Positions 1-42,239 of a stretch of DNA of 42,239 bases are shown here, piece by piece. The position numbers and the translations under genes were made by a program. The DNA is taken from positions 1 to 42,239 of IMG/VR virus record IMGVR_UViG_3300017698_000025; one strand, given 5' to 3'. Source of the DNA: a virus. The notes beneath the pieces are model-generated. The model searched no databases and had not been told where the DNA came from. It saw only the letters and a list, made by a program, of their open reading frames with translations. How positions within the stretch are numbered: the first letter of the stretch is position 1; every line of letters begins with the position of its first letter.

Positions 1-99
1 CGAGTCCGCGAACTCGGCCGCTGGAGCGTGGATCGTGCTGAACCCGGCGACGGTGCGGGGGACGTGGACGCCGATTACTGTCGGGACTACCACGACGTA
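1..99. repeat. 99-bp terminal direct repeat, copy 1 (identical to 42141..42239); circular-closure overlap
   Basis: The first 99 nt (cgagtccgcgaactcggccgctgg...gggactaccacgacgta) recur exactly as the last 99 nt of the window. Confidence 0.97.
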
Positions 100-424
100 T
101 GGGGTAGACAATGGCGGATGGTATCGGCGGGAAAGGGATATGGTCACGTTCGGCGGGATTTTCCAGATCAACTCAATAGGGGATGGCGACCCGGCTACGA
201 TGTCTGGGCTTCCATACAACGCTAAGGAGACGGGGCCTATTACGGTAAGCTTTTATGCCAACCTCGCTACTAGCGTAGTGAACGTGGGAGGGAGCATCCA
301 GGATGCCACCCCGCTTGTGAACTTTGTTGCGGCGACGGCCGCTGCGGTGTCCCTAGTTACCGTCAACATCCTTCAGAACAGTTCAATCATCCACGTCGCC
401 GGCTCCTACCCGGCCATCGACTGA
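1..424 (+). CDS. Tail fibre protein, C-terminal part (continues the CDS that starts at 41656 across the circular junction)
   Basis: Frame 2 is open from base 2 to the TGA at 422-424 and matches the frame of the ORF starting at 41656. Joined length after removing one repeat copy is 909 nt (302 aa). Sits directly upstream of the tailspike. Confidence 0.8.
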   Translation, partial: ESANSAAGAWIVLNPATVRGTWTPITVGTTTTYGVDNGGWYRRERDMVTFGGIFQINSIGDGDPATMSGLPYNAKETGPITVSFYANLATSVVNVGGSIQDATPLVNFVAATAAAVSLVTVNILQNSSIIHVAGSYPAID

Positions 425-1809
425 TGTCAGACCTGACACCCTTGGACTTCGGCGCGGTTCCCGGCACGGACTGCTCGACGGCCATCGACGCGGCGGCGGC
501 CGCTGCAGACACGTTCGGGGTGCCTCTGGTCATCCCGCCAGAGACGTTCTTCTATTCAAACCCTACAGGTTTCCGGCATACTGTCGGTGGCAGCATAAAG
601 ATTGTCGGGAAGCACCAGACACGATCAATCATCAAAGCTGACAGTTCTGTGACCTATACGGGTCCTCTCATCGGGTTATGGCAAGATGGCGACGAAGTTT
701 CAAACCTGACAATAGACCAAGACGGTGCCCCTATAACGTCTGGATGGGGGGCTCTTACCTTTGGCGGAGACGATTTTAAGGCGTTGGACGTGAACATTGA
801 ACGGTTCACGCAATTCGGGATTACCGGCGACAGCGTCAAATATGGGACTATAGAGGGCGGCCGGCAGCGTATGCACACGCCGACAGGCGCGCACGTCAAC
901 CACGCCATCAATATCGCGTCTACTGTTACGATGTCAGAAGGCATCAACATTTCCAGAACGCGGTCATTTGGGTCTGGAGTGATCGTCCAGGCGCTTAGGT
1001 GCAACCTGGATAAGATGCTCGTTGACGGGACGCATTACGGAGCCGGCGTCGTCACGGCCGGAGGCGATACCTACGGAGAAGGTGGCGGGCACCATGTGAC
1101 TGATGCGACGTGCATCAACGGTGTGGGGCAGGACAGCGATGGAACGTGGGTGATGGGGTTCGAGGCGAGCTGCTGGTCGTCCACCTACACGGGCTGTCAC
1201 GGGCTGTTCAACTCCGGCGCCGGGTTCGGGATCATCGGGAAAAGCCAAACGTTCCTCGGGTGCGACGGTAGCGGTAACGGAGTCTCAGGCCACGATGGTA
1301 TCGGGTTCAAGATCGTCCGTGGCAGCGTTCATCAGGCGACCGACCTTATGATCCGCTCGTGTCGTGGCCGCGACTTCGGGGCGGAAACGCAGATGTTCGG
1401 CGCTTACATGCACAGCACGGACGAACTCCGGTTCCATGGCATATCGTTCGCCGACAACGATTTCCGCCACAACGTGATGAGCGACGTTTACGGCGAAATC
1501 TACGTCTATGGGACGACCAAGGCCGAGTCGATCATGTCGTTCCGTGGGCGCCGAATGGCGTTCTCCGCTGCGTGGCCTGCGGTCAGCATCGCTCCCGGTG
1601 GGTCGTATGCGCTTGCCGTCACGGCACCGGGCGCGTTCCCGGATGACAGCGTGGCGGGCATCGACTTCGGAACGTCGCTAAGCGGGATGACTGAAACCGG
1701 CTATATCGAGTCGATCAATCTCATGGTCATCGTGGTGGCGAACAACACAGCCACGACAAAGACCATGCCAGCGAATACCGTGTGGGCTCACGTCGAGCAG
1801 GCTCCGTAG
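424..1809 (+). CDS. Tailspike / polysaccharide depolymerase-like protein (pectate-lyase-type right-handed beta-helix)
   Basis: 461 aa. The N-terminus LDFGAVPGTDCSTAIDAAAAAA resembles the start of pectate-lyase-superfamily tailspikes. Gly/Asn/Thr-rich repetitive body. TGATG overlap with the tail-fibre stop. Confidence 0.7.
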   Translation: MSDLTPLDFGAVPGTDCSTAIDAAAAAADTFGVPLVIPPETFFYSNPTGFRHTVGGSIKIVGKHQTRSIIKADSSVTYTGPLIGLWQDGDEVSNLTIDQDGAPITSGWGALTFGGDDFKALDVNIERFTQFGITGDSVKYGTIEGGRQRMHTPTGAHVNHAINIASTVTMSEGINISRTRSFGSGVIVQALRCNLDKMLVDGTHYGAGVVTAGGDTYGEGGGHHVTDATCINGVGQDSDGTWVMGFEASCWSSTYTGCHGLFNSGAGFGIIGKSQTFLGCDGSGNGVSGHDGIGFKIVRGSVHQATDLMIRSCRGRDFGAETQMFGAYMHSTDELRFHGISFADNDFRHNVMSDVYGEIYVYGTTKAESIMSFRGRRMAFSAAWPAVSIAPGGSYALAVTAPGAFPDDSVAGIDFGTSLSGMTETGYIESINLMVIVVANNTATTKTMPANTVWAHVEQAP

Positions 1810-1817
1810 GAGGAGAC

Positions 1818-2657
1818 ATGAAAACGTCTGCACTCGGAACGTCATTCATCGCCGCGCACGAGGGGGTCGTCCTTAAGGCGTATCCCGACCCGGCTACAGG
1901 TGGGGACCCGTGGACCATCGGCGTGGGTCATACATCATTGGCCGGCTTGCCTATGGTGGTGCCCGGTATGACCATCACGCGAGGGCAGGCGTTTGAGATT
2001 CTTGCGCGCGATCTTGGGACGTTCGAGGTTGCCGTGAGAACCGCCGTGCGAGTTCCCCTGACACAGAACGAATTCGATGCGCTGGTGTCGTTCACGTTCA
2101 ACGTCGGCGGTGGGAACCTTCGGAGGTCGACGCTGCTGAGAAAACTTAACGCCGGTGACAAGGCTGGAGCCGCTGCCGAGTCCATGAAATGGAACAAGGC
2201 CGGGAAGCCCCCGAGTGTGATGGCTGGGCTAACCCGGCGCCGCGCCGAAGAGAAATCGCTGTTTCTCCATGGCGACTATGCAGGGGTCACGACCGATATC
2301 CGCGTTCCTGACCCCCGTGCACTTCTGAAGCGTGGATCTACCGGTAAGGACGTTTCAGATCTCCAGACGAAACTGAAGAAGCTTGGATACAACATAACCG
2401 TTGACGGTGCGTTCGGCGGGGAGACAGAGGACGCCGTGAACCATTTCCAGGTTTCGCGAGGTCTGACAGTGGACGGGAAGGTTGGTAAGGCGACGAAGGC
2501 GGCTCTCGCCGAAGCGCTGGACAAGCCTGCTGACGCCGATGAAAACCCGCAGGAACCAGTCGAGCCCAAGGTCACCGAGGGCACCAAAGGAACGATGGTC
2601 GGCGCCGCTCTCGTCGGCCTCGGGACGTGGATCGCGCACGCGCTAGGGTGGTTGTGA
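1818..2657 (+). CDS. Endolysin: GH24 (T4/lambda-type) lysozyme plus PG_binding_1 domain plus C-terminal hydrophobic helix
   Basis: AGGAGGAG RBS then ATG at 1818. FIAAHEGVVLKAYPD...WTIGVGHT is the GH24 catalytic motif. GSTGKDVSDLQTKLKKLGYNITVDGAFGGETEDAVNHFQ matches a peptidoglycan-binding repeat. The last 20 aa (MVGAALVGLGTWIAHALGWL) are hydrophobic. Confidence 0.9.
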   Translation: MKTSALGTSFIAAHEGVVLKAYPDPATGGDPWTIGVGHTSLAGLPMVVPGMTITRGQAFEILARDLGTFEVAVRTAVRVPLTQNEFDALVSFTFNVGGGNLRRSTLLRKLNAGDKAGAAAESMKWNKAGKPPSVMAGLTRRRAEEKSLFLHGDYAGVTTDIRVPDPRALLKRGSTGKDVSDLQTKLKKLGYNITVDGAFGGETEDAVNHFQVSRGLTVDGKVGKATKAALAEALDKPADADENPQEPVEPKVTEGTKGTMVGAALVGLGTWIAHALGWL

Positions 2658-2884
2658 TGACGGAATATGTGACCCAGCCTGACAGTTTCCCGACCCGCAA
2701 GGTCACGGCGGCCACGCTTGGCGCTTCGGTCGGCGCGGCGCTGTCTCAGATCATCGTCAACGTGATCGATGCGCATGTGCCTCTGCTGGCCGGTGCCGAT
2801 GTCGCTGCGCTGATCTACACCGTAGTTCCGGGCCTCGTGGCGTATGGTCTCGGATGGTTCGTGAAGGAGCGCGCGAAATTATGA
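2657..2884 (+). CDS. Holin candidate (two transmembrane segments)
   Basis: 75 aa. Two hydrophobic stretches (VTAATLGASVGAALSQIIVNVI and VAALIYTVVPGLVAYGLGWFV) and a charged C-terminus KERAKL. The ATG overlaps the endolysin TGA (GTGATGA). Confidence 0.7.
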   Translation: MTEYVTQPDSFPTRKVTAATLGASVGAALSQIIVNVIDAHVPLLAGADVAALIYTVVPGLVAYGLGWFVKERAKL

Positions 2885-3132
2885 TCGCTTTCGTCCTCTC
2901 GCGCGTTGGTATCTGGGGGGCTGGGGCAGCCGCGCTCGCTGCTGTCGTGGCGGCATTCGCCGGGTACCATGCCGGTGGGTTCGTCACGGAGAAGACGTGC
3001 CGGGCGGACCTGATCGCAGAAATCAACGAGGCAACCAATGTCGACATCGAAAAGGCTCTTGAAGCTGGGCGGCGTGCTGAGCGCGATTACGATGCTGGCC
3101 GCGTGCCAGACGACCCGTACCGCCGTGACTAG
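2881..3132 (+). CDS. i-spanin (Rz-like inner-membrane spanin subunit)
   Basis: 83 aa. N-terminal TM (IWGAGAAALAAVVAAFAGY) followed by a charged helical periplasmic part. ATGA overlap with the holin stop. Contains the o-spanin start in its +1 frame. Confidence 0.75.
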   Translation: MIAFVLSRVGIWGAGAAALAAVVAAFAGYHAGGFVTEKTCRADLIAEINEATNVDIEKALEAGRRAERDYDAGRVPDDPYRRD

Positions 3133-3241
3133 CAACGGTTGCACGGTGTTCGGCCCCATCACCTATTCGTCCGGGGACCACCCAGCCACGGTCCGTCAGG
3201 TCGTCGTCCACAACGCCAAATATGACGGTCTGTGCAAATGA
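3038..3241 (+). CDS. o-spanin (Rz1-like outer-membrane lipoprotein), overlapped architecture
   Basis: 67 aa. Signal peptide with lipobox L-A-A-C (MSTSKRLLKLGGVLSAITMLAAC). Starts inside the i-spanin gene in the +1 frame and extends beyond it. Confidence 0.8.
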   Translation: MSTSKRLLKLGGVLSAITMLAACQTTRTAVTSNGCTVFGPITYSSGDHPATVRQVVVHNAKYDGLCK

Positions 3242-3588
3242 CCGAGGTGGAAGCCGTGCAGCTTGAAACCCGCGTCCAAATGATCATTGCGCGCTGGGCC
3301 GGGGCTATCCTGCTGTCTTGCGGCGCCGGGTTTCTCATCCTGATCTGGCAGGCATCGGAATGGGTATCGGTGACGAACCAGCGGCTCGGACAGCTGGAGA
3401 ACGTCTCACGCTCTATCGACGTGGTGGAGGAGGCCGCGAACACGAATGCTAAGTCTCTGGTGAAAGTCGGGCAGCAGTGGGAGGGGGTGGATCGACGCCT
3501 CAACAACATGGAGGCGTCGACCGACCGGATTATCACGATCCTGCTAGATCAGAACCGCAGGGCTGAGAAGGATGTGGACGGGCGCTAG
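3238..3588 (+). CDS. Membrane-anchored coiled-coil protein, unknown function (last gene of the lysis cassette and late operon)
   Basis: 116 aa. ATGA overlap with the o-spanin stop. One TM (WAGAILLSCGAGFLILIW) followed by a heptad-like helical region. Confidence 0.65.
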   Translation: MTEVEAVQLETRVQMIIARWAGAILLSCGAGFLILIWQASEWVSVTNQRLGQLENVSRSIDVVEEAANTNAKSLVKVGQQWEGVDRRLNNMEASTDRIITILLDQNRRAEKDVDGR

Positions 3589-3598
3589 GGCTCTGTAC

Positions 3599-3784
3599 TT
3601 ATTCATTCGGCTCTGCGCTGATTGGACTATCGTATTCCCACTCGATAAGCTCATCCCCTGTCGACTCCATTATAATGTCCATGGCCTTCGCCTTCAACAT
3701 GGCTTCGTCGCGAGAGGACGCGGTCACGTATCCCCAAGCTCGCCCGGTGATGCTAAATAGCACTGCATACTCTTTCTGCTCCAT
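3599..3784 (-). CDS. Hypothetical protein
   Basis: 61 aa. The ATG overlaps the RecT stop (GTGATGG context). Last gene of the leftward recombination operon. Confidence 0.55.
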   Translation of the reverse strand: MEQKEYAVLFSITGRAWGYVTASSRDEAMLKAKAMDIIMESTGDELIEWEYDSPISAEPNE

Positions 3785-4647
3785 CACATCACGTCCTCGT
3801 AATCAGCGTCTTCCGGCTCGGGGCCGTCGCTGTCCACGCCGTAGTCGTTCGGCTCCGCATCCGGGGTCTCATCCACCGGCTCGGCCGGTGTCGTGTCCTC
3901 AATCGCCTGCTCGATGCGCTTCTTCGGCCGGCCACGCTTCGCAGGCGCGGGTTCCTCGGTCGCGTCGATCACCGGGCCAGCGCCTTCCTCGGGGCTCCAC
4001 AGCGGCTCGTCACGCTCCAGAACTTCCGACAGGCCGTCCCGGTCCGTGGACTGCGGCAGGTACTTCGATAGGCGACGCAGGACCGTCTTGCGGGCCATCT
4101 CCGACCACCACGTTTGCCACGGGCCGGCGTTCTTTGCCCGGCTGACGTTGCGGACTTCCTCGACTTCCTCGACGGACATCACCTCACGCTGAACGGAGCC
4201 GTCCTTCAGGTGCGCCACCGCATACACGGCGATGGGCTTGCCGCGCTTCTGGAGCGTCGGACGATGTACGATCCGCTCGCTATCGCCCAGCTCATATGTG
4301 AAGTCGTCGCCCTCGTAGACGACGTGCGCCGCGATGGTCGAAAGTTCTCCGGAGTTGCGGACCTTCTTCAGAACGCCAGCCACCATCGGCATGTACTGGA
4401 CCTGCTTGCCGAACACGACCAGCGCGGCCTCGCGACCGTCCGGCAGAAGCCCGTCCTGAGCCGCACGGATGCACGACTGGAATAGCGACGTGCGGTCAGC
4501 CTGAAGCAGGGCCGGCGCCTGCTGGATTGCCGTGATGGCGACGCGCTGGAACTTCTCCACGCTGATGTGCGGCGGGAGAGCGGCCGTGAACTGCGGCGTC
4601 ATCTGTTCGAGGGAGTTCTTGACCTGGGCGACTAGTTCTCTGGACAT
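3784..4647 (-). CDS. recT: RecT-family single-strand annealing recombinase
   Basis: Start at MSRELVAQ (ATG at 4647) with a GAGG RBS, 8 nt after the upstream stop. Family-typical motifs: LPPHISVEKFQRVAITAIQQ, DGREAALVVFG, VVYEGDDFTY, AVYAVAHLKDG, GPWQTWWSEMARKTVLRRLSKYLP. Acidic C-terminal tail. Confidence 0.9.
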   Translation of the reverse strand: MSRELVAQVKNSLEQMTPQFTAALPPHISVEKFQRVAITAIQQAPALLQADRTSLFQSCIRAAQDGLLPDGREAALVVFGKQVQYMPMVAGVLKKVRNSGELSTIAAHVVYEGDDFTYELGDSERIVHRPTLQKRGKPIAVYAVAHLKDGSVQREVMSVEEVEEVRNVSRAKNAGPWQTWWSEMARKTVLRRLSKYLPQSTDRDGLSEVLERDEPLWSPEEGAGPVIDATEEPAPAKRGRPKKRIEQAIEDTTPAEPVDETPDAEPNDYGVDSDGPEPEDADYEDVM

Positions 4648-4654
4648 GTGTGCC

Positions 4655-4843
4655 TCACTGGTTGGTGGATTCGAGGGCGGAGAGTAGAACATCGGTAGCG
4701 CGGACGGCCTCGACGGCTATCTCCACAAGCGTCAGTTCGTCAGTCTCAGGCGACGCCACGAGAGGGGCAAAGACATGCGTCGCGATGTACTCGCGCTTGG
4801 TGAGGCCGGTCGGGAACGCGCATTCGTCTCCAAGCTTGCTCAT
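4655..4843 (-). CDS. Hypothetical protein
   Basis: 62-aa ORF fitting tightly between neighbouring leftward genes. Confidence 0.5.
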   Translation of the reverse strand: MSKLGDECAFPTGLTKREYIATHVFAPLVASPETDELTLVEIAVEAVRATDVLLSALESTNQ

Positions 4844-4852
4844 CTCAAAGCC

Positions 4853-5056
4853 TCACTGGTTTCCGTGGTTGATATCTGCGCGGACGAATGCGCCCTGACG
4901 CAGCAGGTTCAGGATCGTGTTCAGTTTCATCGACACGACGAACGACGGGTGACACGGCCGGCCGTGCAGCATGACGTATTTCTGCCGGGTCACGTCCTCG
5001 ATCAGAAATGATGGGTCCCGGTACGGCTGGCCGAGTTTGTATTTTCGGGGTCTCAC
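4853..5056 (-). CDS. Hypothetical protein
   Basis: 67 aa. The GTG start overlaps the exonuclease stop (GTGA). Confidence 0.45.
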   Translation of the reverse strand: MRPRKYKLGQPYRDPSFLIEDVTRQKYVMLHGRPCHPSFVVSMKLNTILNLLRQGAFVRADINHGNQ

Positions 5057-5973
5057 AGATTGGCCTTCTTCTGCGTAATCCGCATGTTCCGGTACGCCTT
5101 CCGAGTGTACGACACTTCGGTCTCTGCCACGGTGCCAGCGCTGATCCGGAACCCGGTCGTCTCGGCCTTTGCGCAGTCACCGACCATCGTCAGGAGTTCG
5201 GCCGACGCGGCCTTCTTCTCTGACTCGGCGGAGCGCGCCACGGCAGCGGCGGCCTCATACTGGCGGCATAGTTCCTCCGCGCGGTTGCTGGTCCGGAGAT
5301 CCTGAAACGTGTCGGGCGTGCTGTCCACGTATAGCCGCCGCACTGCGTCCGCGTCACGCGAGAAATCAGGCTCCGGCGCGAAACCTGCGTCAACGGATTT
5401 CCAGAACGCTTCGATGCGCTGGTTGATTGCTGCTCCTATGTCACGGTCACGCCCTCGGATAAACACCCGAGGCGCGTTCCCGCCGATCAGAACGCCGATG
5501 GCTCCCCATGCGCGGTCGGACACCTCCAGCTGGTGCTGCAACTGGAACTCGATGTGCGTCGGTGCCTCGCCTTCCTCCTCGTCGTCGATCCATGCTCGTT
5601 TGAACTGGATGAAATCGACGTTCTTGATCTCCAGAATGCCAGGACCGCGAACAGGGCACGTCACGCTGAAATCGAAGCTGGCGCCCATGCGTGTGACCGT
5701 CGAGTGCCGCATGTACTCCTTCAACGGCTCGCACTTCCACCCGTTGTCCTCCGCGATGCCGGCCGCGATCACCGGCTCCAGCCGCTTACCCCAGACCATG
5801 CGCTCGTTATCGGCAACGTGGATCTGCTGCCTGTCGCGCTTGGCGTGCCACAGTTCGAACTGCGTGACATACGGGCTGGCGTTGAACAGCGCGGCCGACT
5901 CCGTGCTCGTGATGTCGTGCGTGCGGAGTTCGAGCCACTGCTGTTCGGTCAGGTATGGGATGGTGATGGGCAT
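5053..5973 (-). CDS. YqaJ / lambda-Exo-type PD-(D/E)XK recombination exonuclease
   Basis: Start at MPITIPYLTEQQW (ATG at 5973) with a GAGGA RBS. Motifs: TSTESAALF..SPYVTQFELW, GASFDF, GILEIKNV (E-x-K). Paired with RecT in the same operon. Confidence 0.85.
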   Translation of the reverse strand: MPITIPYLTEQQWLELRTHDITSTESAALFNASPYVTQFELWHAKRDRQQIHVADNERMVWGKRLEPVIAAGIAEDNGWKCEPLKEYMRHSTVTRMGASFDFSVTCPVRGPGILEIKNVDFIQFKRAWIDDEEEGEAPTHIEFQLQHQLEVSDRAWGAIGVLIGGNAPRVFIRGRDRDIGAAINQRIEAFWKSVDAGFAPEPDFSRDADAVRRLYVDSTPDTFQDLRTSNRAEELCRQYEAAAAVARSAESEKKAASAELLTMVGDCAKAETTGFRISAGTVAETEVSYTRKAYRNMRITQKKANL

Positions 5974-5993
5974 GTTTATTATCCTCACTTCAC

Positions 5994-6027
5994 GTCCCCA
6001 ATATACGGACGACGGAAAATCAGTCAA
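5994..6027 (-). promoter_or_regulatory. Leftward sigma70-like promoter with a 17-bp palindromic operator over the -10 (recombination operon)
   Basis: The minus strand reads TTGACT(6027-6022)-N16-TATATT(6005-6000). Operator GTCCGTATATTGGGGAC lies at 6010-5994. The start codon of the first gene is at 5973. Confidence 0.7.
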
Positions 6028-6031
6028 CCCC

Positions 6032-6066
6032 TTGACGCGGATAATTCACGTCCATAATATGGGGAC
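6032..6066 (+). promoter_or_regulatory. Rightward sigma70-like promoter with a 17-bp palindromic operator over the -10 (regulation/replication operon)
   Basis: TTGACG(6032-6037)-N17-TAATAT(6055-6060). Operator GTCCATAATATGGGGAC at 6050-6066. The two -35 boxes are back to back, 4 bp apart (AGTCAAccccTTGACG). Confidence 0.7.
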
Positions 6067-6094
6067 GTACACAGAGAGAGGCCCAGCACCGTCC

Positions 6095-6316
6095 ATGAGA
6101 TCACCGGCAGACATCGTCATCGAGACATGGGGCACCGTGCGCGCTACGGCACGTCGCCTCGGGTACTCGAAATCATACGTTCACAGCTGGCAAACACGCC
6201 GGCAGGGGGAGCGCGTCGGGTGCATCCCGCAAGAGGCAATCGACCGGGCGCTGACTGCCGCGCGCGAGGACGGAATCAAGCTGACGCTGGAGCAGCTGCA
6301 TTATGGAGAGGTATGA
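6095..6316 (+). CDS. Cro/YdaS-like helix-turn-helix regulator
   Basis: 73 aa. First ATG downstream of the predicted transcript start, with AGAGAGAGG upstream. HTH segment TVRATARRLGYSKSYVHSWQ. Confidence 0.7.
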   Translation: MRSPADIVIETWGTVRATARRLGYSKSYVHSWQTRRQGERVGCIPQEAIDRALTAAREDGIKLTLEQLHYGEV

Positions 6317-6531
6317 TGGGGTTGTTTGATGGGATTACGGGGCCTTTCTGGGGGCATGAGAACCTTCAGAACCGGTATGAACTGGATCGTCAGGCTCAAC
6401 TGTATGCCCAGCCTCAGATATGGCAAAGCTACACGCCACCCGCACGGAGCCGCCTGCACAACCTTCGCTCCTACCGGGCGCGCATCATCCTCCACTCCAA
6501 CCCATCAACCCGAGTCAGGCGCCAGACATGA
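6313..6531 (+). CDS. Hypothetical protein
   Basis: 72 aa. ATGA overlaps at both ends (with the Cro-like stop and with the next start) suggest translational coupling. No recognisable motif. Confidence 0.45.
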   Translation: MMGLFDGITGPFWGHENLQNRYELDRQAQLYAQPQIWQSYTPPARSRLHNLRSYRARIILHSNPSTRVRRQT

Positions 6532-6845
6532 TCGCTTCATGCCCATGCTGCGGGCAGGCCGTTTCAGAGGCCATCCCGCTTGAACAGCTAGCAACGAGCG
6601 TATCTGGGCGCGTGCGGCTGGCGATCATGGACACCCTGATCAAGAACATCGGGAAGTGGACGACTTCAAGCCGCTTGGTTCAGGCTGTCTACCAAGACGC
6701 AAACGAAGAACCCGAGTACGCGGATAATACCATGCGCGTGACCATCCACCATATGCGCCCCATCATAAGGCAGTATGGCTGGGAGATCGTCGCTGTGAGA
6801 GGCGACGGGAAGGGCTACCAACTGCGTCCGGTCAGGGACGCGTGA
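6528..6845 (+). CDS. Standalone OmpR/PhoB-type winged-helix DNA-binding protein with an N-terminal CPCC motif
   Basis: Starts MIASCPCCGQ. The C-terminal part NTMRVTIHHMRPIIRQYGWEIVAVRGDGKGYQLRP matches the Trans_reg_C pattern (RV.ih.lR.k......I.tvrg.GY.L). Confidence 0.7.
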   Translation: MIASCPCCGQAVSEAIPLEQLATSVSGRVRLAIMDTLIKNIGKWTTSSRLVQAVYQDANEEPEYADNTMRVTIHHMRPIIRQYGWEIVAVRGDGKGYQLRPVRDA

Positions 6846-7156
6846 TGGCCCACTTTACCGCGATGGAATGGGAAATCGTAGCCTTCATGTCTGCAAGATA
6901 TGACCGGTGGTGTCGCGGTGATAAGATTGCGGCCCATCTATACCCAGAGGACCCACCGGAGACCGCAAGGACGGTGATCCGTGTCATGGTCCATCGAATA
7001 CGCCAGAAGATCGGCGTACTCGGGTATGAAATCCTGTCAGAGCGTGGATCCAACTCGCGCGGCTACAAACTGCGTCCGATCAGGAGGGATGATGAAACTT
7101 CGACCGTATCAGGCGCGCGACGTGGAGAGGATACGACAGGAGTTCAGGCACACTAG
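6845..7156 (+). CDS. Standalone OmpR/PhoB-type winged-helix DNA-binding protein (paralogue of 6528..6845)
   Basis: TARTVIRVMVHRIRQKIGVLGYEILSERGSNSRGYKLRP follows the same Trans_reg_C pattern. GTGATG overlap with the upstream stop. Confidence 0.7.
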   Translation: MAHFTAMEWEIVAFMSARYDRWCRGDKIAAHLYPEDPPETARTVIRVMVHRIRQKIGVLGYEILSERGSNSRGYKLRPIRRDDETSTVSGARRGEDTTGVQAH

Positions 7157-8609
7157 GCGCGTTCTCTACACCCTTCCGACCGGTGGCGGGAAGACCGTCA
7201 CGTTCAGCGACATCTGCCGCTGCGTCGTGGCCAAGGGAAACCGCGTCTACATCACCGCGCACCGTCGCCAGATCGTCAACCAGATCTCCGACGCGCTCGC
7301 TATGTTCGGCGTCCAGCACGGGCTGCTGCTTCCGGGCCACAGGATCACGTCTGACCGCGTTCAGGTCGGCATGGTCCAGACCATCGCCAGGAGGCTGCAC
7401 CTGCTGCCCGAGCCGAACATGCTGATCGTCGATGAGGCGCACCACGCTCCGGCCGGGTCGTGGAAGAAACTCTCGGACGAATGGGAGAAGGCACGCCACC
7501 TCGGCGTGACGGCCACCCCTGAACGGCTCGACGGCAAACCCCTCGGGGACTGCTACGACTCCCTGCTGATCGGGCCGTCAACACGCGACCTGATCGACGA
7601 TGGATACCTCTGCAACTTCGATTACTACTCACCTCCGGTGCAGGCCGACCTTGACGGGCTCGGAACGCGCATGGGCGACTTCAAATCTGAGGAACTGGAG
7701 GCCGCGATGGACCGGCCGACCGTCACCGGAGATGCCGTCGCGCACTATGCGAAGCTGGTCAATGGCGCGCCAGCCATCGCGTTCTGTGTGACGATCAAAC
7801 ACGCACAGCACGTGGCGGCATCGTTTCAGGCGGCCGGGTTTCGCTCGACGCACATTGACGGCGGCATGGACGAAAACACGCGGGCGCGGATCTTCTCCGA
7901 TCTGGCGGCTGGGCGCATCCAGGTTCTCACGTGCGCCGAACTGATCTCAGAGGGCGTCGACATCCCGGCTGTGGCGGCGGCGATCCTGCTGCGTCGCACG
8001 AAGTCCCTCACGATGTACCTCCAGCAGGTTGGGCGTGCTCTCAGGCCGGTCTACGCGGACGGGTTCGACCGTGACATGCAGTGCGGCCGCCTGTCTTCCA
8101 TCGCGGCGTCTGACAAGCCCCGTGCGTTCATCCTTGACCACGTCGGAAATTCGAAGATCCACGACGGGCCGGCTTTCCCCAGAAACTGGACACTAGACGG
8201 TAAGCGCGACGACGGGTCGCTTGAGACAGTCACCTGCAAGCGCTGCTTTCGGACATGGGAGCGCGGTGAACAGCGCGAATGCGGCGACGACAGCTGTCCG
8301 TTGCGTGGCCGGGCTGCCTCCACTGCTGATGGCCGACCGGCGCCTGAGATCGTAGACGGGTGGTTGGAACTTCAGTCACGCGATCCGCTCGCATGGGCCG
8401 GAGGGATTGACATCATCCGGGCAACGGGCGCCGAATGGCACGCTTTATTGCAGCGGGCGGGAGGGAACGCGGAATGCCTCAAACAGATCGAGAAGCTACG
8501 CGGGTACAAGCGCGGGTGGCACCTGCACGTCTTGCGGGACAGGCAGAAAAAAGAAAAGGAAAGGGCCACTCAGGATGAACTTCGGCGGATCGGATTTCCG
8601 ACCTTTTGA
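7089..8609 (+). CDS. Superfamily-2 DEAD/DEAH-box helicase with a C-terminal Cys-rich (zinc-ribbon-like) region
   Basis: AGGAGGG RBS. Motif I LPTGGGKT, motif II IVDEAHH, motif III GVTATP, motif VI QQVGRALR. VTCKRCFRTWERGEQRECGDDSCPL lies near the C-terminus. The start could be 7089 or 7092. Confidence 0.88.
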   Translation: MMKLRPYQARDVERIRQEFRHTRRVLYTLPTGGGKTVTFSDICRCVVAKGNRVYITAHRRQIVNQISDALAMFGVQHGLLLPGHRITSDRVQVGMVQTIARRLHLLPEPNMLIVDEAHHAPAGSWKKLSDEWEKARHLGVTATPERLDGKPLGDCYDSLLIGPSTRDLIDDGYLCNFDYYSPPVQADLDGLGTRMGDFKSEELEAAMDRPTVTGDAVAHYAKLVNGAPAIAFCVTIKHAQHVAASFQAAGFRSTHIDGGMDENTRARIFSDLAAGRIQVLTCAELISEGVDIPAVAAAILLRRTKSLTMYLQQVGRALRPVYADGFDRDMQCGRLSSIAASDKPRAFILDHVGNSKIHDGPAFPRNWTLDGKRDDGSLETVTCKRCFRTWERGEQRECGDDSCPLRGRAASTADGRPAPEIVDGWLELQSRDPLAWAGGIDIIRATGAEWHALLQRAGGNAECLKQIEKLRGYKRGWHLHVLRDRQKKEKERATQDELRRIGFPTF

Positions 8610-9240
8610 GTCGGACGAGGACGTTCTGGCCTATCACTCGCGCAAGGCGTCACGCGCTGCCATGCGAGCCCGCAAGTGGGGCGCCCAGGCTGGACGATGC
8701 GCATACTGCCGCGCTCCGATGAAGTGGGCTGCGTCACGGCGGCACGGGAATGCTCGACTGACGAAACTCTGCATGACGGAGGACCACGTCCACCCGACCG
8801 GGCGCGGCGGTCAGAACGTCGAGAGCAACATCGTCCTGTCGTGTCACTGGTGCAACGCGCGCAAGGGGATGATGACGGGTGCCGAATGGGTCGCCGTACT
8901 CTGGGAGGAAAAGGACATGGGCGCACGCGAAACGCCGCTGATGAAGGAAATTCTCGTGGCGCTGTGGAGGGAGTTTCCAGACGGCCTCTGGTATCGGCGG
9001 AACGTCGGATCAGCCAGGGCAGGCGACCGGTTCGTCCGGTTTGGCATGGCCGGGCAGGCGGATATCCCGGGGATCCTCGATGGTCGCGCGATAGAGGTTG
9101 AGGTAAAGCCGGACACCGGCCGGCAGAGCCAAGATCAGAAGCACTGGCAGGCCGCCGTCGAGCGGGCCGGTGGCGTGTATCTCCTGGTGCGCAGCGTCGA
9201 TGACGCGATTGACGGCGTTCGGAAGGCGGTGGGGAGGTGA
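8575..9240 (+). CDS. HNH endonuclease fused to a VRR-NUC (PD-(D/E)XK) nuclease domain
   Basis: N-terminal half CAYCRAP...TEDHVHPTGRGGQNVESNIVLSCHWCNARKG is an HNH motif. C-terminal half WYRRNVGSA..FVRFGMAGQADIPGIL.GRAIEVEVKPDTGRQSQDQKHWQAAVERAGGVYLLVRS follows the VRR-NUC pattern. No stop codon between the two halves. Confidence 0.8.
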   Translation: MNFGGSDFRPFESDEDVLAYHSRKASRAAMRARKWGAQAGRCAYCRAPMKWAASRRHGNARLTKLCMTEDHVHPTGRGGQNVESNIVLSCHWCNARKGMMTGAEWVAVLWEEKDMGARETPLMKEILVALWREFPDGLWYRRNVGSARAGDRFVRFGMAGQADIPGILDGRAIEVEVKPDTGRQSQDQKHWQAAVERAGGVYLLVRSVDDAIDGVRKAVGR

Positions 9241-11867
9241 CTGATCTCGTCTCAATGTTCCTGGACGCCATGCAATCGTCAGGCGTTCTAGGCTGCTCAG
9301 ACCCCATCGCAGACGGCAAGATCCACCGGTTTACCGTAGCTGGAGACAGGCCGAAATCCGATAATGGGTGGTACGTCCTGTTTCTGGACGGCGACTTCGC
9401 GGGCGGTGCCTTCGGGTCGTGGAAACTCAGCGTTTCCGAAACGTGGCACGCTCGCGAGGGCGGCAAGAAGATCACCACGGCGCAGCGCAAACGGGTGCGC
9501 GATCTGGCAGAGATGTCGGAGGCCGAGCGCCAGCGCATCGCTGCTGAGGTGGCCGTCAAGGCCGCTGCGATCTGGAAGGCAGCCTCCCCGTCCACGGCAG
9601 AACACGCCTACGCCGCGCGCAAGCGGATCACGCCGCTCGGGACCCGCATCGACAGGCACGGAAATCTGGTGGTGCCGGTCAGGAATTCGGATGGAGAACT
9701 TCGGTCGCTCCAACTGATCAAGCCGGACGGGAACAAGCTGTTTCTCACAGGCGGCGAGATCGGAGGCAACTGGTCGTCGGTCGGCCGCGCTGGCGACACG
9801 ATGCTGATCTGCGAGGGATACGCTACGGCGTGCACACTACATGAGGCGTGCGGGCTGGGCGTGTTCATCGCGTTCAACAACGGAAACCTGCCGGTCGTGG
9901 CCGAGCGCGTGCGCAGGAAGTACCCGGACGCCGCCCTGATCGTATGCGGCGACAACGACCACAAGACCGAAGGAAACCCCGGCGCCGGCTCGATGCGTGA
10001 GGCGGCCGCGATCTGCAAGGGGCACACGCTGCTGCCGGAGGGCATCAAGGGCACCGACTTCAACGACATGGCCGCCGAGATCGGCATAGACGCGGTCAAT
10101 GCCGCGATCAGAACGAAGCTGGACGCCATCCGCGAAGAACCGCCAGCACCCCAGCCGGGGACTGTTCAGGCGCCAGAAGATCTGGAGGACGACGACGCAA
10201 CGCGCGTGGGTGCTCCACAGCCGCTCGGATACGACAAGGGCGTGTACTACTACTATTCCATGGAGACGCGGCAGGTGGAACAGCTGACACCGGCTGAGCA
10301 CACGCCGCGCTCGCTCATGCACCTCGCCAGCGAGGCTTACTTCTGGTCGCGCACATCGTTCCAATCGAAGAACGGCGTCAACTACAATGACGCGGCCGAC
10401 TGGATGATGCACCGCTGTCGCCAGAAGGGCATCTTCAACATCGACCGCATCCGGGGTCGTGGTGCGTGGCTGGAGGGCAAGAAGGCCATCGTCCATTTTG
10501 GCGACCGTCTCGTTGTGGACGGCAAGACCTGCAACCTGTCGGATTTCAGCGGAGGGCCGTTCCTCTATCAGGCCGCCACGCCTCTCGTCTACGAAACACC
10601 GGAGCCGCTTTCCAAGCGCGAGGCGCATCGGCTTCAGGAGATCTGCGAACTCATCAACTGGCGCGATCCGCTCCACGCCAAGCTGCTGGCCGGCTGGATC
10701 GCCCTCGCCCCTATCTGCGGCGCACTGAACTGGAGGGCGTCGATCTGGATTACCGGGGCGTCCGGCTCCGGCAAGACGTGGATCATGACGCACATCATCA
10801 AGGGCGCCCTCCGCGACGTGTCGCTGATGGTCTCCAGCGGGACCACGGAAGCCGCTCTTCGCCAGAAGCTGGACAGCGACGCGCTCCCGGTGGTCTTCGA
10901 CGAGGCCGAAGGCGAGAAGATGGTGGACGCCCAGCGCATGGACGCCGTACTCCAGCTGGTCCGTCAGTCGTCGTCCGAGCAGGACGCGGCGATCCTGAAG
11001 GGGTCACAGAACCAGAAGGGCGCGAAGATGTACCGGATGCGCTCGTGCTTCGCGTTCATGTCGATCAACGTCGGTCTCGTGGAGCGAGCGGACGAAAGCC
11101 GCATAACGGTGCTCCCACTCGAAAGCGCGGACCGATCCGACCCAGAACAATCCGCCATCGCGGACGACAATTTCGAGGAACTGGAGCGGCTGGTGCGTGA
11201 GACGATTACGCCTGATTTCTCGTCTCGTCTGATTATGCGCTCGGCCCGGCTTATCCCGGTGATCCGCAAGAACCACGACACGTTTTCCCGTGCTGTCGGG
11301 TCCGTGTTCGGGGACCGGCGTGCCGGCGATCAGCTGGGCGCCCTTCTGGCCGGGGCGTACTCGCTCACCTCAGAGGCAGAGATCACCTACGACGCGGCGC
11401 GCGCGTGGATCGAGACGCACTCGAACCTGAAGGCGTCCACTGTGGCCGATGAGCAGACGGACGAGGAACGGTTCCTGTCTCACGTGAAACAGGCCATGGT
11501 GCGCGTCCAGGGTGTCAATGGGCACGGCGTGCTAGACCGACAGATTGGCGAGTTGATGGACGCCGCTCGAACCGTCGAGGGTGGGTACGGGATGGTCTAC
11601 ACCGAGGCGCGACAGACGCTCATGCGCTGCGGTATCCGGTATCAGTCGGAGGACGACGGCGGCGAGGGGTTTTGGATTTCGCACTCGTCAAAGGGACTGA
11701 AGAACCGTATCCTGAAGGACGCGCCGGCCTGGGGCCGAAAGCCCGCGCTGACGCTGAGCCGGATACGTGGCGCCGTGAACAGCGACAACCCGATCCGGTT
11801 CGCTGGCGACAAGGAGCGCGCGACGTTCCTGCCGTGGTCCGTGGTCAAGGGAGACGATGATGCCTGA
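9237..11867 (+). CDS. Primase-helicase: COG4643-like N-terminal domain, Toprim primase and P-loop helicase (P4-alpha/DUF927-like)
   Basis: 876 aa. GKIHRF..DNGWYVLFLDG..GAFGSW; Toprim motifs LICEGYATA and CGDNDH; Walker A ITGASGSGKT; Walker B VVFDEAE. The GTG start overlaps the upstream TGA. An alternative ATG is at 9255. Confidence 0.88.
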   Translation: MTDLVSMFLDAMQSSGVLGCSDPIADGKIHRFTVAGDRPKSDNGWYVLFLDGDFAGGAFGSWKLSVSETWHAREGGKKITTAQRKRVRDLAEMSEAERQRIAAEVAVKAAAIWKAASPSTAEHAYAARKRITPLGTRIDRHGNLVVPVRNSDGELRSLQLIKPDGNKLFLTGGEIGGNWSSVGRAGDTMLICEGYATACTLHEACGLGVFIAFNNGNLPVVAERVRRKYPDAALIVCGDNDHKTEGNPGAGSMREAAAICKGHTLLPEGIKGTDFNDMAAEIGIDAVNAAIRTKLDAIREEPPAPQPGTVQAPEDLEDDDATRVGAPQPLGYDKGVYYYYSMETRQVEQLTPAEHTPRSLMHLASEAYFWSRTSFQSKNGVNYNDAADWMMHRCRQKGIFNIDRIRGRGAWLEGKKAIVHFGDRLVVDGKTCNLSDFSGGPFLYQAATPLVYETPEPLSKREAHRLQEICELINWRDPLHAKLLAGWIALAPICGALNWRASIWITGASGSGKTWIMTHIIKGALRDVSLMVSSGTTEAALRQKLDSDALPVVFDEAEGEKMVDAQRMDAVLQLVRQSSSEQDAAILKGSQNQKGAKMYRMRSCFAFMSINVGLVERADESRITVLPLESADRSDPEQSAIADDNFEELERLVRETITPDFSSRLIMRSARLIPVIRKNHDTFSRAVGSVFGDRRAGDQLGALLAGAYSLTSEAEITYDAARAWIETHSNLKASTVADEQTDEERFLSHVKQAMVRVQGVNGHGVLDRQIGELMDAARTVEGGYGMVYTEARQTLMRCGIRYQSEDDGGEGFWISHSSKGLKNRILKDAPAWGRKPALTLSRIRGAVNSDNPIRFAGDKERATFLPWSVVKGDDDA

Positions 11868-12054
11868 GATCTCGGACGGCCTCGAAGACTGGAAGGTCGC
11901 CATCGCTACGCTGAGGGAGGCGGCGGTGCGTGGCCGCTCCGTCTCTCCGCACCCTTACGACGAACGCGAAAAAAAATGGGTCCAAGAGGGACCCAAGTTG
12001 AGGGAGAACGGGGAAGTGGATTGGGCGGCGTTAGATACGGTTAAGGGGGAGTGA
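11857..12054 (+). CDS. Hypothetical protein
   Basis: 65 aa. The ATGATG start overlaps the end of the primase gene. Last gene of the rightward operon. Confidence 0.5.
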   Translation: MMPEISDGLEDWKVAIATLREAAVRGRSVSPHPYDEREKKWVQEGPKLRENGEVDWAALDTVKGE

Positions 12055-12072
12055 AGCGGGCGCAGGACATGG

Positions 12073-12375
12073 CTATTCGGAGCCCGGAGGGGTGGGGTCT
12101 GCGGCTGTCTTGCGGTTCAGCGCGGCCCAATCCTTGAGACCCTTCGCCGCGACATTGAGGTCGTGTGAAGGGCGCACACCAGCCAAGCGCTCCACGAACA
12201 CAGCGGAATCTTCGATCCCTCTTGTGTGAGCGTCACTAATCGTCGCATCTATCATTTCGGCGATGGTTTCTGGGTCGCAATCTGGCCGGAGCCTAGGAAG
12301 CACCCAAAGGAGAAGTCGGTCGAAGACCGCCATCCTCTGTTCGTGGTCGGCGGGTAGTTTCACCACGTCACCCAT
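12073..12375 (-). CDS. Hypothetical protein
   Basis: 100 aa starting MGDVVKL with a GAGAAGGAAG RBS. 8-nt overlap with the upstream gene. The longer 184-aa version in the ORF track has a Pro/Ser/Thr-rich off-frame-looking N-terminus. Confidence 0.55.
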   Translation of the reverse strand: MGDVVKLPADHEQRMAVFDRLLLWVLPRLRPDCDPETIAEMIDATISDAHTRGIEDSAVFVERLAGVRPSHDLNVAAKGLKDWAALNRKTAADPTPPGSE

Positions 12376-12715
12376 CTTCCTTCTCCACTTCCTTGATGGC
12401 TTCGCGTTCAGCCACCCGATGCCGAGCGATCTCCAGAACATTATCGAACTCCCCCGGCAGCGCGAGGGCTGGCGTGGAGCCTCCTCCGTTCTCCAGAAGC
12501 GCTTCGCATAGAGACAGGACGAGGGAGTCGTAATGCTCGTCAGTGGCGGAGGCGGCGTAGCTGGTGGTGAGGACGTTGAGGGCGTCGCGTAGGGCGCTGC
12601 CCCGGATAGCTGCCGCGCACGCCTCAATGCCGAACTTCGGCCCCTTGCGTTTCAGGTCTGCGCGCAGGGCATCCGCCTCTGCGATCATCCTGCGGAGTGT
12701 GTCGGCGGGGGTCAT
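12368..12715 (-). CDS. Hypothetical protein
   Basis: 115 aa starting MTPADTLRRM. ATGA overlap with the upstream stop. Confidence 0.55.
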   Translation of the reverse strand: MTPADTLRRMIAEADALRADLKRKGPKFGIEACAAAIRGSALRDALNVLTTSYAASATDEHYDSLVLSLCEALLENGGGSTPALALPGEFDNVLEIARHRVAEREAIKEVEKEDG

Positions 12716-12960
12716 GACAGCCGCCTCAGAACCCTGTCCATCCAGTCGGCGCGCACGAAATTCCGGCCATAGGGGGTGCAATCCCCTTGATCCGAGCGCT
12801 CGGATTCACAAGTGGAAGCGGAGCTGCGAAAGCTGTATCCATCAACCAGGCTGTAGTCCCTCTCGACACGTTTTGTCAGTGAACACCAAGCATCCCAAGC
12901 GCGCCCAACTCCGTCATCTCCGGCCGGTCGATAGTGCCGGCAGTCCTTGCAGGTCACCAT
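12712..12960 (-). CDS. Hypothetical Cys-containing small protein
   Basis: 82 aa (MVTCKDCRHY...). Strong GGAGGGAGAG RBS. The start overlaps the upstream stop. Confidence 0.6.
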   Translation of the reverse strand: MVTCKDCRHYRPAGDDGVGRAWDAWCSLTKRVERDYSLVDGYSFRSSASTCESERSDQGDCTPYGRNFVRADWMDRVLRRLS

Positions 12961-13283
12961 CACTCTCCCTCCATCTTGTGGGGGTTGGGGAGGGCGCGGA
13001 TGTCATCCTCGATGAGGTCGGCAGCCGTGTCAGACGCAACACTATCAGGGCGGTGCGACCACCCTTTAGATCGGATTCCCGCCTCCTCCGCACTCGCCGT
13101 CCTTCCCTGCTCCCATGCGGAGGCTTCGCGGGCTTGGACCTGGGCGAGGGTGAAGAGGTGGCGCTCTTCGAACGGCCACTTCGGGTTTCCTTCCCACTGC
13201 CCGTCCATCCATCCGGACCAACCCTCGTCTTGAGGGCGCCGAAATCGGAACTGTCGCAGGACAGGCTCCATCTCCTCAGCCAT
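12960..13283 (-). CDS. Hypothetical Trp-rich protein
   Basis: 107 aa. AAGGAGA RBS. 8-nt overlap with the HNH-AP2 gene. Confidence 0.6.
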   Translation of the reverse strand: MAEEMEPVLRQFRFRRPQDEGWSGWMDGQWEGNPKWPFEERHLFTLAQVQAREASAWEQGRTASAEEAGIRSKGWSHRPDSVASDTAADLIEDDIRALPNPHKMEGE

Positions 13284-13848
13284 GGTCTGTCTCCTTGAGG
13301 GTGGAGCGGATGTCGTCTGAGAAGTTTAGCGTTGCGAAGACTCCGTGAAGCCGAGCGGCGGCATCGTCATAGGCAAATGCGGCGTCTATCTCTAGACGGT
13401 GAAGCCCGAGCCCAATCTTGCTTCTCTTCCCATTCGAAATCTGCGCCCTCCACTTAGCTTCGCGTGCGTCCCAAGACACTCCGCGATAAATAGAGGACTT
13501 CCCAACCTTCATTCTGCAATTGCGCGAGTTCTCCGCGTGCGTGCAGGACCTGAGATTTTCAGGCCTATTATCTGCCCTGTCACGGTTTATATGGTCGATA
13601 ACATCTGGGTCGTAACCATGAACCATCTTCCAAATAACACGATGAGCGAAATAAAATGTGCGGTCTATCTTCCCGCATCTGTAACCATCACCATTGATCC
13701 TGGTGAACGCCGTCTTTCCAGCAAACTTCCCATTCCACCACGGAAGATGTGGTTGGGCCCTCCAAACCAAACGTCCGCAGGGGTGAAGCTCTAGCCGCTG
13801 AAGGAGATATTTTTGTTCTGGAAGTTGGGCATACTTCTGGCCGCTCAT
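13276..13848 (-). CDS. HNH-AP2 homing endonuclease
   Basis: 190 aa from MSGQKY. AHRVIWKMVHGYDPDVIDHINRDRADNRPENLRSCTHAENSRN is an HNH_3-type motif. YRGVSWDAREAKWRAQISNGKRSKIGLGLHRLEIDAAFAYDDAAARLHGVFATLNF follows the AP2 DNA-binding pattern. Visibly AT-richer than the flanks. Confidence 0.85.
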   Translation of the reverse strand: MSGQKYAQLPEQKYLLQRLELHPCGRLVWRAQPHLPWWNGKFAGKTAFTRINGDGYRCGKIDRTFYFAHRVIWKMVHGYDPDVIDHINRDRADNRPENLRSCTHAENSRNCRMKVGKSSIYRGVSWDAREAKWRAQISNGKRSKIGLGLHRLEIDAAFAYDDAAARLHGVFATLNFSDDIRSTLKETDHG

Positions 13849-14030
13849 TCCTGCTCCCCCTCCGGCTCGACTTCCGGGGCGGTGGAGAGGACGGCGTTGA
13901 TTTTCTGCCGCGCCATCGTGGTTGTGATGTCCCGTTCGCCGGGAAGTTCGGCCCAATCGCACGTCGCTTTCGCAAGTGCCCATGCCCACTCGTCCGTCGC
14001 CTCTGCCGGCACTGTCACTGTCTTACCCAT
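13845..14030 (-). CDS. Hypothetical protein
   Basis: 61 aa. The stop overlaps the HNH-AP2 start (ATGA). Confidence 0.55.
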   Translation of the reverse strand: MGKTVTVPAEATDEWAWALAKATCDWAELPGERDITTTMARQKINAVLSTAPEVEPEGEQE

Positions 14031-14520
14031 CGTTCCCGTCCTCCACGAGGGTGAGGTCGGAGAGGGTGCGCGGCGAACCCCCAGGATAGAAATCGAACCG
14101 ATGGTGATATTTCAGGTAGGCTTGTTGTCCATCAGCACTGATTGCATCGACGATCCCGCCGTAAGAGGCGTGCTGGTGGTTTACAGGCTTAGTAAAAACA
14201 AGGCTCCCCACCTTGATCTCCTGCGGCTTGCGGGAGACGAGGGTGGAGGCGGCGAGGACTTCGTGCCTGAACGCGTAGTCGCCATCGAATGTCAGGGGGC
14301 GCACGCGAATTGATTTACCTATGCCGACATGCTCCACGATGAAGCGAATGTCCCACACGTCGCCTTCGCGCACTTCGGTATTCACGCTCATCACAACCCT
14401 CACTCTCTCTTTCGGCCAAATCCCTAGCGTCCCTTTATGCCGGACAATTACGTGGTCGTCAAGCAGGCGGTAAACCTCTCCGGGGCCGTCCGGGGTGGAT
14501 ACCGGGTCGCAGGGTTTCAT
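14023..14520 (-). CDS. Hypothetical protein (beta-rich)
   Basis: 165-aa ORF, coupled to its neighbours by overlaps. Confidence 0.65.
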   Translation of the reverse strand: MKPCDPVSTPDGPGEVYRLLDDHVIVRHKGTLGIWPKERVRVVMSVNTEVREGDVWDIRFIVEHVGIGKSIRVRPLTFDGDYAFRHEVLAASTLVSRKPQEIKVGSLVFTKPVNHQHASYGGIVDAISADGQQAYLKYHHRFDFYPGGSPRTLSDLTLVEDGNDG

Positions 14521-14603
14521 GTCAGAGCCTCCAGCAGCTGACCGAACCAGACGCCGCAGACGAATATGAACACGAACAGGAAAAACCTGAGAACCCAGTC
14601 CAT
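14517..14603 (-). CDS. 28-aa hydrophobic micro-protein (MDWVLRFFLFVFIFVCGVWFGQLLEALT)
   Basis: The ATG overlaps the upstream TGA (TGATG) and the stop overlaps the next ATG (ATGA). Single TM-length hydrophobic core. Below the ORF-track length cutoff when taken as an independent ORF. Confidence 0.45.
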   Translation of the reverse strand: MDWVLRFFLFVFIFVCGVWFGQLLEALT

Positions 14604-14833
14604 CACAACTCCCTCACTTTCTTCCATGCCCGGAACATCCGCTCTTGAGCCTGGAGCAGCAGCGCAAGCGTCTCCGCGTCGTCGCGGGACCGCATGTCGC
14701 CGATCAGCCGCCACTGGTGCATCAGCTTGTCGTGCTGCGTCATGTGCTTCGCCAGCGCTTCCGCATACTCGCGCCGCATGTGGGCGCCTGCGTGGGCGTT
14801 GGCGTGCAGCAGGGCGATGGGGTCGGTGGTCAT
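14603..14833 (-). CDS. Hypothetical protein
   Basis: 76 aa, helical-looking. ATGA overlap with the upstream gene. Confidence 0.6.
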   Translation of the reverse strand: MTTDPIALLHANAHAGAHMRREYAEALAKHMTQHDKLMHQWRLIGDMRSRDDAETLALLLQAQERMFRAWKKVREL

Positions 14834-15954
14834 CCCCCGTCTCCCTTCGGCTGGGCGAGGGCGGCTTCGATTCCAAGCAGGACCTCAGCGCGATCCTCCC
14901 CGGTCATTTTCGCTGCGCCGGGCGCCCAATCGACATGGGTCCGAGTGACGCCTTTGCTGTCCCACATGTCAGCCACCTCGCGGCCCTTGGGCCCGAGCAT
15001 GTTCCGGTACGCGGAGGCCAAATAGGCACGGTCAGTAGCGAGGCGGTTTACCGTATTCAGTTCGGCCGTAAGCCTCTCCACCTCCGCCCGTAGCGCGTCC
15101 CGCTCGGTCGTCAGGCGAGTTTCGCGGGCCTTGGCGTCGCGAAACTCTTCGGAAACCCAATCGTAAAAATGCTGAGTAGTGACGCCATCCCCTTGATCAC
15201 GGTTCCAATCAAAGCCCATGTCTTCCAGAAGCTGCCGACATGTGACCCACAGTTCCCCCTCGAATTCATTGGACAGCACCTCACCGTCGCGTTCGAGTTC
15301 CTCGATCCTGTCTTTCGCGTCATCGAGTTCCGCCCGTAGCGAGCCAACAACTTGCCGGACCGGTTCGGCGCCGTGCCAGTTGCCGGGCTCCCCGGTTTCT
15401 CCCGAGCAGATCTGATAGACTTCCGCCACGGTCGCATTAGCGGCGCGGGCTTCTCCGGCATGGCACTTGGCCTCCATCTCCAGCCGGTCGCAGAGCGCTT
15501 GCAAGCGCTCGTTCTCCGCCCGTAGCGCATCCTCGGTGGGGCGGGTGTTGAAGACCCGAAGCTGCGACTCCAGCATCAATTCGGTGGCCCTGCGCTTCAG
15601 GGCTTCAATCTCACCGTTCATCCTGCGGATCTCAGCGTCCTCGTGTTCCTCGGTCCAGAAAAACTGAGCGTTGGAGATGGCGTCGGCGCGCGTGTCAACC
15701 GCGCCACCGATCCACCCCTTCACCCTCCGCTTGGGGGCGGGCGCGTTGATGAGGTCGTGGGGGTGAGGATATTGTCCCTTAGACCAGCAACCATCTTTCA
15801 GCCATTCTGAGATGATGCTTTTTTCGTCCGGACCGATCAGGCCAACAATGGCCCAAACGTCACGCCTGTCCGTGCACAGCACGCGCACCTCCCACCCATC
15901 CCTCGTGGTCCACCCATGCGGCCAGTCGAGGGAGAAATCTTCACGCTTGGTCAT
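14830..15954 (-). CDS. Hypothetical coiled-coil protein
   Basis: About 374 aa starting MTKRED (alternative ATG at 15978). Trp-rich N-terminal domain, then long heptad-like segments (EIEALKRRATELMLE, RAENERLQALCDRLEMEA, RAEVERLTAELNTV). Confidence 0.7.
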   Translation of the reverse strand: MTKREDFSLDWPHGWTTRDGWEVRVLCTDRRDVWAIVGLIGPDEKSIISEWLKDGCWSKGQYPHPHDLINAPAPKRRVKGWIGGAVDTRADAISNAQFFWTEEHEDAEIRRMNGEIEALKRRATELMLESQLRVFNTRPTEDALRAENERLQALCDRLEMEAKCHAGEARAANATVAEVYQICSGETGEPGNWHGAEPVRQVVGSLRAELDDAKDRIEELERDGEVLSNEFEGELWVTCRQLLEDMGFDWNRDQGDGVTTQHFYDWVSEEFRDAKARETRLTTERDALRAEVERLTAELNTVNRLATDRAYLASAYRNMLGPKGREVADMWDSKGVTRTHVDWAPGAAKMTGEDRAEVLLGIEAALAQPKGDGG

Positions 15955-16153
15955 GACGGCCCCGCTTCTTAAGGACATTGGCGATGTGCGCCTGTGTATT
16001 CTGCGGGGTTGGGATCAGATGAAAATCGTGCGTGCATAACTCCACTTCCCCCTCAGATTGAACAGCGGGGTGCAGATGCGGTTGTGTAGATCCGCAACGT
16101 GGGCATTCGTCCTCTATATTATTCATATCGATCTCCATGATACGATCGGTCAT
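15941..16153 (-). CDS. Hypothetical protein with a CxxC motif
   Basis: 70 aa starting MTDRIMEID. ECPRCGS plus a downstream C/H residue pair. ATGA overlap with the upstream micro-ORF. Confidence 0.55.
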   Translation of the reverse strand: MTDRIMEIDMNNIEDECPRCGSTQPHLHPAVQSEGEVELCTHDFHLIPTPQNTQAHIANVLKKRGRHDQA

Positions 16154-16209
16154 CGCTGCACACTCCAGATAATCGCCCCGAAGGCGAAGAGGATGAAGAA
16201 GATGCTCAT
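16150..16209 (-). CDS. 19-aa hydrophobic micro-protein (MSIFFILFAFGAIIWSVQR)
   Basis: ATGA overlaps at both ends place it exactly between two coupled genes. Too short for the ORF track. Confidence 0.4.
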   Translation of the reverse strand: MSIFFILFAFGAIIWSVQR

Positions 16210-16388
16210 TTCGACACCCCGGCGCATTTCTTGAAAACCTCGGTTGCGTATGTGAGCGACAGCAGCTGATCAGACCACATACGGGCGGTGTCGTCCAACC
16301 CGCGTGCTCTTGCATGCTCCTCGTGCGCCGTACATCGTGCGCGCTCTTGCATGAGCCGTTCGATTGTCTGCTGTACTGGGTCGCTCAT
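16206..16388 (-). CDS. Hypothetical protein
   Basis: 60 aa starting MSDPVQQ. ATGA overlap upstream. Confidence 0.55.
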   Translation of the reverse strand: MSDPVQQTIERLMQERARCTAHEEHARARGLDDTARMWSDQLLSLTYATEVFKKCAGVSK

Positions 16389-16666
16389 AACTGTGCCTCT
16401 CGGATGCGGGTGAGGAGGGCGCGGGCGGATTTGGCGTCCGGGTTCCCTCGTTCGGTTCCCTCGACGAATTGCAGAAGTTCCTCGACAGCCTCCACCAGCT
16501 CCGGGAACTCGTTCCAGCACAGGACGAAGCGGGCGGCGTTGGCCTCCTGTTCAGCGGGGGAGAAATGCGCTCCTCCGTTCCTCGTCGAGGCCACAACAGC
16601 ATCGCCGAGCCAGATCCAACAGCCCTCTGCTCGCATCTTCCCTTCCGTGTGCTTCACGTCGCTCAT
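16385..16666 (-). CDS. Hypothetical protein (common phage family with an EANA..F....PELVEA motif)
   Basis: 93 aa. HTEGKM...AEQEANAARFVLCWNEFPELVEAVEELL resembles a widespread phage small-protein family of unknown function. Confidence 0.6.
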   Translation of the reverse strand: MSDVKHTEGKMRAEGCWIWLGDAVVASTRNGGAHFSPAEQEANAARFVLCWNEFPELVEAVEELLQFVEGTERGNPDAKSARALLTRIREAQL

Positions 16667-16989
16667 CCTTCATCTCCCACAATCAGACCCTCAAGATACG
16701 CTGCATCAGACACAGCGCGGGCGAAGTCAGGGTCGTTTCCGATGATGCCACGGTAGAGGTAGAACATCTTCTGCGCCGCGCTGGAGGCAGCGGGGCTCCA
16801 TGTTTCGAAGCCGAGGTCGTCGGGGAAGATCTCTAGGATCTTCCACTCAAACTCGTCGTCTGAGAGCCATGCTTGTACAGTTACCGTACAGTCCTGATCG
16901 ATCCAGCGTGACAGGTCCCGGATGTGCCAGCGGATACCCATCGAGGGGCGGATTTCATTGTGGCCGGGTTCGCGGGGATCTCGGGTCAT
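16663..16989 (-). CDS. Hypothetical protein
   Basis: 108 aa. ATGA overlaps on both sides. Confidence 0.6.
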   Translation of the reverse strand: MTRDPREPGHNEIRPSMGIRWHIRDLSRWIDQDCTVTVQAWLSDDEFEWKILEIFPDDLGFETWSPAASSAAQKMFYLYRGIIGNDPDFARAVSDAAYLEGLIVGDEG

Positions 16990-17258
16990 CCCCCCAGCTC
17001 CGCAAGGCGGTCAGCAAGGGCGGAGAAGGTGCGTGGGAGACTCTGTACGCAGAGAGAGAGAGCATCCGAGATCCAGAACGTGTCGGTATCTACAGTGGCA
17101 AAATCGCCTCCGACCAACACGTCCGAACTAGGATGTGTACCCGTAAGGAACTGCGCCAGCGCGCAGCTAAGGTTGCTGGAATATCGGTATTCCTCTCCCT
17201 CCGGCTTGCTCCGGCAGAAGCCTTCGAACTCGCGGATGTCGATCTGGTGGGTGGTCAT
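16986..17258 (-). CDS. Hypothetical protein
   Basis: 90 aa. ATGA overlaps on both sides. Confidence 0.6.
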   Translation of the reverse strand: MTTHQIDIREFEGFCRSKPEGEEYRYSSNLSCALAQFLTGTHPSSDVLVGGDFATVDTDTFWISDALSLCVQSLPRTFSALADRLAELGG

Positions 17259-17434
17259 CGGGTGGACTCCTCATCCTGCACGGGTTCCGTAAGGACGGAG
17301 GCGCCGTTGCGCATGGCCCAGAAAGCGTGCTTGCCGAGCCACTGCCGATCCTCAGGAATATTGTGGTCGATGTAGCGAACCTGCTGCTCATTGCTCGCAA
17401 GGTCGGTCGTCGTAACCTTAACCTGGGTGGTCAT
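17255..17434 (-). CDS. Hypothetical protein (59 aa, absent from the ORF track)
   Basis: My own translation is MTTQVKVTTTDLASNEQQVRYIDHNIPEDRQWLGKHAFWAMRNGASVLTEPVQDEESTR. GGGAGAG RBS. Starts 1 nt after the upstream stop, and its stop overlaps the next ATG. Confidence 0.55.
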   Translation of the reverse strand: MTTQVKVTTTDLASNEQQVRYIDHNIPEDRQWLGKHAFWAMRNGASVLTEPVQDEESTR

Positions 17435-17435
17435 C

Positions 17436-17657
17436 TCACTCTCCCTTCAGGCCATAGAGGTACGCATTCTTGCGATACAGGGCCGTCGCCTCGGAGGCTG
17501 CCTTTTCGGGGGTCTCTCCCCACCCGCAGTTGACGTTGCACACGCCACCATCCGCCGCGTCAGCCCATGCCCGAGCGAAGTACCTGGCGACCCCATCGTC
17601 GCCATTCGGGTAACGCTCGCAGCTCGTCCGCGCTACGTATTCGCTCATCGTGTTCAT
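17436..17657 (-). CDS. Hypothetical protein (first gene of the leftward small-ORF operon)
   Basis: 73 aa. GAAGGGGA RBS. About 35 nt downstream of the promoter/operator at 17695-17730. Confidence 0.6.
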   Translation of the reverse strand: MNTMSEYVARTSCERYPNGDDGVARYFARAWADAADGGVCNVNCGWGETPEKAASEATALYRKNAYLYGLKGE

Positions 17658-17694
17658 CTCAGGTCCCCTTCTTTCGGCCTGCTTCCGTCTCTAT

Positions 17695-17730
17695 GTCCCC
17701 AATATACGGACGTGCACGCACCCCTGTCAA
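17695..17730 (-). promoter_or_regulatory. Leftward sigma70-like promoter with a 17-bp palindromic operator over the -10 (small-ORF operon)
   Basis: The minus strand reads TTGACA(17730-17725)-N18-TATATT(17706-17701). Operator GTCCGTATATTGGGGAC (17711-17695) is identical to the one at 5994-6010. Confidence 0.7.
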
Positions 17731-17811
17731 CGCCTTTTTAAATCGCCGCGCATTTTTTTCGAGCGCTCCAGGCTGCGTGCACACACGGCTTCCACCCCGA
17801 ACCGGTGGCGG

Positions 17812-17853
17812 AGTTCATTTTTCAGACATCAGAATTCATTTTTAAAACATCAC
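17812..17853. repeat. Tandem AT-rich 21-mer direct repeat (2 copies)
   Basis: agttcatttttcagacatcag followed by aattcatttttaaaacatcac; 17 of 21 positions identical. Confidence 0.8.
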
Positions 17854-18047
17854 GTCTCGGCAACCCCAGATTTTATTCCGCAGCGATGTCACAACCGTGC
17901 TGCACCCTCCATGATTTTAATCATGCCCAATTACAACCATTCCGGGCTAAATATGTGTGTTCAAAATGTGGCGAAACGCTCGGAAACGGCATCAAACCAC
18001 CGTAATATGCGCACACAGTGCCGTTTATCAAACCACGAGGCCAGATT

Positions 18048-18427
18048 TGTCCCAAAAATATGTAGTGAAACAAATGGCTTAGCCGAATGTTTCACGTTTC
18101 GTCCCGGCTGGGACAGAAAATTCCGCGCGGTTGTCCCGGAATAGATTAGCGAATTCAACGGGTTATGTGCTTGGGACGAAAACACAGTGGTAAAACCTCC
18201 AGATATATACCCACTGTGTGTGCATACACACGACGTGCATACGCGCGCGTACACCCACACGGGGCGTTTTTGCGTGGTTATTTCGTCCCACAGTAGTAGT
18301 ATCAGAAAAAAGATATATGAATGAATGACTTAGGGGTGGGACAAAAATGGGCCACCGCTGGGACAAGGTCGATCCCGCCACATTTCAGCGGAAATCCTTC
18401 AATGAAATCAGACGGGTCAATGGGACA
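18048..18427. repeat. Iteron-like array: 9 copies of (T/C)GGGAC(A/G), usually followed by an A-run; candidate origin or regulator-binding array
   Basis: Plus orientation at 18109, 18172, 18337, 18359 and 18421. Minus orientation at 18048, 18100, 18132 and 18284. Non-coding, AT-richer context. Confidence 0.75.
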
Positions 18428-18532
18428 GGTTGGTTTTTTCGCAGGATTGTGGCGCCCGGCAGAAATTTTCTGTTGCGGTAGGGTCCTAGGTGTGTGATCT
18501 TGACTGCGCAACCAACCAACGGAGTGAGTGGA

Positions 18533-18745
18533 ATGTTTGAAATTGAAGACAAGCCTGTGGATGAGAACGCGCAGCGTGGGAAATACCCGTTTTGTGATAT
18601 GGCTGCCGGGCAGTCGTTCACGATCCCCGCTGAGATTGCCGCGAAAGTCTCCAACGCGGCAGTCAGCTACGGCAAAACCCACGGCATGAAATTTTCCACC
18701 CGCAGACAGGTCGACGGGACCTACCGCTGCGGCCGCGTCGCCTGA
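18533..18745 (+). CDS. Hypothetical protein
   Basis: 70 aa starting MFEIEDKP. GGAGTGAG RBS. First gene to the right of the non-coding region. Confidence 0.65.
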   Translation: MFEIEDKPVDENAQRGKYPFCDMAAGQSFTIPAEIAAKVSNAAVSYGKTHGMKFSTRRQVDGTYRCGRVA

Positions 18746-19089
18746 TGCCGCTCGGGAAAAACTCATACGGCCAGGGCCAGAAACCCGTCTACGCGTGGTG
18801 CGGAACATTCGGGCGGCTGAACATCCTCGGGAAATCCGAGGCGGAGTTACAGGCGCTCCGTTCCGGCCTCCCCGACCGATGGCGCACACACACGCTCGAA
18901 ACCGAGACCGGCAAGACGTACCCGATGCCCTGGGCAGATCTGCTGCCGCTGGATTACTTCGTCGCGCAAGAAAAGCGCAGGACGGAACGCCATCTGCGCA
19001 ACTACGGAAACCGTATAGCTCGGGGCACGTCAGTCAAATTTGCGTACAGAACAACGGAGGATGGCGTTTATGTCTACCGAGTGGAGTGA
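18745..19089 (+). CDS. Hypothetical protein (C-terminal module paralogous to 18533..18745)
   Basis: 114 aa. TGATG overlap. Its C-terminus NYGNRIARGTSVKFAYRTTEDGVYVYRVE resembles SYGKTHGMKFSTRRQVDGTYRCGRVA in the preceding gene. Confidence 0.65.
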   Translation: MPLGKNSYGQGQKPVYAWCGTFGRLNILGKSEAELQALRSGLPDRWRTHTLETETGKTYPMPWADLLPLDYFVAQEKRRTERHLRNYGNRIARGTSVKFAYRTTEDGVYVYRVE

Positions 19090-19095
19090 GGAACG

Positions 19096-19254
19096 ATGAA
19101 CACATTTGCAATCTTCTTTTGTGCGGCAACGGCATTCATATGCTTTCTTTTGCTGCCTGACGGTGTTACTTGGGAGGAAATCAGAATACCATTTATAATG
19201 GGCGTTAATTCAATGGCAGCCATGGCTATAATCGTCCGCAACCTAACCTCTTGA
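19096..19254 (+). CDS. 52-aa two-TM membrane protein in a low-GC patch (absent from the ORF track)
   Basis: My own translation is MNTFAIFFCAATAFICFLLLPDGVTWEEIRIPFIMGVNSMAAMAIIVRNLTS. GAGG RBS 5 nt upstream. Clearly AT-richer than the neighbours. Confidence 0.5.
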   Translation: MNTFAIFFCAATAFICFLLLPDGVTWEEIRIPFIMGVNSMAAMAIIVRNLTS

Positions 19255-19301
19255 CGCCAGATCCAATCCATGCCTACATTCCGGCCAAGAAGGGAAAACC
19301 G

Positions 19302-19475
19302 ATGGATGTCGACCTGAACGCTGACCTGCGCCTCGAATGCCTGCGACTGGCGAGGGGAGACCTAAACGCTGCGGCGCGGCTCGAACGGTGGGTCAAGACC
19401 GGCGATGCGAGCGAGCCGGAATTCGAGGATTCCGATGATTTCACTGATTTCGTCAGGCAGGCAACCGTGATATGA
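19302..19475 (+). CDS. Hypothetical acidic protein
   Basis: 57 aa starting MDVDLNADL, with AAGGGA upstream. The ORF-track version begins at an upstream TTG codon. Confidence 0.5.
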   Translation: MDVDLNADLRLECLRLARGDLNAAARLERWVKTGDASEPEFEDSDDFTDFVRQATVI

Positions 19476-19735
19476 CCGACCTGACCCGCAACCTGGAAAT
19501 CGCGGACACGTTCGCCGAACGCTTCGGCAGGCAATCCTGCCGCGTCGAGAAAATCGATGGCTCATCCATGCCTGACGCCGTCATGGTCGCATATCACGAC
19601 GCCATCACAGGACTCGGCATGACCATCTGGGTGTTCGGAAAGCAGCAGTTCAAGGGGTTCGTCGAGCAGACCGGCCACGACTTGTGCTACGGAAACGTGG
19701 CCGAGCGGTTTGCGCAGTTCTGTGAGGTGGATTGA
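19472..19735 (+). CDS. Hypothetical protein
   Basis: 87 aa. ATGA overlap upstream and TGATG overlap downstream. Confidence 0.6.
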   Translation: MTDLTRNLEIADTFAERFGRQSCRVEKIDGSSMPDAVMVAYHDAITGLGMTIWVFGKQQFKGFVEQTGHDLCYGNVAERFAQFCEVD

Positions 19736-20127
19736 TGGCAGGCCGTCCATCCACATACACCGAGAAGCTGTCGGACGAGATCTGCGGACGCATCACGAAC
19801 GGCGAAAGCCTCAGCGCTATCTGTCGTGAGCCGGCGATGCCGGCGCCGTCTTCGGTGTTCAAGTGGTTGCGAGAGCATCCTTCATTCTCGGAGAGATACG
19901 CGATTGCTCGCCAAGAGCAGGCCGACACCTTGGCCGATCAGATCACTGCAATCGCAGACGATCTCACAGGAGACCCGGCACGCGACAGGCTTCGCATCGA
20001 CGCCCGCAAATGGATCGCCTCGAAGCTTAAGCCGAAAGCTTACGGCGACAAGGTCGATATGACACACAGCGGCGGAGATACTCCGATCCAGCACGAGATC
20101 GAAGTTCGTATCGTGAAGGCGACGTGA
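19735..20127 (+). CDS. terS: Terminase small subunit (HTH-type)
   Basis: MAGRPSTYTEKLSDEICGRITNGESLSAICREPAMPAPSSVFKWLREHPSFSERYAIARQEQADTLADQI...RIDARKWIASKLKPKAYGDK matches the widespread GRPskYt...ic..i..G.sl..ic......P....v..Wl......f...Ya.Are small-terminase pattern. Confidence 0.8.
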   Translation: MAGRPSTYTEKLSDEICGRITNGESLSAICREPAMPAPSSVFKWLREHPSFSERYAIARQEQADTLADQITAIADDLTGDPARDRLRIDARKWIASKLKPKAYGDKVDMTHSGGDTPIQHEIEVRIVKAT

Positions 20128-20291
20128 TGCCCGGACCCCTCGCCTTCATCCTCACGATCGTCATTGGCATCGCGGTCCTTCTAGCTGCCGTCTGGTTAGG
20201 CCTGTGGCTGCTGCGGCTGGTGTTTCATCTGGCGCTTCTGGCCGTCGTGACCATCTTGTTCCTGCTGGTGGGCGGCCGAACCGAGGCTTGA
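20127..20291 (+). CDS. 54-aa two-TM membrane protein (absent from the ORF track)
   Basis: My own translation is MPGPLAFILTIVIGIAVLLAAVWLGLWLLRLVFHLALLAVVTILFLLVGGRTEA. TGATG overlap with the terS stop. Confidence 0.5.
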   Translation: MPGPLAFILTIVIGIAVLLAAVWLGLWLLRLVFHLALLAVVTILFLLVGGRTEA

Positions 20292-20300
20292 AAATAGGTG

Positions 20301-20335
20301 TTGACACCCATGCGATGTGTCCATATATTAAGGAC
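20301..20335 (+). promoter_or_regulatory. Rightward consensus sigma70 promoter with a 17-bp palindromic operator over the -10 (packaging, structural and lysis operon)
   Basis: TTGACA(20301-20306)-N17-TATATT(20324-20329). Operator GTCCATATATTAAGGAC at 20319-20335. Confidence 0.75.
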
Positions 20336-20354
20336 ATCAGCAAGGGAGATCGAC

Positions 20355-20510
20355 ATGAACATTGGTTCGAACGTCAAGGTCACGGGTCGTCAGAACACTT
20401 TCGAGGTGGTGCGCCTGTACGAGATTGCCGGGATCCCCTCGGCTAAGATCGTCGATTGGAAGAATAAGCTATGCTTGTGCCATCGGGTGGAGGACCTTCG
20501 CGTCATCTAA
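20355..20510 (+). CDS. Hypothetical small protein
   Basis: 51 aa starting MNIGSNVKV. GGGAGA RBS. First ORF after the promoter. Overlaps the annotated terL start by 40 nt. Confidence 0.5.
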   Translation: MNIGSNVKVTGRQNTFEVVRLYEIAGIPSAKIVDWKNKLCLCHRVEDLRVI

Positions 20511-21853
20511 AAACCATCTCCCTCGCCGTTCCTGAAAAGCTGGAGCCGCTGCTCTACCCGAAGCGCTACAAGGGCGCCTACGGTGGACGCGGCGGCGCCA
20601 AGTCGCACTTCTTCGCCGAGCAGATCGTCATCCGGTGCTTCCAGCGCAAAACGCGCGTGGTGTGCATCCGTGAGGTTCAGAACAGCCTCAAGGAATCGTC
20701 GCGCCAGCTGATCATCGACAAGATCTTCAAGCTCGGGCTTGAGGATCAGTTCGAGATCCTGGAAGCCGAGATCAGGTGCCGAGCCAACGGCTCTCTGATC
20801 ATCTTCAAGGGGATGCAGTCCTACAACGCGGCGAATATCAAGTCGCTTGAGGGCTTCGATATCGCGTGGGTGGAAGAGGCCCAGACGATGTCGCGCACGT
20901 CGCTCATGATGCTGCGCCCAACCATCCGCAAACCCGGCAGTGAGCTGTGGTTCTCGTGGAACCCGCGTTACAAGACCGACCCTGTCGATGAGTTCTTCCG
21001 CAAGTCTCCCTCGCCAGAAGCCATATCCATCGCCATCAACTGGCGCGACAACCCGTGGTTCCCGGACGAACTGCGCCAGGACATGGAGCACGACTTCACG
21101 ACCGACCCAGACACCGCCGAGCACGTATGGGAGGGCGCCTATGGTGCGTCCGAGGGCGCCATCCTCGCGAAGTGGATCAACCGGGCCGAGCGTGATGGCC
21201 GCATCAGCGACGACATCGAGTTCGACCCGTTCGGCGCCCCCGTCGAGATCAGCGCTGACATCGGGTTCCGGGATACCGCGTCGTGGTGGTTCTGGCAGCC
21301 TCGCATCAACGGGTTCGCAGTGCTGCGCAACCGTCGCGATCGCGGCATGGACGCCGAGGATTGGGTCAAGGAGATCGAGGCCGAGTTGAGGCGCATGGGC
21401 GTGCGGCCGGAAAAGCTGGGGCGGATCTGGTTGCCGCAGGACGCCAAGGCGAAGACGTTCGGGACGAAGCACACGAGTGTGGAGCGGTTCATAGCGAAGT
21501 TTGGGCACGCTAAGGTGCGCATCGTGCCACCGTCCCGTAAGGCGGACCAGATCAGCGCGGCGCGCGCGATGGTGCCCCTCTGCCGGTTCGCCAAGACGGC
21601 ATGTGACGAGGGGCTGGACGGCCTGCGCGCATGGGAGTTCGAATACGACGATGAGAACGACGTGTTCAGCCGTGAGCCGAAGCACAATTGGGCCTCGCAC
21701 GACGGCGACGGGTTCGCCTACGGGTGTCAGGTGCTGAGACAACGTGAATTGACGATTGCCGAAGAGCCTGACAGAATGCTGGCTGTTGGTCCGCTGAACA
21801 CGGTGACGTTGAACGACCTGTGGGATGCGCAGAAAGTGAGGAAGCGGAGATGA
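20471..21853 (+). CDS. terL: Terminase large subunit (PBSX / Terminase_3-like)
   Basis: 460 aa. Walker-A-like RYKGAYGGRGGAKS, Walker B/coupling GFDIAWVEEAQ, and nuclease-half motifs (WLPQDA, ASHDGDGFAY). The exact start is uncertain. Confidence 0.9.
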   Translation: MLVPSGGGPSRHLKTISLAVPEKLEPLLYPKRYKGAYGGRGGAKSHFFAEQIVIRCFQRKTRVVCIREVQNSLKESSRQLIIDKIFKLGLEDQFEILEAEIRCRANGSLIIFKGMQSYNAANIKSLEGFDIAWVEEAQTMSRTSLMMLRPTIRKPGSELWFSWNPRYKTDPVDEFFRKSPSPEAISIAINWRDNPWFPDELRQDMEHDFTTDPDTAEHVWEGAYGASEGAILAKWINRAERDGRISDDIEFDPFGAPVEISADIGFRDTASWWFWQPRINGFAVLRNRRDRGMDAEDWVKEIEAELRRMGVRPEKLGRIWLPQDAKAKTFGTKHTSVERFIAKFGHAKVRIVPPSRKADQISAARAMVPLCRFAKTACDEGLDGLRAWEFEYDDENDVFSREPKHNWASHDGDGFAYGCQVLRQRELTIAEEPDRMLAVGPLNTVTLNDLWDAQKVRKRR

Positions 21854-22167
21854 GCGAAGCACAGAGGTTGGCTCAGCAGGTCATCGGCCTGCTGAAGAAC
21901 AATATTGAAGGTTGGGCGGTGTTCGGGAGGCTGCCAGACGGTGGAGCATGGGTCCTGAAGCACAAAAGCGGGCTGAGCCTTGAGGAATGCAGCACCCATG
22001 ACGGCTACCGCACGCACATCGTTGAGTTGAACGGGGCACGTGCAGTCCTTCCCCGCGAGAGTTGGAGGGAGATTCACCCCCTAATCGAAGCAGCACGTGA
22101 TGACGACAACGAGGTGGAGGCGCAGTGCCTGCTACAGGCGCTTGAGAAAGCCGTTGCCGATGAATAA
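21850..22167 (+). CDS. Hypothetical protein
   Basis: 105 aa starting MSEAQRLAQQ. ATGA overlap with the terL stop. Confidence 0.6.
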   Translation: MSEAQRLAQQVIGLLKNNIEGWAVFGRLPDGGAWVLKHKSGLSLEECSTHDGYRTHIVELNGARAVLPRESWREIHPLIEAARDDDNEVEAQCLLQALEKAVADE

Positions 22168-22348
22168 CCGCATCGGCAACGAAGTCATCGCCCTGCTGCG
22201 CGGCAGCATCAAGCCCTATCCGAACGGCGCCGACGCCCGCGCCCTGCTGCGAGCCGGGTTCGACACGGGTGACATGGTGAGCCTGTTCTGGCCGTTCCGG
22301 CATGAGGCGGACGTGTGGAACGTGCTGCCGAGCGACAGGAGCCGGTGA
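22160..22348 (+). CDS. Hypothetical protein
   Basis: 62 aa starting MNNRIGNEV. 8-nt overlap upstream. Confidence 0.5.
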   Translation: MNNRIGNEVIALLRGSIKPYPNGADARALLRAGFDTGDMVSLFWPFRHEADVWNVLPSDRSR

Positions 22349-22674
22349 TGAAATACGATAGGGCGTATGAGTGCGCGGCGACCGTGCTGCGCCACCGCAA
22401 CGGATTCACAGAAGCCCGCGCACGTAAGATCGCGTATGCTGCTCACGGGCTGAGCGGTGAGGCCGCCATCGACGCTACATGGACCCCGCCACGGACTACT
22501 GCCGCAAGTGCGGTGTCGCCGCCGCTGAGGTGGTCCAGAAGCATACCCCGTGCAACCACGGCTCGACGCTGGTCGGCATCTCGCATATCGTGCGTGGTCG
22601 GCGGCTGGACGCGCTGGCCGGAACCACAGGCGGGAACGTGGCGTTGGTATGCAGGCGTGATGATGATCACGTAA
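22348..22674 (+). CDS. Hypothetical protein; the 3' half is doubtful (overlaps the next ORF by 196 nt)
   Basis: TGATG-coupled start and a plausible N-terminus (MKYDRAYECAATVLRHRNGFTEARARKIAYAAHGLSGEAAIDA). After about 22480 the translation becomes R/W/S/T/P-rich, as expected for off-frame reading. Confidence 0.35.
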   Translation: MKYDRAYECAATVLRHRNGFTEARARKIAYAAHGLSGEAAIDATWTPPRTTAASAVSPPLRWSRSIPRATTARRWSASRISCVVGGWTRWPEPQAGTWRWYAGVMMIT

Positions 22675-22844
22675 ACGACGCGGCCGACGCGGCCGACGCG
22701 GCTGCGTACTCCACGATGGTGTTCAAGGGGCTCAAGGATGTTAAAAGCCTTAACCTCGAAGGATACCACGCGGAGTGGATCGACGAGACCGCGCCAAAAA
22801 TTACCGGTCTGCCATGGCCTGTCGACGACCTGGACCCGGCATAA
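22479..22844 (+). CDS. Hypothetical protein with an N-terminal CxxC...C.H motif
   Basis: 121 aa, MDPATDYCRKCGV...TPCNHGS. Protein-like composition throughout. Confidence 0.55.
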   Translation: MDPATDYCRKCGVAAAEVVQKHTPCNHGSTLVGISHIVRGRRLDALAGTTGGNVALVCRRDDDHVNDAADAADAAAYSTMVFKGLKDVKSLNLEGYHAEWIDETAPKITGLPWPVDDLDPA

Positions 22845-22857
22845 GGAGCACCCGAGC

Positions 22858-23058
22858 ATGCCCCGCCTTTCCAAAGCCGATCACGAAACGCTTGTCGACA
22901 TGGAGCGTTCGGACGACTACCACGCGATCACCGTTCGGGAGTACGCCGAGCTGAACCGGCTCGCTGACCGTGGGCTGATCGAACGAGACCCGCTGCACTC
23001 GAACACGTACCGGATTACCGAGGCCGGGCGCGAGGCTGTGAGGGAGGCGGGGATATGA
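22858..23058 (+). CDS. Small winged-helix-like protein
   Basis: 66 aa. AAGGAG RBS. LNRLADRGLIERDPLHSNTYRITEAGREAV resembles a MarR-type wing. Confidence 0.6.
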   Translation: MPRLSKADHETLVDMERSDDYHAITVREYAELNRLADRGLIERDPLHSNTYRITEAGREAVREAGI

Positions 23059-23216
23059 TCCCAACTCGGCAGCGCCTGCTGGATACTGTATCGGCCGTCG
23101 CTATCTCAGCGATGCATCGATCAACGCCGTCCGGAGCGTGGGTTCGCGTTGGATCTCGTCAGGATCATATCCAATGGTATTCACCACGTGGCTGTGCTTG
23201 ACGCGGAGGCGAAGAA

Positions 23217-23468
23217 GTGACGGTATACGGCACTCAGGCCAGAGCGGTGCACCATCTTCTGCGGATATGGGAGCAGTATGGGGACCTGCATGACGAGCCT
23301 GGGAAGAACGTCGAGTTCGACCATCGGAATATGCGGGCTGGCGAGGATGCCGGCGCGTTTCTGGTTGAACTCGGGCTCGCGGTGGACAACGGGCGTTCCG
23401 TCGTCCTGACCGACGAAGGGCAGCGCATTCTCGACGATGACAGCCTTGACGCGGGGGCGAAGAAGTGA
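23217..23468 (+). CDS. Small winged-helix-like protein (paralogue of 22858..23058)
   Basis: 83 aa. GTG start 7 nt after GGAGG. FLVELGLAVDNGRSVVLTDEGQRIL parallels the wing of the preceding protein. Confidence 0.55.
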   Translation: MTVYGTQARAVHHLLRIWEQYGDLHDEPGKNVEFDHRNMRAGEDAGAFLVELGLAVDNGRSVVLTDEGQRILDDDSLDAGAKK

Positions 23469-23656
23469 AGTGGATACCCGATCTGACGCCGAAGCAGGTT
23501 GACGAGATCCCGGAGGACGTTCCGGAGGGCCGTCAGGCGCGATTCTCGCGATATTATCCAGATGATCGCTGCTACCACCTCGATAGCGGCGGCCACGCGT
23601 GGAAGATCAATCGTTTGGTTGGTGGCGGATATTACAAGATCGCTTCGCTCTGGTGA
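23465..23656 (+). CDS. Hypothetical protein
   Basis: 63 aa. The GTG start lies in the second repeat copy and overlaps the upstream TGA. Confidence 0.5.
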   Translation: MKWIPDLTPKQVDEIPEDVPEGRQARFSRYYPDDRCYHLDSGGHAWKINRLVGGGYYKIASLW

Positions 23657-23848
23657 TTGACGCGGAGGCGAAATCGAGGTAGGTTTGATTATTGAGTGAT
23701 GGAAACGCCTGAACCGGTGAGGGAGGGTGAGATGAAATCGCGGGGGTAATGTCCCGCATCCAATTCAGTTCCGGTGCGGCCGCTCTTATTGCGAGCACCT
23801 ATAGTGCGCTGGGGGTTGGCGATCTCTAGGGCCGCACCGATACAGTTC

Positions 23849-23882
23849 AAGGCCGCCTCCTAACCGGGGCGGCCTTTCTCTT
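23849..23882 (+). terminator. Rho-independent terminator
   Basis: AAGGCCGCC-(10-nt loop)-GGCGGCCTT forms a 9-bp GC-rich stem, followed by TCTCTT. Confidence 0.7.
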
Positions 23883-23936
23883 GACAGCCTCCCGGTATCC
23901 CGTTACCTTCCCCGAAACAGGGAGCCGCTGCGCACG

Positions 23937-24218
23937 ATGGCCTCATTCTCCGCTGACCTGACTCTCGCCGCCTATCCGGCATGGACCGAGGCTGCTGACG
24001 GGTCGTCCACCGAGACCGTCATCCTCCAGGTGAAGGAGCAGGGCGGTGTGCACGTCGCGCTGGCGGACGACTCCGGCGACGTGACGGGCTATTTCGTCAT
24101 CGACACCAACTCCCCCTCCGCGATCAGCACGGCCACGTTCAACGCGCTCACGACCAAGGTGTACGCGCGACCGGCCGGCAGCTTCGGCGCGCTTGAGATC
24201 ACCGTCGGAGCGTACTGA
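23937..24218 (+). CDS. Hypothetical protein
   Basis: 93-aa ORF after the terminator. TGATG-coupled to the next gene. Confidence 0.6.
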   Translation: MASFSADLTLAAYPAWTEAADGSSTETVILQVKEQGGVHVALADDSGDVTGYFVIDTNSPSAISTATFNALTTKVYARPAGSFGALEITVGAY

Positions 24219-24949
24219 TGCGCAGGCTGGGCTCCGGCCTTGATCTCCTGACCGGTTGGCCTCGCGCTATTGGCGGACCGTCTGCGGTCGTGCAGTGGAG
24301 CCCAGCTGACGTATCACTCGGGGCCAAGGGGTTCTTCTGGGACGCCAGCACGGTCGTCGGGATGTTCCAGGACGCGGCAGGCACAGTTCCGGTCACTGCG
24401 AACGGCAACCCTATCGGGCAGTGGGACCTGGACACGATGGTCCTGTCGCAGGCGACGAGCGCGCAGAAGCCGACCTATTCCACGACTGTCGGAACAGTTT
24501 TCGACGGGGTCGACGATGTGCTGAACGGCGGCTTTGCGGGCGGTGTCGGCCCTAATTGCAGCGTATTCTTCCGGATCCGGAAGATAACCGGCACCGTTGG
24601 GCAGTGCATCGGAAGTGAAGAGGCAGGGCGCAGTATCGGGATTTACAACAGCCTTGGCGGCGCACTCGCCCCTATATCTGGCTCCGGGACTCCCACATTC
24701 CGTGTCGATAACGCCGTAGTGACCAACCAGCTGGCATTTTACACGGCGTTGAATGATGCCGGGTGGCATACGGTTGAAGCGTCAGCACTGACGCTCGCCG
24801 GGTGGTCGGATTTCAACATGGCAGCGAACCCGTCCCTTTCGAATTATGCGAACGCGAACATGCCGCGCGGCGTCCTGATCGAAACGGCAAGTCTCACGAC
24901 CGACATTCGTGCAGAGATCCTTTCATGGCTTTCGAGGGTGTTTAGATAA
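24218..24949 (+). CDS. LamG / concanavalin-A-like lectin-fold protein
   Basis: 243 aa. QATSAQKPTYSTTVGTVFDGVDDVLNG fits the common LamG-like phage pattern (Q.t...qP......v.FDG.DD.L). Confidence 0.55.
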   Translation: MRRLGSGLDLLTGWPRAIGGPSAVVQWSPADVSLGAKGFFWDASTVVGMFQDAAGTVPVTANGNPIGQWDLDTMVLSQATSAQKPTYSTTVGTVFDGVDDVLNGGFAGGVGPNCSVFFRIRKITGTVGQCIGSEEAGRSIGIYNSLGGALAPISGSGTPTFRVDNAVVTNQLAFYTALNDAGWHTVEASALTLAGWSDFNMAANPSLSNYANANMPRGVLIETASLTTDIRAEILSWLSRVFR

Positions 24950-25359
24950 TGCCAAATCGCGCGATTATCATGATCGTTCCGGCCGCCCTGAAGGACAACG
25001 CGAACCTCGCGTTCGCCAAGCTGGGGGTGGGGCCTAATACGATTTCTATTCCCGTCTCGGCGGCCGGAAACCCTAGTGTGATCACGCACTACCTCTGTCA
25101 CTGGAGCAACCCGTCCGAGGCCGTTACCGAGGTCATCGGTACGTGGCTCAGCGGGAGTATGATCACCGACTGCGTGGACGAGTACGGCAACCCGGTCACG
25201 GTTACGTGGGACACGCCGAACATGGGTCAGGCGCGGGCTGCGATGATGGCGATCACGTACAAGTCGATCCCGTATGAGGATCTGGACGATTATCGGCCGC
25301 TTGACGAGGTCGCCTCGATGAAGGACCTTGCTGGCCTCGTGAACCATCAGCCGGGATAA
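24949..25359 (+). CDS. Hypothetical protein
   Basis: 136 aa. TAATG overlap upstream. Ends 1 nt before the portal start. Confidence 0.6.
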   Translation: MPNRAIIMIVPAALKDNANLAFAKLGVGPNTISIPVSAAGNPSVITHYLCHWSNPSEAVTEVIGTWLSGSMITDCVDEYGNPVTVTWDTPNMGQARAAMMAITYKSIPYEDLDDYRPLDEVASMKDLAGLVNHQPG

Positions 25360-25360
25360 C

Positions 25361-27595
25361 ATGGCGACAGACAAAGCCACGGCCACATCGGACACGCCGG
25401 ACCGCGCGCCTGCGTCTGGAGAGGGCGCGCACAAATACTGGTGCGCCGAACTCAAGGCCGCTGAAAAGGCGAAGCGTCATCGTCGGTTCCTGAAGGATGG
25501 CCAGTCCATCGTCCGTCGCTACGAGGACGAAAAGGCCACCAACACGAACGACGGGTATGAGGACGCTGGTGCGTCCGAGTTCAATATCCTGTGGTCCAAC
25601 ACACAGACGATGAAGCCGGCCGTTTACGAGCGGCCTCCGAAGGCTGTCGTCGAGCGGCGCTACCCGGATCGTGACCCCATCGGCCGCACGGCGTCGGTGA
25701 TCCTGGAGCGTGCGACGGAATACACCGTCGAGATGGGCACGTACCACTCTGCCATCGACAGCGCGTTGACGGATTGGCTGCTGGCCGGTCGCGGTCAGGT
25801 ATGGGTTCGGTATGAGCCTGTGTTTCAGCCGATGCCGTCTCAGGTAACGCAGTCGCCGGCATCGGACGAGCGCCAGGAAGGCACCGACGAGCGCGGCGAG
25901 GACGATCCTCAGGAAGAGGTCGTGGACGAGAGCGCGTGCCTGGACTACGTGCACTGGCAGGACTATCTGGAAAGCCCGTCACGGACGCAGTCTGAAGTCT
26001 GGTGGCGTGCTCGCCGCGTGTACATGAGCCGGCGCGAACTGAAGAAGCGGTTTGGCGAAGAGATCGGGAAGAAGGTCGACCTGAAGTGGGAGCCGGAGGA
26101 GGCTCGCAGCATCGGGGACGACGTTCCGGAGAGTGAGAAGGACCAGTTCAAGCGGGCGCCTGTCTGGGAGATCTGGGACAAGACCGAGCGCCGCGTGACG
26201 TGGATCTGCGAAAGCTACCCGTCGCCGCTCGACAGCATGGAAGACCCGTTGCAGCTGGACGGGTTCTGGCCGTGTCCGAATCCGCTGTGCGCGAGCGTGG
26301 CGAACAGCAGCACGATCCCGACTCCGTTCTTCTCGTATTATCGTCGTCAGGCGCAGGAACTTGACGACCTGACGGCGCGTATTCAGGCGCTCACGTCGTC
26401 GCTGAAGGCGGCTGGCTGCTACGATGCCAGTATCCCGGCCCTAAGCCGGCTGCTCGATGAAGGCGTGGATAACAAGCTGATCCCGGTCGAGAGTTGGGCG
26501 GCGTTCTCTGAAAAGGGCGGTCTTGACGGCGCAATCTCGATGCTGCCGATCAAGGACGTTGCGGCGGTCGTGCTCCAGCTGTACGAGGCGCGCGAGCAGA
26601 CGAAGCAGGTGATTTACGAGATCACCGGTATTTCCGACATCGTGCGCGGTCAGGGAGATGGCGGGGCGGCGAAGACCGCTACCGAACAGCGGATAAAGGG
26701 GCGGTTTGCGACCCTGCGGCTGAGCGACCTCCAGCGGGACGTGGAGCGGTTCGCGCGCGATGCGCTGCGTCTGCTCGCCGAGGTGATCGCTGAGCATTTC
26801 GAGCCGAAGACGTTGTTCCTAATGTCCGGCTATGAGCAGTACGCGAAGTCGCAGTTCGCCCCGAAGCCGCCCCAGCTGCCTGAGCCGCCTCCCGGTACGC
26901 CGCCTGAGGTTATCCAGCAGGTAAAGCAGCAGGCCGAGCAGCAGGCCGCGATGATGGCGCAGCAGGAGGCCATGCAGACGTTTGAAGCGGCTGTGGCGCT
27001 TCTGCGTGAGGACAAGAACCGTGGGTTCCGGATCGACATCGACACCGACACGATGGTCGCGCCGGACCGTGAGGAAATGCAGCGCGGACGGACCGAAGCT
27101 GTCGCGGCGCTGGGCACGTTCATGAAGGAGGCGGTTCCGGCTGGGGCACAGTTCCCGACGCTGGTTCCGATCCTTGGCAAGTTCATGCTGTTCCTGGTGC
27201 GTGGTATGCCGGCCGCGCGAGAGATCGAGGGCGCGATTGAGCAGTTCGTTGACGATCAGGAAATGTCCGAACGTTCGGGTGGAAATCAAAAGCCGCCTGA
27301 CCCCGAGATGGTCAAGGCACAGGCGGAAATTCAGAAGCAGCAGATGGAAAGCCAACGCGCCCAGCAGGAAATGATGGCTGAGGGCGAGCGGATGAAGGCC
27401 GAACTTGCGCAGAAAGCGCAGGAAGCGCAGATGGATTTCGCGTTGAAGCAGGGCGAGTTCCAGCGTAAGATGGCCGAGATGGACCGTGAGGAAGAAATCA
27501 AGCTGCGCGAGCACCAGATGAAGATGGCCGAGATCACGATGAAGGACTCGGCTGATGAGCGGTCCGCTGCTCGTAAGAAAGACAGCGCGAAATGA
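25361..27595 (+). CDS. Portal protein with a long charged C-terminal helical (barrel-like) extension
   Basis: 744 aa. Size and position between terminase and scaffold fit a portal. The C-terminal ~110 aa are a Q/E/K/M-rich helix (QKQQMESQRAQQEMMAEGERMKAELAQKAQEAQMDF...). Confidence 0.8.
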   Translation: MATDKATATSDTPDRAPASGEGAHKYWCAELKAAEKAKRHRRFLKDGQSIVRRYEDEKATNTNDGYEDAGASEFNILWSNTQTMKPAVYERPPKAVVERRYPDRDPIGRTASVILERATEYTVEMGTYHSAIDSALTDWLLAGRGQVWVRYEPVFQPMPSQVTQSPASDERQEGTDERGEDDPQEEVVDESACLDYVHWQDYLESPSRTQSEVWWRARRVYMSRRELKKRFGEEIGKKVDLKWEPEEARSIGDDVPESEKDQFKRAPVWEIWDKTERRVTWICESYPSPLDSMEDPLQLDGFWPCPNPLCASVANSSTIPTPFFSYYRRQAQELDDLTARIQALTSSLKAAGCYDASIPALSRLLDEGVDNKLIPVESWAAFSEKGGLDGAISMLPIKDVAAVVLQLYEAREQTKQVIYEITGISDIVRGQGDGGAAKTATEQRIKGRFATLRLSDLQRDVERFARDALRLLAEVIAEHFEPKTLFLMSGYEQYAKSQFAPKPPQLPEPPPGTPPEVIQQVKQQAEQQAAMMAQQEAMQTFEAAVALLREDKNRGFRIDIDTDTMVAPDREEMQRGRTEAVAALGTFMKEAVPAGAQFPTLVPILGKFMLFLVRGMPAAREIEGAIEQFVDDQEMSERSGGNQKPPDPEMVKAQAEIQKQQMESQRAQQEMMAEGERMKAELAQKAQEAQMDFALKQGEFQRKMAEMDREEEIKLREHQMKMAEITMKDSADERSAARKKDSAK

Positions 27596-27774
27596 GTTCA
27601 GAGAGCCGTTACAGCGGATACGAGGATATCGGCCCAGCGTGTCCGGGGATTTGGCCGTGGGAAGATCTGACCCGCGAGCAGTGCGATGCGATCAATATGT
27701 TTCGCACGCCAGAGATGAAGGCAAAGTGGGTGGCGGACGTGAAGAAGATGCTTGGTATCGAAGCGGAAGAGTGA
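27592..27774 (+). CDS. Hypothetical protein
   Basis: 60 aa. ATGA overlap with the portal stop. Confidence 0.55.
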   Translation: MSSESRYSGYEDIGPACPGIWPWEDLTREQCDAINMFRTPEMKAKWVADVKKMLGIEAEE

Positions 27775-27783
27775 GGGTAAGTG

Positions 27784-27984
27784 ATGGAGTGGCAGCCGAT
27801 TGAAACTGCTCCGAGAGATGGGACGCGCGTCCTGTTGTCGAAAGTTGGTTCGACGGAAGTGGTGTCGGGCTACTGGAACGGCATCAGATATGAAGATATC
27901 CCTGTAGACGAATGGCTTACGGCGCCCGGTGGCTGGCGCAGGCAGCCAACCCACTGGATGCCCTTACCGGAGCCCCCGAAATGA
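27784..27984 (+). CDS. DUF551-like protein
   Basis: MEWQPIETAPRDGTRVLL...PTHWMPLPEPP matches the characteristic DUF551 ends. GAGGGTAAG RBS. Confidence 0.7.
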   Translation: MEWQPIETAPRDGTRVLLSKVGSTEVVSGYWNGIRYEDIPVDEWLTAPGGWRRQPTHWMPLPEPPK

Positions 27985-28259
27985 CCCGCACCGTGTTCGT
28001 ATTCGACCACGCCTCAGGCGCCGTCATCCCGCGCTCCGAGCGCCAGCGGTCCGACGTGCATCATGTGATCTGCGACGAAATGGAGCCGACACGGCATCCG
28101 GTGACGGGCAAGATCATGACTTCGAAGTCGGCTATGTCGCGGACAACGCGCGAACTCGGCTTGACAGAAGTCGGGAATGATGTGCAAAAGGATAGGCGAG
28201 AATGGCGCGAAGCGCCGATGCAGCCCGAGCTGCTGCGTTATTTGAATGAATCGAGGTGA
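27981..28259 (+). CDS. Hypothetical protein
   Basis: 92 aa starting MTRTVFVFD. ATGA overlap upstream. Confidence 0.55.
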   Translation: MTRTVFVFDHASGAVIPRSERQRSDVHHVICDEMEPTRHPVTGKIMTSKSAMSRTTRELGLTEVGNDVQKDRREWREAPMQPELLRYLNESR

Positions 28260-28264
28260 GGGAA

Positions 28265-28648
28265 ATGATCGAAGGCACAGAGGCAGCTTTGCTCCATATT
28301 GCCACCGGGCTCATTACAGACAAGGCAAAGGAACTCAAGTTCTCCGGTGACATCGACGTGGAAATGATTGGGCTCGATGCAAAGCCTAGGTTCCCCATGT
28401 TGCGTGTTAGGGTGAGGTATCCGTCGCGGGCGGGATCGAAGGACCTTCCATCTGGGGTGCATTCCGGGCACGCTCAGTGCGCATATGGTCTGCCGTCATA
28501 TGCCGACCCCAACAATAGGGGCGATCTTGAGATTGAGAAGTTCGCTGAACGTGCCACTATCGACTGCACCCGCGACGCACTTGAGAGTTTCCGGCTTCAG
28601 CGTCAAGTGATCACTGAAATCGTGGAAGTCCAGAAAGAGATTGCATAA
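28265..28648 (+). CDS. Hypothetical protein
   Basis: 127 aa starting MIEGTEAAL. GAGGTGAGGG RBS. Somewhat lower GC than its neighbours. Confidence 0.6.
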   Translation: MIEGTEAALLHIATGLITDKAKELKFSGDIDVEMIGLDAKPRFPMLRVRVRYPSRAGSKDLPSGVHSGHAQCAYGLPSYADPNNRGDLEIEKFAERATIDCTRDALESFRLQRQVITEIVEVQKEIA

Positions 28649-29814
28649 TGGCTGATTTCGACGATCTGAAGGACGAAGACGTTGGCGGCGGTCCCGCTGC
28701 CGATACATCGCCCGACGACGAGCCGAAATCACTTCACGACGAGCTTGCGGCCTCATGGGACGCCATGGAAGCCGCTTCCGAAAGCGCGGATGCTCCTGAT
28801 TCCGAGTCAGGGGTCCCCTCACTCTCCGATGCTCCTTCAGATGAGCGTCCGCGCGATGAATCCGGCCGGTTTGCAGCGAAGGCGCCTGATGGCGACACGC
28901 CCGCACCGGCGGACAAGATTACCGACCAGGACGACAAGACCAAGGCAACCGGAGATACACCGCAATCAGACGCGGTTCCGTCCGGCCCTCCGGTAAGTTG
29001 GTCGGCTGACGCGAAGTCGGAATGGGGCGCTCTCTCCCCCGCCACTCAAGCGGCGGTCCTCAAGCGGGAGCAGGAAGCCTCGGACGGAATTCGCCAGAAG
29101 TCCGAAGAAATCCGACGCTATGCGACGATGGAGCAGATGTTTGCGCCACGGCGTGAGGTGTTCGCGAAACTTGGCTATCAGAACGACGTTCAGGTGATGG
29201 ACACCTTGATGAAGTTCGCCGATGGCTGGGCTCGTGACCCGGACGCACTGGTTCAGCACCTCGCATCGCAGCGTGGCTTGCAGGTATCGAAACAGACCGG
29301 GCAATCAGACGCTCCGTCTCAGGAATTTCGCGAAGATCAGGGCGCTCACTCGGCTCAACCCGAAGATGACCGCATTGCCCGATTGGAGCAGCATATCGCT
29401 GAACGCGAACGACAGGATGCGCAGCGGGTTCAAGACCGCAACGTGGCCCTCGTCGAACGGTTCATCGCAGATCCCGTGAATAAGCACTTCGAGGCAGTCG
29501 GTCCTGACGTGATGGCCATTCTACCGGGCATCCGTTCCCAGAACCCGAATATGAGCGAAGAGCAACTGCTGAAGACGGCTTACGACAAAGCGTGCTGGAC
29601 GAACGAGGGTGTGCGACAGCAGATCCTTGCCGAACAGAACGCGGCGGCAGAGGCCAAGAAGCAGCAGGAGGCGAAGGACCGCACCGAGCGTGCGCGTCGA
29701 GCCGGGTCGAGTGTGACCGGTGCGCCGAACGGGTCTGGCGGACATGCTGCTGCACCGGCCCTGTCTCTGCGAGAGGAGCTGATGGAGCGGTGGAGCGACG
29801 GCTCTCCACACTGA
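28648..29814 (+). CDS. Scaffolding protein
   Basis: 388 aa. Very acidic, low-complexity N-terminus and helical Q/E/R/A-rich remainder. Immediately upstream of the capsid gene. Confidence 0.7.
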   Translation: MADFDDLKDEDVGGGPAADTSPDDEPKSLHDELAASWDAMEAASESADAPDSESGVPSLSDAPSDERPRDESGRFAAKAPDGDTPAPADKITDQDDKTKATGDTPQSDAVPSGPPVSWSADAKSEWGALSPATQAAVLKREQEASDGIRQKSEEIRRYATMEQMFAPRREVFAKLGYQNDVQVMDTLMKFADGWARDPDALVQHLASQRGLQVSKQTGQSDAPSQEFREDQGAHSAQPEDDRIARLEQHIAERERQDAQRVQDRNVALVERFIADPVNKHFEAVGPDVMAILPGIRSQNPNMSEEQLLKTAYDKACWTNEGVRQQILAEQNAAAEAKKQQEAKDRTERARRAGSSVTGAPNGSGGHAAAPALSLREELMERWSDGSPH

Positions 29815-29846
29815 AATCCCGGTCCTTCATTTGAGGACCGTCGCAG

Positions 29847-30845
29847 ATGGTGTCCCCCAATCTCTCGGAGATGGTCACGACCACTCTCCGCAATCGTTCC
29901 GGCGAACTCGCCGACAACGTCACCCGCAACAATGCGGTGCTCACTCGCCTGAACTCGCGCGGCAACCGGAAGACCTTCTCGGGTGGCCGTACCATCGTTC
30001 AGGAGATGGAGTACGCGAACAACGGTACTTACAAGCGGTACTCGGGATATGAAGTCCTCGATATCGCGCCGTCGGACGTGTTCACCGCAGCCGAGTTCCC
30101 GATCCGACAGGCGGCCGAGGCCGTTTCCATCTCCGGTCTGGAAATGCTCCAGAACTCCGGCAAGGAAGCTGTGATCGACCTGCTTGAGTCGCGGATCAAG
30201 AACGCCCAGCACTCGTTCGCCAACGGCCTGTCCTACGACATCTATTCGGATGGCTCGGCGACTGCCCAGATGGGCGGCCTTCAGTTCCTCGTGGCGGCCT
30301 CGCCGACTTCGGGAACTGTCGGCGGCATCGACCGGGCGACCTGGGAGTTCTGGCAGAACCAGGTTTACGACTCGATCACTGACGGTGGCGCCGCGTTCAG
30401 CGCTGCGAATGCGTATTCGCAGATGCTGGCGCTCTACACGCAGTGCTCGCGCGGTCGTGACCAGCCGGACCTGATCCTCGCATCGGACGGCGCATGGCGT
30501 GCCTACAACGAGTCGCTGAACGCCCGTGTGCGGATCACCGACGAGTCGTCGGACGTGGCGAAGTCCGGGTTCATGTCGCTGAAGTTCATGAACGCCGATG
30601 TCGTGTTTGACGGCGGCTTCCAGGGCTTCTCGTCTGATCCGATCCCGGTCGGTGGCGTGCCCTCGGGCGTGAACTTCTACTTCCTCAACACGAAGTACAT
30701 CTACTACCGCCCGCACCGTGACCGGAACATGGTCCCGCTTGGTGATCGCCACGCGGTGAACCAGGACGCCATGGTCAAGCTGATCGCTTGGGCTGGTAAC
30801 ATGACCATGTCCAACGCCTTCCTTCAGGGCGTGCTCACCACGTAA
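29847..30845 (+). CDS. Major capsid protein (HK97 fold; epsilon15/BPP-1-like by size and order)
   Basis: 332 aa. Sits after the scaffold gene. GAGGA RBS. Followed by a stable hairpin. Confidence 0.8.
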   Translation: MVSPNLSEMVTTTLRNRSGELADNVTRNNAVLTRLNSRGNRKTFSGGRTIVQEMEYANNGTYKRYSGYEVLDIAPSDVFTAAEFPIRQAAEAVSISGLEMLQNSGKEAVIDLLESRIKNAQHSFANGLSYDIYSDGSATAQMGGLQFLVAASPTSGTVGGIDRATWEFWQNQVYDSITDGGAAFSAANAYSQMLALYTQCSRGRDQPDLILASDGAWRAYNESLNARVRITDESSDVAKSGFMSLKFMNADVVFDGGFQGFSSDPIPVGGVPSGVNFYFLNTKYIYYRPHRDRNMVPLGDRHAVNQDAMVKLIAWAGNMTMSNAFLQGVLTT

Positions 30846-30858
30846 TTCACACCAGACG

Positions 30859-30883
30859 CGAGGGCGTGCTTTAGCACCCCTCG
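30859..30883 (+). other. Stable RNA hairpin downstream of the capsid gene
   Basis: CGAGGGCGTGC-TTTA-GCACCCCTCG gives 10 bp with one bulge. No U-tract follows. Confidence 0.5.
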
Positions 30884-30899
30884 TTCAGGAGACAGGAAA

Positions 30900-31421
30900 A
30901 TGGCTTTCGCAACTTCGAATATCCTGGGTGTGGATTTCTCTGCAATCTACATCCTCCCGGACGACACCGGTGGCGATCTCTCGTATCCGGCTCCGCCGTT
31001 CGAGCCGGGCACCATCGCTCGTGGCTCGAGCGGCACCGAGTTCGTGTATGTGCAGTTCGGCGCGGGCGGGTCCACTGGTCTCGGCTACATCGTGGCCATC
31101 GACAATGCCTACACGGCGCTGATGGTGGACGAGGACGACATCGGGGCTCTCGGCGATATCGCCGGCGGCGCGATGGCTGCGGCCGCTGAGGACAACTACG
31201 GCTGGGTTCAGCGCGCTGGCGCTGGCGTGGCTCGGGTTGCCGCCTCGGCTGCTGCCAACGTGGTCCTGAACACCACGGGCACGGCTGGCCAGATCGACGA
31301 CGACGGCACCGCCGATATGTTCGAGATCAACGGTCTCGTGCTGACCACGGCGAATGTCGCCTCTGCCGGCACCGCTGCGGCGATGTACAACTATCCGACC
31401 ATCGGCGCGATCACGACTTAA
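30900..31421 (+). CDS. Putative capsid decoration / cement protein (Ala/Gly-rich)
   Basis: 173 aa. AGGAGA RBS. Called from position next to the capsid gene and from composition only. Confidence 0.45.
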   Translation: MAFATSNILGVDFSAIYILPDDTGGDLSYPAPPFEPGTIARGSSGTEFVYVQFGAGGSTGLGYIVAIDNAYTALMVDEDDIGALGDIAGGAMAAAAEDNYGWVQRAGAGVARVAASAAANVVLNTTGTAGQIDDDGTADMFEINGLVLTTANVASAGTAAAMYNYPTIGAITT

Positions 31422-31429
31422 TCACTGAG

Positions 31430-31453
31430 GGCGGCGCCAATCCCGGCGCCGCC
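31430..31453 (+). terminator. GC-rich hairpin, possible attenuating terminator after the capsid/decoration genes
   Basis: GGCGGCGCC-aatccc-GGCGCCGCC forms a perfect 9-bp stem. The downstream T-tract is weak (TATCTCA). Confidence 0.45.
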
Positions 31454-31476
31454 TATCTCACGAAAGAGAGGGACAC

Positions 31477-32133
31477 ATGGATATTCCGCACCACGAAATG
31501 AACTACAACTCCAAGGGCGGTCACGTCGATTTCGGAAGCGACGACAAGCTGATCGTTCAGTTCATGACGAAGGCTGTTCAGAACAAGCTTGCGTCGATGG
31601 AGGCCGGGCGTCCTGTGTTCGAGAACCAGACGTTCGTTCGGGTTCAGCAGCCCGGCGAGCGGGATTTCCTTGAACGGCCGATCCAGCAGACTGACCGCCA
31701 GCGTTGGCCGCGTCATTGGGCTGCGTTCGAAGCCGGCAACGAGCAGATGCCTGCTGGCACGCCTATCGCCATCCTGTTTCCGAACGATGGCGCACTCGTC
31801 GAGACCCTGCGTTACCACAAGGTGATGACGGTCGAGCAGCTGGCGGACCTGAACGACACCCAGAAGCAGAATATCGGCATGGGTGCGCTGGAATGGACCC
31901 GTCGTGCTATCGCGTTCCTTGAGAGCGCCAGCGGCGGGAAAGAGTTTCAGGCGATTTCTGATGAGCTGAAACACGCTCGCGAGGAAAACGCCGGGCTTCG
32001 CCAGCAGATGGCGGAGATGAATGCGAAGATCGATGCCATGGCGGCGCGGTCGACGACCACAACCGAACCGCAGGCCGAAGAGCCTGTTCGTCGCGGCCCT
32101 GGCAGGCCGCCGAAGAACCGGAGTGACGACTGA
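31477..32133 (+). CDS. Hypothetical virion-module protein with a C-terminal AT-hook-like motif
   Basis: 218 aa. Coiled segment LKHAREENAGLRQQMAEMNAKIDAM. C-terminus RRGPGRPPKNR. Confidence 0.65.
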   Translation: MDIPHHEMNYNSKGGHVDFGSDDKLIVQFMTKAVQNKLASMEAGRPVFENQTFVRVQQPGERDFLERPIQQTDRQRWPRHWAAFEAGNEQMPAGTPIAILFPNDGALVETLRYHKVMTVEQLADLNDTQKQNIGMGALEWTRRAIAFLESASGGKEFQAISDELKHAREENAGLRQQMAEMNAKIDAMAARSTTTTEPQAEEPVRRGPGRPPKNRSDD

Positions 32134-32501
32134 TGTCCACTGGCGCACAGACTCTCATCGGCCTGGGTATTTCGCCTGAGGTCGCGAACCGCATGGGCAA
32201 CACCGTTGCCACCTACGCCGGTTCCGGCACCGCGCAGAACGGCCCGACCACGGTCACGACCAACGTGGCGCTTCTGACCACGGCTGGTTCTCAGACCGCT
32301 GTAACGCTGTCCACGAAGTTCGCCATTGGCGATACCGTTTTCGTGGCGAACACGTCCTCGACCACGGGGCTTGTGTTTCCGCAGACTGGCGGCGCCATCG
32401 ACGGCGGGTCGGCGAACGCGAGCGTGAGTGTGGCTCAGAACAAGTCGCGGCTTCTGCTGAAGGTGTCGTCCACCGACTGGCGCTCCGTGGCCGGGGCGTA
32501 A
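32133..32501 (+). CDS. Hypothetical virion-module protein (Thr/Ser/Ala/Gly-rich)
   Basis: 122 aa. TGATG overlap upstream. Confidence 0.6.
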   Translation: MSTGAQTLIGLGISPEVANRMGNTVATYAGSGTAQNGPTTVTTNVALLTTAGSQTAVTLSTKFAIGDTVFVANTSSTTGLVFPQTGGAIDGGSANASVSVAQNKSRLLLKVSSTDWRSVAGA

Positions 32502-32504
32502 GTC

Positions 32505-33434
32505 GTGGCAACAGCGCTTGAGATCATTCAGGACGCGGCGCTGGAACTTGGGCTCGTCGCCCCGGTTTCGGTTTTCGGGTCCTCCGATGCTCAGGCGCAG
32601 CAGTTCGGCGCGCTGCTGAACCGGACGGGCAAGTTCCTGTCTCGTGATCGTGGGTGGACCGTTCTCCAGACGGTCTACATCATCAACATCGAGGCGCCGA
32701 TCCAAACCACTGGCGACACCGTTACCGGGTCGGGCGTGATCACGAACATCCCGACGACTGCCGGGGTCACTGCCGGAACGTATGCGGTGAGCGGCAACGG
32801 GGTCACACAGGCCAGCCGGGTCGTGTCCGTCGACAGCGGGACCCAGGTCACGATTGACCAGCCGGTTACGGAGACGGCCACTGGTGCCGCCGTGACGTTC
32901 GTCAAGGACACGTTCCCGGTGCCGGCTGACTTCGACCGGTTCATCAACGATACGCAGTGGGATCGCACGAACCACTGGCAGCTGATCGGCCCTGACAGTC
33001 CGCAGATGGACGAGTGGCACCAGTCCGGCATCGTCACGACCGGACCGCGTCGTCACTTCCGGCAGCTGGGTCGCCTTCCGAACGTGTTCCGGATCTGGCC
33101 GCCGCCGTCCTCGGACGAGGTCCCGGCGACGCTGGCGTTCGAGTATGTCTCGACAGACTGGATCGTGACGAACGCCGGGGCGTCCGCGAACAAGATCACT
33201 GCTGACAGCGACGAAGTGCTATTCGACGCGCATGTGATGACGCTCGGCCTCAAGGCGTACTTCTGGATGCAGAAGGGCTTCGATTGGGAGCCGCAGTGGC
33301 AGCTGTTCACCACGTCGCTAGATACGCGCAAGGCGCAGGACGGTGGCGCAAAGACGCTGTCTCTCGGGCGTCGCAACTTCCCGATCTTCATCTCTCCGGC
33401 GAACGTTCCTGACTCCGGCTTCGGGAACCAGTAA
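32505..33434 (+). CDS. Putative head-tail adaptor / tail tubular protein A-like
   Basis: 309 aa, GTG start. The N-terminus ALEIIQDAALELGLVAP...AQAQQFGALLNRTGKFL resembles the conserved N-terminus of podovirus adaptor proteins. Called partly from gene order. Confidence 0.5.
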   Translation: MATALEIIQDAALELGLVAPVSVFGSSDAQAQQFGALLNRTGKFLSRDRGWTVLQTVYIINIEAPIQTTGDTVTGSGVITNIPTTAGVTAGTYAVSGNGVTQASRVVSVDSGTQVTIDQPVTETATGAAVTFVKDTFPVPADFDRFINDTQWDRTNHWQLIGPDSPQMDEWHQSGIVTTGPRRHFRQLGRLPNVFRIWPPPSSDEVPATLAFEYVSTDWIVTNAGASANKITADSDEVLFDAHVMTLGLKAYFWMQKGFDWEPQWQLFTTSLDTRKAQDGGAKTLSLGRRNFPIFISPANVPDSGFGNQ

Positions 33435-34996
33435 TGCTTCATCGCCTCCGTTCAGGGAAATCGAGTGGGTCCGGCCGCGTTTCACGCGCGCGTGATATCC
33501 CGGTGCCGACCGAGGGCTGGGATACCGAGACGCCGATTGCGCAGATGTCGTCACTTCGGGCCTACGTCATGGACAACTGGTGGCCTGAGCCGGGTTATAT
33601 AGAGCCGCGCAATGGATACGGGCTGCACGCCGACACCGAGGAAACAAACCCGGTCGAGAGCCTGCTGGTCTGGAACGGCCCGACCGCTGCGATCAAGATG
33701 TTCGCGGCCTGTGGCGGGTCGATCTGGGAGACCACCACGTCCACGGTTTCCGAGGACATCACGGGGTTGTCTAACGACCGCTGGCAGTCGGTGAACATCG
33801 CCACGACGGGCGGGAACTTCCTGTGGATCTGCAACGGAGCCGATGCCCCCCGCTATTACGACGGGACCAGCTGGGCTACCACGTCCATTACAGGCATCAC
33901 TTCGACTGATATCATCTACGCCTGCCTGCATAAGCAGCGGATCTGGATGGTCCTCAAGAACTCGCTCGTGGCGGCCTATCTCGGGCTGGACTCCATCGAC
34001 GGTGCCGGGACCGCGTTCGACCTGACGGCGGTGTTCCAGAAGGGCGGATACCTTCAGGCTATCTCGACGTGGACGCTGGACGGTGGCAACGGGCCTGACG
34101 ACTATATTGCGTTCATCACGTCGCGCGGTGAGGTGGCGATCTATTCCGGCGTCACTCCCGCCACCGACTATACCCTCGTTGGAGTGTTCGAAGTCGGCAT
34201 TCCAATCGGCCGGCGCTGCGTTACCGAGATCGGTGGCGACATCGCGATCCTGACGCAGAGCGGCGTGGTGTCGCTGTCTCAGACGATGGTGCAGGACCGG
34301 GCAGCTCAGTCGCGCTCGGCGCTCACGAAGAACATTCAAAGCGCCATCAACGACGCTGCCGCGCTCTATTCGGCAAACTTCGGGTGGGAAATGATCTCCT
34401 ATCCGAAGCGCACCATGTTCCTCGTGAACACGCCGGCCGGGACGAACGCCGATCAGTATCAGTTCGCCATGAACGTGAAGCATGGCGCATGGTGCCGTTT
34501 CATCGGTCAGGAGGCGAACTGCTGGGCGCTGGTCGGTGACGACCTGTACTTCGGCGGGAACCTCGGAAAGGTCTATCAGGCCGATGTGGCTGCCGCTGAT
34601 TACGAGTCGTACATCGAGACGGATCTGATGTGCGCGTTCAACTATTTCGGCAGCCGGACCAGTCAGAAGCGCTTCATCATGTCTCGCGCGCTGATCACGA
34701 CGGACGGCACGCTCACGCCGAACCTGGGGATGAACACGGACTTCCGGAAGAACGTCGATGTGACCGCCGCTGTCACGTCACCTGAGACGCGGGCCATGTG
34801 GGATATCGCAGTGTGGGATATCGACGTGTGGGCGAACGAGACGATCTACGTGAACGACTGGATTAACACGCCGGGCATCGGGTACTGTGGATCGCTTCGC
34901 ATGAGAACGCGAACGGACTACGTCGCCGAACAGTCGCCGATCATCCTCCAGGTGAACGGCTTCACGGTCGTGATGGAAGATGGGGCAATCGTCTGA
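33434..34996 (+). CDS. Putative tail tubular protein B-like / nozzle protein
   Basis: 520 aa, beta-rich. Position after the adaptor candidate. TAATG overlap. Confidence 0.5.
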   Translation: MLHRLRSGKSSGSGRVSRARDIPVPTEGWDTETPIAQMSSLRAYVMDNWWPEPGYIEPRNGYGLHADTEETNPVESLLVWNGPTAAIKMFAACGGSIWETTTSTVSEDITGLSNDRWQSVNIATTGGNFLWICNGADAPRYYDGTSWATTSITGITSTDIIYACLHKQRIWMVLKNSLVAAYLGLDSIDGAGTAFDLTAVFQKGGYLQAISTWTLDGGNGPDDYIAFITSRGEVAIYSGVTPATDYTLVGVFEVGIPIGRRCVTEIGGDIAILTQSGVVSLSQTMVQDRAAQSRSALTKNIQSAINDAAALYSANFGWEMISYPKRTMFLVNTPAGTNADQYQFAMNVKHGAWCRFIGQEANCWALVGDDLYFGGNLGKVYQADVAAADYESYIETDLMCAFNYFGSRTSQKRFIMSRALITTDGTLTPNLGMNTDFRKNVDVTAAVTSPETRAMWDIAVWDIDVWANETIYVNDWINTPGIGYCGSLRMRTRTDYVAEQSPIILQVNGFTVVMEDGAIV

Positions 34997-35439
34997 TGCG
35001 CGTGATGATCGACCAGCATGACCTTGTGGTTCCCTACGTGAGCGACGCGACGGGGCACCAGTACACGCGGGTATGCGGATCGATTGGCATCGTGAGCGAC
35101 AGCGGGCGCCTGATGGGGGGCATCCTGCTGACCGACTATACCGGGCACGGCGTCGATATGACGATAGCCGGGCGAGGGTGCCTGAATTCAGACGTATGGT
35201 TCATCGTGGGGGAATGCGTGTTCGGGAAGCTCGGCTGCGAGCGCCTGTCCATCACAACGGCGCGGTCAAACAAGATGGTCCGCCGACTTGCACCGAAGGT
35301 CGGTTTTCGGTATGAAGGTATTGCGAGGCGGTACTATGGTACCGAGGACGGCATTGTCTTCAGCATGATCCGGACCGATCCTGCCGTTTCCACCCACTGG
35401 AGCGCTAAGCGTCTCGATGAGCACTCCCTCGCCGCCTGA
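34996..35439 (+). CDS. GNAT-family N-acetyltransferase-like protein
   Basis: 147 aa. CERLSITTARSNKMVRRLAPKVGFRYEGIARRYYGTEDGIVFSMIRTD matches the conserved GNAT C-terminal half (l.l.v...N..a.rl..klGF..eG..r......D.....m). An AGRG loop lies upstream. Confidence 0.6.
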   Translation: MRVMIDQHDLVVPYVSDATGHQYTRVCGSIGIVSDSGRLMGGILLTDYTGHGVDMTIAGRGCLNSDVWFIVGECVFGKLGCERLSITTARSNKMVRRLAPKVGFRYEGIARRYYGTEDGIVFSMIRTDPAVSTHWSAKRLDEHSLAA

Positions 35440-36790
35440 TCCGAAGGAAACCGCCGCCGCACAAGGCGCGATGAATCGCGACACCGCGATCACTCAGTAT
35501 ATGCTGGGTGCCACGAACCAGAAAACTCCGTTCGGCTCCCTCGAATACACCATGGACGGCTCGTGGGGTTCCCCCTCGCAGCCTGCGCAGTCCGCCAGTC
35601 AGTACGCGCCGAACACGGCTGGCGCAGTCCCGTCTCAGCCGCCTACGCAGAACTGGTCCGCTGGCAGCCGATCCGACAACGGCGGCATGGGGTCGGTCAA
35701 CACGACGCCGGGCCAGACGGCTGGATACAACACCGCACCGAACACCGCATCGTCTACGGGCTGGGAGAACACGCCGCGTTTCACCGCGACGCAGACGCTC
35801 TCTCCTGAACTTCAGGCGATCATGGATAACTTCCTCGGGGCCGCGAACACGGCCAGCGGGAACCTTCAGGACTCGCTGTCGAAGCCGCTCGATTTCAGCG
35901 GGCTTCCGGCGTGGACGAATAGCGTTGACGGCGGCGATATCCAGAGGAACCTTGACCTGACCGGCCTCTCGTCGCTCCCCGGTATCGACGATTTCGGAGC
36001 CGAGCGCCAGAAGGTCGAGGACGCGCTGTTTCAGCGGCTCAACCCGCAGATCGCACAGGACCGGGACGCGACGGAATCGCAGCTGTTCGCGCGCGGCATC
36101 CGGCCAGGAACGGAAGCCTACGACCGCGAGATGCAGCGGCTGAATTCTAATATCTCGGATCAGCGCACGGCGGTCACTCTGGCCGGTGGTCAGGAGCAGT
36201 CGCGGCTGTTCAACGATGCGCTGTCGGGTCGCCAGCAGGGATATCAGGAAACGCTTGGGTCCGGCGCATTCGCGAACAGCGCTCAGCAGCAGGCGTTTCA
36301 ACAGGCGCTCGCGAATGCCGGGCTGTCCAACTCGGGACGGCAGCAGGGCATCGAAGAGCAGATGCTCCAGCGGTCGCAGCCGATCAACGAGATCGCCGCG
36401 CTGTTGCAGGGCACCCAGATCGCCGGGCCTCAGTTCACGAACACTCCTCAGCCGGGCGTTAATGGCGTCGATTACACGGGGCTCGTGAACCAGCAGTATC
36501 AGGCCGAGCAAGCTAACTCTCAGGGCATGATGTCGGGTCTGTTTGGCGTCGGGTCGTCTCTGCTCGGTGGGCTGTTCGGCCTCTCTGACCGACGCCTGAA
36601 GTCGGACATTCGCCGCGTCGGAACGCTCGACAACGGGCTGCCGGTCTACGTGTACGTGATCGGTGGTCAGACGCAGATGGGCGTCATGGCCGACGAGGTC
36701 GAGCAGGTGCTGCCGGAAGCGGTGGCCGAACTGCCCAGCGGCGTGAAGGCGGTGAACTACAGGATGGTGGCGGAACATGGCGCTTCTTGA
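35417..36790 (+). CDS. Virion protein with a C-terminal Peptidase_S74 intramolecular-chaperone (auto-cleaving) domain
   Basis: 457 aa. Gln/Asn/Ser/Thr/Gly-rich body. C-terminus SDRRLKSDIRRVGTLDNGLPVYVYVIGGQTQMGVMADEVEQVLPEAV...VNYRMV matches the S74 signature (SD.RLK..I...Y.Y.....GviAqEVe.v.PeaV...vdY). Confidence 0.75.
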   Translation: MSTPSPPDPKETAAAQGAMNRDTAITQYMLGATNQKTPFGSLEYTMDGSWGSPSQPAQSASQYAPNTAGAVPSQPPTQNWSAGSRSDNGGMGSVNTTPGQTAGYNTAPNTASSTGWENTPRFTATQTLSPELQAIMDNFLGAANTASGNLQDSLSKPLDFSGLPAWTNSVDGGDIQRNLDLTGLSSLPGIDDFGAERQKVEDALFQRLNPQIAQDRDATESQLFARGIRPGTEAYDREMQRLNSNISDQRTAVTLAGGQEQSRLFNDALSGRQQGYQETLGSGAFANSAQQQAFQQALANAGLSNSGRQQGIEEQMLQRSQPINEIAALLQGTQIAGPQFTNTPQPGVNGVDYTGLVNQQYQAEQANSQGMMSGLFGVGSSLLGGLFGLSDRRLKSDIRRVGTLDNGLPVYVYVIGGQTQMGVMADEVEQVLPEAVAELPSGVKAVNYRMVAEHGAS

Positions 36791-38957
36791 CGCTGTCTTC
36801 GCTGACTCGAAGCAGGGCATGACGCCTGAGCAGGTGGAGCGCCGCCGCGCGATTGCGAAGCAGCTGTCAGCGCAGGCCCAGCCGCGCAACATCACGCACC
36901 CCATGCAGGGCGTTGCGCAGATGGTCGCTGCGGCCATGTCCGGGCTGAACGAAAGCGCTGCGCGTCGTGGCGAGGAAGCCGGCTCACAGCGTCGCGCCGA
37001 CGCGCTGAAGGGCCTGATCGGTGGCGGTGGCGCTCCGGCCCCAGCCGCGCAGGCTGATACGATGTCGTTCGCCGGGAATAACGCTCCGGCTGGTGCTGGT
37101 GATCTGAGGTCCGGCATCGCCTCGACCGCGCAGGCGCTCGGCGTCAATCCAGTCGATCTGGCGACCGCCATCTCGTATGAGACGGCAGGAACCTTCGACC
37201 CGGCCAAGAAAGGCCCGACCACTCAGTGGGGTCAGCACAAGGGTCTGATCCAGTTCGGAGAGCCGCAGGCCAAGCAGTACGGGGTTGACTGGAGCGACCC
37301 TGTCGGCTCCCAACTTGGGCCTGACGGTGCCGTTGCGAAGTACCTCCGCGATACCGGCGTGCAGCCGGGGATGGGGCTGCTGGATATCTATTCGGCGATC
37401 AACGCTGGTGGCGTGGGGAAATACGGGGCGTCAGACGCGAACAACGGGGGTGCTCCCGGGACCGTTCGCGACAAGGTTCAGAACCAGATGGCTGGCCATC
37501 GCGCCAAGGCCATGGCCATGTTTCCCGAGCCCCAGCCCACGCAGGCCGAGCAAGTCGTTACGTCGTTCGGTGGGAACAACCCGCCGCCGCAGGGGCAGCC
37601 CATGAACGCACCGCCGCAGACTGCCCAGCCGATGCCGCAGCAGGTCGCGTCCGCGCTCGGCGGTATGCCGCTGCCTCAGGGTGTGGCCATGCCTGGTGCT
37701 GGGGCGACCGCTGGCGAGTTCGCGCGCTACAACGCGGAGCAGATGCGCCAGAACGGGGGCGGCCTTCAGGCTATGCTCGCGCAGGCGCTTGGCGGTGGTG
37801 GGCAGCGTCCGCCGCAGCAGATCCCGCAGCAGCAGGGCGGCGGGATGCCTCAGGCGCCGATGCAGCAGCGGCCGGGCCAGCCGATGCCGATCACGCCGCA
37901 GGGTGGTGGCGCGCCTCAGGGGCCGCAGGGTGGCCTGCCGCAGCAGATCGCAGCGATGCTGAACGACCCGTATACGCGCGACCTTGGCGAAAAACTGGCC
38001 ATGGACTACTACAAGCAGCAGAACGCCGGCCCGGCCGAGCTTCCGGCGAGTGTCCAGGAGTTCAAGTTCGGTCAGGACAACCCGGAGTTCGTAGATTATC
38101 AGAAAGAGAAGGCTCAGTGGAGCCAGCGCGACCAGCAGCGGGAGCGCCGCATCACGGATATGACCGGGCGCGGCATCCCGATGGAGCGTGCGCAGGACAT
38201 CGCGGATGGCGTCGAAAAGCTAGTGACCGACCCGGTTACGGGAAACACAGACATCGTGAACGTGATCACCGGGAACGCGCGCCGTGTGAACTACGACGAT
38301 CCCGCCGACAAGGCTATCGTTGATAACGATACCGAAGAGGCCCGTGGGCGGCTGATCGAGGCTGGCGGTCAGGAGAACGCGCCGACGCTGTGGAACTCGC
38401 TGGAAGGCGTCCCCGGCGCGACGGGCGCCGCCACGGAATGGTATGGCCGCGTTGCCGGTCAGATCCCCGGAACTGACCTTGGGTCTGAGGTCAACGATGT
38501 CACCAGCAATCGGCAGCTGTTCCGTCTGGCGCAGGGAGACCTGATCCGGTCCCTGTCGATCAACCCTCGTTTCCCGGTCGCAGAAATGGAGCGGCTTCGC
38601 GAGGAAACCGATGTCGGCCCGTCGATCTGGGATAGCCCTGAATCGCTACGCCAGCGCATGATTACGGTGAACACCTACCTGAAGCAGCGTATGCAGACGC
38701 AGCTGGACGCCTCCAGAGACCGCACTCTCCCGCCACAGACCCGGCAGGACGCGGCCGCGAACGCGCAGGCCATTCAGTCGTTCGTCAACATCATGGGCGT
38801 TCCGGAGGGGGCCACCGCGAGCGGGTCTGGCCGAAGTGGCGGTATGGATTTCTCGAACATGTCGATGGATCAGCTTGAGGCCATCGATCCGTCCGGCCTG
38901 TCGGTTGAGGACCTGGACGCCATGATTGACCGCGTCAAGCGGCTGGGGGCGCAGTAA
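36777..38957 (+). CDS. Internal virion / ejection protein with a putative peptidoglycan-hydrolase domain and a Gln/Pro-rich linker
   Basis: 726 aa. LATAISYETAGTFDP...GLIQFGEPQAKQYGV is a lysozyme/transglycosylase-like segment. A low-complexity Q/P/G/M region is encoded by 37570-37960. Confidence 0.6.
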   Translation: MALLDAVFADSKQGMTPEQVERRRAIAKQLSAQAQPRNITHPMQGVAQMVAAAMSGLNESAARRGEEAGSQRRADALKGLIGGGGAPAPAAQADTMSFAGNNAPAGAGDLRSGIASTAQALGVNPVDLATAISYETAGTFDPAKKGPTTQWGQHKGLIQFGEPQAKQYGVDWSDPVGSQLGPDGAVAKYLRDTGVQPGMGLLDIYSAINAGGVGKYGASDANNGGAPGTVRDKVQNQMAGHRAKAMAMFPEPQPTQAEQVVTSFGGNNPPPQGQPMNAPPQTAQPMPQQVASALGGMPLPQGVAMPGAGATAGEFARYNAEQMRQNGGGLQAMLAQALGGGGQRPPQQIPQQQGGGMPQAPMQQRPGQPMPITPQGGGAPQGPQGGLPQQIAAMLNDPYTRDLGEKLAMDYYKQQNAGPAELPASVQEFKFGQDNPEFVDYQKEKAQWSQRDQQRERRITDMTGRGIPMERAQDIADGVEKLVTDPVTGNTDIVNVITGNARRVNYDDPADKAIVDNDTEEARGRLIEAGGQENAPTLWNSLEGVPGATGAATEWYGRVAGQIPGTDLGSEVNDVTSNRQLFRLAQGDLIRSLSINPRFPVAEMERLREETDVGPSIWDSPESLRQRMITVNTYLKQRMQTQLDASRDRTLPPQTRQDAAANAQAIQSFVNIMGVPEGATASGSGRSGGMDFSNMSMDQLEAIDPSGLSVEDLDAMIDRVKRLGAQ

Positions 38958-41644
38958 TGGCGGGTTTGCTAGACAAACTCGAACAGGAGAAGGCGCGACG
39001 GGCGAGCGACGGGTCCCTTTCGGCTCGTCTCCAGCAGGAGCGCGGGCGCCGTTCTGAATCGAAGGTGCCGGGCGGCGTGCAACAGCTGAACGCTGGTATC
39101 GCCTCCACGCTCGGAGCGCCGGTAGATCTGCTGAACGCCGGGCTTGGCGTAGTCGGTCTCGGCAGCGAGGAGCCGTTCGCAGGCAGCAAGAGCATCCGTC
39201 GCGGGATGGGCAACGTCGGCGTCGCTGTCTCCCCCGAGGGCCGTGAGCCGTCCACGTTCGGTGAGTACGTCGGACGCGGCATGGGCGAGGCTGCCGGTAT
39301 CATGCTACCGACGACTGGCCTCACGGCTGCGGCGAAACTCGGTGGCCCGCTTGCCAAGGGCATCGCCTCTCAGATGTCGGCTCCGTTCGTCAACGCTCCC
39401 GTTCGCGCGCTTGGGTCTGAACTGGCGTCGGGCGCCGGCGCCGGTATCGGGCGGCAGGTGGCGGAGAACGCCGACCCTGGGAACCCGATGGCCCGCATGG
39501 GCGGCGAGTTGGTCGGCAGCATCGCAGGTGCGCTTGGGCCTCAGACACTTGCGAAGAGCGCCGGGATGATCGCTCGCAAGGCGCCGCTGACTGGCGCTGT
39601 CGTCCGGCACGTCGAGAACGGCGCCATCCCGTTCATGAAGCGCGGTGCCTCCGGCCGCGCCGCCCGTCGTATGCAGTCGCTCTCCGGTGATCCTGCCGGC
39701 GATGCCGCGCGCGTGGGTGCTGACAGCATCAGCGACCTGACCCCGGCGCAGAAGACTGGCAACAAGCGCCTGATGGGTCTGGAGCGCTCGGTGCGCGATA
39801 CGGACGCGGTTCTCGACGACGCGATGACCGAGCAGGGCCAGCGCGCGACAAAGCAGCTGACCGAGGCCATGCGCCAGCCGGCTGGAGACGCGACCGCAGA
39901 TAATGCTCGCGACTTCATCGGGTCTCGTCTGGATCGTCTGACCAGTCAGCTGGACGACCGCGTAGCGAAGGCGACGGACGCGGCTGACAAGCGCATCTCC
40001 ACACTCGCTCCTGAGCGCCGCGCTGCGGAGTCGTCGGTGATCGTTCGCGAGGAACTGGAGGGGGCCCTTAAGGCTGCCCGTCAGGAAGAACGCGCCTTGT
40101 GGGGCGCTGTCCCTCAGGACGCCGAAGTCTCGACGGAGCGGGCTCGTGCGTCGTTCCAGAACCTCATCGACAACACGGCTCGGGCGCAGCGGGACAATAT
40201 CCCTGAGGCTGCAAAGCGGTTCCTCGCGCGCGGCAGCAACGAGGCGTTCGCCGATACGGAACCGGTTCGCGAGGTTCACGGCCTCTATTCCGAGATGCGC
40301 GAGGTATCCCGCGAGGCGCGCGCGGCCGGACGTTACAACAAGGCCCGCATGGCCGACATGGTCGCCGACTCCCTCCTTGAGGATCTGGGCGCGCGTGCCG
40401 ACACTCCGGACGAGATCGGGCAGATCTTCAACGACGCTCGGAAATTCTCCGCAGAGGTCAACAAGAAGTTCCGCCAGGGCAGCGTTGGAAATGTGCTTGG
40501 GTACGAACGCGAGGGCGGCCTGTCCGTGGCACCAGAACTGACGCTCGACGTGACGGCGGGGCGTCCGGGCACGAAGGGTGCCATCGGCGTGGACGAACTT
40601 CGCGCGGCCATCGGTGGCTCTTCGAACGCTGAGGCGGCGACGCAGGATTATATCAAGCGCCGGTTCACGGACTATGCGGCGCCACGTGGCGAGTTCAGCG
40701 CAAGCCGTGCACAGGATTTCGTCCGGAAGAACACGGAACTTCTGGAGCGCTTCCCCGCGTTGCGCAACAATATCTCCAACGCCGAGCAGGCCAAGGCACT
40801 GGCCGACCGTGTTTCCCGCACCGCTGGGTCCCGCGCCACTCGCCTGCGTGACCCGAAGGTGTCTCGTGCAGCGGAGTTCTTGAATGCGCCGGTCGATCAG
40901 GAATTCGCGACGGTACTGCGCTCGAAGAACCCTGCGGCCGCAGCACGCGAACTCAGGCGGCAGGTCTCTAAAGACAAGACGGGGAAGGCTGTTCGCGGTC
41001 TTAAGAGTGCTGCTTTTGATTACATGATGGACAAGGCCGCGACCCGTCAGTTCGACGACGCGGGCCAGTCGATCCTTTCCGGCAACAGCCTGAAGAGTAT
41101 CATGAGCGACCGTCGTGCGAGCGCTGCGCTACGTGAGATCCTGTCAGACGCAGAGATGACGCGAATGCAGCGCATCTCCCGCGAGTTGTCCAGCGTGGAA
41201 GCATCGCAGGGCGGCAACCTGCCGAACGTCGGGTCAGTGATGAACGACACGCCGAGCACGGTGATCCAGACGCTCGCCCGCATGTTCGCGGCGCGCGCTG
41301 GTGCACGGGCTGGGCACGGCATCTCGGGGGCGTCGATCCAGACGGCGAATATCGCCACGAAGAACATGGACAAGCTACTTAAGTTCCTCACGAACGACAG
41401 GGCTGAAGCGATGATCCGTGAGGCGATCACTGGGGACGAGGATCTGTTCCGTATGCTCCTGACGCGCGGCACCGATGCCGAGCAGTTGGACAAGACGGCG
41501 TTTCGGGTTCTCGAATGGCTCCAGGGATACACAGGCGCGCAGATCGGCGGTGGTGAAGATCCGCAGACGATGCCGAAGCCTTCACCGATCCGTGATCGAC
41601 GAGAGGTCCCGGATATCCGGTCTGCGGGGTACCGCGATGCATAG
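38957..41644 (+). CDS. Large internal virion / ejection protein
   Basis: 895 aa, largely helical and Ala/Arg-rich. Last large gene before the tail fibre, as expected for podovirus core proteins. TAATG overlap. Confidence 0.55.
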   Translation: MAGLLDKLEQEKARRASDGSLSARLQQERGRRSESKVPGGVQQLNAGIASTLGAPVDLLNAGLGVVGLGSEEPFAGSKSIRRGMGNVGVAVSPEGREPSTFGEYVGRGMGEAAGIMLPTTGLTAAAKLGGPLAKGIASQMSAPFVNAPVRALGSELASGAGAGIGRQVAENADPGNPMARMGGELVGSIAGALGPQTLAKSAGMIARKAPLTGAVVRHVENGAIPFMKRGASGRAARRMQSLSGDPAGDAARVGADSISDLTPAQKTGNKRLMGLERSVRDTDAVLDDAMTEQGQRATKQLTEAMRQPAGDATADNARDFIGSRLDRLTSQLDDRVAKATDAADKRISTLAPERRAAESSVIVREELEGALKAARQEERALWGAVPQDAEVSTERARASFQNLIDNTARAQRDNIPEAAKRFLARGSNEAFADTEPVREVHGLYSEMREVSREARAAGRYNKARMADMVADSLLEDLGARADTPDEIGQIFNDARKFSAEVNKKFRQGSVGNVLGYEREGGLSVAPELTLDVTAGRPGTKGAIGVDELRAAIGGSSNAEAATQDYIKRRFTDYAAPRGEFSASRAQDFVRKNTELLERFPALRNNISNAEQAKALADRVSRTAGSRATRLRDPKVSRAAEFLNAPVDQEFATVLRSKNPAAAARELRRQVSKDKTGKAVRGLKSAAFDYMMDKAATRQFDDAGQSILSGNSLKSIMSDRRASAALREILSDAEMTRMQRISRELSSVEASQGGNLPNVGSVMNDTPSTVIQTLARMFAARAGARAGHGISGASIQTANIATKNMDKLLKFLTNDRAEAMIREAITGDEDLFRMLLTRGTDAEQLDKTAFRVLEWLQGYTGAQIGGGEDPQTMPKPSPIRDRREVPDIRSAGYRDA

Positions 41645-41655
41645 AGGTCACGCTA

Positions 41656-42239
41656 ATGCCACGTAACGGATCGGGCGTTTTCACGGTCATCAACAGCTTC
41701 ACGCCGAGCACGGTGATCGCGTCGTCCCAGATGAACGCGAACTTCACGGACGTGGCCACGGCGCTCACGCAGTCCGTAGCGACGACTGGCGTGTCGGCCA
41801 TGGCAGCGAACCTTCCGATGGGGAACAACCGCATCACGGGGCTCGCGCAGGGCACCGCAGGCGCCGACGCGGTCAATAAGAACCAGCTTGACGTTCTGAT
41901 GGGTGGCCTGACCACGGCTGGCTCCGCAGGCACGTATACGTTGACCAGCGGAACATCGATTACGACGCTGGCGGATGGGCTCATGGTGGTCGTGCGCATC
42001 AACGCGACGAACGCCGGGGCGTCCACACTGAACGTCGACGGGCTCGGCGCGAAGGCCATCCGGTATCAGTACAGCGCTGGTGACAACGCCGTTTATGCTG
42101 GCGCCCTGTCTGAGGACGCGCTGTTCACGATGGTCTACAGCGAGTCCGCGAACTCGGCCGCTGGAGCGTGGATCGTGCTGAACCCGGCGACGGTGCGGGG
42201 GACGTGGACGCCGATTACTGTCGGGACTACCACGACGTA
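41656..42239 (+). CDS. Tail fibre protein, N-terminal part (continues at 100..424 after the circular junction)
   Basis: GAGG RBS then ATG at 41656. MPRNGSGVFTVINSFTPSTVIASSQMNANFTDVATALTQS...NRITGLAQGTAGADAVNKNQLD is the typical conserved N-terminus of phage tail fibres. The ORF runs off the window end in frame. Confidence 0.8.
   Translation, partial: MPRNGSGVFTVINSFTPSTVIASSQMNANFTDVATALTQSVATTGVSAMAANLPMGNNRITGLAQGTAGADAVNKNQLDVLMGGLTTAGSAGTYTLTSGTSITTLADGLMVVVRINATNAGASTLNVDGLGAKAIRYQYSAGDNAVYAGALSEDALFTMVYSESANSAAGAWIVLNPATVRGTWTPITVGTTTT
42141..42239. repeat. 99-bp terminal direct repeat, copy 2 (identical to 1..99)
   Basis: Exact match to bases 1-99. Confidence 0.97.

Follow-up and report, generated by a model that had tools for sequence, protein, structure and literature searches.

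Four GTCC-N9-GGAC palindromes, each lying over the -10 hexamer of a sigma-70-like promoter, occur in the viral genome examined here (IMG/VR record IMGVR_UViG_3300017698_000025, 42,239 nt, referred to throughout as the window), and they probably serve as operators for a dimeric helix-turn-helix (HTH) repressor that the phage itself encodes. Judged from the sequence and from a structural model, the likeliest repressor is the 73-residue protein whose gene opens the rightward operon. The combination of features appears unusual: the genome is stripped-down, a single operator is centred on each -10 box, all four strong promoters carry one, including the late promoter, and the GTCC/GGAC arms are unseen in relatives. 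The control element itself is of a kind familiar from phages, that of the Cro operators, and it does not change the general view of phage regulation.

One palindromic element on four promoters

The 121 nt between the start of the exonuclease gene (5973) and the start of cro (6095) hold two promoters only. A first-pass annotation of the sequence had proposed that these form a divergent pair, and both a direct reading of the sequence and a consensus scan recover their -35 and -10 hexamers at the positions it gave (Table 1), with the -35 boxes back to back (AGTCAAccccTTGACG) and 4 bp between them. Likewise, the 17-bp palindromes that it had described over the two -10 boxes are present in all their elements: the leftward one reads GTCCCCAATATACGGAC at 5994-6010 (reverse complement GTCCGTATATTGGGGAC), the rightward one reads GTCCATAATATGGGGAC at 6050-6066, and both are GTCC-N9-GGAC with the -10 hexamer at positions 6-11. 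Extended to 6 bp, as ACGTCC-N9-GGACGT, the arms are perfect at 6048-6068 and match at 5/6 plus 6/6 positions at 5992-6012. The cro/exo intergenic region contains no further copy with one arm mismatch or fewer, which leaves one palindrome per promoter. The pair had also been called mirror-symmetric, a description that suits the arrangement of the elements but not the sequence as a whole, in which there is an inverted repeat of 20 nt at 80% and the mirrored halves otherwise match at 13-19/40 positions.

Table 1. Positions in the window of the promoters, putative operators and genes discussed in the text.
Feature	Position	Strand	Description
Leftward sigma-70-like promoter (A)	6000..6027	-	TTGACT (6027..6022), N16, TATATT (6005..6000); 10/12 vs consensus
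Rightward sigma-70-like promoter (B)	6032..6060	+	TTGACG (6032-6037), N17, TAATAT (6055-6060); 9/12 vs consensus
Putative operator A	5992..6012, core 5994-6010	-	core GTCCGTATATTGGGGAC; extended arms ACGTCC/GGACGA; centred on leftward -10
Putative operator B	6048..6068, core 6050-6066	+	core GTCCATAATATGGGGAC; arms ACGTCC/GGACGT perfect; centred on rightward -10
Putative operator C	17695..17711	-	17-mer identical to operator A; promoter TTGACA (17730..17725), N18, TATATT (17706..17701); 11/12
Putative operator D	20319..20335	+	GTCCATATATTAAGGAC, flanks GT/AT; most divergent copy; promoter TTGACA (20301-20306), N17, TATATT (20324-20329); 11/12
P22_Cro-family HTH protein, 73 aa	6095..6316	+	first gene of rightward operon; proposed operator binder
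Two paralogous Trans_reg_C-only winged-helix proteins	6528-6845 and 6842-7156	+	OmpR-type domain; rival DNA-binder candidates
YqaJ-type exonuclease	5053..5973	-	PF09588; first gene of leftward operon A; GAGGA 8 nt before ATG at 5973
RecT recombinase	3784..4692	-	PF03837; leftward operon A; gene caller start downstream of 4692 ATG (287 aa, not 302 aa)
First gene of block C	17436..17657	-	73 aa, without family match
First genes after promoter D	20355..21853	+	51-aa ORF (20355-20510), terminase large subunit (20471-21853)

Although both palindromic sites placed at 5994-6066 are real, half of the sites lie outside these coordinates. The exact pattern GTCC-N9-GGAC is found six times in the window against 1.45 expected, a number reached by none of 100 shuffles, and chance is excluded as the source of these sites. 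When perfect 4-N9-4 palindromes of any sequence were collected on both strands, only four of the 450 combined TAnnnT at positions 6-11 with a -35 box matching at 5/6 or better at a distance of 16-18 nt, and all four bear GTCC/GGAC arms. The promoters to which they belong score 9-11/12 with spacers of N16-N18, and promoters C and D are the two best sigma-70 matches in the window. The arms are palindromic at all four sites while centres and flanks vary, although A and C share an identical stretch of 18 nt, and the centre of each operator falls on the fourth base of its -10 hexamer. Read in the direction of transcription, the sites follow a common layout, namely a -35 box, 11-13 nt, GTCC-R-TAWWWT-RR-GGAC, a purine-rich motif resembling a Shine-Dalgarno (SD) sequence and an ATG; the distance from the SD-like motif to the ATG is 5-8 nt at A, C and D and about 13 nt at B. 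Each of the four promoters precedes the first gene of a block of co-directional genes. Because the element sits on four promoters, one of them ahead of the terminase and structural genes, the reading shifts from a local switch to genome-wide control.

Two exact copies of the pattern stand apart from this layout. One, at 14429, is inside an ORF and has no promoter. The other, at 29822, is the core of a longer palindrome (CGGTCC-N9-GGACCG, 29820-29840) in the 32 nt that precede the gene at 29847; it is accompanied by neither a -35 nor a -10 box, its 3' arm includes the GAGGA ribosome-binding site of the next gene, and it looks more like an RNA hairpin over the SD sequence than like an operator. 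A role at the RNA level was also considered for the promoter palindromes and is unlikely, in that the predicted transcription starts fall at or past the 3' arm and the palindrome is not transcribed as a hairpin; the nearby non-coding region yields no Rfam match. Just upstream, on the -35 side of promoter C, there are two tandem 21-bp copies, GAGTTCATTTTTCAGACATCA and GAATTCATTTTTAAAACATCA, at 17811-17852.

An exact direct repeat of 99 bp at the termini (1-99 and 42141-42239) identifies the record as a complete circular assembly, about 42.1 kb long, and a tail-fibre-like ORF spans the junction of the circle (1-99 / 42141-42239). Gene units were defined by GC3-guided ORF calling and by Pfam family scans of 60 ORFs, which took in part of the long structural ORFs. 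The leftward unit at the divergent pair (block A) is an exo/RecT operon, as had been proposed from the sequence: the YqaJ exonuclease is its first gene, RecT lies within it and small genes complete it. Block B, rightward, comprises cro, a 72-aa ORF, the two Trans_reg_C winged-helix paralogs, a helicase, an HNH/VRR-NUC protein and a primase. Block C runs leftward from 17657 to about 12073 and consists of about 15 small genes, mostly without an assigned family, together with an HNH-AP2 endonuclease. This HNH_3 + AP2 protein (13276-13989, minus strand), embedded in an early leftward operon, is of the type usually called homing endonucleases. Between blocks C and D lie a 750-bp AT-rich gap and then a short plus-strand block that extends to an Sf6-type small terminase; ahead of that short block is a promoter-like sequence, TTGGGA-N18-TATAAT (19170-19199, 10/12), that has no GTCC/GGAC palindrome, so that not every candidate promoter in the window bears the operator. 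The terminase large subunit heads a continuous plus-strand run of structural, tail-spike and lysis genes, which we infer to be one late operon transcribed from promoter D. After the terminase gene, a 106-aa ORF (22738-23058) gives a sub-threshold match to PadR-like winged-helix proteins (E 0.002, 18.5 bits against a cut-off of 27).

The absence of a CI gene between the two divergent promoters, which the first-pass annotation had pointed out, extends to the rest of the window: tblastn with the CI proteins of relatives gave no match there, and the Pfam scans of 60 ORFs returned neither an HTH_3/S24-type repressor nor any clear HTH repressor other than the 6095-6316 product. The integrase of a temperate relative (L004, described below) has no homologue in the window, and no Phage_integrase match appeared among the ORFs scanned against Pfam. 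The window contains no tRNA gene. No close DNA relative was found in INPHARED, and the proteins of isolated phages reach at most about 40% identity to those of the window.

A divergent Cro-family protein and its relatives

That the first rightward gene encodes a Cro-type HTH protein, as initially suggested, is borne out by a family profile, an AlphaFold2 model and fold matches, even though the sequence of the protein by itself says little. Taken alone, the 73-aa protein has no PF14549 match at E<=0.1; the domains it resembles most are SpoIIID, HTH_29 and YdaS_toxin, all below their cut-offs, and a word search from the single sequence found no database homologue beyond the protein's own copies on three near-identical Logan contigs. 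Relatives were found through an alignment seeded with the neighbours of exonuclease homologues. On contigs that carry such homologues, the gene in the same position encodes a homologous protein of 73-85 aa with 35-40% identity to the window protein, and the alignment-seeded scan reached 80 viral loci and at least 814 protein clusters, none more than 47% identical to it. Identity between the window protein and members of this family is 33-46% over most of its length. PF14549 (P22_Cro) is matched by 32 of the 35 aligned members (best E 4.5e-10), and a search of the PDB with the family profile retrieved XPH1 (a hybrid of Xfaso 1 and Pfl 6 Cro), P22 Cro (1rzs, 2.9e-5) and Xfaso 1 Cro (3bd1, 5.1e-5), with E-values from 6e-6 to 5e-5.

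The AlphaFold2 model of the protein (pLDDT 90.9) has helices at residues 4-12, 15-22, 26-31, 46-59 and 65-70, and thus presents the five-helix, all-alpha fold of the P22_Cro type with its HTH at helices 2 and 3; residues 15-22 form helix 2 and residues 26-31 (KSYVHS) the recognition helix. The top Foldseek matches are 3bd1, 5w8y, 6on0, 2hin and 1rzs (probability 0.96-1.0, TM 0.52-0.71, with weak E-values, as expected at 73 residues), such that the best fold matches of the model are the Cro proteins of Xfaso 1, N15 and P22. By sequence relatives and model, the 73-aa product is best described as a divergent member of the P22_Cro family, its membership being transitive. Family members in Paracoccus phages are annotated as 'Cro-like protein', in Pben1 beside a 'CI-like repressor'.

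The closest relative is L004, an uncultured temperate phage (Logan SRR33870482) that has in common with the window the exonuclease (63% identity), primase (57%), RecT (55%), helicase (54%) and HNH modules. A CI (HTH_3, 199 aa) is encoded between its cro and exo genes, and an integrase gene follows RecT. Several of its promoters consist of TTGACG or TTGATC, 12 nt and a 17-bp palindrome with GAAATT, GATAAT or GATATT at positions 6-11, as in the sequence before exo, TTGACG + 12 nt + GTTGAGATATTCCCAAC; similar sites stand before two other gene blocks. Its GTTG-N9-CAAC operator recurs on promoters far from CI and cro, at 138-154, 2694-2710 and 9136-9152 (also at 5832-5848, 9094-9110 and 14599-14615), and since these lie well outside the CI/cro region, a genome-wide, one-operator-per-promoter organization is apparently common to the window and L004. 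The exact -10 register is not a family-wide trait: when a 4-N9-4 palindrome upstream of cro was strictly required to hold a -10 at positions 6-11, only 4/67 relatives passed, and the register is common to the closest ones (L004, L008 and the L011 group).

What differs between the window and its relatives is the sequence of the arms, and with it that of the recognition helix. The window pairs GTCC/GGAC arms with the helix KSYVHSW, whereas L004 pairs GTTG/CAAC with SSVARW; elsewhere in the family a long TGAGAAT...ATTCTCA palindrome accompanies the helix DPSTIHRW, and GGTGT-N7-ACACC accompanies HSWVVRW. Both the GTCC specificity and the KSYVHSW helix are unique among more than 800 family clusters. 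In 67 distinct loci, GTTG-N9-CAAC with up to one mismatch was counted 91 times within the 150 nt that precede cro and 140 times over 310 kb of flanking sequence, an enrichment of about 20-fold that involves 48 of the loci, and GTCC-N9-GGAC is not enriched upstream of cro in the same set. This covariation of arms with helix fits the 73-aa protein as the binder, with the limits that two of the four specificity classes, including that of the window, are single lineages and that the relatives are not independent samples. A CI of the L004 type matches in 23/90 loci, usually just upstream of cro and divergent from it. At least eight other lineages resemble the window in having the exonuclease as the closest long ORF that diverges from cro on its upstream side. 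Operators thus appear to persist without CI in several relatives, where small intervening genes are possible.

It is informative to set this arrangement beside the lambdoid systems. As with the Cro proteins and operators of lambda (OR/OL) and P22 (PF14549), the rightward early operon begins with the gene for a small HTH protein, two-fold symmetric operators of about 17 bp lie over divergent early promoters, and recombination genes are found to one side with cro and replication genes to the other; the repression proposed here would likewise act by promoter occlusion, and the modelled all-alpha fold is that of P22 Cro. In contrast to the tripartite OR/OL of lambda and P22, the window has one operator per promoter, it lacks CI, PRM and integrase, and it carries the same GTCC/GGAC element on two further promoters far from cro, among them the terminase/structural one. 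The features of the lambdoid CI/Cro bistable switch that were tested, that is, a divergent CI, multiple adjacent operators (OR1-3) and integration functions, were not found in the window, and for this reason the system is not such a switch. Structurally, N15 Cro and Xfaso 1 Cro (PDB 6on0, 2hin, 3bd1) are the best matches (TM 0.6-0.7, 17-26% identity); N15 Cro has been solved as a dimer on symmetric operator DNA. The window protein, modelled here as a monomer, is remote from both in sequence. Closer to the window, L004 and Paracoccus phage vB_PbeS_Pben1 encode homologous Cro proteins, and L004 also has the same layout of -35, 12 nt and palindrome, but both carry CI next to cro, and L004 differs further in its integrase and its GTTG/CAAC arms.

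Other binders and other origins for the palindromes

The presence of CI in these relatives raises the question of whether the palindromes of the window were made for such a protein. They may be operators of a CI-type repressor that has since been lost, kept as relics or effective solely in trans, when the phage enters a cell in which a related prophage makes a CI of GTCC specificity (superinfection immunity), with Cro binding secondary or absent. L004, in which CI, Cro, integrase and operators on many promoters occur together, has the layout expected for the silencing of a prophage, a CI of that type recurs beside cro in the proportion of loci given above, the window is a complete circle without CI or integrase, and an operator on the late promoter D better suits a maintenance repressor than it does Cro. 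A similar situation is known in mycobacteriophages, where the lytic D29 lacks the repressor gene of its temperate relative L5 and has kept repressor sites genome-wide. The L5 gp71 sites, however, are 13-bp 'stoperators' that are asymmetric and in many cases fall within transcribed regions; those of the window are palindromes over -10 boxes, and the candidate binder, Cro, is still encoded. (Staphylococcus aureus phage SA97, considered as a possible precedent, has neither cI nor cro and is not parallel.) Against an origin in a lost CI, the arms are intact at all four sites, although sigma-70 can dispense with them and the neighbouring bases vary, a pattern that argues for current selection. The uniqueness of both the GTCC specificity and the KSYVHSW helix speaks against a lost CI as well, in that operator and Cro appear to have changed together in the lineage of the window, and pattern searches of IMG/VR, genomes and metagenomes found no contig that combines a GTCC operator with a CI. 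We regard a lost CI as rather improbable. Nonetheless, in temperate relatives CI probably binds the same sites and could be their main user, and the geometry of the sites could have been shaped by CI and not by Cro.

It is also worth considering that something other than the 73-aa protein reads the sites today. The candidates would be the winged-helix paralogs (6528-7156), singly or together, which the first-pass annotation left out of account; some phage protein that has escaped recognition; or a regulator of the host through which the phage senses the state of the cell. The winged-helix pair scores above the Pfam threshold (28-29 bits against a cut-off of 26.2) and is specific to the window genome, as is the GTCC specificity, and a cluster of YGTCCC iterons at 18047-18430 has the same half-site core. 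On the other hand, OmpR-type domains usually bind direct repeats, not 17-bp palindromes, and the palindrome geometry is common to relatives that lack the winged-helix pair but have a Cro homologue. A host factor could be hinted at by a few unrelated viral contigs in which GTCC-N-TATATT-NN-GGAC occurs with a -35-like hexamer at 16-18 nt, in seven of 118 IMG/VR pattern hits against about 1.6 expected. These contigs have no Cro-family gene and were chosen by a pattern that already includes a -10, and we know of no host regulator, LexA included, with a box that matches GTCC-N9-GGAC. A binder of any of these kinds seems unlikely to us.

A simpler explanation would do without any binder: the sites would be four copies of one promoter cassette, with the symmetry a by-product of the -10 box (A at position 2, T at position 6) and of shared ancestry. 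The identity of A and C over 18 nt is as a cassette would predict, and the symmetric A7/T11 of every site are indeed the invariant A and T of the -10 hexamer. All four sites, however, have symmetric GTCC/GGAC arms outside the -10, even though the centre and both flanks of B and D are unlike those of A and C. The 11-13 nt between -35 and palindrome are unrelated in sequence, and the relatives keep the symmetry with other arms. With chance excluded in addition, this explanation is very hard to sustain.

Proposed regulation and neighbouring features

The reading that we prefer, with the 73-aa Cro-family protein as the repressor, suggests a simple scheme. The protein would be made from promoter B; since each operator is centred on the -10, a bound dimer would cover that element and would block formation of the open complex by sigma-70 RNA polymerase. 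It would in this way exert negative feedback on its own operon, which includes the replication genes, and would repress the operons at A (exo/RecT) and at C (small early genes, leftward). A weaker action is proposed at promoter D, ahead of the terminase and structural genes, because operator D departs most from the other three. Binding by the 73-aa protein, repression through that binding and a gradation of affinities are what we infer from the sequence. For a late-gene promoter such as D, control by a repressor whose level rises with time is odd. No recognisable late activator, antiterminator or sigma factor was found in the genome.

One can imagine, as a speculation that we hold to be doubtful, that a single Cro-family autorepressor runs the whole temporal programme through graded operators at all of the strong sigma-70 promoters. 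Promoters A, B and C, which have the best arms, would be clamped as Cro and genome copies rise, and D, with the weakest arms, would escape and scale with the template; or Cro or its winged-helix neighbours might also read the YGTCCC iterons, coupling transcription control to replication or packaging.

If binding is confirmed, the window would offer a compact and fully specified regulon, made up of one 73-aa protein and four near-consensus promoters with a single -10-centred operator on each, in a 42-kb genome from which the lysogeny side of the classic switch has been lost. It would then be a clean natural system in which to study Cro acting alone in a lytic cycle and the relation of operator quality to timing. 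The P22/N15/Xfaso Cro family has been used for studying the evolution of DNA recognition, and together with the relatives that have GTTG, GGTGT or other arms, the pairing of GTCC with KSYVHSW would add a specificity pair to that family. The parts might also find use as orthogonal repressor-promoter pairs.

Searches beyond the family returned sequences resembling the operators in scattered contexts. The exact 17-mer of sites A and C is absent from IMG/VR, and five genome and ten metagenome matches to it were set aside as unrelated chance matches. A degenerate operator pattern gave the 118 IMG/VR hits mentioned above, which are single-match loci without a Cro-family gene. The seven with a -35-like hexamer include L127/L135/L151, L128, L170/L208 and L201, and the DNA examined around them contains no Cro-family gene; they may be coincidental or may point to a factor that is more widespread.

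Two features of the window itself deserve mention. The winged-helix paralogs, which are 34% identical over 62 residues and have no counterpart in roughly 90 related loci that were fetched, sit where lambdoid phages carry cII-like activators. The iteron cluster lies in an AT-rich non-coding stretch (17740-18490) and holds, within 320 bp, seven of the 13 copies of T[TC]GTCCC[AG] in the window; the stretch also contains TGGGACA at 18422 and a variant, CTGTCCCAG, at 18109-18118. Left copies read GTCCC and right copies GGGAC, and the core, GTCC, is that of the operator half-site at a different spacing. The cluster may function as an origin, as a packaging site or as an array for an activator, and the recurrence of GTCC within it could point to a binder other than the 73-aa protein.

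Follow-up and report, generated by a model that had tools for sequence, protein, structure and literature searches.

A shared dyad centred on the -10 box of the major promoters of a podovirus-like genome is probably the operator of a Cro-family repressor

The stretch of DNA analysed here (hereafter the window; all 42,239 bases of IMG/VR record IMGVR_UViG_3300017698_000025) carries the same 99 bases at both ends, indicating a complete, circularly assembled genome of ~42.1 kb, and has a G+C content of ~61%. Its sequence was also found on Logan contigs from the public runs SRR5917978 and SRR5917982. Family scans revealed a podovirus-like gene set (Table 1) that further includes tail and ejection proteins and two HNH endonucleases. 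Neither family scans nor tblastn detected an integrase, a CI-type repressor or a partition gene in the window; Pfam returned no match to HTH_3 or to the S24 peptidase domain, and tblastn gave no CI homologue. Among GenBank phages, megablast with 15-21 kb of the sequence found no close relative. The window looks like a clade member devoid of lysogeny genes and is apparently a virulent podovirus.

Four strong sigma-70 promoters (P1 to P4) each stand at the head of an operon and each carry one copy of a 17-bp dyad, which we regard as a putative operator (Table 1). P1 and P2 are arranged back to back, with their -35 boxes 4 bp apart and their operator centres 56 bp apart. Leftwards, P1 heads a recombination operon made up of the exonuclease, two small ORFs, RecT and an ORF at 3787..3599; rightwards, P2 heads the cro-replication operon. 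P3 heads a leftward operon of small ORFs that begins with the gene 17657..17436 and extends to about 12073, and P4 heads a 51-aa ORF (20355..20510) together with the large terminase, portal, capsid, tail and lysis genes. Of all sigma-70 matches in the window, those of P3 and P4 score highest. The P3 operon also contains a weaker fifth cassette, P3b, which falls either within ORF 14520..14023 or, if translation starts at ATG 14391 instead, just upstream of the coding sequence; its -10 box is poor, with the T at -7 missing.

Table 1. Coordinates of promoters, putative operators and genes in the window
Feature	Position	Strand	Details
Promoter P1	6000..6027	-	TTGACT (6027..6022)-16-TATATT (6005..6000); sigma-70 10/12
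Putative operator O-P1	5994..6010	-	GTCC-G-TATATT-GG-GGAC; with the preceding c, the 18-nt match to O-P3
Promoter P2	6032..6060	+	TTGACG-17-TAATAT; sigma-70 9/12
Putative operator O-P2	6050..6066	+	GTCC-A-TAATAT-GG-GGAC; 6-bp arms ACGTCC/GGACGT
Promoter P3	17701..17730	-	TTGACA-18-TATATT; sigma-70 11/12
Putative operator O-P3	17695..17711	-	GTCC-G-TATATT-GG-GGAC (cGTCC...GGACa); about -17 to -1 of P3
Weaker cassette P3b	14429..14462	-	TTGACG-17-CATAAA; GTCC-GGCATAAAG-GGAC at 14445..14429
Promoter P4	20301..20329	+	TTGACA-17-TATATT; sigma-70 11/12
Putative operator O-P4	20319..20335	+	GTCC-A-TATATT-AA-GGAC (tGTCC...GGACa)
Endolysin	1782..2657		Family scan
RecT	4692..3784	-	P1 operon
RecE/YqaJ-like exonuclease	5973..5053	-	P1 operon
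Cro-like helix-turn-helix protein, 73 aa	6095..6316	+	First gene of the P2 operon
OmpR-type winged-helix protein 1, stand-alone	6528..6845 (6420..6845 for the Pfam match)		P2 operon, after cro; paralogue of protein 2
OmpR-type winged-helix protein 2, stand-alone	6842..7156		P2 operon, after cro; paralogue of protein 1
Helicase	6981..8609		Family scan
Primase	9237..11867		Family scan
Sf6-type small terminase	19732..20127		Family scan
Large terminase	20471..21853		Family scan
Portal	25361..27595		Family scan
Major capsid protein	29847..30845		Family scan

All four strong sites share one register, in which GTCC is followed by one nucleotide, the -10 hexamer, two nucleotides and GGAC, and in each of them a purine follows GGAC at the expected transcription start. 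The shared register places the dyad centre on base -9, makes the invariant A(-11) and T(-7) dyad partners, and puts the arms at -17..-14 and -4..-1. The dyad begins 12, 13, 13 or 14 nt beyond the -35 box at these sites, and its position is thus fixed relative to the -10 box but not relative to the -35 box. Every half-site (10 of 10) reads GGAC and then a purine (GGACR), and the eight half-sites of the strong promoters all read GTCCNYA, the inner positions of which may also be contacted. Apart from the two promoter boxes (-35 and -10) and the arms, nothing is conserved between promoters, the spacers being unrelated. O-P4 is the most divergent copy, reading TGTCC on one side and having AA in place of GG before GGAC. 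Each promoter has a single dyad, with no further copies nearby when up to 2 mismatches are allowed. An explanation at the level of RNA was rejected, as the predicted start is located downstream of the dyad, which would hence not be transcribed, and the window contains neither tRNA genes nor Rfam matches.

The copies at P1 and P3 are the most alike. Direct reading of the minus strand gives cGTCCGTATATTGGGGAC both at 17712..17695 and at 6011..5994, as an earlier note on this DNA had claimed; the identity is exactly 18 nt long, is bordered by differing flanks (t/a upstream, g/a downstream) and recurs at a spacing of 11,701 bp. The TATATT -10 box and the preceding TTGACA that the same note placed at 17.7 kb are likewise present, at 17706..17701 and 17730..17725. 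Between the -35 box and the palindrome, P3 and P1 have dissimilar DNA (gattttccgtc versus ggggtgcgtgcac), so the match is limited to functional elements and does not mark a duplicated segment. This bears on a reading in which no trans-acting factor takes part, GTCC/GGAC being either an extended promoter for the host polymerase or a relic of promoter copying. The 18 identical bases in P1 and P3 would agree with that reading, as would the GGG directly after the -10 box at three of four sites, which resembles the GGGA discriminator that stabilises open complexes. However, the unrelated spacers beside the arms exclude recent copies of a segment, and the conserved bases form a dyad, which RNA polymerase does not need. 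In related phages, moreover, the arms differ from genome to genome yet are uniform within each (see below), as a genome-specific binding protein predicts and a polymerase preference common to all of them does not. We consider an explanation intrinsic to the promoter, or one by promoter copying, quite improbable.

Across the whole window, GTCC-N9-GGAC occurs six times where 1.45 occurrences are expected; the earlier note had put the chance expectation at the order of one. None of 100 dinucleotide shuffles reached six, and neither did any of a second set of 300 (mean 1.28). Four of the six dyads have A+T-rich cores that lie on -10 hexamers (O-P1 to O-P4), as the earlier note had stated. When the -35 element is included in the pattern (TTGAC-N12-14-GTCC-N9-GGAC), five matches are found, the additional one (14462..14429, minus strand, corresponding to P3b) being absent from the earlier list. 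We discounted the sixth dyad, at 29822-29838 (GGTCC...GGACC), as a further operator because it overlaps the capsid gene's Shine-Dalgarno sequence, has arms followed by C and is accompanied by neither a -35 nor a -10 box. It is probably a chance match, in line with the one or two expected. The scan against shuffled sequence thus uncovered no wealth of promoter-less palindromes within coding sequence. A chance meeting of short palindromes with A+T-rich promoter cores would account for a dyad such as that at 29822, but for the joint pattern only 0.02 matches are expected against the five observed, a number that no shuffle attained. The number of sites is non-random, and a chance origin of the promoter dyads, to which we give a negligible probability, is effectively refuted. 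The proposal that one regulator controls both leftward operons appears well founded on this sequence evidence, and in its original form understated the case, since the element is found at the head of all four strong promoters and not just of the two leftward ones.

A candidate for this regulator is encoded by the first gene of the P2 operon, which begins 28 nt downstream of the P2 operator. Being nested in frame in a longer, spurious ORF, the gene is absent from a simple ORF list. It specifies a 73-aa helix-turn-helix protein with a recognition helix of about YSKSYVHSW, and its location, first in the rightward early operon and diverging from the leftward recombination operon, follows the Cro-family layout. 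In comparisons with the PDB the protein gave weak matches throughout, to Xfaso 1 Cro (3bd1, E=0.028), XPH1 and P22 Cro (E=0.6), and a profile of eight homologues matched P22 Cro (1rzs) with E=0.0017. Six of these eight homologues also matched the Pfam family P22_Cro (PF14549) at E<=0.01, which is below the curated cut-off; the window protein was not among them, and it matched no Pfam family above cut-off, its helix-turn-helix matches being sub-threshold. Together these comparisons hint, weakly, at membership of the P22_Cro family. A single-sequence AlphaFold model of the protein was unusable (pLDDT 59.8).

Related phages carrying the regulatory module were not readily reached by most search routes. 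A search of IMG/VR for the exact 17-mer gave no match, and a scan of the same database with TTGAC-N12-14-GTCC-N-TA-N3-T-NN-GGAC gave 25 single matches, a number not above chance. Searching phages by tblastn with the Cro-like and winged-helix proteins returned nothing useful, and in a word-index search the Cro-like protein found itself only and winged-helix protein 2 found nothing. The primase, when used to search IMG/VR, JGI metagenomes and GTDB genomes, led only to relatives of <=38% identity. Eighty IMG/VR loci with a large terminase ~60-65% identical to that of the window showed no dyad and no comparable promoters; a related terminase is little guide to the presence of the regulatory module. 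Entry to the relatives was provided by the RecE-like exonuclease, which has many word-level homologues, and we compared the contigs that carry them.

Every relative that carries the cassette also has a Cro homologue, and the layout is shared, with cro first in the rightward direction and diverging from a leftward operon. In eight relatives with a Cro homologue there are palindromes of this kind that differ in their arms (GTTG/CAAC, GGTG/CAYC or GATG/CATC; Table 2) and for the most part keep the register of the window. The offset of the -10 hexamer is identical in the window, L119, L124-L126, L127 and L129; in L129, two identical copies of the dyad lie on TTGACA/TTGACT-16 promoters. For example, L119 is collinear with the window, its primase, HNH, helicase, exonuclease and RecT showing about 55-69% aa identity, and its first rightward gene encodes an 85-aa Cro homologue that is 38% identical to the window protein (E=3e-13). 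GTTG-N9-CAAC is present four times in L119 against about 0.14 expected, enclosing GATAAT or GATATT in the register of the window, and at the exonuclease promoter TTGACG-17-GATATT lies inside GTTG-A-GATATT-CC-CAAC, again in that register. L119 is a temperate phage: an integrase gene follows RecT, and the divergent promoters are separated from the exonuclease by the gene for a 199-aa HTH_3 repressor. Genes of the CI-type HTH_3 class adjoin cro in the temperate relatives L119, L123 and L126. Homologues of this Cro family were found in two cultured phages, Cobetia phage Carin1 and Limnohabitans phage DC33, with no dyad identified in the latter.

Table 2. Recognition helices of Cro homologues and dyads of the window and related phages; counts for L124-L126 refer to the arm pattern GGTG-N9-CAWC
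Genome	Recognition helix	Dyad	Observed / expected
Window	YSKSYVHSW	yGTCC-N9-GGACr	6 / 1.3
L119	RHASSVARW	cGTTG-N9-CAACg	4 / 0.15
L123	VDHSWVVRW	GGTGT-N7-ACACC	6 / 0.35
L124	LDHSSVARW	GTGGTGG-CAWWATC-SCAWCAC	7 / 1.0
L125	LDHSSVARW	as L124	6 / 1.75
L126	LHHSSVVRW	as L124	4 / 1.0
L127	KDRTTVYRW	GATGAGA-N3-TCTCATC	5 / 0.30
L129	IHKSWIWRW	CGTTGC-TAATATG-GCAACG	5 / 0.22
Cobetia phage Carin1	TEHSRISRW	GTGGTG-N9-CAACAC	4 copies

In this small and non-independent sample, the operator arms appear to follow the recognition helix of Cro. Arms of the form GGTG/CAWC occur in L124 and L125, which have an identical helix, and in L126 and Carin1, whose helices are similar, and the window, L119 and L127 each combine a helix of their own with arms of their own. 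L119 and L129 form a partial exception, having the outer arms GTTG/CAAC in common and different helices, and the relation of helix to arm is therefore not one to one. Because each relative's arm motif was selected with its locus already in view, the shuffle statistics of these motifs are optimistic; after correction for 256 possible arms, L119, L127, L129 and L123 are still significant. The parallel change of arms and helix also bears on whether the dyads are instead targets of a repressor encoded by the host, to whose regulon the phage would have tuned its promoters. A 4-N9-4 dyad over the -10 box is typical of LexA-like host regulators as well, and the window is a metagenome contig. Against this, the arms change along with the phage Cro among collinear relatives. 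To our knowledge no host regulator has a GTCC-N9-GGAC box, and a literature search found neither a GTCC/GGAC operator nor a host regulator with such a box. A host repressor as the binder thus seems highly improbable to us.

The earlier note had named the winged-helix proteins of the P2 operon alongside the Cro-like protein as possible regulators. Both pass the Pfam cut-off for Trans_reg_C (27.1 and 28.9 bits versus 26.2), each is about 105 aa long, and Pfam detects no receiver domain in either; their genes lie directly upstream of the helicase and primase. Furthermore, an 830-bp gene-free and A+T-richer region adjoining P3 contains nine yTGGGACRAAA repeats (18049-18426), GGGAC being sixfold enriched in this stretch (9 versus 1.5 expected), and GGGACR is also the downstream arm in four of five operators, a motif of 5-6 nt in common with the array. 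One or both winged-helix proteins might on these grounds bind the dyads as well as the nine repeats, linking an origin-like array to shut-off of the promoters in the way that iteron-plasmid Rep proteins act on iterons and inverted-repeat operators. However, tblastn finds no winged-helix homologue in the relatives, and the relatives retain the cassette centred on the -10 box, which disfavours binding by these proteins; the arms in the relatives track the Cro helix instead. The upstream operator arms are just GGAC and not GGGAC, and no repeat pair of the array has the N9 inverted geometry. Domains of the OmpR/PhoB type normally target direct repeats about 10-11 bp apart, compared to the 17-bp inverted repeats here. 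We therefore regard the winged-helix proteins as unlikely binders of the dyads. Between the two kinds of candidate originally named, the Cro-like protein is favoured, being present in every relative with the cassette and having a helix that changes with the arms, and the winged-helix proteins are not, their genes being absent there.

The array itself invites comparison with iteron plasmids (F RepE, pPS10 RepA), in that GGGACR is common to the array and to the inverted repeat of a promoter. This is a resemblance only: in contrast to those plasmids, no Rep homologue was found in the window, the common motif extends over just the 5-6 nt mentioned, and no iteron-like arrays of operator half-sites were seen in the relatives. 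It is unlikely that one phage protein, whether the winged-helix pair or Cro, acts on both the dyads and the yTGGGACRAAA array; if it did, the host-polymerase promoters would all be shut down in step with loading of the origin (or packaging) region, a circuit in the style of Rep and its iterons in a virulent podovirus that has lost CI and integrase. The array and the winged-helix pair, the latter unique to the window, could constitute a second layer of control.

We postulate that the 17-bp dyad yGTCC-N9-GGACr is probably the operator of a dimeric helix-turn-helix repressor of the phage, most likely the 73-aa Cro-family protein; that Cro is the binder, that its binding represses, and the order of affinities given below are what we infer from the arrangement of sites and genes. 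On this proposal each strong sigma-70 promoter would have one operator centred on base -9, and a dimer bound to it would occlude the -10 element as far as the start site. Any protein that occupies the putative operator, at about -17 to -1, would leave no room for sigma region 2, which would amount to steric repression. After infection, host RNA polymerase would fire P1-P4, and rising levels of Cro would then reduce transcription of RecE/RecT (P1), of the small-ORF operon (P3, P3b) and, by autoregulation, of the cro operon itself (P2). P1 and P3 would respond together because their operators are identical. P4 would perhaps be the least sensitive, because its operator is the most divergent, and might escape longest, which would suit the structural operon. 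A repressor acting on the promoter of structural genes is awkward for a lytic programme, and an assumption of graded affinities is needed. In the temperate relatives a CI-type repressor presumably acts on the same sites, and such a repressor would co-vary with the operators as Cro does. The window and Carin1 keep cro and the operators and have no CI, so the operators persist where Cro is the only candidate left.

This arrangement has much in common with the lambdoid Cro/CI systems (lambda OR/OL, P22 Cro/c2, Xfaso 1 and Pfl 6). In both, a small helix-turn-helix protein, Cro-like in the window, is encoded first in the rightward early operon, a leftward recombination operon diverges from the cro operon, and dyad-symmetric putative operators of 17-18 bp overlap early promoters (-17..-1 of P1, P2 and P3). 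Temperate relatives also have a CI-type HTH_3 gene beside cro, with an integrase in at least L119, and operator specificity diverges among the related phages as it does among lambdoid immunity groups. There are also differences. While lambdoid phages have three adjacent operators (OR1-3, OL1-3), the window has one operator per promoter, which is centred on the -10 hexamer with A(-11) and T(-7) as dyad partners and recurs on four to five promoters, including that of the terminase and structural genes. Its arm centres are 13 bp apart, compared to the 10-11 bp typical of lambda-type Cro operators. In contrast to the lambdoid phages, the window lacks both CI and an integrase, and its Cro-like protein is weakly similar to known Cro proteins.

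In the dispersal of its sites the window resembles phage P1 C1, mycobacteriophage L5 gp71 and the KorA/KorC regulons of the IncP plasmid RK2, in which one small repressor serves many dispersed operators and, as proposed for the window, several units are co-regulated. In RK2 it is typically the -10 box of a strong sigma-70 promoter that the operator covers. However, the proteins are unrelated, and the sites of P1 and L5 are asymmetric and serve lysogenic silencing, whereas the window is apparently virulent.

The closest cultured phage that we found with this Cro family is Carin1 (PQ119497), a podovirus of about 40 kb like the window. Its cro (gp19) also diverges from an exonuclease and RecT (gp20 and gp21), and no CI or integrase is annotated. 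Of its four dyads, two lie between cro and exo, and the other two are identical 21-mers located elsewhere. Unlike the window, Carin1 has other arms and DnaC-like replication genes, and two of its dyads overlap a -35-like TTGACG and not the -10 box. Its record carries no annotation of regulation, and the searchable literature yielded no description of the cassette, of the Xfaso 1 Cro operators or of regulation in Carin1.

The cassette is a new example of a well-known type of switch, common to related phages, and leaves the current understanding of phage regulation unchanged. It does provide a simple wiring diagram for an uncultured phage, consisting of four to five sigma-70 promoters, one type of operator and one likely repressor. 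In at least nine related phages the architecture is constant but the arms vary together with the Cro helix, a natural series from which a helix-to-operator recognition code could be derived and immunity groups delimited. With its 17-bp operator built into a consensus promoter, the cassette is also a possible source of compact, mutually orthogonal repressor/promoter pairs. Finally, the window and Carin1 represent a Cro-only state without CI or integrase and L119 represents the temperate state; the presence of both states in one clade may help in studying how virulent phages arise from temperate ones.

The small-ORF operon, led by the leftward promoter P3, contains a fifth promoter/operator cassette absent from the list in the earlier note. 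Nearby, at 14391, is an alternative start that has a ribosome-binding site, and the cassette is probably a weak internal promoter. A dyad, GGTCC-N7-GGACC, falls in the 32-bp gap preceding the major capsid gene, where it overlaps that gene's Shine-Dalgarno sequence (GAGGA). This dyad has no promoter elements; it may match by chance, or it may form a hairpin that influences translation.

Window positions 17658-18493 form a stretch of 830 bp that is devoid of genes and richer in A+T, with no tRNA or Rfam matches. Within it, yTGGGACRAAA occurs in nine copies, in both orientations, at 18049-18426, and GGGAC is found nine times in the stretch against 1.5 expected; a 21-nt tandem pair is also present. 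GGGACR is common to the repeat and to the downstream arm of the operators at the promoters, and the region may serve as an origin, as a packaging site or as an array for a regulator. Upstream of the adjoining rightward unit, which carries the small terminase gene, no recognisable sigma-70 promoter or operator was found. The unit may need an activator, or may start within the repeat region.

Features of the window described in this part
Feature	Position	Strand	Details
Stand-alone OmpR-type winged-helix proteins (two)	6528-6845 and 6842-7156	+	between cro-like gene and helicase
Fifth cassette	14429-14462	-	TTGACG-17-CATAAA with GTCC-N9-GGAC
21-nt tandem pair	17811-17852		GAGTTCATTTTTCAGACATCA and GAATTCATTTTTAAAACATCA; inside gene-free stretch
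Rightward unit	18494-20291	+	small ORFs and Sf6-type small terminase
GGTCC-N7-GGACC dyad	29822-29838	+	in 32-bp gap preceding major capsid gene

Repeated motifs were also seen in the relatives. Cobetia phage Carin1 (L130), a cultured podovirus, carries gtGGTGCTGATTCGTCAACac as two identical 21-mers (234-254 and 6089-6109), one ahead of gp01 and of the genome's terminase end and the other inside the early leftward operon, a pair that resembles the identical P1 and P3 operators of the window. The dyad in gtGGTGCTGATTCGTCAACac overlaps a -35-like TTGACG. In L119, the closest collinear relative, the CI/cro intergenic region holds a second repeated motif, TGTCGGGATAAWCGCA, as a direct repeat at 8286-8305 and 8379-8398, distinct from that contig's GTTG-N9-CAAC dyads.

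Among IMG/VR contigs, total matches to the promoter and dyad pattern were not above chance. In several unrelated viral contigs (L084, L085/L088/L090/L106, L087, L089, L100, L101 and L102), TGTCC-N7-GGACA surrounds the -10 box of a single consensus-like promoter, and in L102 a pair of GTCC-N9-GGAC dyads is separated by 22 bp. It is curious how often the dyad is extended to T...A in these matches.

The two winged-helix proteins are paralogues (34% identical) without receiver domains, and no homologue of either occurs in any of the related phages compared. Window positions 1-99 and 42141-42239 form an exact 99-bp terminal direct repeat, showing that the window is a complete, circularly assembled genome of ~42,140 bp. 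L119 encodes a CI-type repressor (8413-9012) and an integrase (11517-12707), and nothing corresponds to them at the matching window positions. The window and cultured Carin1 appear to belong to a temperate clade and to lack the lysogeny genes.

What the first reader, a model, noticed from the sequence alone, without database searches (positions are those of the whole stretch)
18048..18427. Nine TGGGAC(A/G) iteron-like repeats in the only large non-coding region (candidate origin or regulator-binding array)
Plus orientation: 18109 (cTGGGACAgaaaa), 18172 (tTGGGACGaaaac), 18337 (gTGGGACAaaaat), 18359 (cTGGGACAagg), 18421 (aTGGGACAgg). Minus orientation: 18048, 18100, 18132, 18284.

About one GGGAC per 380 bp (both strands) is expected by chance, and nine are present. 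Several spacings are near whole helical turns: 22 bp between 18337 and 18359, and 62-63 bp for 18109->18172 and 18359->18421. Positions 18101-18114 form GTCCC-GGCT-GGGAC, a short-spacer version of the promoter operators, whose right halves read (G)GGGAC.

The array lies between the divergent early-left and middle-right operons. The operon starting at 18533 has no good sigma70 promoter. Possible roles:
- Origin iterons for the P4-alpha-like primase-helicase. P4 alpha binds repeated octamers in ori/crr.
- An activator-binding array for the OmpR-type winged-helix proteins.
- A titration or looping site for the operator-binding repressor.
Basis: partly seen in the sequence, partly recalled or inferred. 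Interest (0 to 1): 0.75.

Follow-up and report, generated by a model that had tools for sequence, protein, structure and literature searches.

The report
Probable phage replication origin (iteron array)
Nine short GGGAC repeats surround the most easily melted DNA in this phage genome, and six phages sharing its primase-helicase have similar arrays, so it is most likely the phage's replication origin, a known kind of element in an unstudied phage group.

Summary
Nine GGGAC(A/G) repeats (seven of them TGGGAC) lie in 18049-18426, against about 0.7 expected per 390 bp. No shuffle of the gap reaches 7 copies of any 6-mer (0 of 1000).

The repeats flank the least stable DNA of the whole 42-kb genome (18291-18335). 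The nearest left repeat is on the - strand and the three right repeats are on the + strand.

Six other phages encode the same uncharacterised primase-helicase family. All six have a non-coding stretch with phage-specific short repeats, in both orientations, around an AT-rich core. In five of the six these repeats are the genome's most significant 6-mer cluster. In three of them the repeats start directly after the primase-helicase gene. Several arrays end in a shared GACTTAG-type motif followed by direct repeats. KLER1-1 shares a 14-nt identity with the window.

The only window proteins shared by the four fully compared relatives are the primase-helicase and an SNF2-type helicase. The terminases are unrelated, or lie 7 kb away.

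This is the layout of SaPI and P4-type origins. Best reading: lytic replication origin (about 0.65). The binding protein is unproven. No homology to P4 alpha or SaPI Rep was found, and C-terminal similarity does not track repeat identity. Helical phasing is not robust.

The parts
18045..18055 (-). Iteron 1 (TTGGGACAAAT on the - strand)
18097..18107 (-). Iteron 2 (CCGGGACGAAA). Left half of the palindrome GTCCC-GGCT-GGGAC.
18108..18118 (+). Iteron 3 (CTGGGACAGAA). Right half of the same palindrome.
18129..18139 (-). Iteron 4 (CCGGGACAACC), a weaker match to the matrix
18171..18181 (+). Iteron 5 (TTGGGACGAAA). Outer end of the 25-nt inverted repeat 18172-18196 / 18266-18290.
18212..18254 (.). 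Alternating purine/pyrimidine tract containing the genome's two longest such runs and the perfect palindrome TACGCGCGCGTA. It lies between iterons 5 and 6. Role unknown; possibly a region prone to structural transitions.
18281..18291 (-). Iteron 6 (GTGGGACGAAA). It borders the AT-rich block on the left and points away from it.
18291..18335 (.). AT-rich block, the proposed DNA-unwinding element. The least stable 40-, 50- and 60-bp windows of the whole genome fall here (z = 4.5 for 50 bp). It begins with AGTAGTAGTA.
18325..18338 (+). Conserved edge motif ATGACTTAGGGGTG. It is identical over 14 nt in phage KLER1-1. A GACTTAG core sits at the same position in PY223 and Kakheti25, and CATTTAG in MQ-4.
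18336..18346 (+). Iteron 7 (GTGGGACAAAA), the best match to the matrix and the first of three direct right-hand repeats
18358..18368 (+). Iteron 8 (CTGGGACAAGG)
18420..18430 (+). Iteron 9 (ATGGGACAGGT)
9237..11867 (+). Primase-helicase (876 aa; Toprim_3 domain, P-loop NTPase, C-terminal extension; phrog_35358). Candidate initiator. One of only two window proteins shared with all four fully compared phages that carry the same origin grammar.
6981..8609 (+). SNF2/ResIII-type helicase, the second protein shared with those phages
18533..18745 (+). 70-aa protein with a weak DUF7303 match, the first gene to the right of the array. Homologs sit beside the equivalent arrays in PY223, Mwe-JY13 and Kakheti25-like phages. 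None was found in MQ-4, S-H1 or phi1422, nor in the part of KLER1-1 examined. Function unknown; a possible accessory or regulatory factor.

Best explanation
The array is the phage's origin of lytic DNA replication.

Proposed mechanism:
1. Nine short asymmetric repeats (Y-GGGAC-R-AAA) are binding sites for a phage-encoded initiator.
2. The repeats lie on both sides of a 45-bp AT-rich block, mainly in opposite orientations: six to the left, with the nearest on the - strand, and three to the right, all on the + strand.
3. Bound initiator melts the AT-rich block and loads helicase on each side.
4. The most likely initiator is the primase-helicase encoded at 9237-11867, acting as a self-loading helicase-initiator in the way SaPI Rep/PriRep and P4 alpha do.
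5. The conserved motif ATGACTTAGGGGTG at the right edge of the AT block would be a common signal, for loading or priming, shared across the phage group. The repeats would give each phage its own specificity.

Shown here: the repeats, their enrichment and orientations; the stability minimum; and the recurrence of the same grammar, together with this primase-helicase family, in six other phages.

Inferred: that the region fires as an origin, that the primase-helicase is the binding protein, and the role of the edge motif.
For: 1. The enrichment is real.
2. The least stable 40-, 50- and 60-bp windows of the genome lie between repeats 18285(-) and 18338(+). No competing repeat cluster exists elsewhere in non-coding DNA.
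3. The same grammar appears in all six other phages examined that encode this primase-helicase family.
   - PY223: GTTACG, 7 copies, with the genome's least stable DNA inside the array (z = 6.2).
   - Mwe-JY13: syntenic gap containing that genome's least stable DNA (z = 6.4).
   - MQ-4: GTAAC, about 16 copies (z = 5.3).
   - S-H1: CCGTTMGG repeats abutting the gene's stop codon.
   - phi1422: 12 copies of GGTAACA starting about 10 bp after the stop codon, left set (-) and right set (+).
   - KLER1-1: two repeat families directly after the gene.
   - Three control genomes lack such arrays.
4. A conserved edge motif (GACTTAG core) followed by three direct repeats is seen in the window and PY223, with CATTTAG in MQ-4. 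The window and KLER1-1 share 14 identical nucleotides.
5. The only window proteins shared with PY223, Mwe-JY13, MQ-4 and S-H1 are the primase-helicase and the SNF2 helicase.
6. The terminases of the window and of PY223/MQ-4 are unrelated. TerS lies 7.2 kb from the array in phi1422 and about 7.3 kb away in Kakheti25.
7. The layout matches the published description of SaPI origins: 6-12 penta- or hexanucleotide iterons, a central AT-rich region, opposite orientation on the two sides, and a primase-helicase initiator (PMC9371898).
Against: - There is no experimental or read-depth evidence.
- In the window the array is 6.2 kb from the primase-helicase gene and directly upstream of the operon leading to the terminase genes, which has no recognisable promoter. 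A transcriptional role is therefore not excluded.
- The primase-helicase has no detectable sequence similarity to P4 alpha, SaPI Rep or any solved initiator.
- The model of its C-terminal region was unusable (pLDDT 40).
- C-terminal identity does not track repeat identity. MQ-4 and phi1422 use the same repeat at 23% identity, the lowest of any pair.
- Kakheti25-like phages have the same cis grammar with a primase that is not detectably related.
- GC skew is uninformative. The minimum is broad at 18-21 kb in the window and lies elsewhere in PY223.
- No DnaA box was found in the gap.
- In Mwe-JY13 the repeats are weak (5 copies) and are not the top cluster in that genome.
Confidence: 0.65

Rival explanations
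1. The array is a transcription-control region. A phage activator or repressor binds the repeats and switches on the promoter-less rightward operon (18533 through TerS), or coordinates the divergent promoters. This could coexist with an origin function.
For: - No sigma70-type promoter was found upstream of 18533.
- Three direct repeats lie 110-200 bp upstream of the start codon.
- In MQ-4 and Kakheti25, repeats abut or overlap promoter-like hexamers.
- The site format, a 7-bp core plus an A-rich tail, fits binding by winged-helix monomers (own knowledge), and an OmpR-type protein is encoded at 6420-6845.
Against: - No regulator is shared among the phages that share the grammar.
- In S-H1 and phi1422 the arrays follow the primase-helicase gene, and in phi1422 they are 7 kb from the late genes.
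- A 45-90 bp block that is the least stable DNA of each genome, flanked by oppositely oriented repeats, is not needed for activator sites.
Confidence: 0.15
2. The array is a packaging recognition site (pac). The small terminase binds the repeats to start headful packaging, as the P1 pac hexamers or the lambda cosB R sites do.
For: - The array lies 1.3 kb upstream of an Sf6-type TerS and a PBSX-family TerL, which points to probable headful packaging.
- The P1 pac site also uses repeated hexamers (own knowledge).
Against: - Arrays with the same grammar and the shared edge motif occur in phages with unrelated terminases.
- Arrays lie about 7 kb from TerS in phi1422 and Kakheti25.
- Kakheti25-type phages are reported as circularly permuted with no fixed ends (PMC5313236, PMC10281088).
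- P22 and Sf6-type pac sites lie inside the TerS gene (own knowledge).
Confidence: 0.06
3. The array is a titration or looping site for the repressor that binds the promoter operators. That repressor would be the Cro-like protein encoded at 6095-6316.
For: - Four sigma70 promoters carry a GTCC-N9-GGAC palindrome around the -10.
- The array core contains GGAC, and one short-spacer palindrome lies at 18101-18114.
Against: - The operator is a 21-bp palindrome, ACGTCC-N9-GGACGT. Array sites are asymmetric single sites with an invariant GGGAC and an A-rich tail, and only four bases are shared.
- In PY223 all seven intergenic copies of the array repeat are inside the array, and none is at the early promoters.
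Confidence: 0.05
4. The array is a partition (centromere-like) site, or a chance cluster with no function.
For: Arrays of short repeats can serve as centromeres in phage-plasmids (own knowledge).
Against: - No ParA, ParB or ParM/R genes were found in the window.
- Chance is excluded by the shuffles and by the recurrence in related phages.
Confidence: 0.03

Closest known systems
SaPI (Staphylococcus aureus pathogenicity island) replication origins with Rep / PriRep self-loading helicase-initiators
   Same: - Both have 6-12 very short (5-6 nt) iterons with an AT-rich region near the centre.
- Iterons on the two sides point in opposite directions.
- The iteron sequence is specific to each element.
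- The initiator is a helicase that can be fused to a primase (PriRep5).
- In the relatives S-H1, phi1422 and KLER1-1 the array lies immediately downstream of the primase-helicase gene, as in SaPIs (PMC9371898).
   Different: - In the window the array is 6.2 kb from the primase-helicase gene.
- The primase-helicase shows no detectable sequence similarity to solved structures, which should include the published Rep proteins.
- A winged-helix C-terminal domain is unproven.
- A conserved edge motif (GACTTAG) shared across distant phages has no described SaPI counterpart.
- Some lineages add a DUF7303-like small gene beside the array.
Satellite phage P4 ori/crr and the alpha protein
   Same: Both have short (8-bp) repeats in both orientations, bound by the C-terminal domain of a primase-helicase, and the origin is separate from the gene (own knowledge).
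   Different: - No second crr-like cluster exists in the window.
- The repeat sequence is different.
- There is no sequence match to the solved alpha origin-binding domain.
Iteron origins of lambda (O protein) and of theta plasmids (pSC101, P1, RK2, pPS10)
   Same: Both place initiator-binding repeats next to an AT-rich unwinding element. In some relatives the layout AT block, direct repeats, adjacent small gene resembles oriV followed by rep.
   Different: - The repeats here are 7-10 bp, irregularly spaced and in both orientations, not 17-22 bp in a phased tandem.
- There are no DnaA boxes.
- There is no Rep or O homolog.

Membership tests
SaPI-type origin (short iterons flanking an AT-rich centre, Rep/PriRep initiator) | Six to twelve penta- or hexanucleotide iterons | tested here: met
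   Nine GGGAC cores in 378 bp. Definition taken from PMC9371898.
SaPI-type origin (short iterons flanking an AT-rich centre, Rep/PriRep initiator) | An AT-rich region inside the array, with iterons on both sides | tested here: met
   The genome's least stable 40-60 bp lie at 18274-18335, with six repeats to the left and three to the right.
SaPI-type origin (short iterons flanking an AT-rich centre, Rep/PriRep initiator) | At least two iterons on each side, pointing in opposite directions | tested here: met
   Left side: four on the - strand (18049, 18101, 18133, 18285) and two on the + strand. Right side: three on the + strand.
SaPI-type origin (short iterons flanking an AT-rich centre, Rep/PriRep initiator) | The origin lies immediately downstream of the initiator gene | tested here: not met
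   In the window the array is 6.2 kb downstream of 9237-11867. The feature is met in the relatives S-H1, phi1422 and KLER1-1.
SaPI-type origin (short iterons flanking an AT-rich centre, Rep/PriRep initiator) | The initiator is homologous to SaPI Rep and has a C-terminal winged-helix domain that binds the iterons | tested here: inconclusive
   The profile search found no PDB sequence match. The AlphaFold model of the C-terminal 192 aa had pLDDT 40. Binding cannot be tested with these tools.
P4 alpha / ori-crr system | A primase-helicase with a C-terminal origin-binding domain homologous to P4 alpha | tested here: not met
   The domain order is similar: Toprim_3, then a P-loop NTPase. No sequence match to any solved chain was found beyond marginal Toprim hits.
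P4 alpha / ori-crr system | Two separate repeat clusters (ori and crr) | tested here: not met
   There is a single cluster. Eight of the nine best matrix matches lie in 18045-18368, and the remaining hits are scattered in coding DNA.
Lambda or plasmid iteron origin | 17-22 bp iterons in phased direct tandem, with DnaA boxes | tested here: not met
   The motif is 7-10 bp, in mixed orientation and with irregular spacing. No DnaA box with up to 1 mismatch lies in the gap.
Terminase recognition site (pac or cosB) | The cis site travels with the small terminase family and lies near or inside its gene | tested here: not met
   The same grammar occurs with unrelated terminases, and about 7 kb from TerS in phi1422 and Kakheti25.
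Terminase recognition site (pac or cosB) | Packaging series or DNA ends start at the site | not testable with these tools
   No read-level data are available. The assembly closes into a circle with a 99-bp overlap.
Operators of the promoter-bound (Cro-like) repressor | The 21-bp palindrome ACGTCC-N9-GGACGT centred on a -10 hexamer | tested here: not met
   Copies of the box lie at 5994, 6049 and 17695, with a weaker one at 20318. Array sites are single and asymmetric, and the only palindrome has a 4-bp spacer.

The most novel reading that the evidence does not exclude
These phages would use a two-part origin code. Variable short iterons would give each phage its own specificity. A motif conserved across phages, GACTTAG(G) at the edge of the unwinding element (14 nt identical between this phage and KLER1-1), would be a universal loading or priming signal read by the conserved part of an uncharacterised primase-helicase family. 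The hosts of these phages range from cyanobacteria to Bdellovibrio. In some lineages a small DUF7303-domain protein, always encoded beside the array, would be a new origin-associated factor.
Probability: 0.2. Interest if true: 0.65.

Novelty: new member of a known kind. Interest (0 to 1): 0.45.

Why it matters
Replication origins are unmapped for most environmental phages. This array and its counterparts in six other phages give a concrete, testable origin grammar for a widespread but uncharacterised primase-helicase family (phrog_35358): phage-specific short repeats in opposite orientation, an AT-rich block, and a GACTTAG-type edge. The hosts of these phages include Bordetella, Serratia, Bdellovibrio, Microcystis and Synechococcus.

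If confirmed, it would allow origin prediction in such genomes and provide minimal replicons for engineering. It would also show that the SaPI/P4 strategy of a self-loading initiator-helicase is used by ordinary lytic phages through a family unrelated in sequence.

Tried and rejected
- **Close relatives for a constraint test.** I found none.
  - GenBank phages have no DNA match.
  - Relatives in IMG/VR, GTDB and the 5.8-billion-protein set reach at most 68% TerL identity.
  - The only other contig is 100% identical.
  - The 18-bp promoter box is absent from IMG/VR.
  - The metagenome scan for GACTTAGGGGTGGGAC gave 25 chance hits with no related genes.
  - The PY223 relatives are more than 99% identical across the gap.
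- **RNA gene.** There are no Rfam or tRNA hits.
- **cos ends.** Several Kakheti25-type records start inside the equivalent gap, but the starts disagree with each other and these phages are reported as circularly permuted.
- **Small DUF7303-like protein as a recognisable DNA binder.** The model was usable (pLDDT 78) but had no significant fold match (best E = 0.15). The only informative fusion is to TerB domains. No such gene was found in MQ-4, S-H1, phi1422 or the examined part of KLER1-1.
- **Covariation between the primase-helicase C-terminus and the repeat sequence.** Not supportive.
- **Fold of the C-terminal domain.** The model was unusable.
- **GC skew as independent origin evidence.** It is confounded by gene strand and inconsistent between phages.
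- **Helical phasing.** Not robust.
- **DnaA boxes.** None in the gap.
- **Literature.** I found nothing on Mwe-JY13 or on origins in the Kakheti25 group.

Full report
**1. The observation**

The window is a complete, circularly closed phage assembly with a 99-bp terminal overlap. It is 61.6% GC. Positions 17658-18532 form an 875-bp non-coding gap of 50% GC.

- Seven are TGGGAC and two are CCGGGAC.
- The next base is always a purine, mostly followed by AAA, giving Y-GGGAC-R-A-A-A.

The rest of the window has 0.71 GGGAC per 390 bp. Eight of the nine best genome-wide matches to the 11-bp matrix lie in 18045-18368.

I corrected for picking the best word after the fact, using 1000 dinucleotide-preserving shuffles of the gap. 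No shuffle reaches 7 copies of any 6-mer, and 9 of 1000 reach 9 copies of any 5-mer.

The claimed helical phasing is not robust. At 10.5 bp R is 0.33, and only a tuned 10.35-bp period stands out, at the 2% level.

**2. Surroundings**

To the left is a leftward operon of small genes. It is driven by a strong sigma70-type promoter, TTGACA-18-TATATT, at 17730-17701.

To the right, an operon starts at 18533 without a recognisable promoter. It runs through five small genes into an Sf6-type small terminase (19732-20127) and a PBSX-family large terminase (20471-21853).

The replication genes lie elsewhere, in an operon starting at about 6050:
- a Cro-like HTH protein (6095-6316)
- an OmpR-type winged-helix protein (6420-6845)
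- an SNF2/ResIII helicase (6981-8609)
- an 876-aa primase-helicase (9237-11867; Toprim_3 plus a P-loop; phrog_35358)

No Rfam family or tRNA was found.

**3. Anatomy of the array**

The least stable 40-, 50- and 60-bp windows of the entire genome fall at 18274-18335. That is between repeat 18285 (- strand) and repeat 18338 (+ strand).

Six repeats lie to the left of this AT-rich block, four of them on the - strand including the nearest one. Three lie to the right, all on the + strand.

The genome's two longest alternating purine/pyrimidine runs (18215-18254) also lie inside the array. So does a 25-nt inverted repeat whose outer ends are repeats 5 and 6. The gap contains no DnaA box.

**4. Relation to the promoter operators**

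Three promoters (5994-6011 on the - strand, 6049-6066 on the + strand, 17695-17712 on the - strand) share an 18-bp box, against 0.04 copies expected by chance.
- The box is a 21-bp palindrome, ACGTCC-N9-GGACGT, around the -10.
- A fourth full promoter with the same kind of palindrome lies at 20301-20338, upstream of the large terminase gene.

The array sites share only GGAC with these operators. They are asymmetric single sites, and only one short-spacer palindrome exists.

**5. Relatives**

No close relative exists in any collection searched. Distant relatives were found through the primase-helicase.

| Phage | Repeat and copy number | AT-rich core | Position relative to the primase-helicase gene |
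|---|---|---|---|
| Microcystis phage Mwe-JY13 | weaker repeats: ATTACC x5, TGGCG x5 by eye | genome's least stable 50 bp (z = 6.4) | about 0.9 kb from the gene; syntenic 728-bp gap before the operon leading to TerS |
| Bordetella phage PY223 | GTTACG x7, top cluster in its genome | genome's least stable DNA (z = 6.2), inside the array | 11.8 kb away, in a divergent gap |
| Serratia phage MQ-4 | GTAAC, about 16 copies | z = 5.3, inside the array | 1.6 kb downstream |
| Synechococcus phage S-H1 | CCGTT(A/C)GG in both orientations | AT-rich core, not the genome minimum | abuts the stop codon |
| Bdellovibrio phage phi1422 | GGTAACA x12 in 300 bp; left set (-), right set (+) | AT-rich (TTA)n blocks | starts about 10 bp after the stop codon; TerS is 7.2 kb away |
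| Pararheinheimera phage KLER1-1 | GCTTACA x7 and TGCTAA x6 | TATATA-rich core | directly after the gene |

PY223 is a myovirus with an unrelated terminase.

Three control genomes without this primase-helicase show no such array.

**6. A conserved edge motif**

- The AT block ends in GACTTAG in the window (18327), PY223 and Kakheti25. That is the single + strand copy in each. MQ-4 has CATTTAG at the same place.
- In the window, PY223 and MQ-4 the motif is followed within 2-4 nt by three direct repeats.
- KLER1-1 carries ATGACTTAGGGGTG, identical over 14 nt to window 18325-18338.

The gaps are therefore homologous elements and not merely analogous ones.

**7. What travels with the element**

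Across PY223, Mwe-JY13, MQ-4 and S-H1, the only window proteins conserved are the primase-helicase and the SNF2 helicase. The terminases of the window and of PY223/MQ-4 are unrelated.

A 70-aa DUF7303-like protein (18533-18745) is encoded beside the array in the window, PY223, Mwe-JY13 and Kakheti25-like Pseudomonas phages.
- No such gene was found in MQ-4, S-H1 or phi1422, or in the part of KLER1-1 examined.
- Its model (pLDDT 78) has no significant structural match.
- Its function remains unknown.

Kakheti25-like phages have the same cis grammar: TATAAC repeats, a roughly 90-bp AT block that is the genome's stability minimum (z = 5.3), and GGACTTAGC. Their primase is not detectably related, and the gap is about 7.3 kb from TerS. 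These phages are reported as circularly permuted with no fixed ends (PMC5313236, PMC10281088). Deposited records that start inside the gap therefore do not indicate cos.

**8. Interpretation**

The layout matches the published description of SaPI origins (PMC9371898):
- six to twelve penta- or hexanucleotide iterons
- a central AT-rich region
- at least two iterons on each side pointing in opposite directions
- recognition by the C-terminal winged-helix domain of a self-loading helicase-initiator, which in SaPI5 is fused to the primase

By my own knowledge it also resembles the P4 ori and its alpha protein.

I conclude that the array is most likely the origin of lytic replication (confidence about 0.65), with the primase-helicase as the most likely initiator (about 0.4).

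The caveats are substantial.
- Nothing has been tested experimentally.
- The primase-helicase has no sequence similarity to P4 alpha, SaPI Rep or any solved initiator.
- The C-terminal model failed.
- C-terminal identity does not track repeat identity. MQ-4 and phi1422 use the same repeat at 23% identity.
- In the window the array is 6.2 kb from the gene and lies directly upstream of an operon with no recognisable promoter. A role in transcription, alone or combined with origin function, remains possible (about 0.15).
- A pac site (about 0.06) is disfavoured by the unrelated and distant terminases.
- A repressor sink (about 0.05) is disfavoured because the array sites differ in form from the operators, and because in PY223 all seven intergenic copies of the repeat lie inside the array.

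**9. Novelty**

This is a new member of a known kind, an iteron origin served by a primase-helicase initiator, in an unstudied phage lineage. Two things go beyond the ordinary. One is the cross-phage grammar, including the conserved GACTTAG edge. The other is the recurrent DUF7303-like neighbouring gene. I did not find either described in the literature I searched.

Noticed in passing
window 5994-6011 (-), 6049-6066 (+), 17695-17712 (-), 20318-20335 (+): All four strong sigma70-type promoters (TTGACA-17/18-TATATT) have their -10 embedded in a palindrome, ACGTCC-N9-GGACGT (TGTCC-N9-GGACA at 20318). This is probably a common operator for one repressor, perhaps the Cro-like HTH protein at 6095-6316. 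The fourth copy sits just upstream of the large terminase gene, inside the supposed late operon.
   Followed up: partly
window 18533-18745; L086 24468-24707; L078 35795-35980; L094 37186-37461: A small protein (70-91 aa) with a weak DUF7303 match is encoded next to the repeat/AT-block element in four phage lineages, on either side of it. The domain family is large (3349 representative clusters). It occurs as single, double or triple tandem copies, and once fused to TerB/TerB-C. It has no structural match, and its function is unknown.
   Followed up: partly
window 18325-18338; L097 9089-9102: The 14-nt sequence ATGACTTAGGGGTG is identical between this phage and Pararheinheimera phage KLER1-1, which are otherwise only about 30% identical in protein. 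In both it lies at the right edge of the AT-rich block. It might be a priming or loading signal.
   Followed up: partly
window 18212-18254: The two longest alternating purine/pyrimidine runs of the genome are adjacent here. They include the perfect palindrome TACGCGCGCGTA and the hairpin-prone GTGTGTGCATACACAC. The motif CACACAGTG(G) also occurs three times, at 18012 (+), 18182 (+) and 18210 (-).
   Followed up: no
window 17811-17852: A 21-bp tandem direct repeat (GAGTTCATTTTTCAGACATCA / GAATTCATTTTTAAAACATCA) forms the second least stable stretch of the genome (by 40- and 60-bp windows), between the leftward promoter and the array.
   Followed up: no
window 18065-18095: A 31-bp near-perfect palindrome, GTGAAACAAATGGCT-T-AGCCGAATGTTTCAC, lies between repeats 1 and 2. 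It is a likely binding site for a dimeric protein.
   Followed up: no
window 18004-18031 (-): A second leftward promoter-like site, TTGATA-16-CATATT, lies inside the gap. It would transcribe the non-coding 17.7-18.0 kb stretch towards the main leftward promoter.
   Followed up: no
window 1-99 and 42141-42239: An exact 99-bp terminal direct repeat shows that the contig is a circularly closed complete genome of about 42,140 bp. A Logan contig from SRR5917978 is 100% identical over 21.4 kb.
   Followed up: yes
window 13276-13848 (-): An HNH endonuclease fused to an AP2 DNA-binding domain is encoded within the leftward operon. It is probably a homing endonuclease.
   Followed up: no
window 37586-38015: A cluster of CTGCGGC/CTGCTGC words (7 copies each) lies inside the 726-aa gene at 36777-38957. 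It is probably a repetitive coding segment of a tail or fibre protein.
   Followed up: no
window 18347-18481 (+): The public gene call on the identical Logan contig places a 44-aa ORF here, overlapping repeats 8 and 9. The GC content is low and no homologs were seen, so it is probably spurious.
   Followed up: no

Follow-up and report, generated by a model that had tools for sequence, protein, structure and literature searches.

How the late genes of a phage are timed, when a near-consensus promoter of the host type lies in front of them and is overlapped by what resembles a repressor site, is the question raised by positions 20301–20335 of the window, by which we mean the whole stretch of 42,239 nt that was analysed. 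The first-pass annotation of this DNA had taken the site for the start of the packaging, structural and lysis operon and had noted the same operator over the early promoters, from which it proposed either that one repressor holds the entire genome silent, as in a lysogen-like or carrier state, or that timing is set by differential operator affinity. The whole case presented here is in silico and concerns one metagenomic genome, with gene order, the dyad, its register and the membership of a candidate protein in the Cro family all read from the sequence or returned by the tools applied to it.

Positions 1–99 of the window are repeated at 42141–42239 and the assembly is therefore taken to be circular or terminally redundant, with a genome of 42,140 bp and a GC content of 61.6%. 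Megablast against phages returned no match to this genome, scans of it with Rfam and for tRNA genes were empty, and its proteins were recovered only in Logan assemblies of SRR5917978-83, where every contig matches the window at 100% identity and so offers no natural variation.

The promoter in front of terL and the genes around it

The elements and genes on the late side of the genome are as follows.

17750..18530, AT-rich non-coding region of about 800 bp, 44–52% GC, with nine copies of (T)GGGAC(A); TGGGACA repeats lie at 18048–18430
19735–20127, plus strand, small terminase gene terS, Sf6 type (Pfam PF20901, E 1.5e-40; phrog_1482, E 2.9e-46; Logan gene call)
20127..20291, plus strand, 54-aa ORF with two transmembrane helices; its start overlaps the terS stop and it ends 9 nt before the -35 element
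20290–20298, A-rich UP-like tract GAAAATAGG, upstream of the -35 TTGACA at 20301
20301..20306, plus strand, -35 hexamer TTGACA, in front of terL
20319..20335, putative operator, a 17-bp dyad GTCC-ATATATTAA-GGAC, which reads GTCCATATATTAAGGAC
20324..20329, plus strand, -10 hexamer TATATT, separated from the -35 element by a 17-nt spacer
20355..20510, plus strand, 51-aa orphan ORF, the first gene 3' of the promoter, its 3' end overlapping the start of terL
20471..21853, plus strand, large terminase subunit gene terL (Pfam Terminase_3, E 1.6e-36)
1818–2657, lysozyme gene, in the plus-strand string of genes beyond the assembly junction

Promoters were judged against the sigma70 consensus of a -35 TTGACA and a -10 TATAAT with a spacer of 17 ± 1 nt. 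The sequence TTGACA-N17-TATATT at 20301–20329, correctly given in the first-pass annotation, agrees with this at 11 of 12 positions and was the best match in the genome in our promoter scan. Matches of at least 11/12 occur twice in the genome (0.05 expected) and those of at least 10/12 five times (1.0 expected). The dyad GTCCATATATTAAGGAC can be extended to TGTCC...GGACA (20318–20336) and spans about -17 to -1 relative to a transcription start that is predicted at about 20336–20337. The promoter fills the 63-bp intergenic gap (20292–20354) between two plus-strand ORFs, and the 51-aa ORF downstream of it has a Shine–Dalgarno sequence, AAGGGAGA, at 20342–20349 and an ATG at 20355, 18–19 nt from the predicted start. 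Codon usage is native in the 51-aa and 54-aa ORFs alike; the former had no homologue among 5.8e9 proteins, a word-indexed search returning only the ORF itself. From its sequence, the stretch 20301–20335 is predicted to be a functional promoter for the host sigma70 polymerase, and the strongest in the 42,140-bp genome.

Downstream of this promoter the genes are co-directional from 20355, through the assembly junction, to 3588, a distance of about 25.4 kb that takes in terL, the portal gene at 25361 (phrog E 6e-178), the major head gene at 29847 (E 3e-106), tail genes and the lysozyme gene, and a terminator scan found no convincing intrinsic plus-strand terminator along this unit. To this extent the idea of a late operon that starts at 20301 stands: terL, the structural genes and the lysis genes do follow it. 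It fails on its upstream side, since terS (19735–20127) lies some 170–570 bp upstream of the promoter, in the company of five other plus-strand ORFs from 18533 onwards, and these genes must be served by another element. The non-coding region 17750–18530 holds no acceptable plus-strand sigma70 promoter, and what comes closest to a promoter for the terS cluster is TTGACG-N18-TACATT at 19251, a weak match of 9/12 without the palindrome. The region may be origin-like or regulatory, and would also have to hold the driver of the terS cluster (18533–20291).

Related phages place the same boundary differently. In one relative, L031, terS ends 11 bp before terL, while in another, L142, a 40-aa membrane ORF, to which the 54-aa membrane ORF of this phage is comparable, comes between terS and terL, with no promoter there. 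As terS or the small membrane ORF abuts terL in these relatives, the promoter at 20301 is internal and lineage-specific, and from this comparison of gene orders the promoter and the 51-aa orphan ORF are a lineage-specific insertion between terS, with its membrane ORF, and terL. The terL product shares 58–66% identity with 80 IMG/VR loci, which have only the structural module in common with this genome, lack the dyad and are mostly without a strong promoter before terL. A moron is an autonomous unit of promoter, gene and terminator placed between conserved genes. An insertion with a promoter is present here; a terminator is not, and the 51-aa ORF overlaps terL, so that transcripts must run on into the late genes.

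Copies of the dyad and their register

The dyad recurs at the following places in the genome.

5994..6027, minus strand, leftward early promoter TTGACT-N16-TATATT with dyad GTCCGTATATTGGGGAC, driving the operon of the YqaJ exonuclease and RecT
6032..6066, plus strand, rightward early promoter TTGACG-N17-TAATAT with dyad GTCCATAATATGGGGAC at 6050–6066
14429..14462, minus strand, fifth composite copy, TTGACG-N11-GTCCGGCATAAAGGGAC, with GTCC-GGCATAAAG-GGAC, which was not in the earlier annotation
17695..17730, minus strand, second leftward early promoter TTGACA-N18-TATATT, its dyad identical to that at 5994, driving the 17657→12368 operon of small genes without assigned function and an HNH-AP2 endonuclease gene
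29822–29838, sixth palindrome, cgGTCC...GGACcg, without a promoter, in a gap of 32 bp just ahead of the major head gene

The claim that the operator lies over the -10 element in one and the same register at 20319, 6050, 5994 and 17695 was borne out, with the -10 hexamer beginning 5 nt after the G of GTCC in each case. In the general form Y-GTCC-N9-GGAC-R the dyad covers the -10 element and the start site of the promoter at 20301. The pattern GTCC-N9-GGAC is present in six copies against 1.45 expected, a number that none of 100 shuffles reached, and the composite TTGAC-N12-14-GTCC-N9-GGAC is present in five copies in the genome against 0.02 expected; these and the other counts exclude a chance origin of the combination of promoter and dyad. 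A threshold of 9/12 matches yields 15 promoter-like sites, and of these exactly the four named have the palindrome in register. Variants of the palindrome with one mismatch are not in excess (26 against 29.5 expected).

When the five promoters are aligned, only TTGAC, GTCC and GGAC are invariant, while the spacers and flanks are unrelated, so each block is conserved in its own right and the sites are not copies of a single duplicated segment. The dyad lies over the -10 region at five TTGAC-containing sites, and a dyad-symmetric site that recurs over the -35, -10 or +1 of several promoters is what would be looked for in an operator of the Cro/CI type. There is one dyad per promoter, with no array of two or three adjacent operators, and the symmetry is limited to the outer tetramers, which are 13 bp apart from centre to centre. 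The operators of lambda or 434 have a typical spacing of about 10 bp, which is narrower than this. The late operator is made up of the half-sites tGTCCATAT and tGTCCTTAA, and those of the early promoters are cGTCCGTAT or cGTCCATAA together with GTCCCCAA or GTCCCCAT flanked by c or t, so that late and early operators differ directly beside the conserved tetramers (TT/AA against CC/GG) and in their flanks (T/A against C/G). The shared layout of the dyad suggests that all strong host-type promoters of the phage form one regulon.

The fifth copy, read from 14462 to 14429 on the minus strand, has a degenerate -10 element with no T at -7 and sits within a probable 165-aa ORF, judged to be one from its ATGA overlap with the ORF upstream and from a GC1/2/3 pattern like that of coding DNA. 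It may act weakly as an internal promoter, serve as an operator alone or be a relic. The sixth palindrome includes the Shine–Dalgarno sequence of the major head gene.

Two other roles for the dyad were considered. A function as an RNA hairpin is unlikely at the promoters, where the predicted start is the 3' edge of the dyad. A box for the host LexA protein is also unlikely, given that the pattern matched no known box and that its matches elsewhere show no enrichment in any taxon; to our knowledge, no proteobacterial LexA box fits GTCC-N9-GGAC.

The candidate binder and the early module

Two genes for possible DNA-binding proteins lie in the rightward early operon, which runs from the promoter with the dyad at 6050 and encodes in turn a 73-aa helix–turn–helix (HTH) protein, the product of a 71-aa ORF and a 105-aa winged-helix protein, followed by a helicase, an HNH nuclease and a Toprim primase/helicase.

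6095..6316, plus strand, 73-aa Cro-family HTH protein, first gene of the rightward early operon
6528..6845, plus strand, 105-aa winged-helix protein of the OmpR/PhoB-type Trans_reg_C family (Pfam E 2e-6; score 28.2 bits, cut-off 26.2)

The gene for the 73-aa protein starts 29 nt after the dyad at 6050–6066. Taken alone, the protein gave only sub-threshold HTH matches below the Pfam cut-offs, and a word-indexed homologue search found no protein other than itself. An exhaustive phmmer search recovered 21 small distant homologues, and the profile built from the homologues matched Cro proteins of known structure in the PDB, namely those of XPH1 (5w8y, 3e-5), P22 (1rzs, 9e-5), Xfaso-1 (3bd1, 1e-4) and N15 (2hin, 0.06), while the Pfam family P22_Cro (PF14549) was matched by 15 of 20 family members. 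An AlphaFold model based on an alignment of 55 sequences has five helices and a pLDDT of 91.7 (a single-sequence AF2 model reached 59.8 and was unusable), and the nine best Foldseek matches to it in the PDB are all Cro proteins, from Xfaso-1, XPH1, N15 and P22, with probabilities of 0.96–1.00 and TM scores of 0.52–0.71. On profile and model, then, the 73-aa protein belongs to the all-alpha Cro proteins, and its gene has the position of cro in lambdoid phages. With a gene for a cognate-type HTH repressor directly beside the divergent early promoters, the Cro-family protein is the most likely binder of the dyad. The 105-aa protein had no sequence match in the PDB; as the other candidate for DNA binding, it more likely acts as an activator or binds the iterons.

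The gene order RecT<-YqaJ<-|->Cro->helicase->primase was found in six other contigs of uncultured phages, at 33–50% protein identity. Some of these (L138/L139, L142 and probably L143) have a CI-like HTH_3 gene of about 195 aa between YqaJ and cro, while L136, L137 and L141 share the CI-less layout of the present phage, so that about half of the phages with this early module are without a CI-like gene. The GC-rich L139 has a different palindrome, TGCGA-N3-TCGCA, in three copies against 0.012 expected, and it lies exactly on the -10 element of the YqaJ-operon promoter TTGACA-N18-GATAAT. This points to -10-overlapping palindromes as a trait of the early module, by way of precedent and not of covariation. 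Promoter scans in the AT-rich L136, L137 and L141 returned 37 sites against 47 expected, which amounts to noise.

Searches further afield were of limited yield. With TerL and the primase as tblastn queries the identity was at most 38–41%, and the YqaJ query had no match in IMG/VR. No relative shares the operator. The pattern itself had no match in IMG/VR; JGI metagenomes gave seven matches and GTDB genomes 42, which show no homology to the window and are therefore taken for chance matches.

Lifestyle, rival readings and known systems

A temperate phage would be expected to carry a maintenance repressor together with integrase or plasmid genes. No gene for a CI-type repressor, integrase, recombinase, partition protein (ParA/B) or protelomerase was found in the scanned ORFs, which include every ORF of more than 250 aa, and a temperate lifestyle is thus without genetic support, in the sense that detectable homologues are absent, which is not proof. 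The divergent early promoters are back to back, their dyad centres 56 bp apart, and so leave no room for a repressor gene between them. The suggestion that one repressor holds a lysogen-like genome silent is therefore unsupported, and with CI, integrase and partition genes all missing, the dyads are better read as serving feedback or early shut-off within a lytic cycle than lysogenic silencing. Small ORFs without an assigned function could nevertheless hide another repressor, and a host factor could likewise take that role.

The reading that we prefer, tentatively and as one that comes close to probable without reaching it, is that the dyad is a Cro-family operator which imposes lytic negative feedback or early shut-off on promoters used by host RNA polymerase. 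On entry of the phage every sigma70 promoter would fire; Cro would be made from the rightward early promoter and, as it accumulates, would turn the promoters down, a Cro dimer on the dyad at -17 to -1 presumably blocking RNA polymerase. The variant operator on the late side may have a different, probably lower, affinity for Cro, in which case transcription from terL to the lysis genes would persist. Lysis would be delayed further because its genes are more than 20 kb downstream of the promoter, and a rising number of templates might add to the delay. Timing by differential operator affinity, the other proposal of the first-pass annotation, is plausible and would fit a Cro-family binder. A point against the Cro model is that repression of the late promoter by Cro would cut late expression when it is needed, and the difference in affinity that is invoked to spare it is a conjecture. 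A further step, and a doubtful one, would be to let host RNA polymerase and one Cro-type repressor account for the entire transcription programme of this phage, which lacks CI and appears to be virulent. Timing would then depend on graded operator affinity, template copy number and transcription distance alone, and neither an activator nor a sigma factor, an antiterminator or a polymerase of the phage would take part.

Three other accounts of the same site have to be set against the Cro model. It is unlikely, in our estimate, that the promoter and operator at 20301 were recently copied in together with the 51-aa ORF as a moron-like cassette, the early operators being genuine and the main late start lying upstream, within or beyond the iteron region near 18.5 kb or at a weak site near 19251, and perhaps depending on an activator such as the winged-helix protein. 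Such an origin would account for the presence of terS and five more ORFs on this strand ahead of 20301, with no terminator in between, for the absence of the promoter and the orphan ORF from relatives, and for a region at 17750–18530 where iterons are present but a good sigma70 promoter is not, as would be expected if the start depends on an activator, and the early operon does contain an OmpR-type winged-helix gene. It sits poorly with an ORF that overlaps terL and, lacking a terminator, sends its transcripts into the late genes, with the native codon usage of the 51-aa and 54-aa ORFs, and with the fact that the inserted promoter, preceded by an UP-like tract, is the best in the genome, whereas no upstream late promoter was identified and the best candidate is the 9/12 match at 19251. 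Somewhat less probable still is whole-genome silencing by an unrecognised phage or host repressor that acts on all dyads in a lysogen-like, plasmid or carrier state, a host protein being used in this way in GIL01-type phages, where it is LexA. The dyad does lie over the -10 element of all the strong sigma70 promoters, a CI-like gene does stand beside cro in L138/L139, L142 and probably L143, and many ORFs of this genome have no assignment. Against this are the missing genes listed above, the lack of room for a repressor gene between the divergent promoters, the CI-less state that L136, L137 and L141 share with this phage, and the scatter of genome matches to the early operator over unrelated taxa; moreover, the five promoter dyads are all on lytic promoters, so that no unrepressed maintenance promoter is evident.

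Least probable of the three is the account in which the dyad is not an operator and GTCC and GGAC are either the legacy of one duplicated promoter or parts of the promoter context that RNA polymerase reads, for instance a discriminator rich in G. GGGGAC directly follows the -10 element in three of the five dyad promoters and resembles a discriminator of the GGGA type, so that part of the right arm could be a polymerase contact, and the identity of the dyads at 5994 and 17695 would be consistent with copying. Yet the upstream arm GTCC, for which we know of no role with polymerase, mirrors the downstream arm; the tetramers are invariant at five sites whose spacers and flanks are unrelated; and the late site keeps GGAC without the run of GGG, in a motif found five times against 0.02 expected.

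The Cro model has its nearest counterparts in the Cro proteins of lambda, P22, N15, PY54, phiKO2 and Xfaso-1, which are likewise small HTH proteins of the all-alpha Cro fold, whose gene opens the rightward early operon and diverges from a recombination operon that runs leftward, and whose operators in lambdoid and telomere phages are likewise pseudo-palindromic 17-bp sites over core promoter elements. A single operator per promoter, as seen here, is reported for PY54 Cro (PMC4488713). The present system differs from the lambdoid ones in having no CI partner and no tripartite OR/OL array, in the position of its tetramers at the outer ends of the site, 13 bp apart, and in that the promoter feeding terL and the structural and lysis genes is covered by this site as well. 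We know of no lambdoid late promoter that carries the early operator, and a literature search, which was not exhaustive, turned up no description of a Cro-type operator on a late promoter. This would extend the Cro regulon to a promoter in front of late genes, a proposal drawn from the sequence of one metagenomic genome.

A constitutive-looking late promoter is not unusual in itself, as the example of lambda makes clear, where the strong, activator-independent sigma70 promoter PR' heads a late unit of about 25 kb and control relies on a terminator and on Q. The present promoter differs from PR' in that there is no terminator between 20336 and terL and in being overlapped by a repressor-type dyad, and no Q-like antiterminator was found in Pfam or PHROG scans. 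One recognition sequence that recurs over several transcription units also has precedents, in the more than 15 scattered operators of P1 C1, the ‘stoperators’ of L5 gp71, which include the structural-gene arm, and the conserved inverted repeats of phiC31. These belong to maintenance repressors of temperate phages, however, and their sites are asymmetric or numerous, whereas here the sites number five or six and are symmetric, with a single one away from a promoter, lysogeny genes are absent, and the candidate protein is unrelated to those repressors. Morons resemble the insertion at 20301 in consisting of a sigma70 promoter and a small orphan ORF between genes that are adjacent in relatives; the present one lacks a terminator and overlaps terL, and so is not autonomous, and it carries the phage's own early-type operator.

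If the dyad is a Cro operator and the promoter is active, the phage would have a minimal temporal programme made up of one small repressor and a few operator variants, in which a single repressor would control early, replication, structural and lysis genes, unlike the textbook cascades of activators, sigma factors or antiterminators. The same elements, five promoters of graded strength and one 73-aa repressor, would then lend themselves to use as orthogonal parts in synthetic biology. The occurrence of the early module with and without CI in several uncultured phages could show how the lambdoid switch is rewired when CI is absent.

Copies of the dyad in the window and Cro-family genes in other phages

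The putative operator dyad, GTCC-N9-GGAC, that overlaps the promoter before terL and those at 6050, 5994 and 17695 has two further counterparts in the window:

14429-14462, minus strand: TTGACG-N11-GTCCGGCATAAAGGGAC, the fifth site to combine a -35 with the dyad; its -10 is degenerate
29820-29840: cgGTCCTTCATTTGAGGACcg, in the 32-bp gap immediately 5' of the major head gene

A probable ORF of 165 aa in the leftward operon contains the former, which may act weakly as an internal promoter, serve as a roadblock or be a relic. The latter keeps the outer tetramers of the operator and their spacing without a promoter. Its RNA folds into a hairpin of 8 bp (z-score only -1.56) in which the Shine-Dalgarno sequence GAGGA is sequestered. 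The possible readings are a sixth site for the binding protein, a hairpin that affects translation or stability, and a chance occurrence.

The candidate binder of the dyad is the 73-aa helix-turn-helix protein encoded at 6095-6316, which together with its distant homologues belongs to the Cro family. In L140 (positions 2801-3557), a locus on a 39.4-kb contig of a BPP-1-like podovirus, the packaging operon opens with the family member P0019, placed just past an intrinsic terminator and immediately 5' of terS and terL, and the family is therefore not confined to early 'cro' positions. In a relative with a CI-like gene, the palindrome TGCGA-N3-TCGCA occurs three times (at 8559, 9247 and 11950 of locus L138, and at 5275, 5963 and 8666 of locus L139), with one copy covering the -10 of the YqaJ-operon promoter and another placed on the -35 of a promoter that lies past a terminator and 5' of a DUF7220-Dam-helicase operon. 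The lysis cassette of this phage is located directly behind cro.

The AT-rich region upstream of the terS cluster

17750-18530: AT-rich non-coding region, 44-52% GC
6528-6845, early rightward operon: 105-aa product whose winged-helix domain is of the OmpR/PhoB type (Pfam Trans_reg_C, E 2e-6)

Within 400 bp of the non-coding region there are nine copies of GGGAC/GTCCC, mostly as TGGGACA, against a genome mean of 0.78 per 400 bp (sd 0.95), and these are accompanied by TTCATTTTT repeats and by a local minimum in cumulative GC skew. Its probable role is that of a replication origin or of an array that binds an activator. In L141, a locus from a related phage contig, CTTGGTTGTA iterons occupy the equivalent position (7852-8127). 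The operator arm, (G)GGAC, resembles the iteron core of the region in the window. For the terS cluster, which lacks a promoter of its own, the winged-helix protein is a candidate to activate transcription or bind the iterons.

Predicted transcription signals and HNH genes among the early operons

11977-11995, minus strand: strong intrinsic terminator, TGGGTCC-CTCTT-GGACCCA followed by T8
3669-3697, minus strand: promoter-like TTGAAG-N17-TATAAT (10/12), inside the gene that ends the leftward recombination operon
13276-13989, minus strand, leftward operon: HNH endonuclease of the HNH-AP2 type (phrog_99, E 1e-53)
8575-9240, plus strand: HNH endonuclease, between the helicase and primase genes

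The terminator, which falls within a predicted plus-strand ORF of 65 aa (11857-12054), would halt the leftward operon from 17695 ahead of antisense entry into the primase gene. The promoter-like site would read into the 3' end of the late operon in antisense orientation and is consistent with a chance match, roughly one being expected at this score. Both HNH genes probably encode homing endonucleases.

Small ORFs near terL and the genome ends

19735-20510: terS to the 51-aa ORF

The membrane ORF behind terS, 54 aa long and with two transmembrane helices, is translationally coupled to it and is similar to a 40-aa membrane ORF (9948-10070) behind the Sf6-type terS of L142, another compared phage locus. 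The 51-aa ORF past the promoter is an orphan and shares 40 nt with terL. The 24-nt repeat CTTGACGCGGAGGCGAAGAAGTGA occurs three times (23197-23679; spacings of 248 and 211 nt) at the ends of consecutive small ORFs that separate terL from the portal gene, a pattern suggestive of tandem duplication of these small genes.

The termini carry an exact 99-nt duplication (1-99 and 42141-42239), and the assembly is circular or terminally redundant, at 42,140 bp; the ORF starting at 41656 runs over the assembly junction to 424 (approximately 302 aa).
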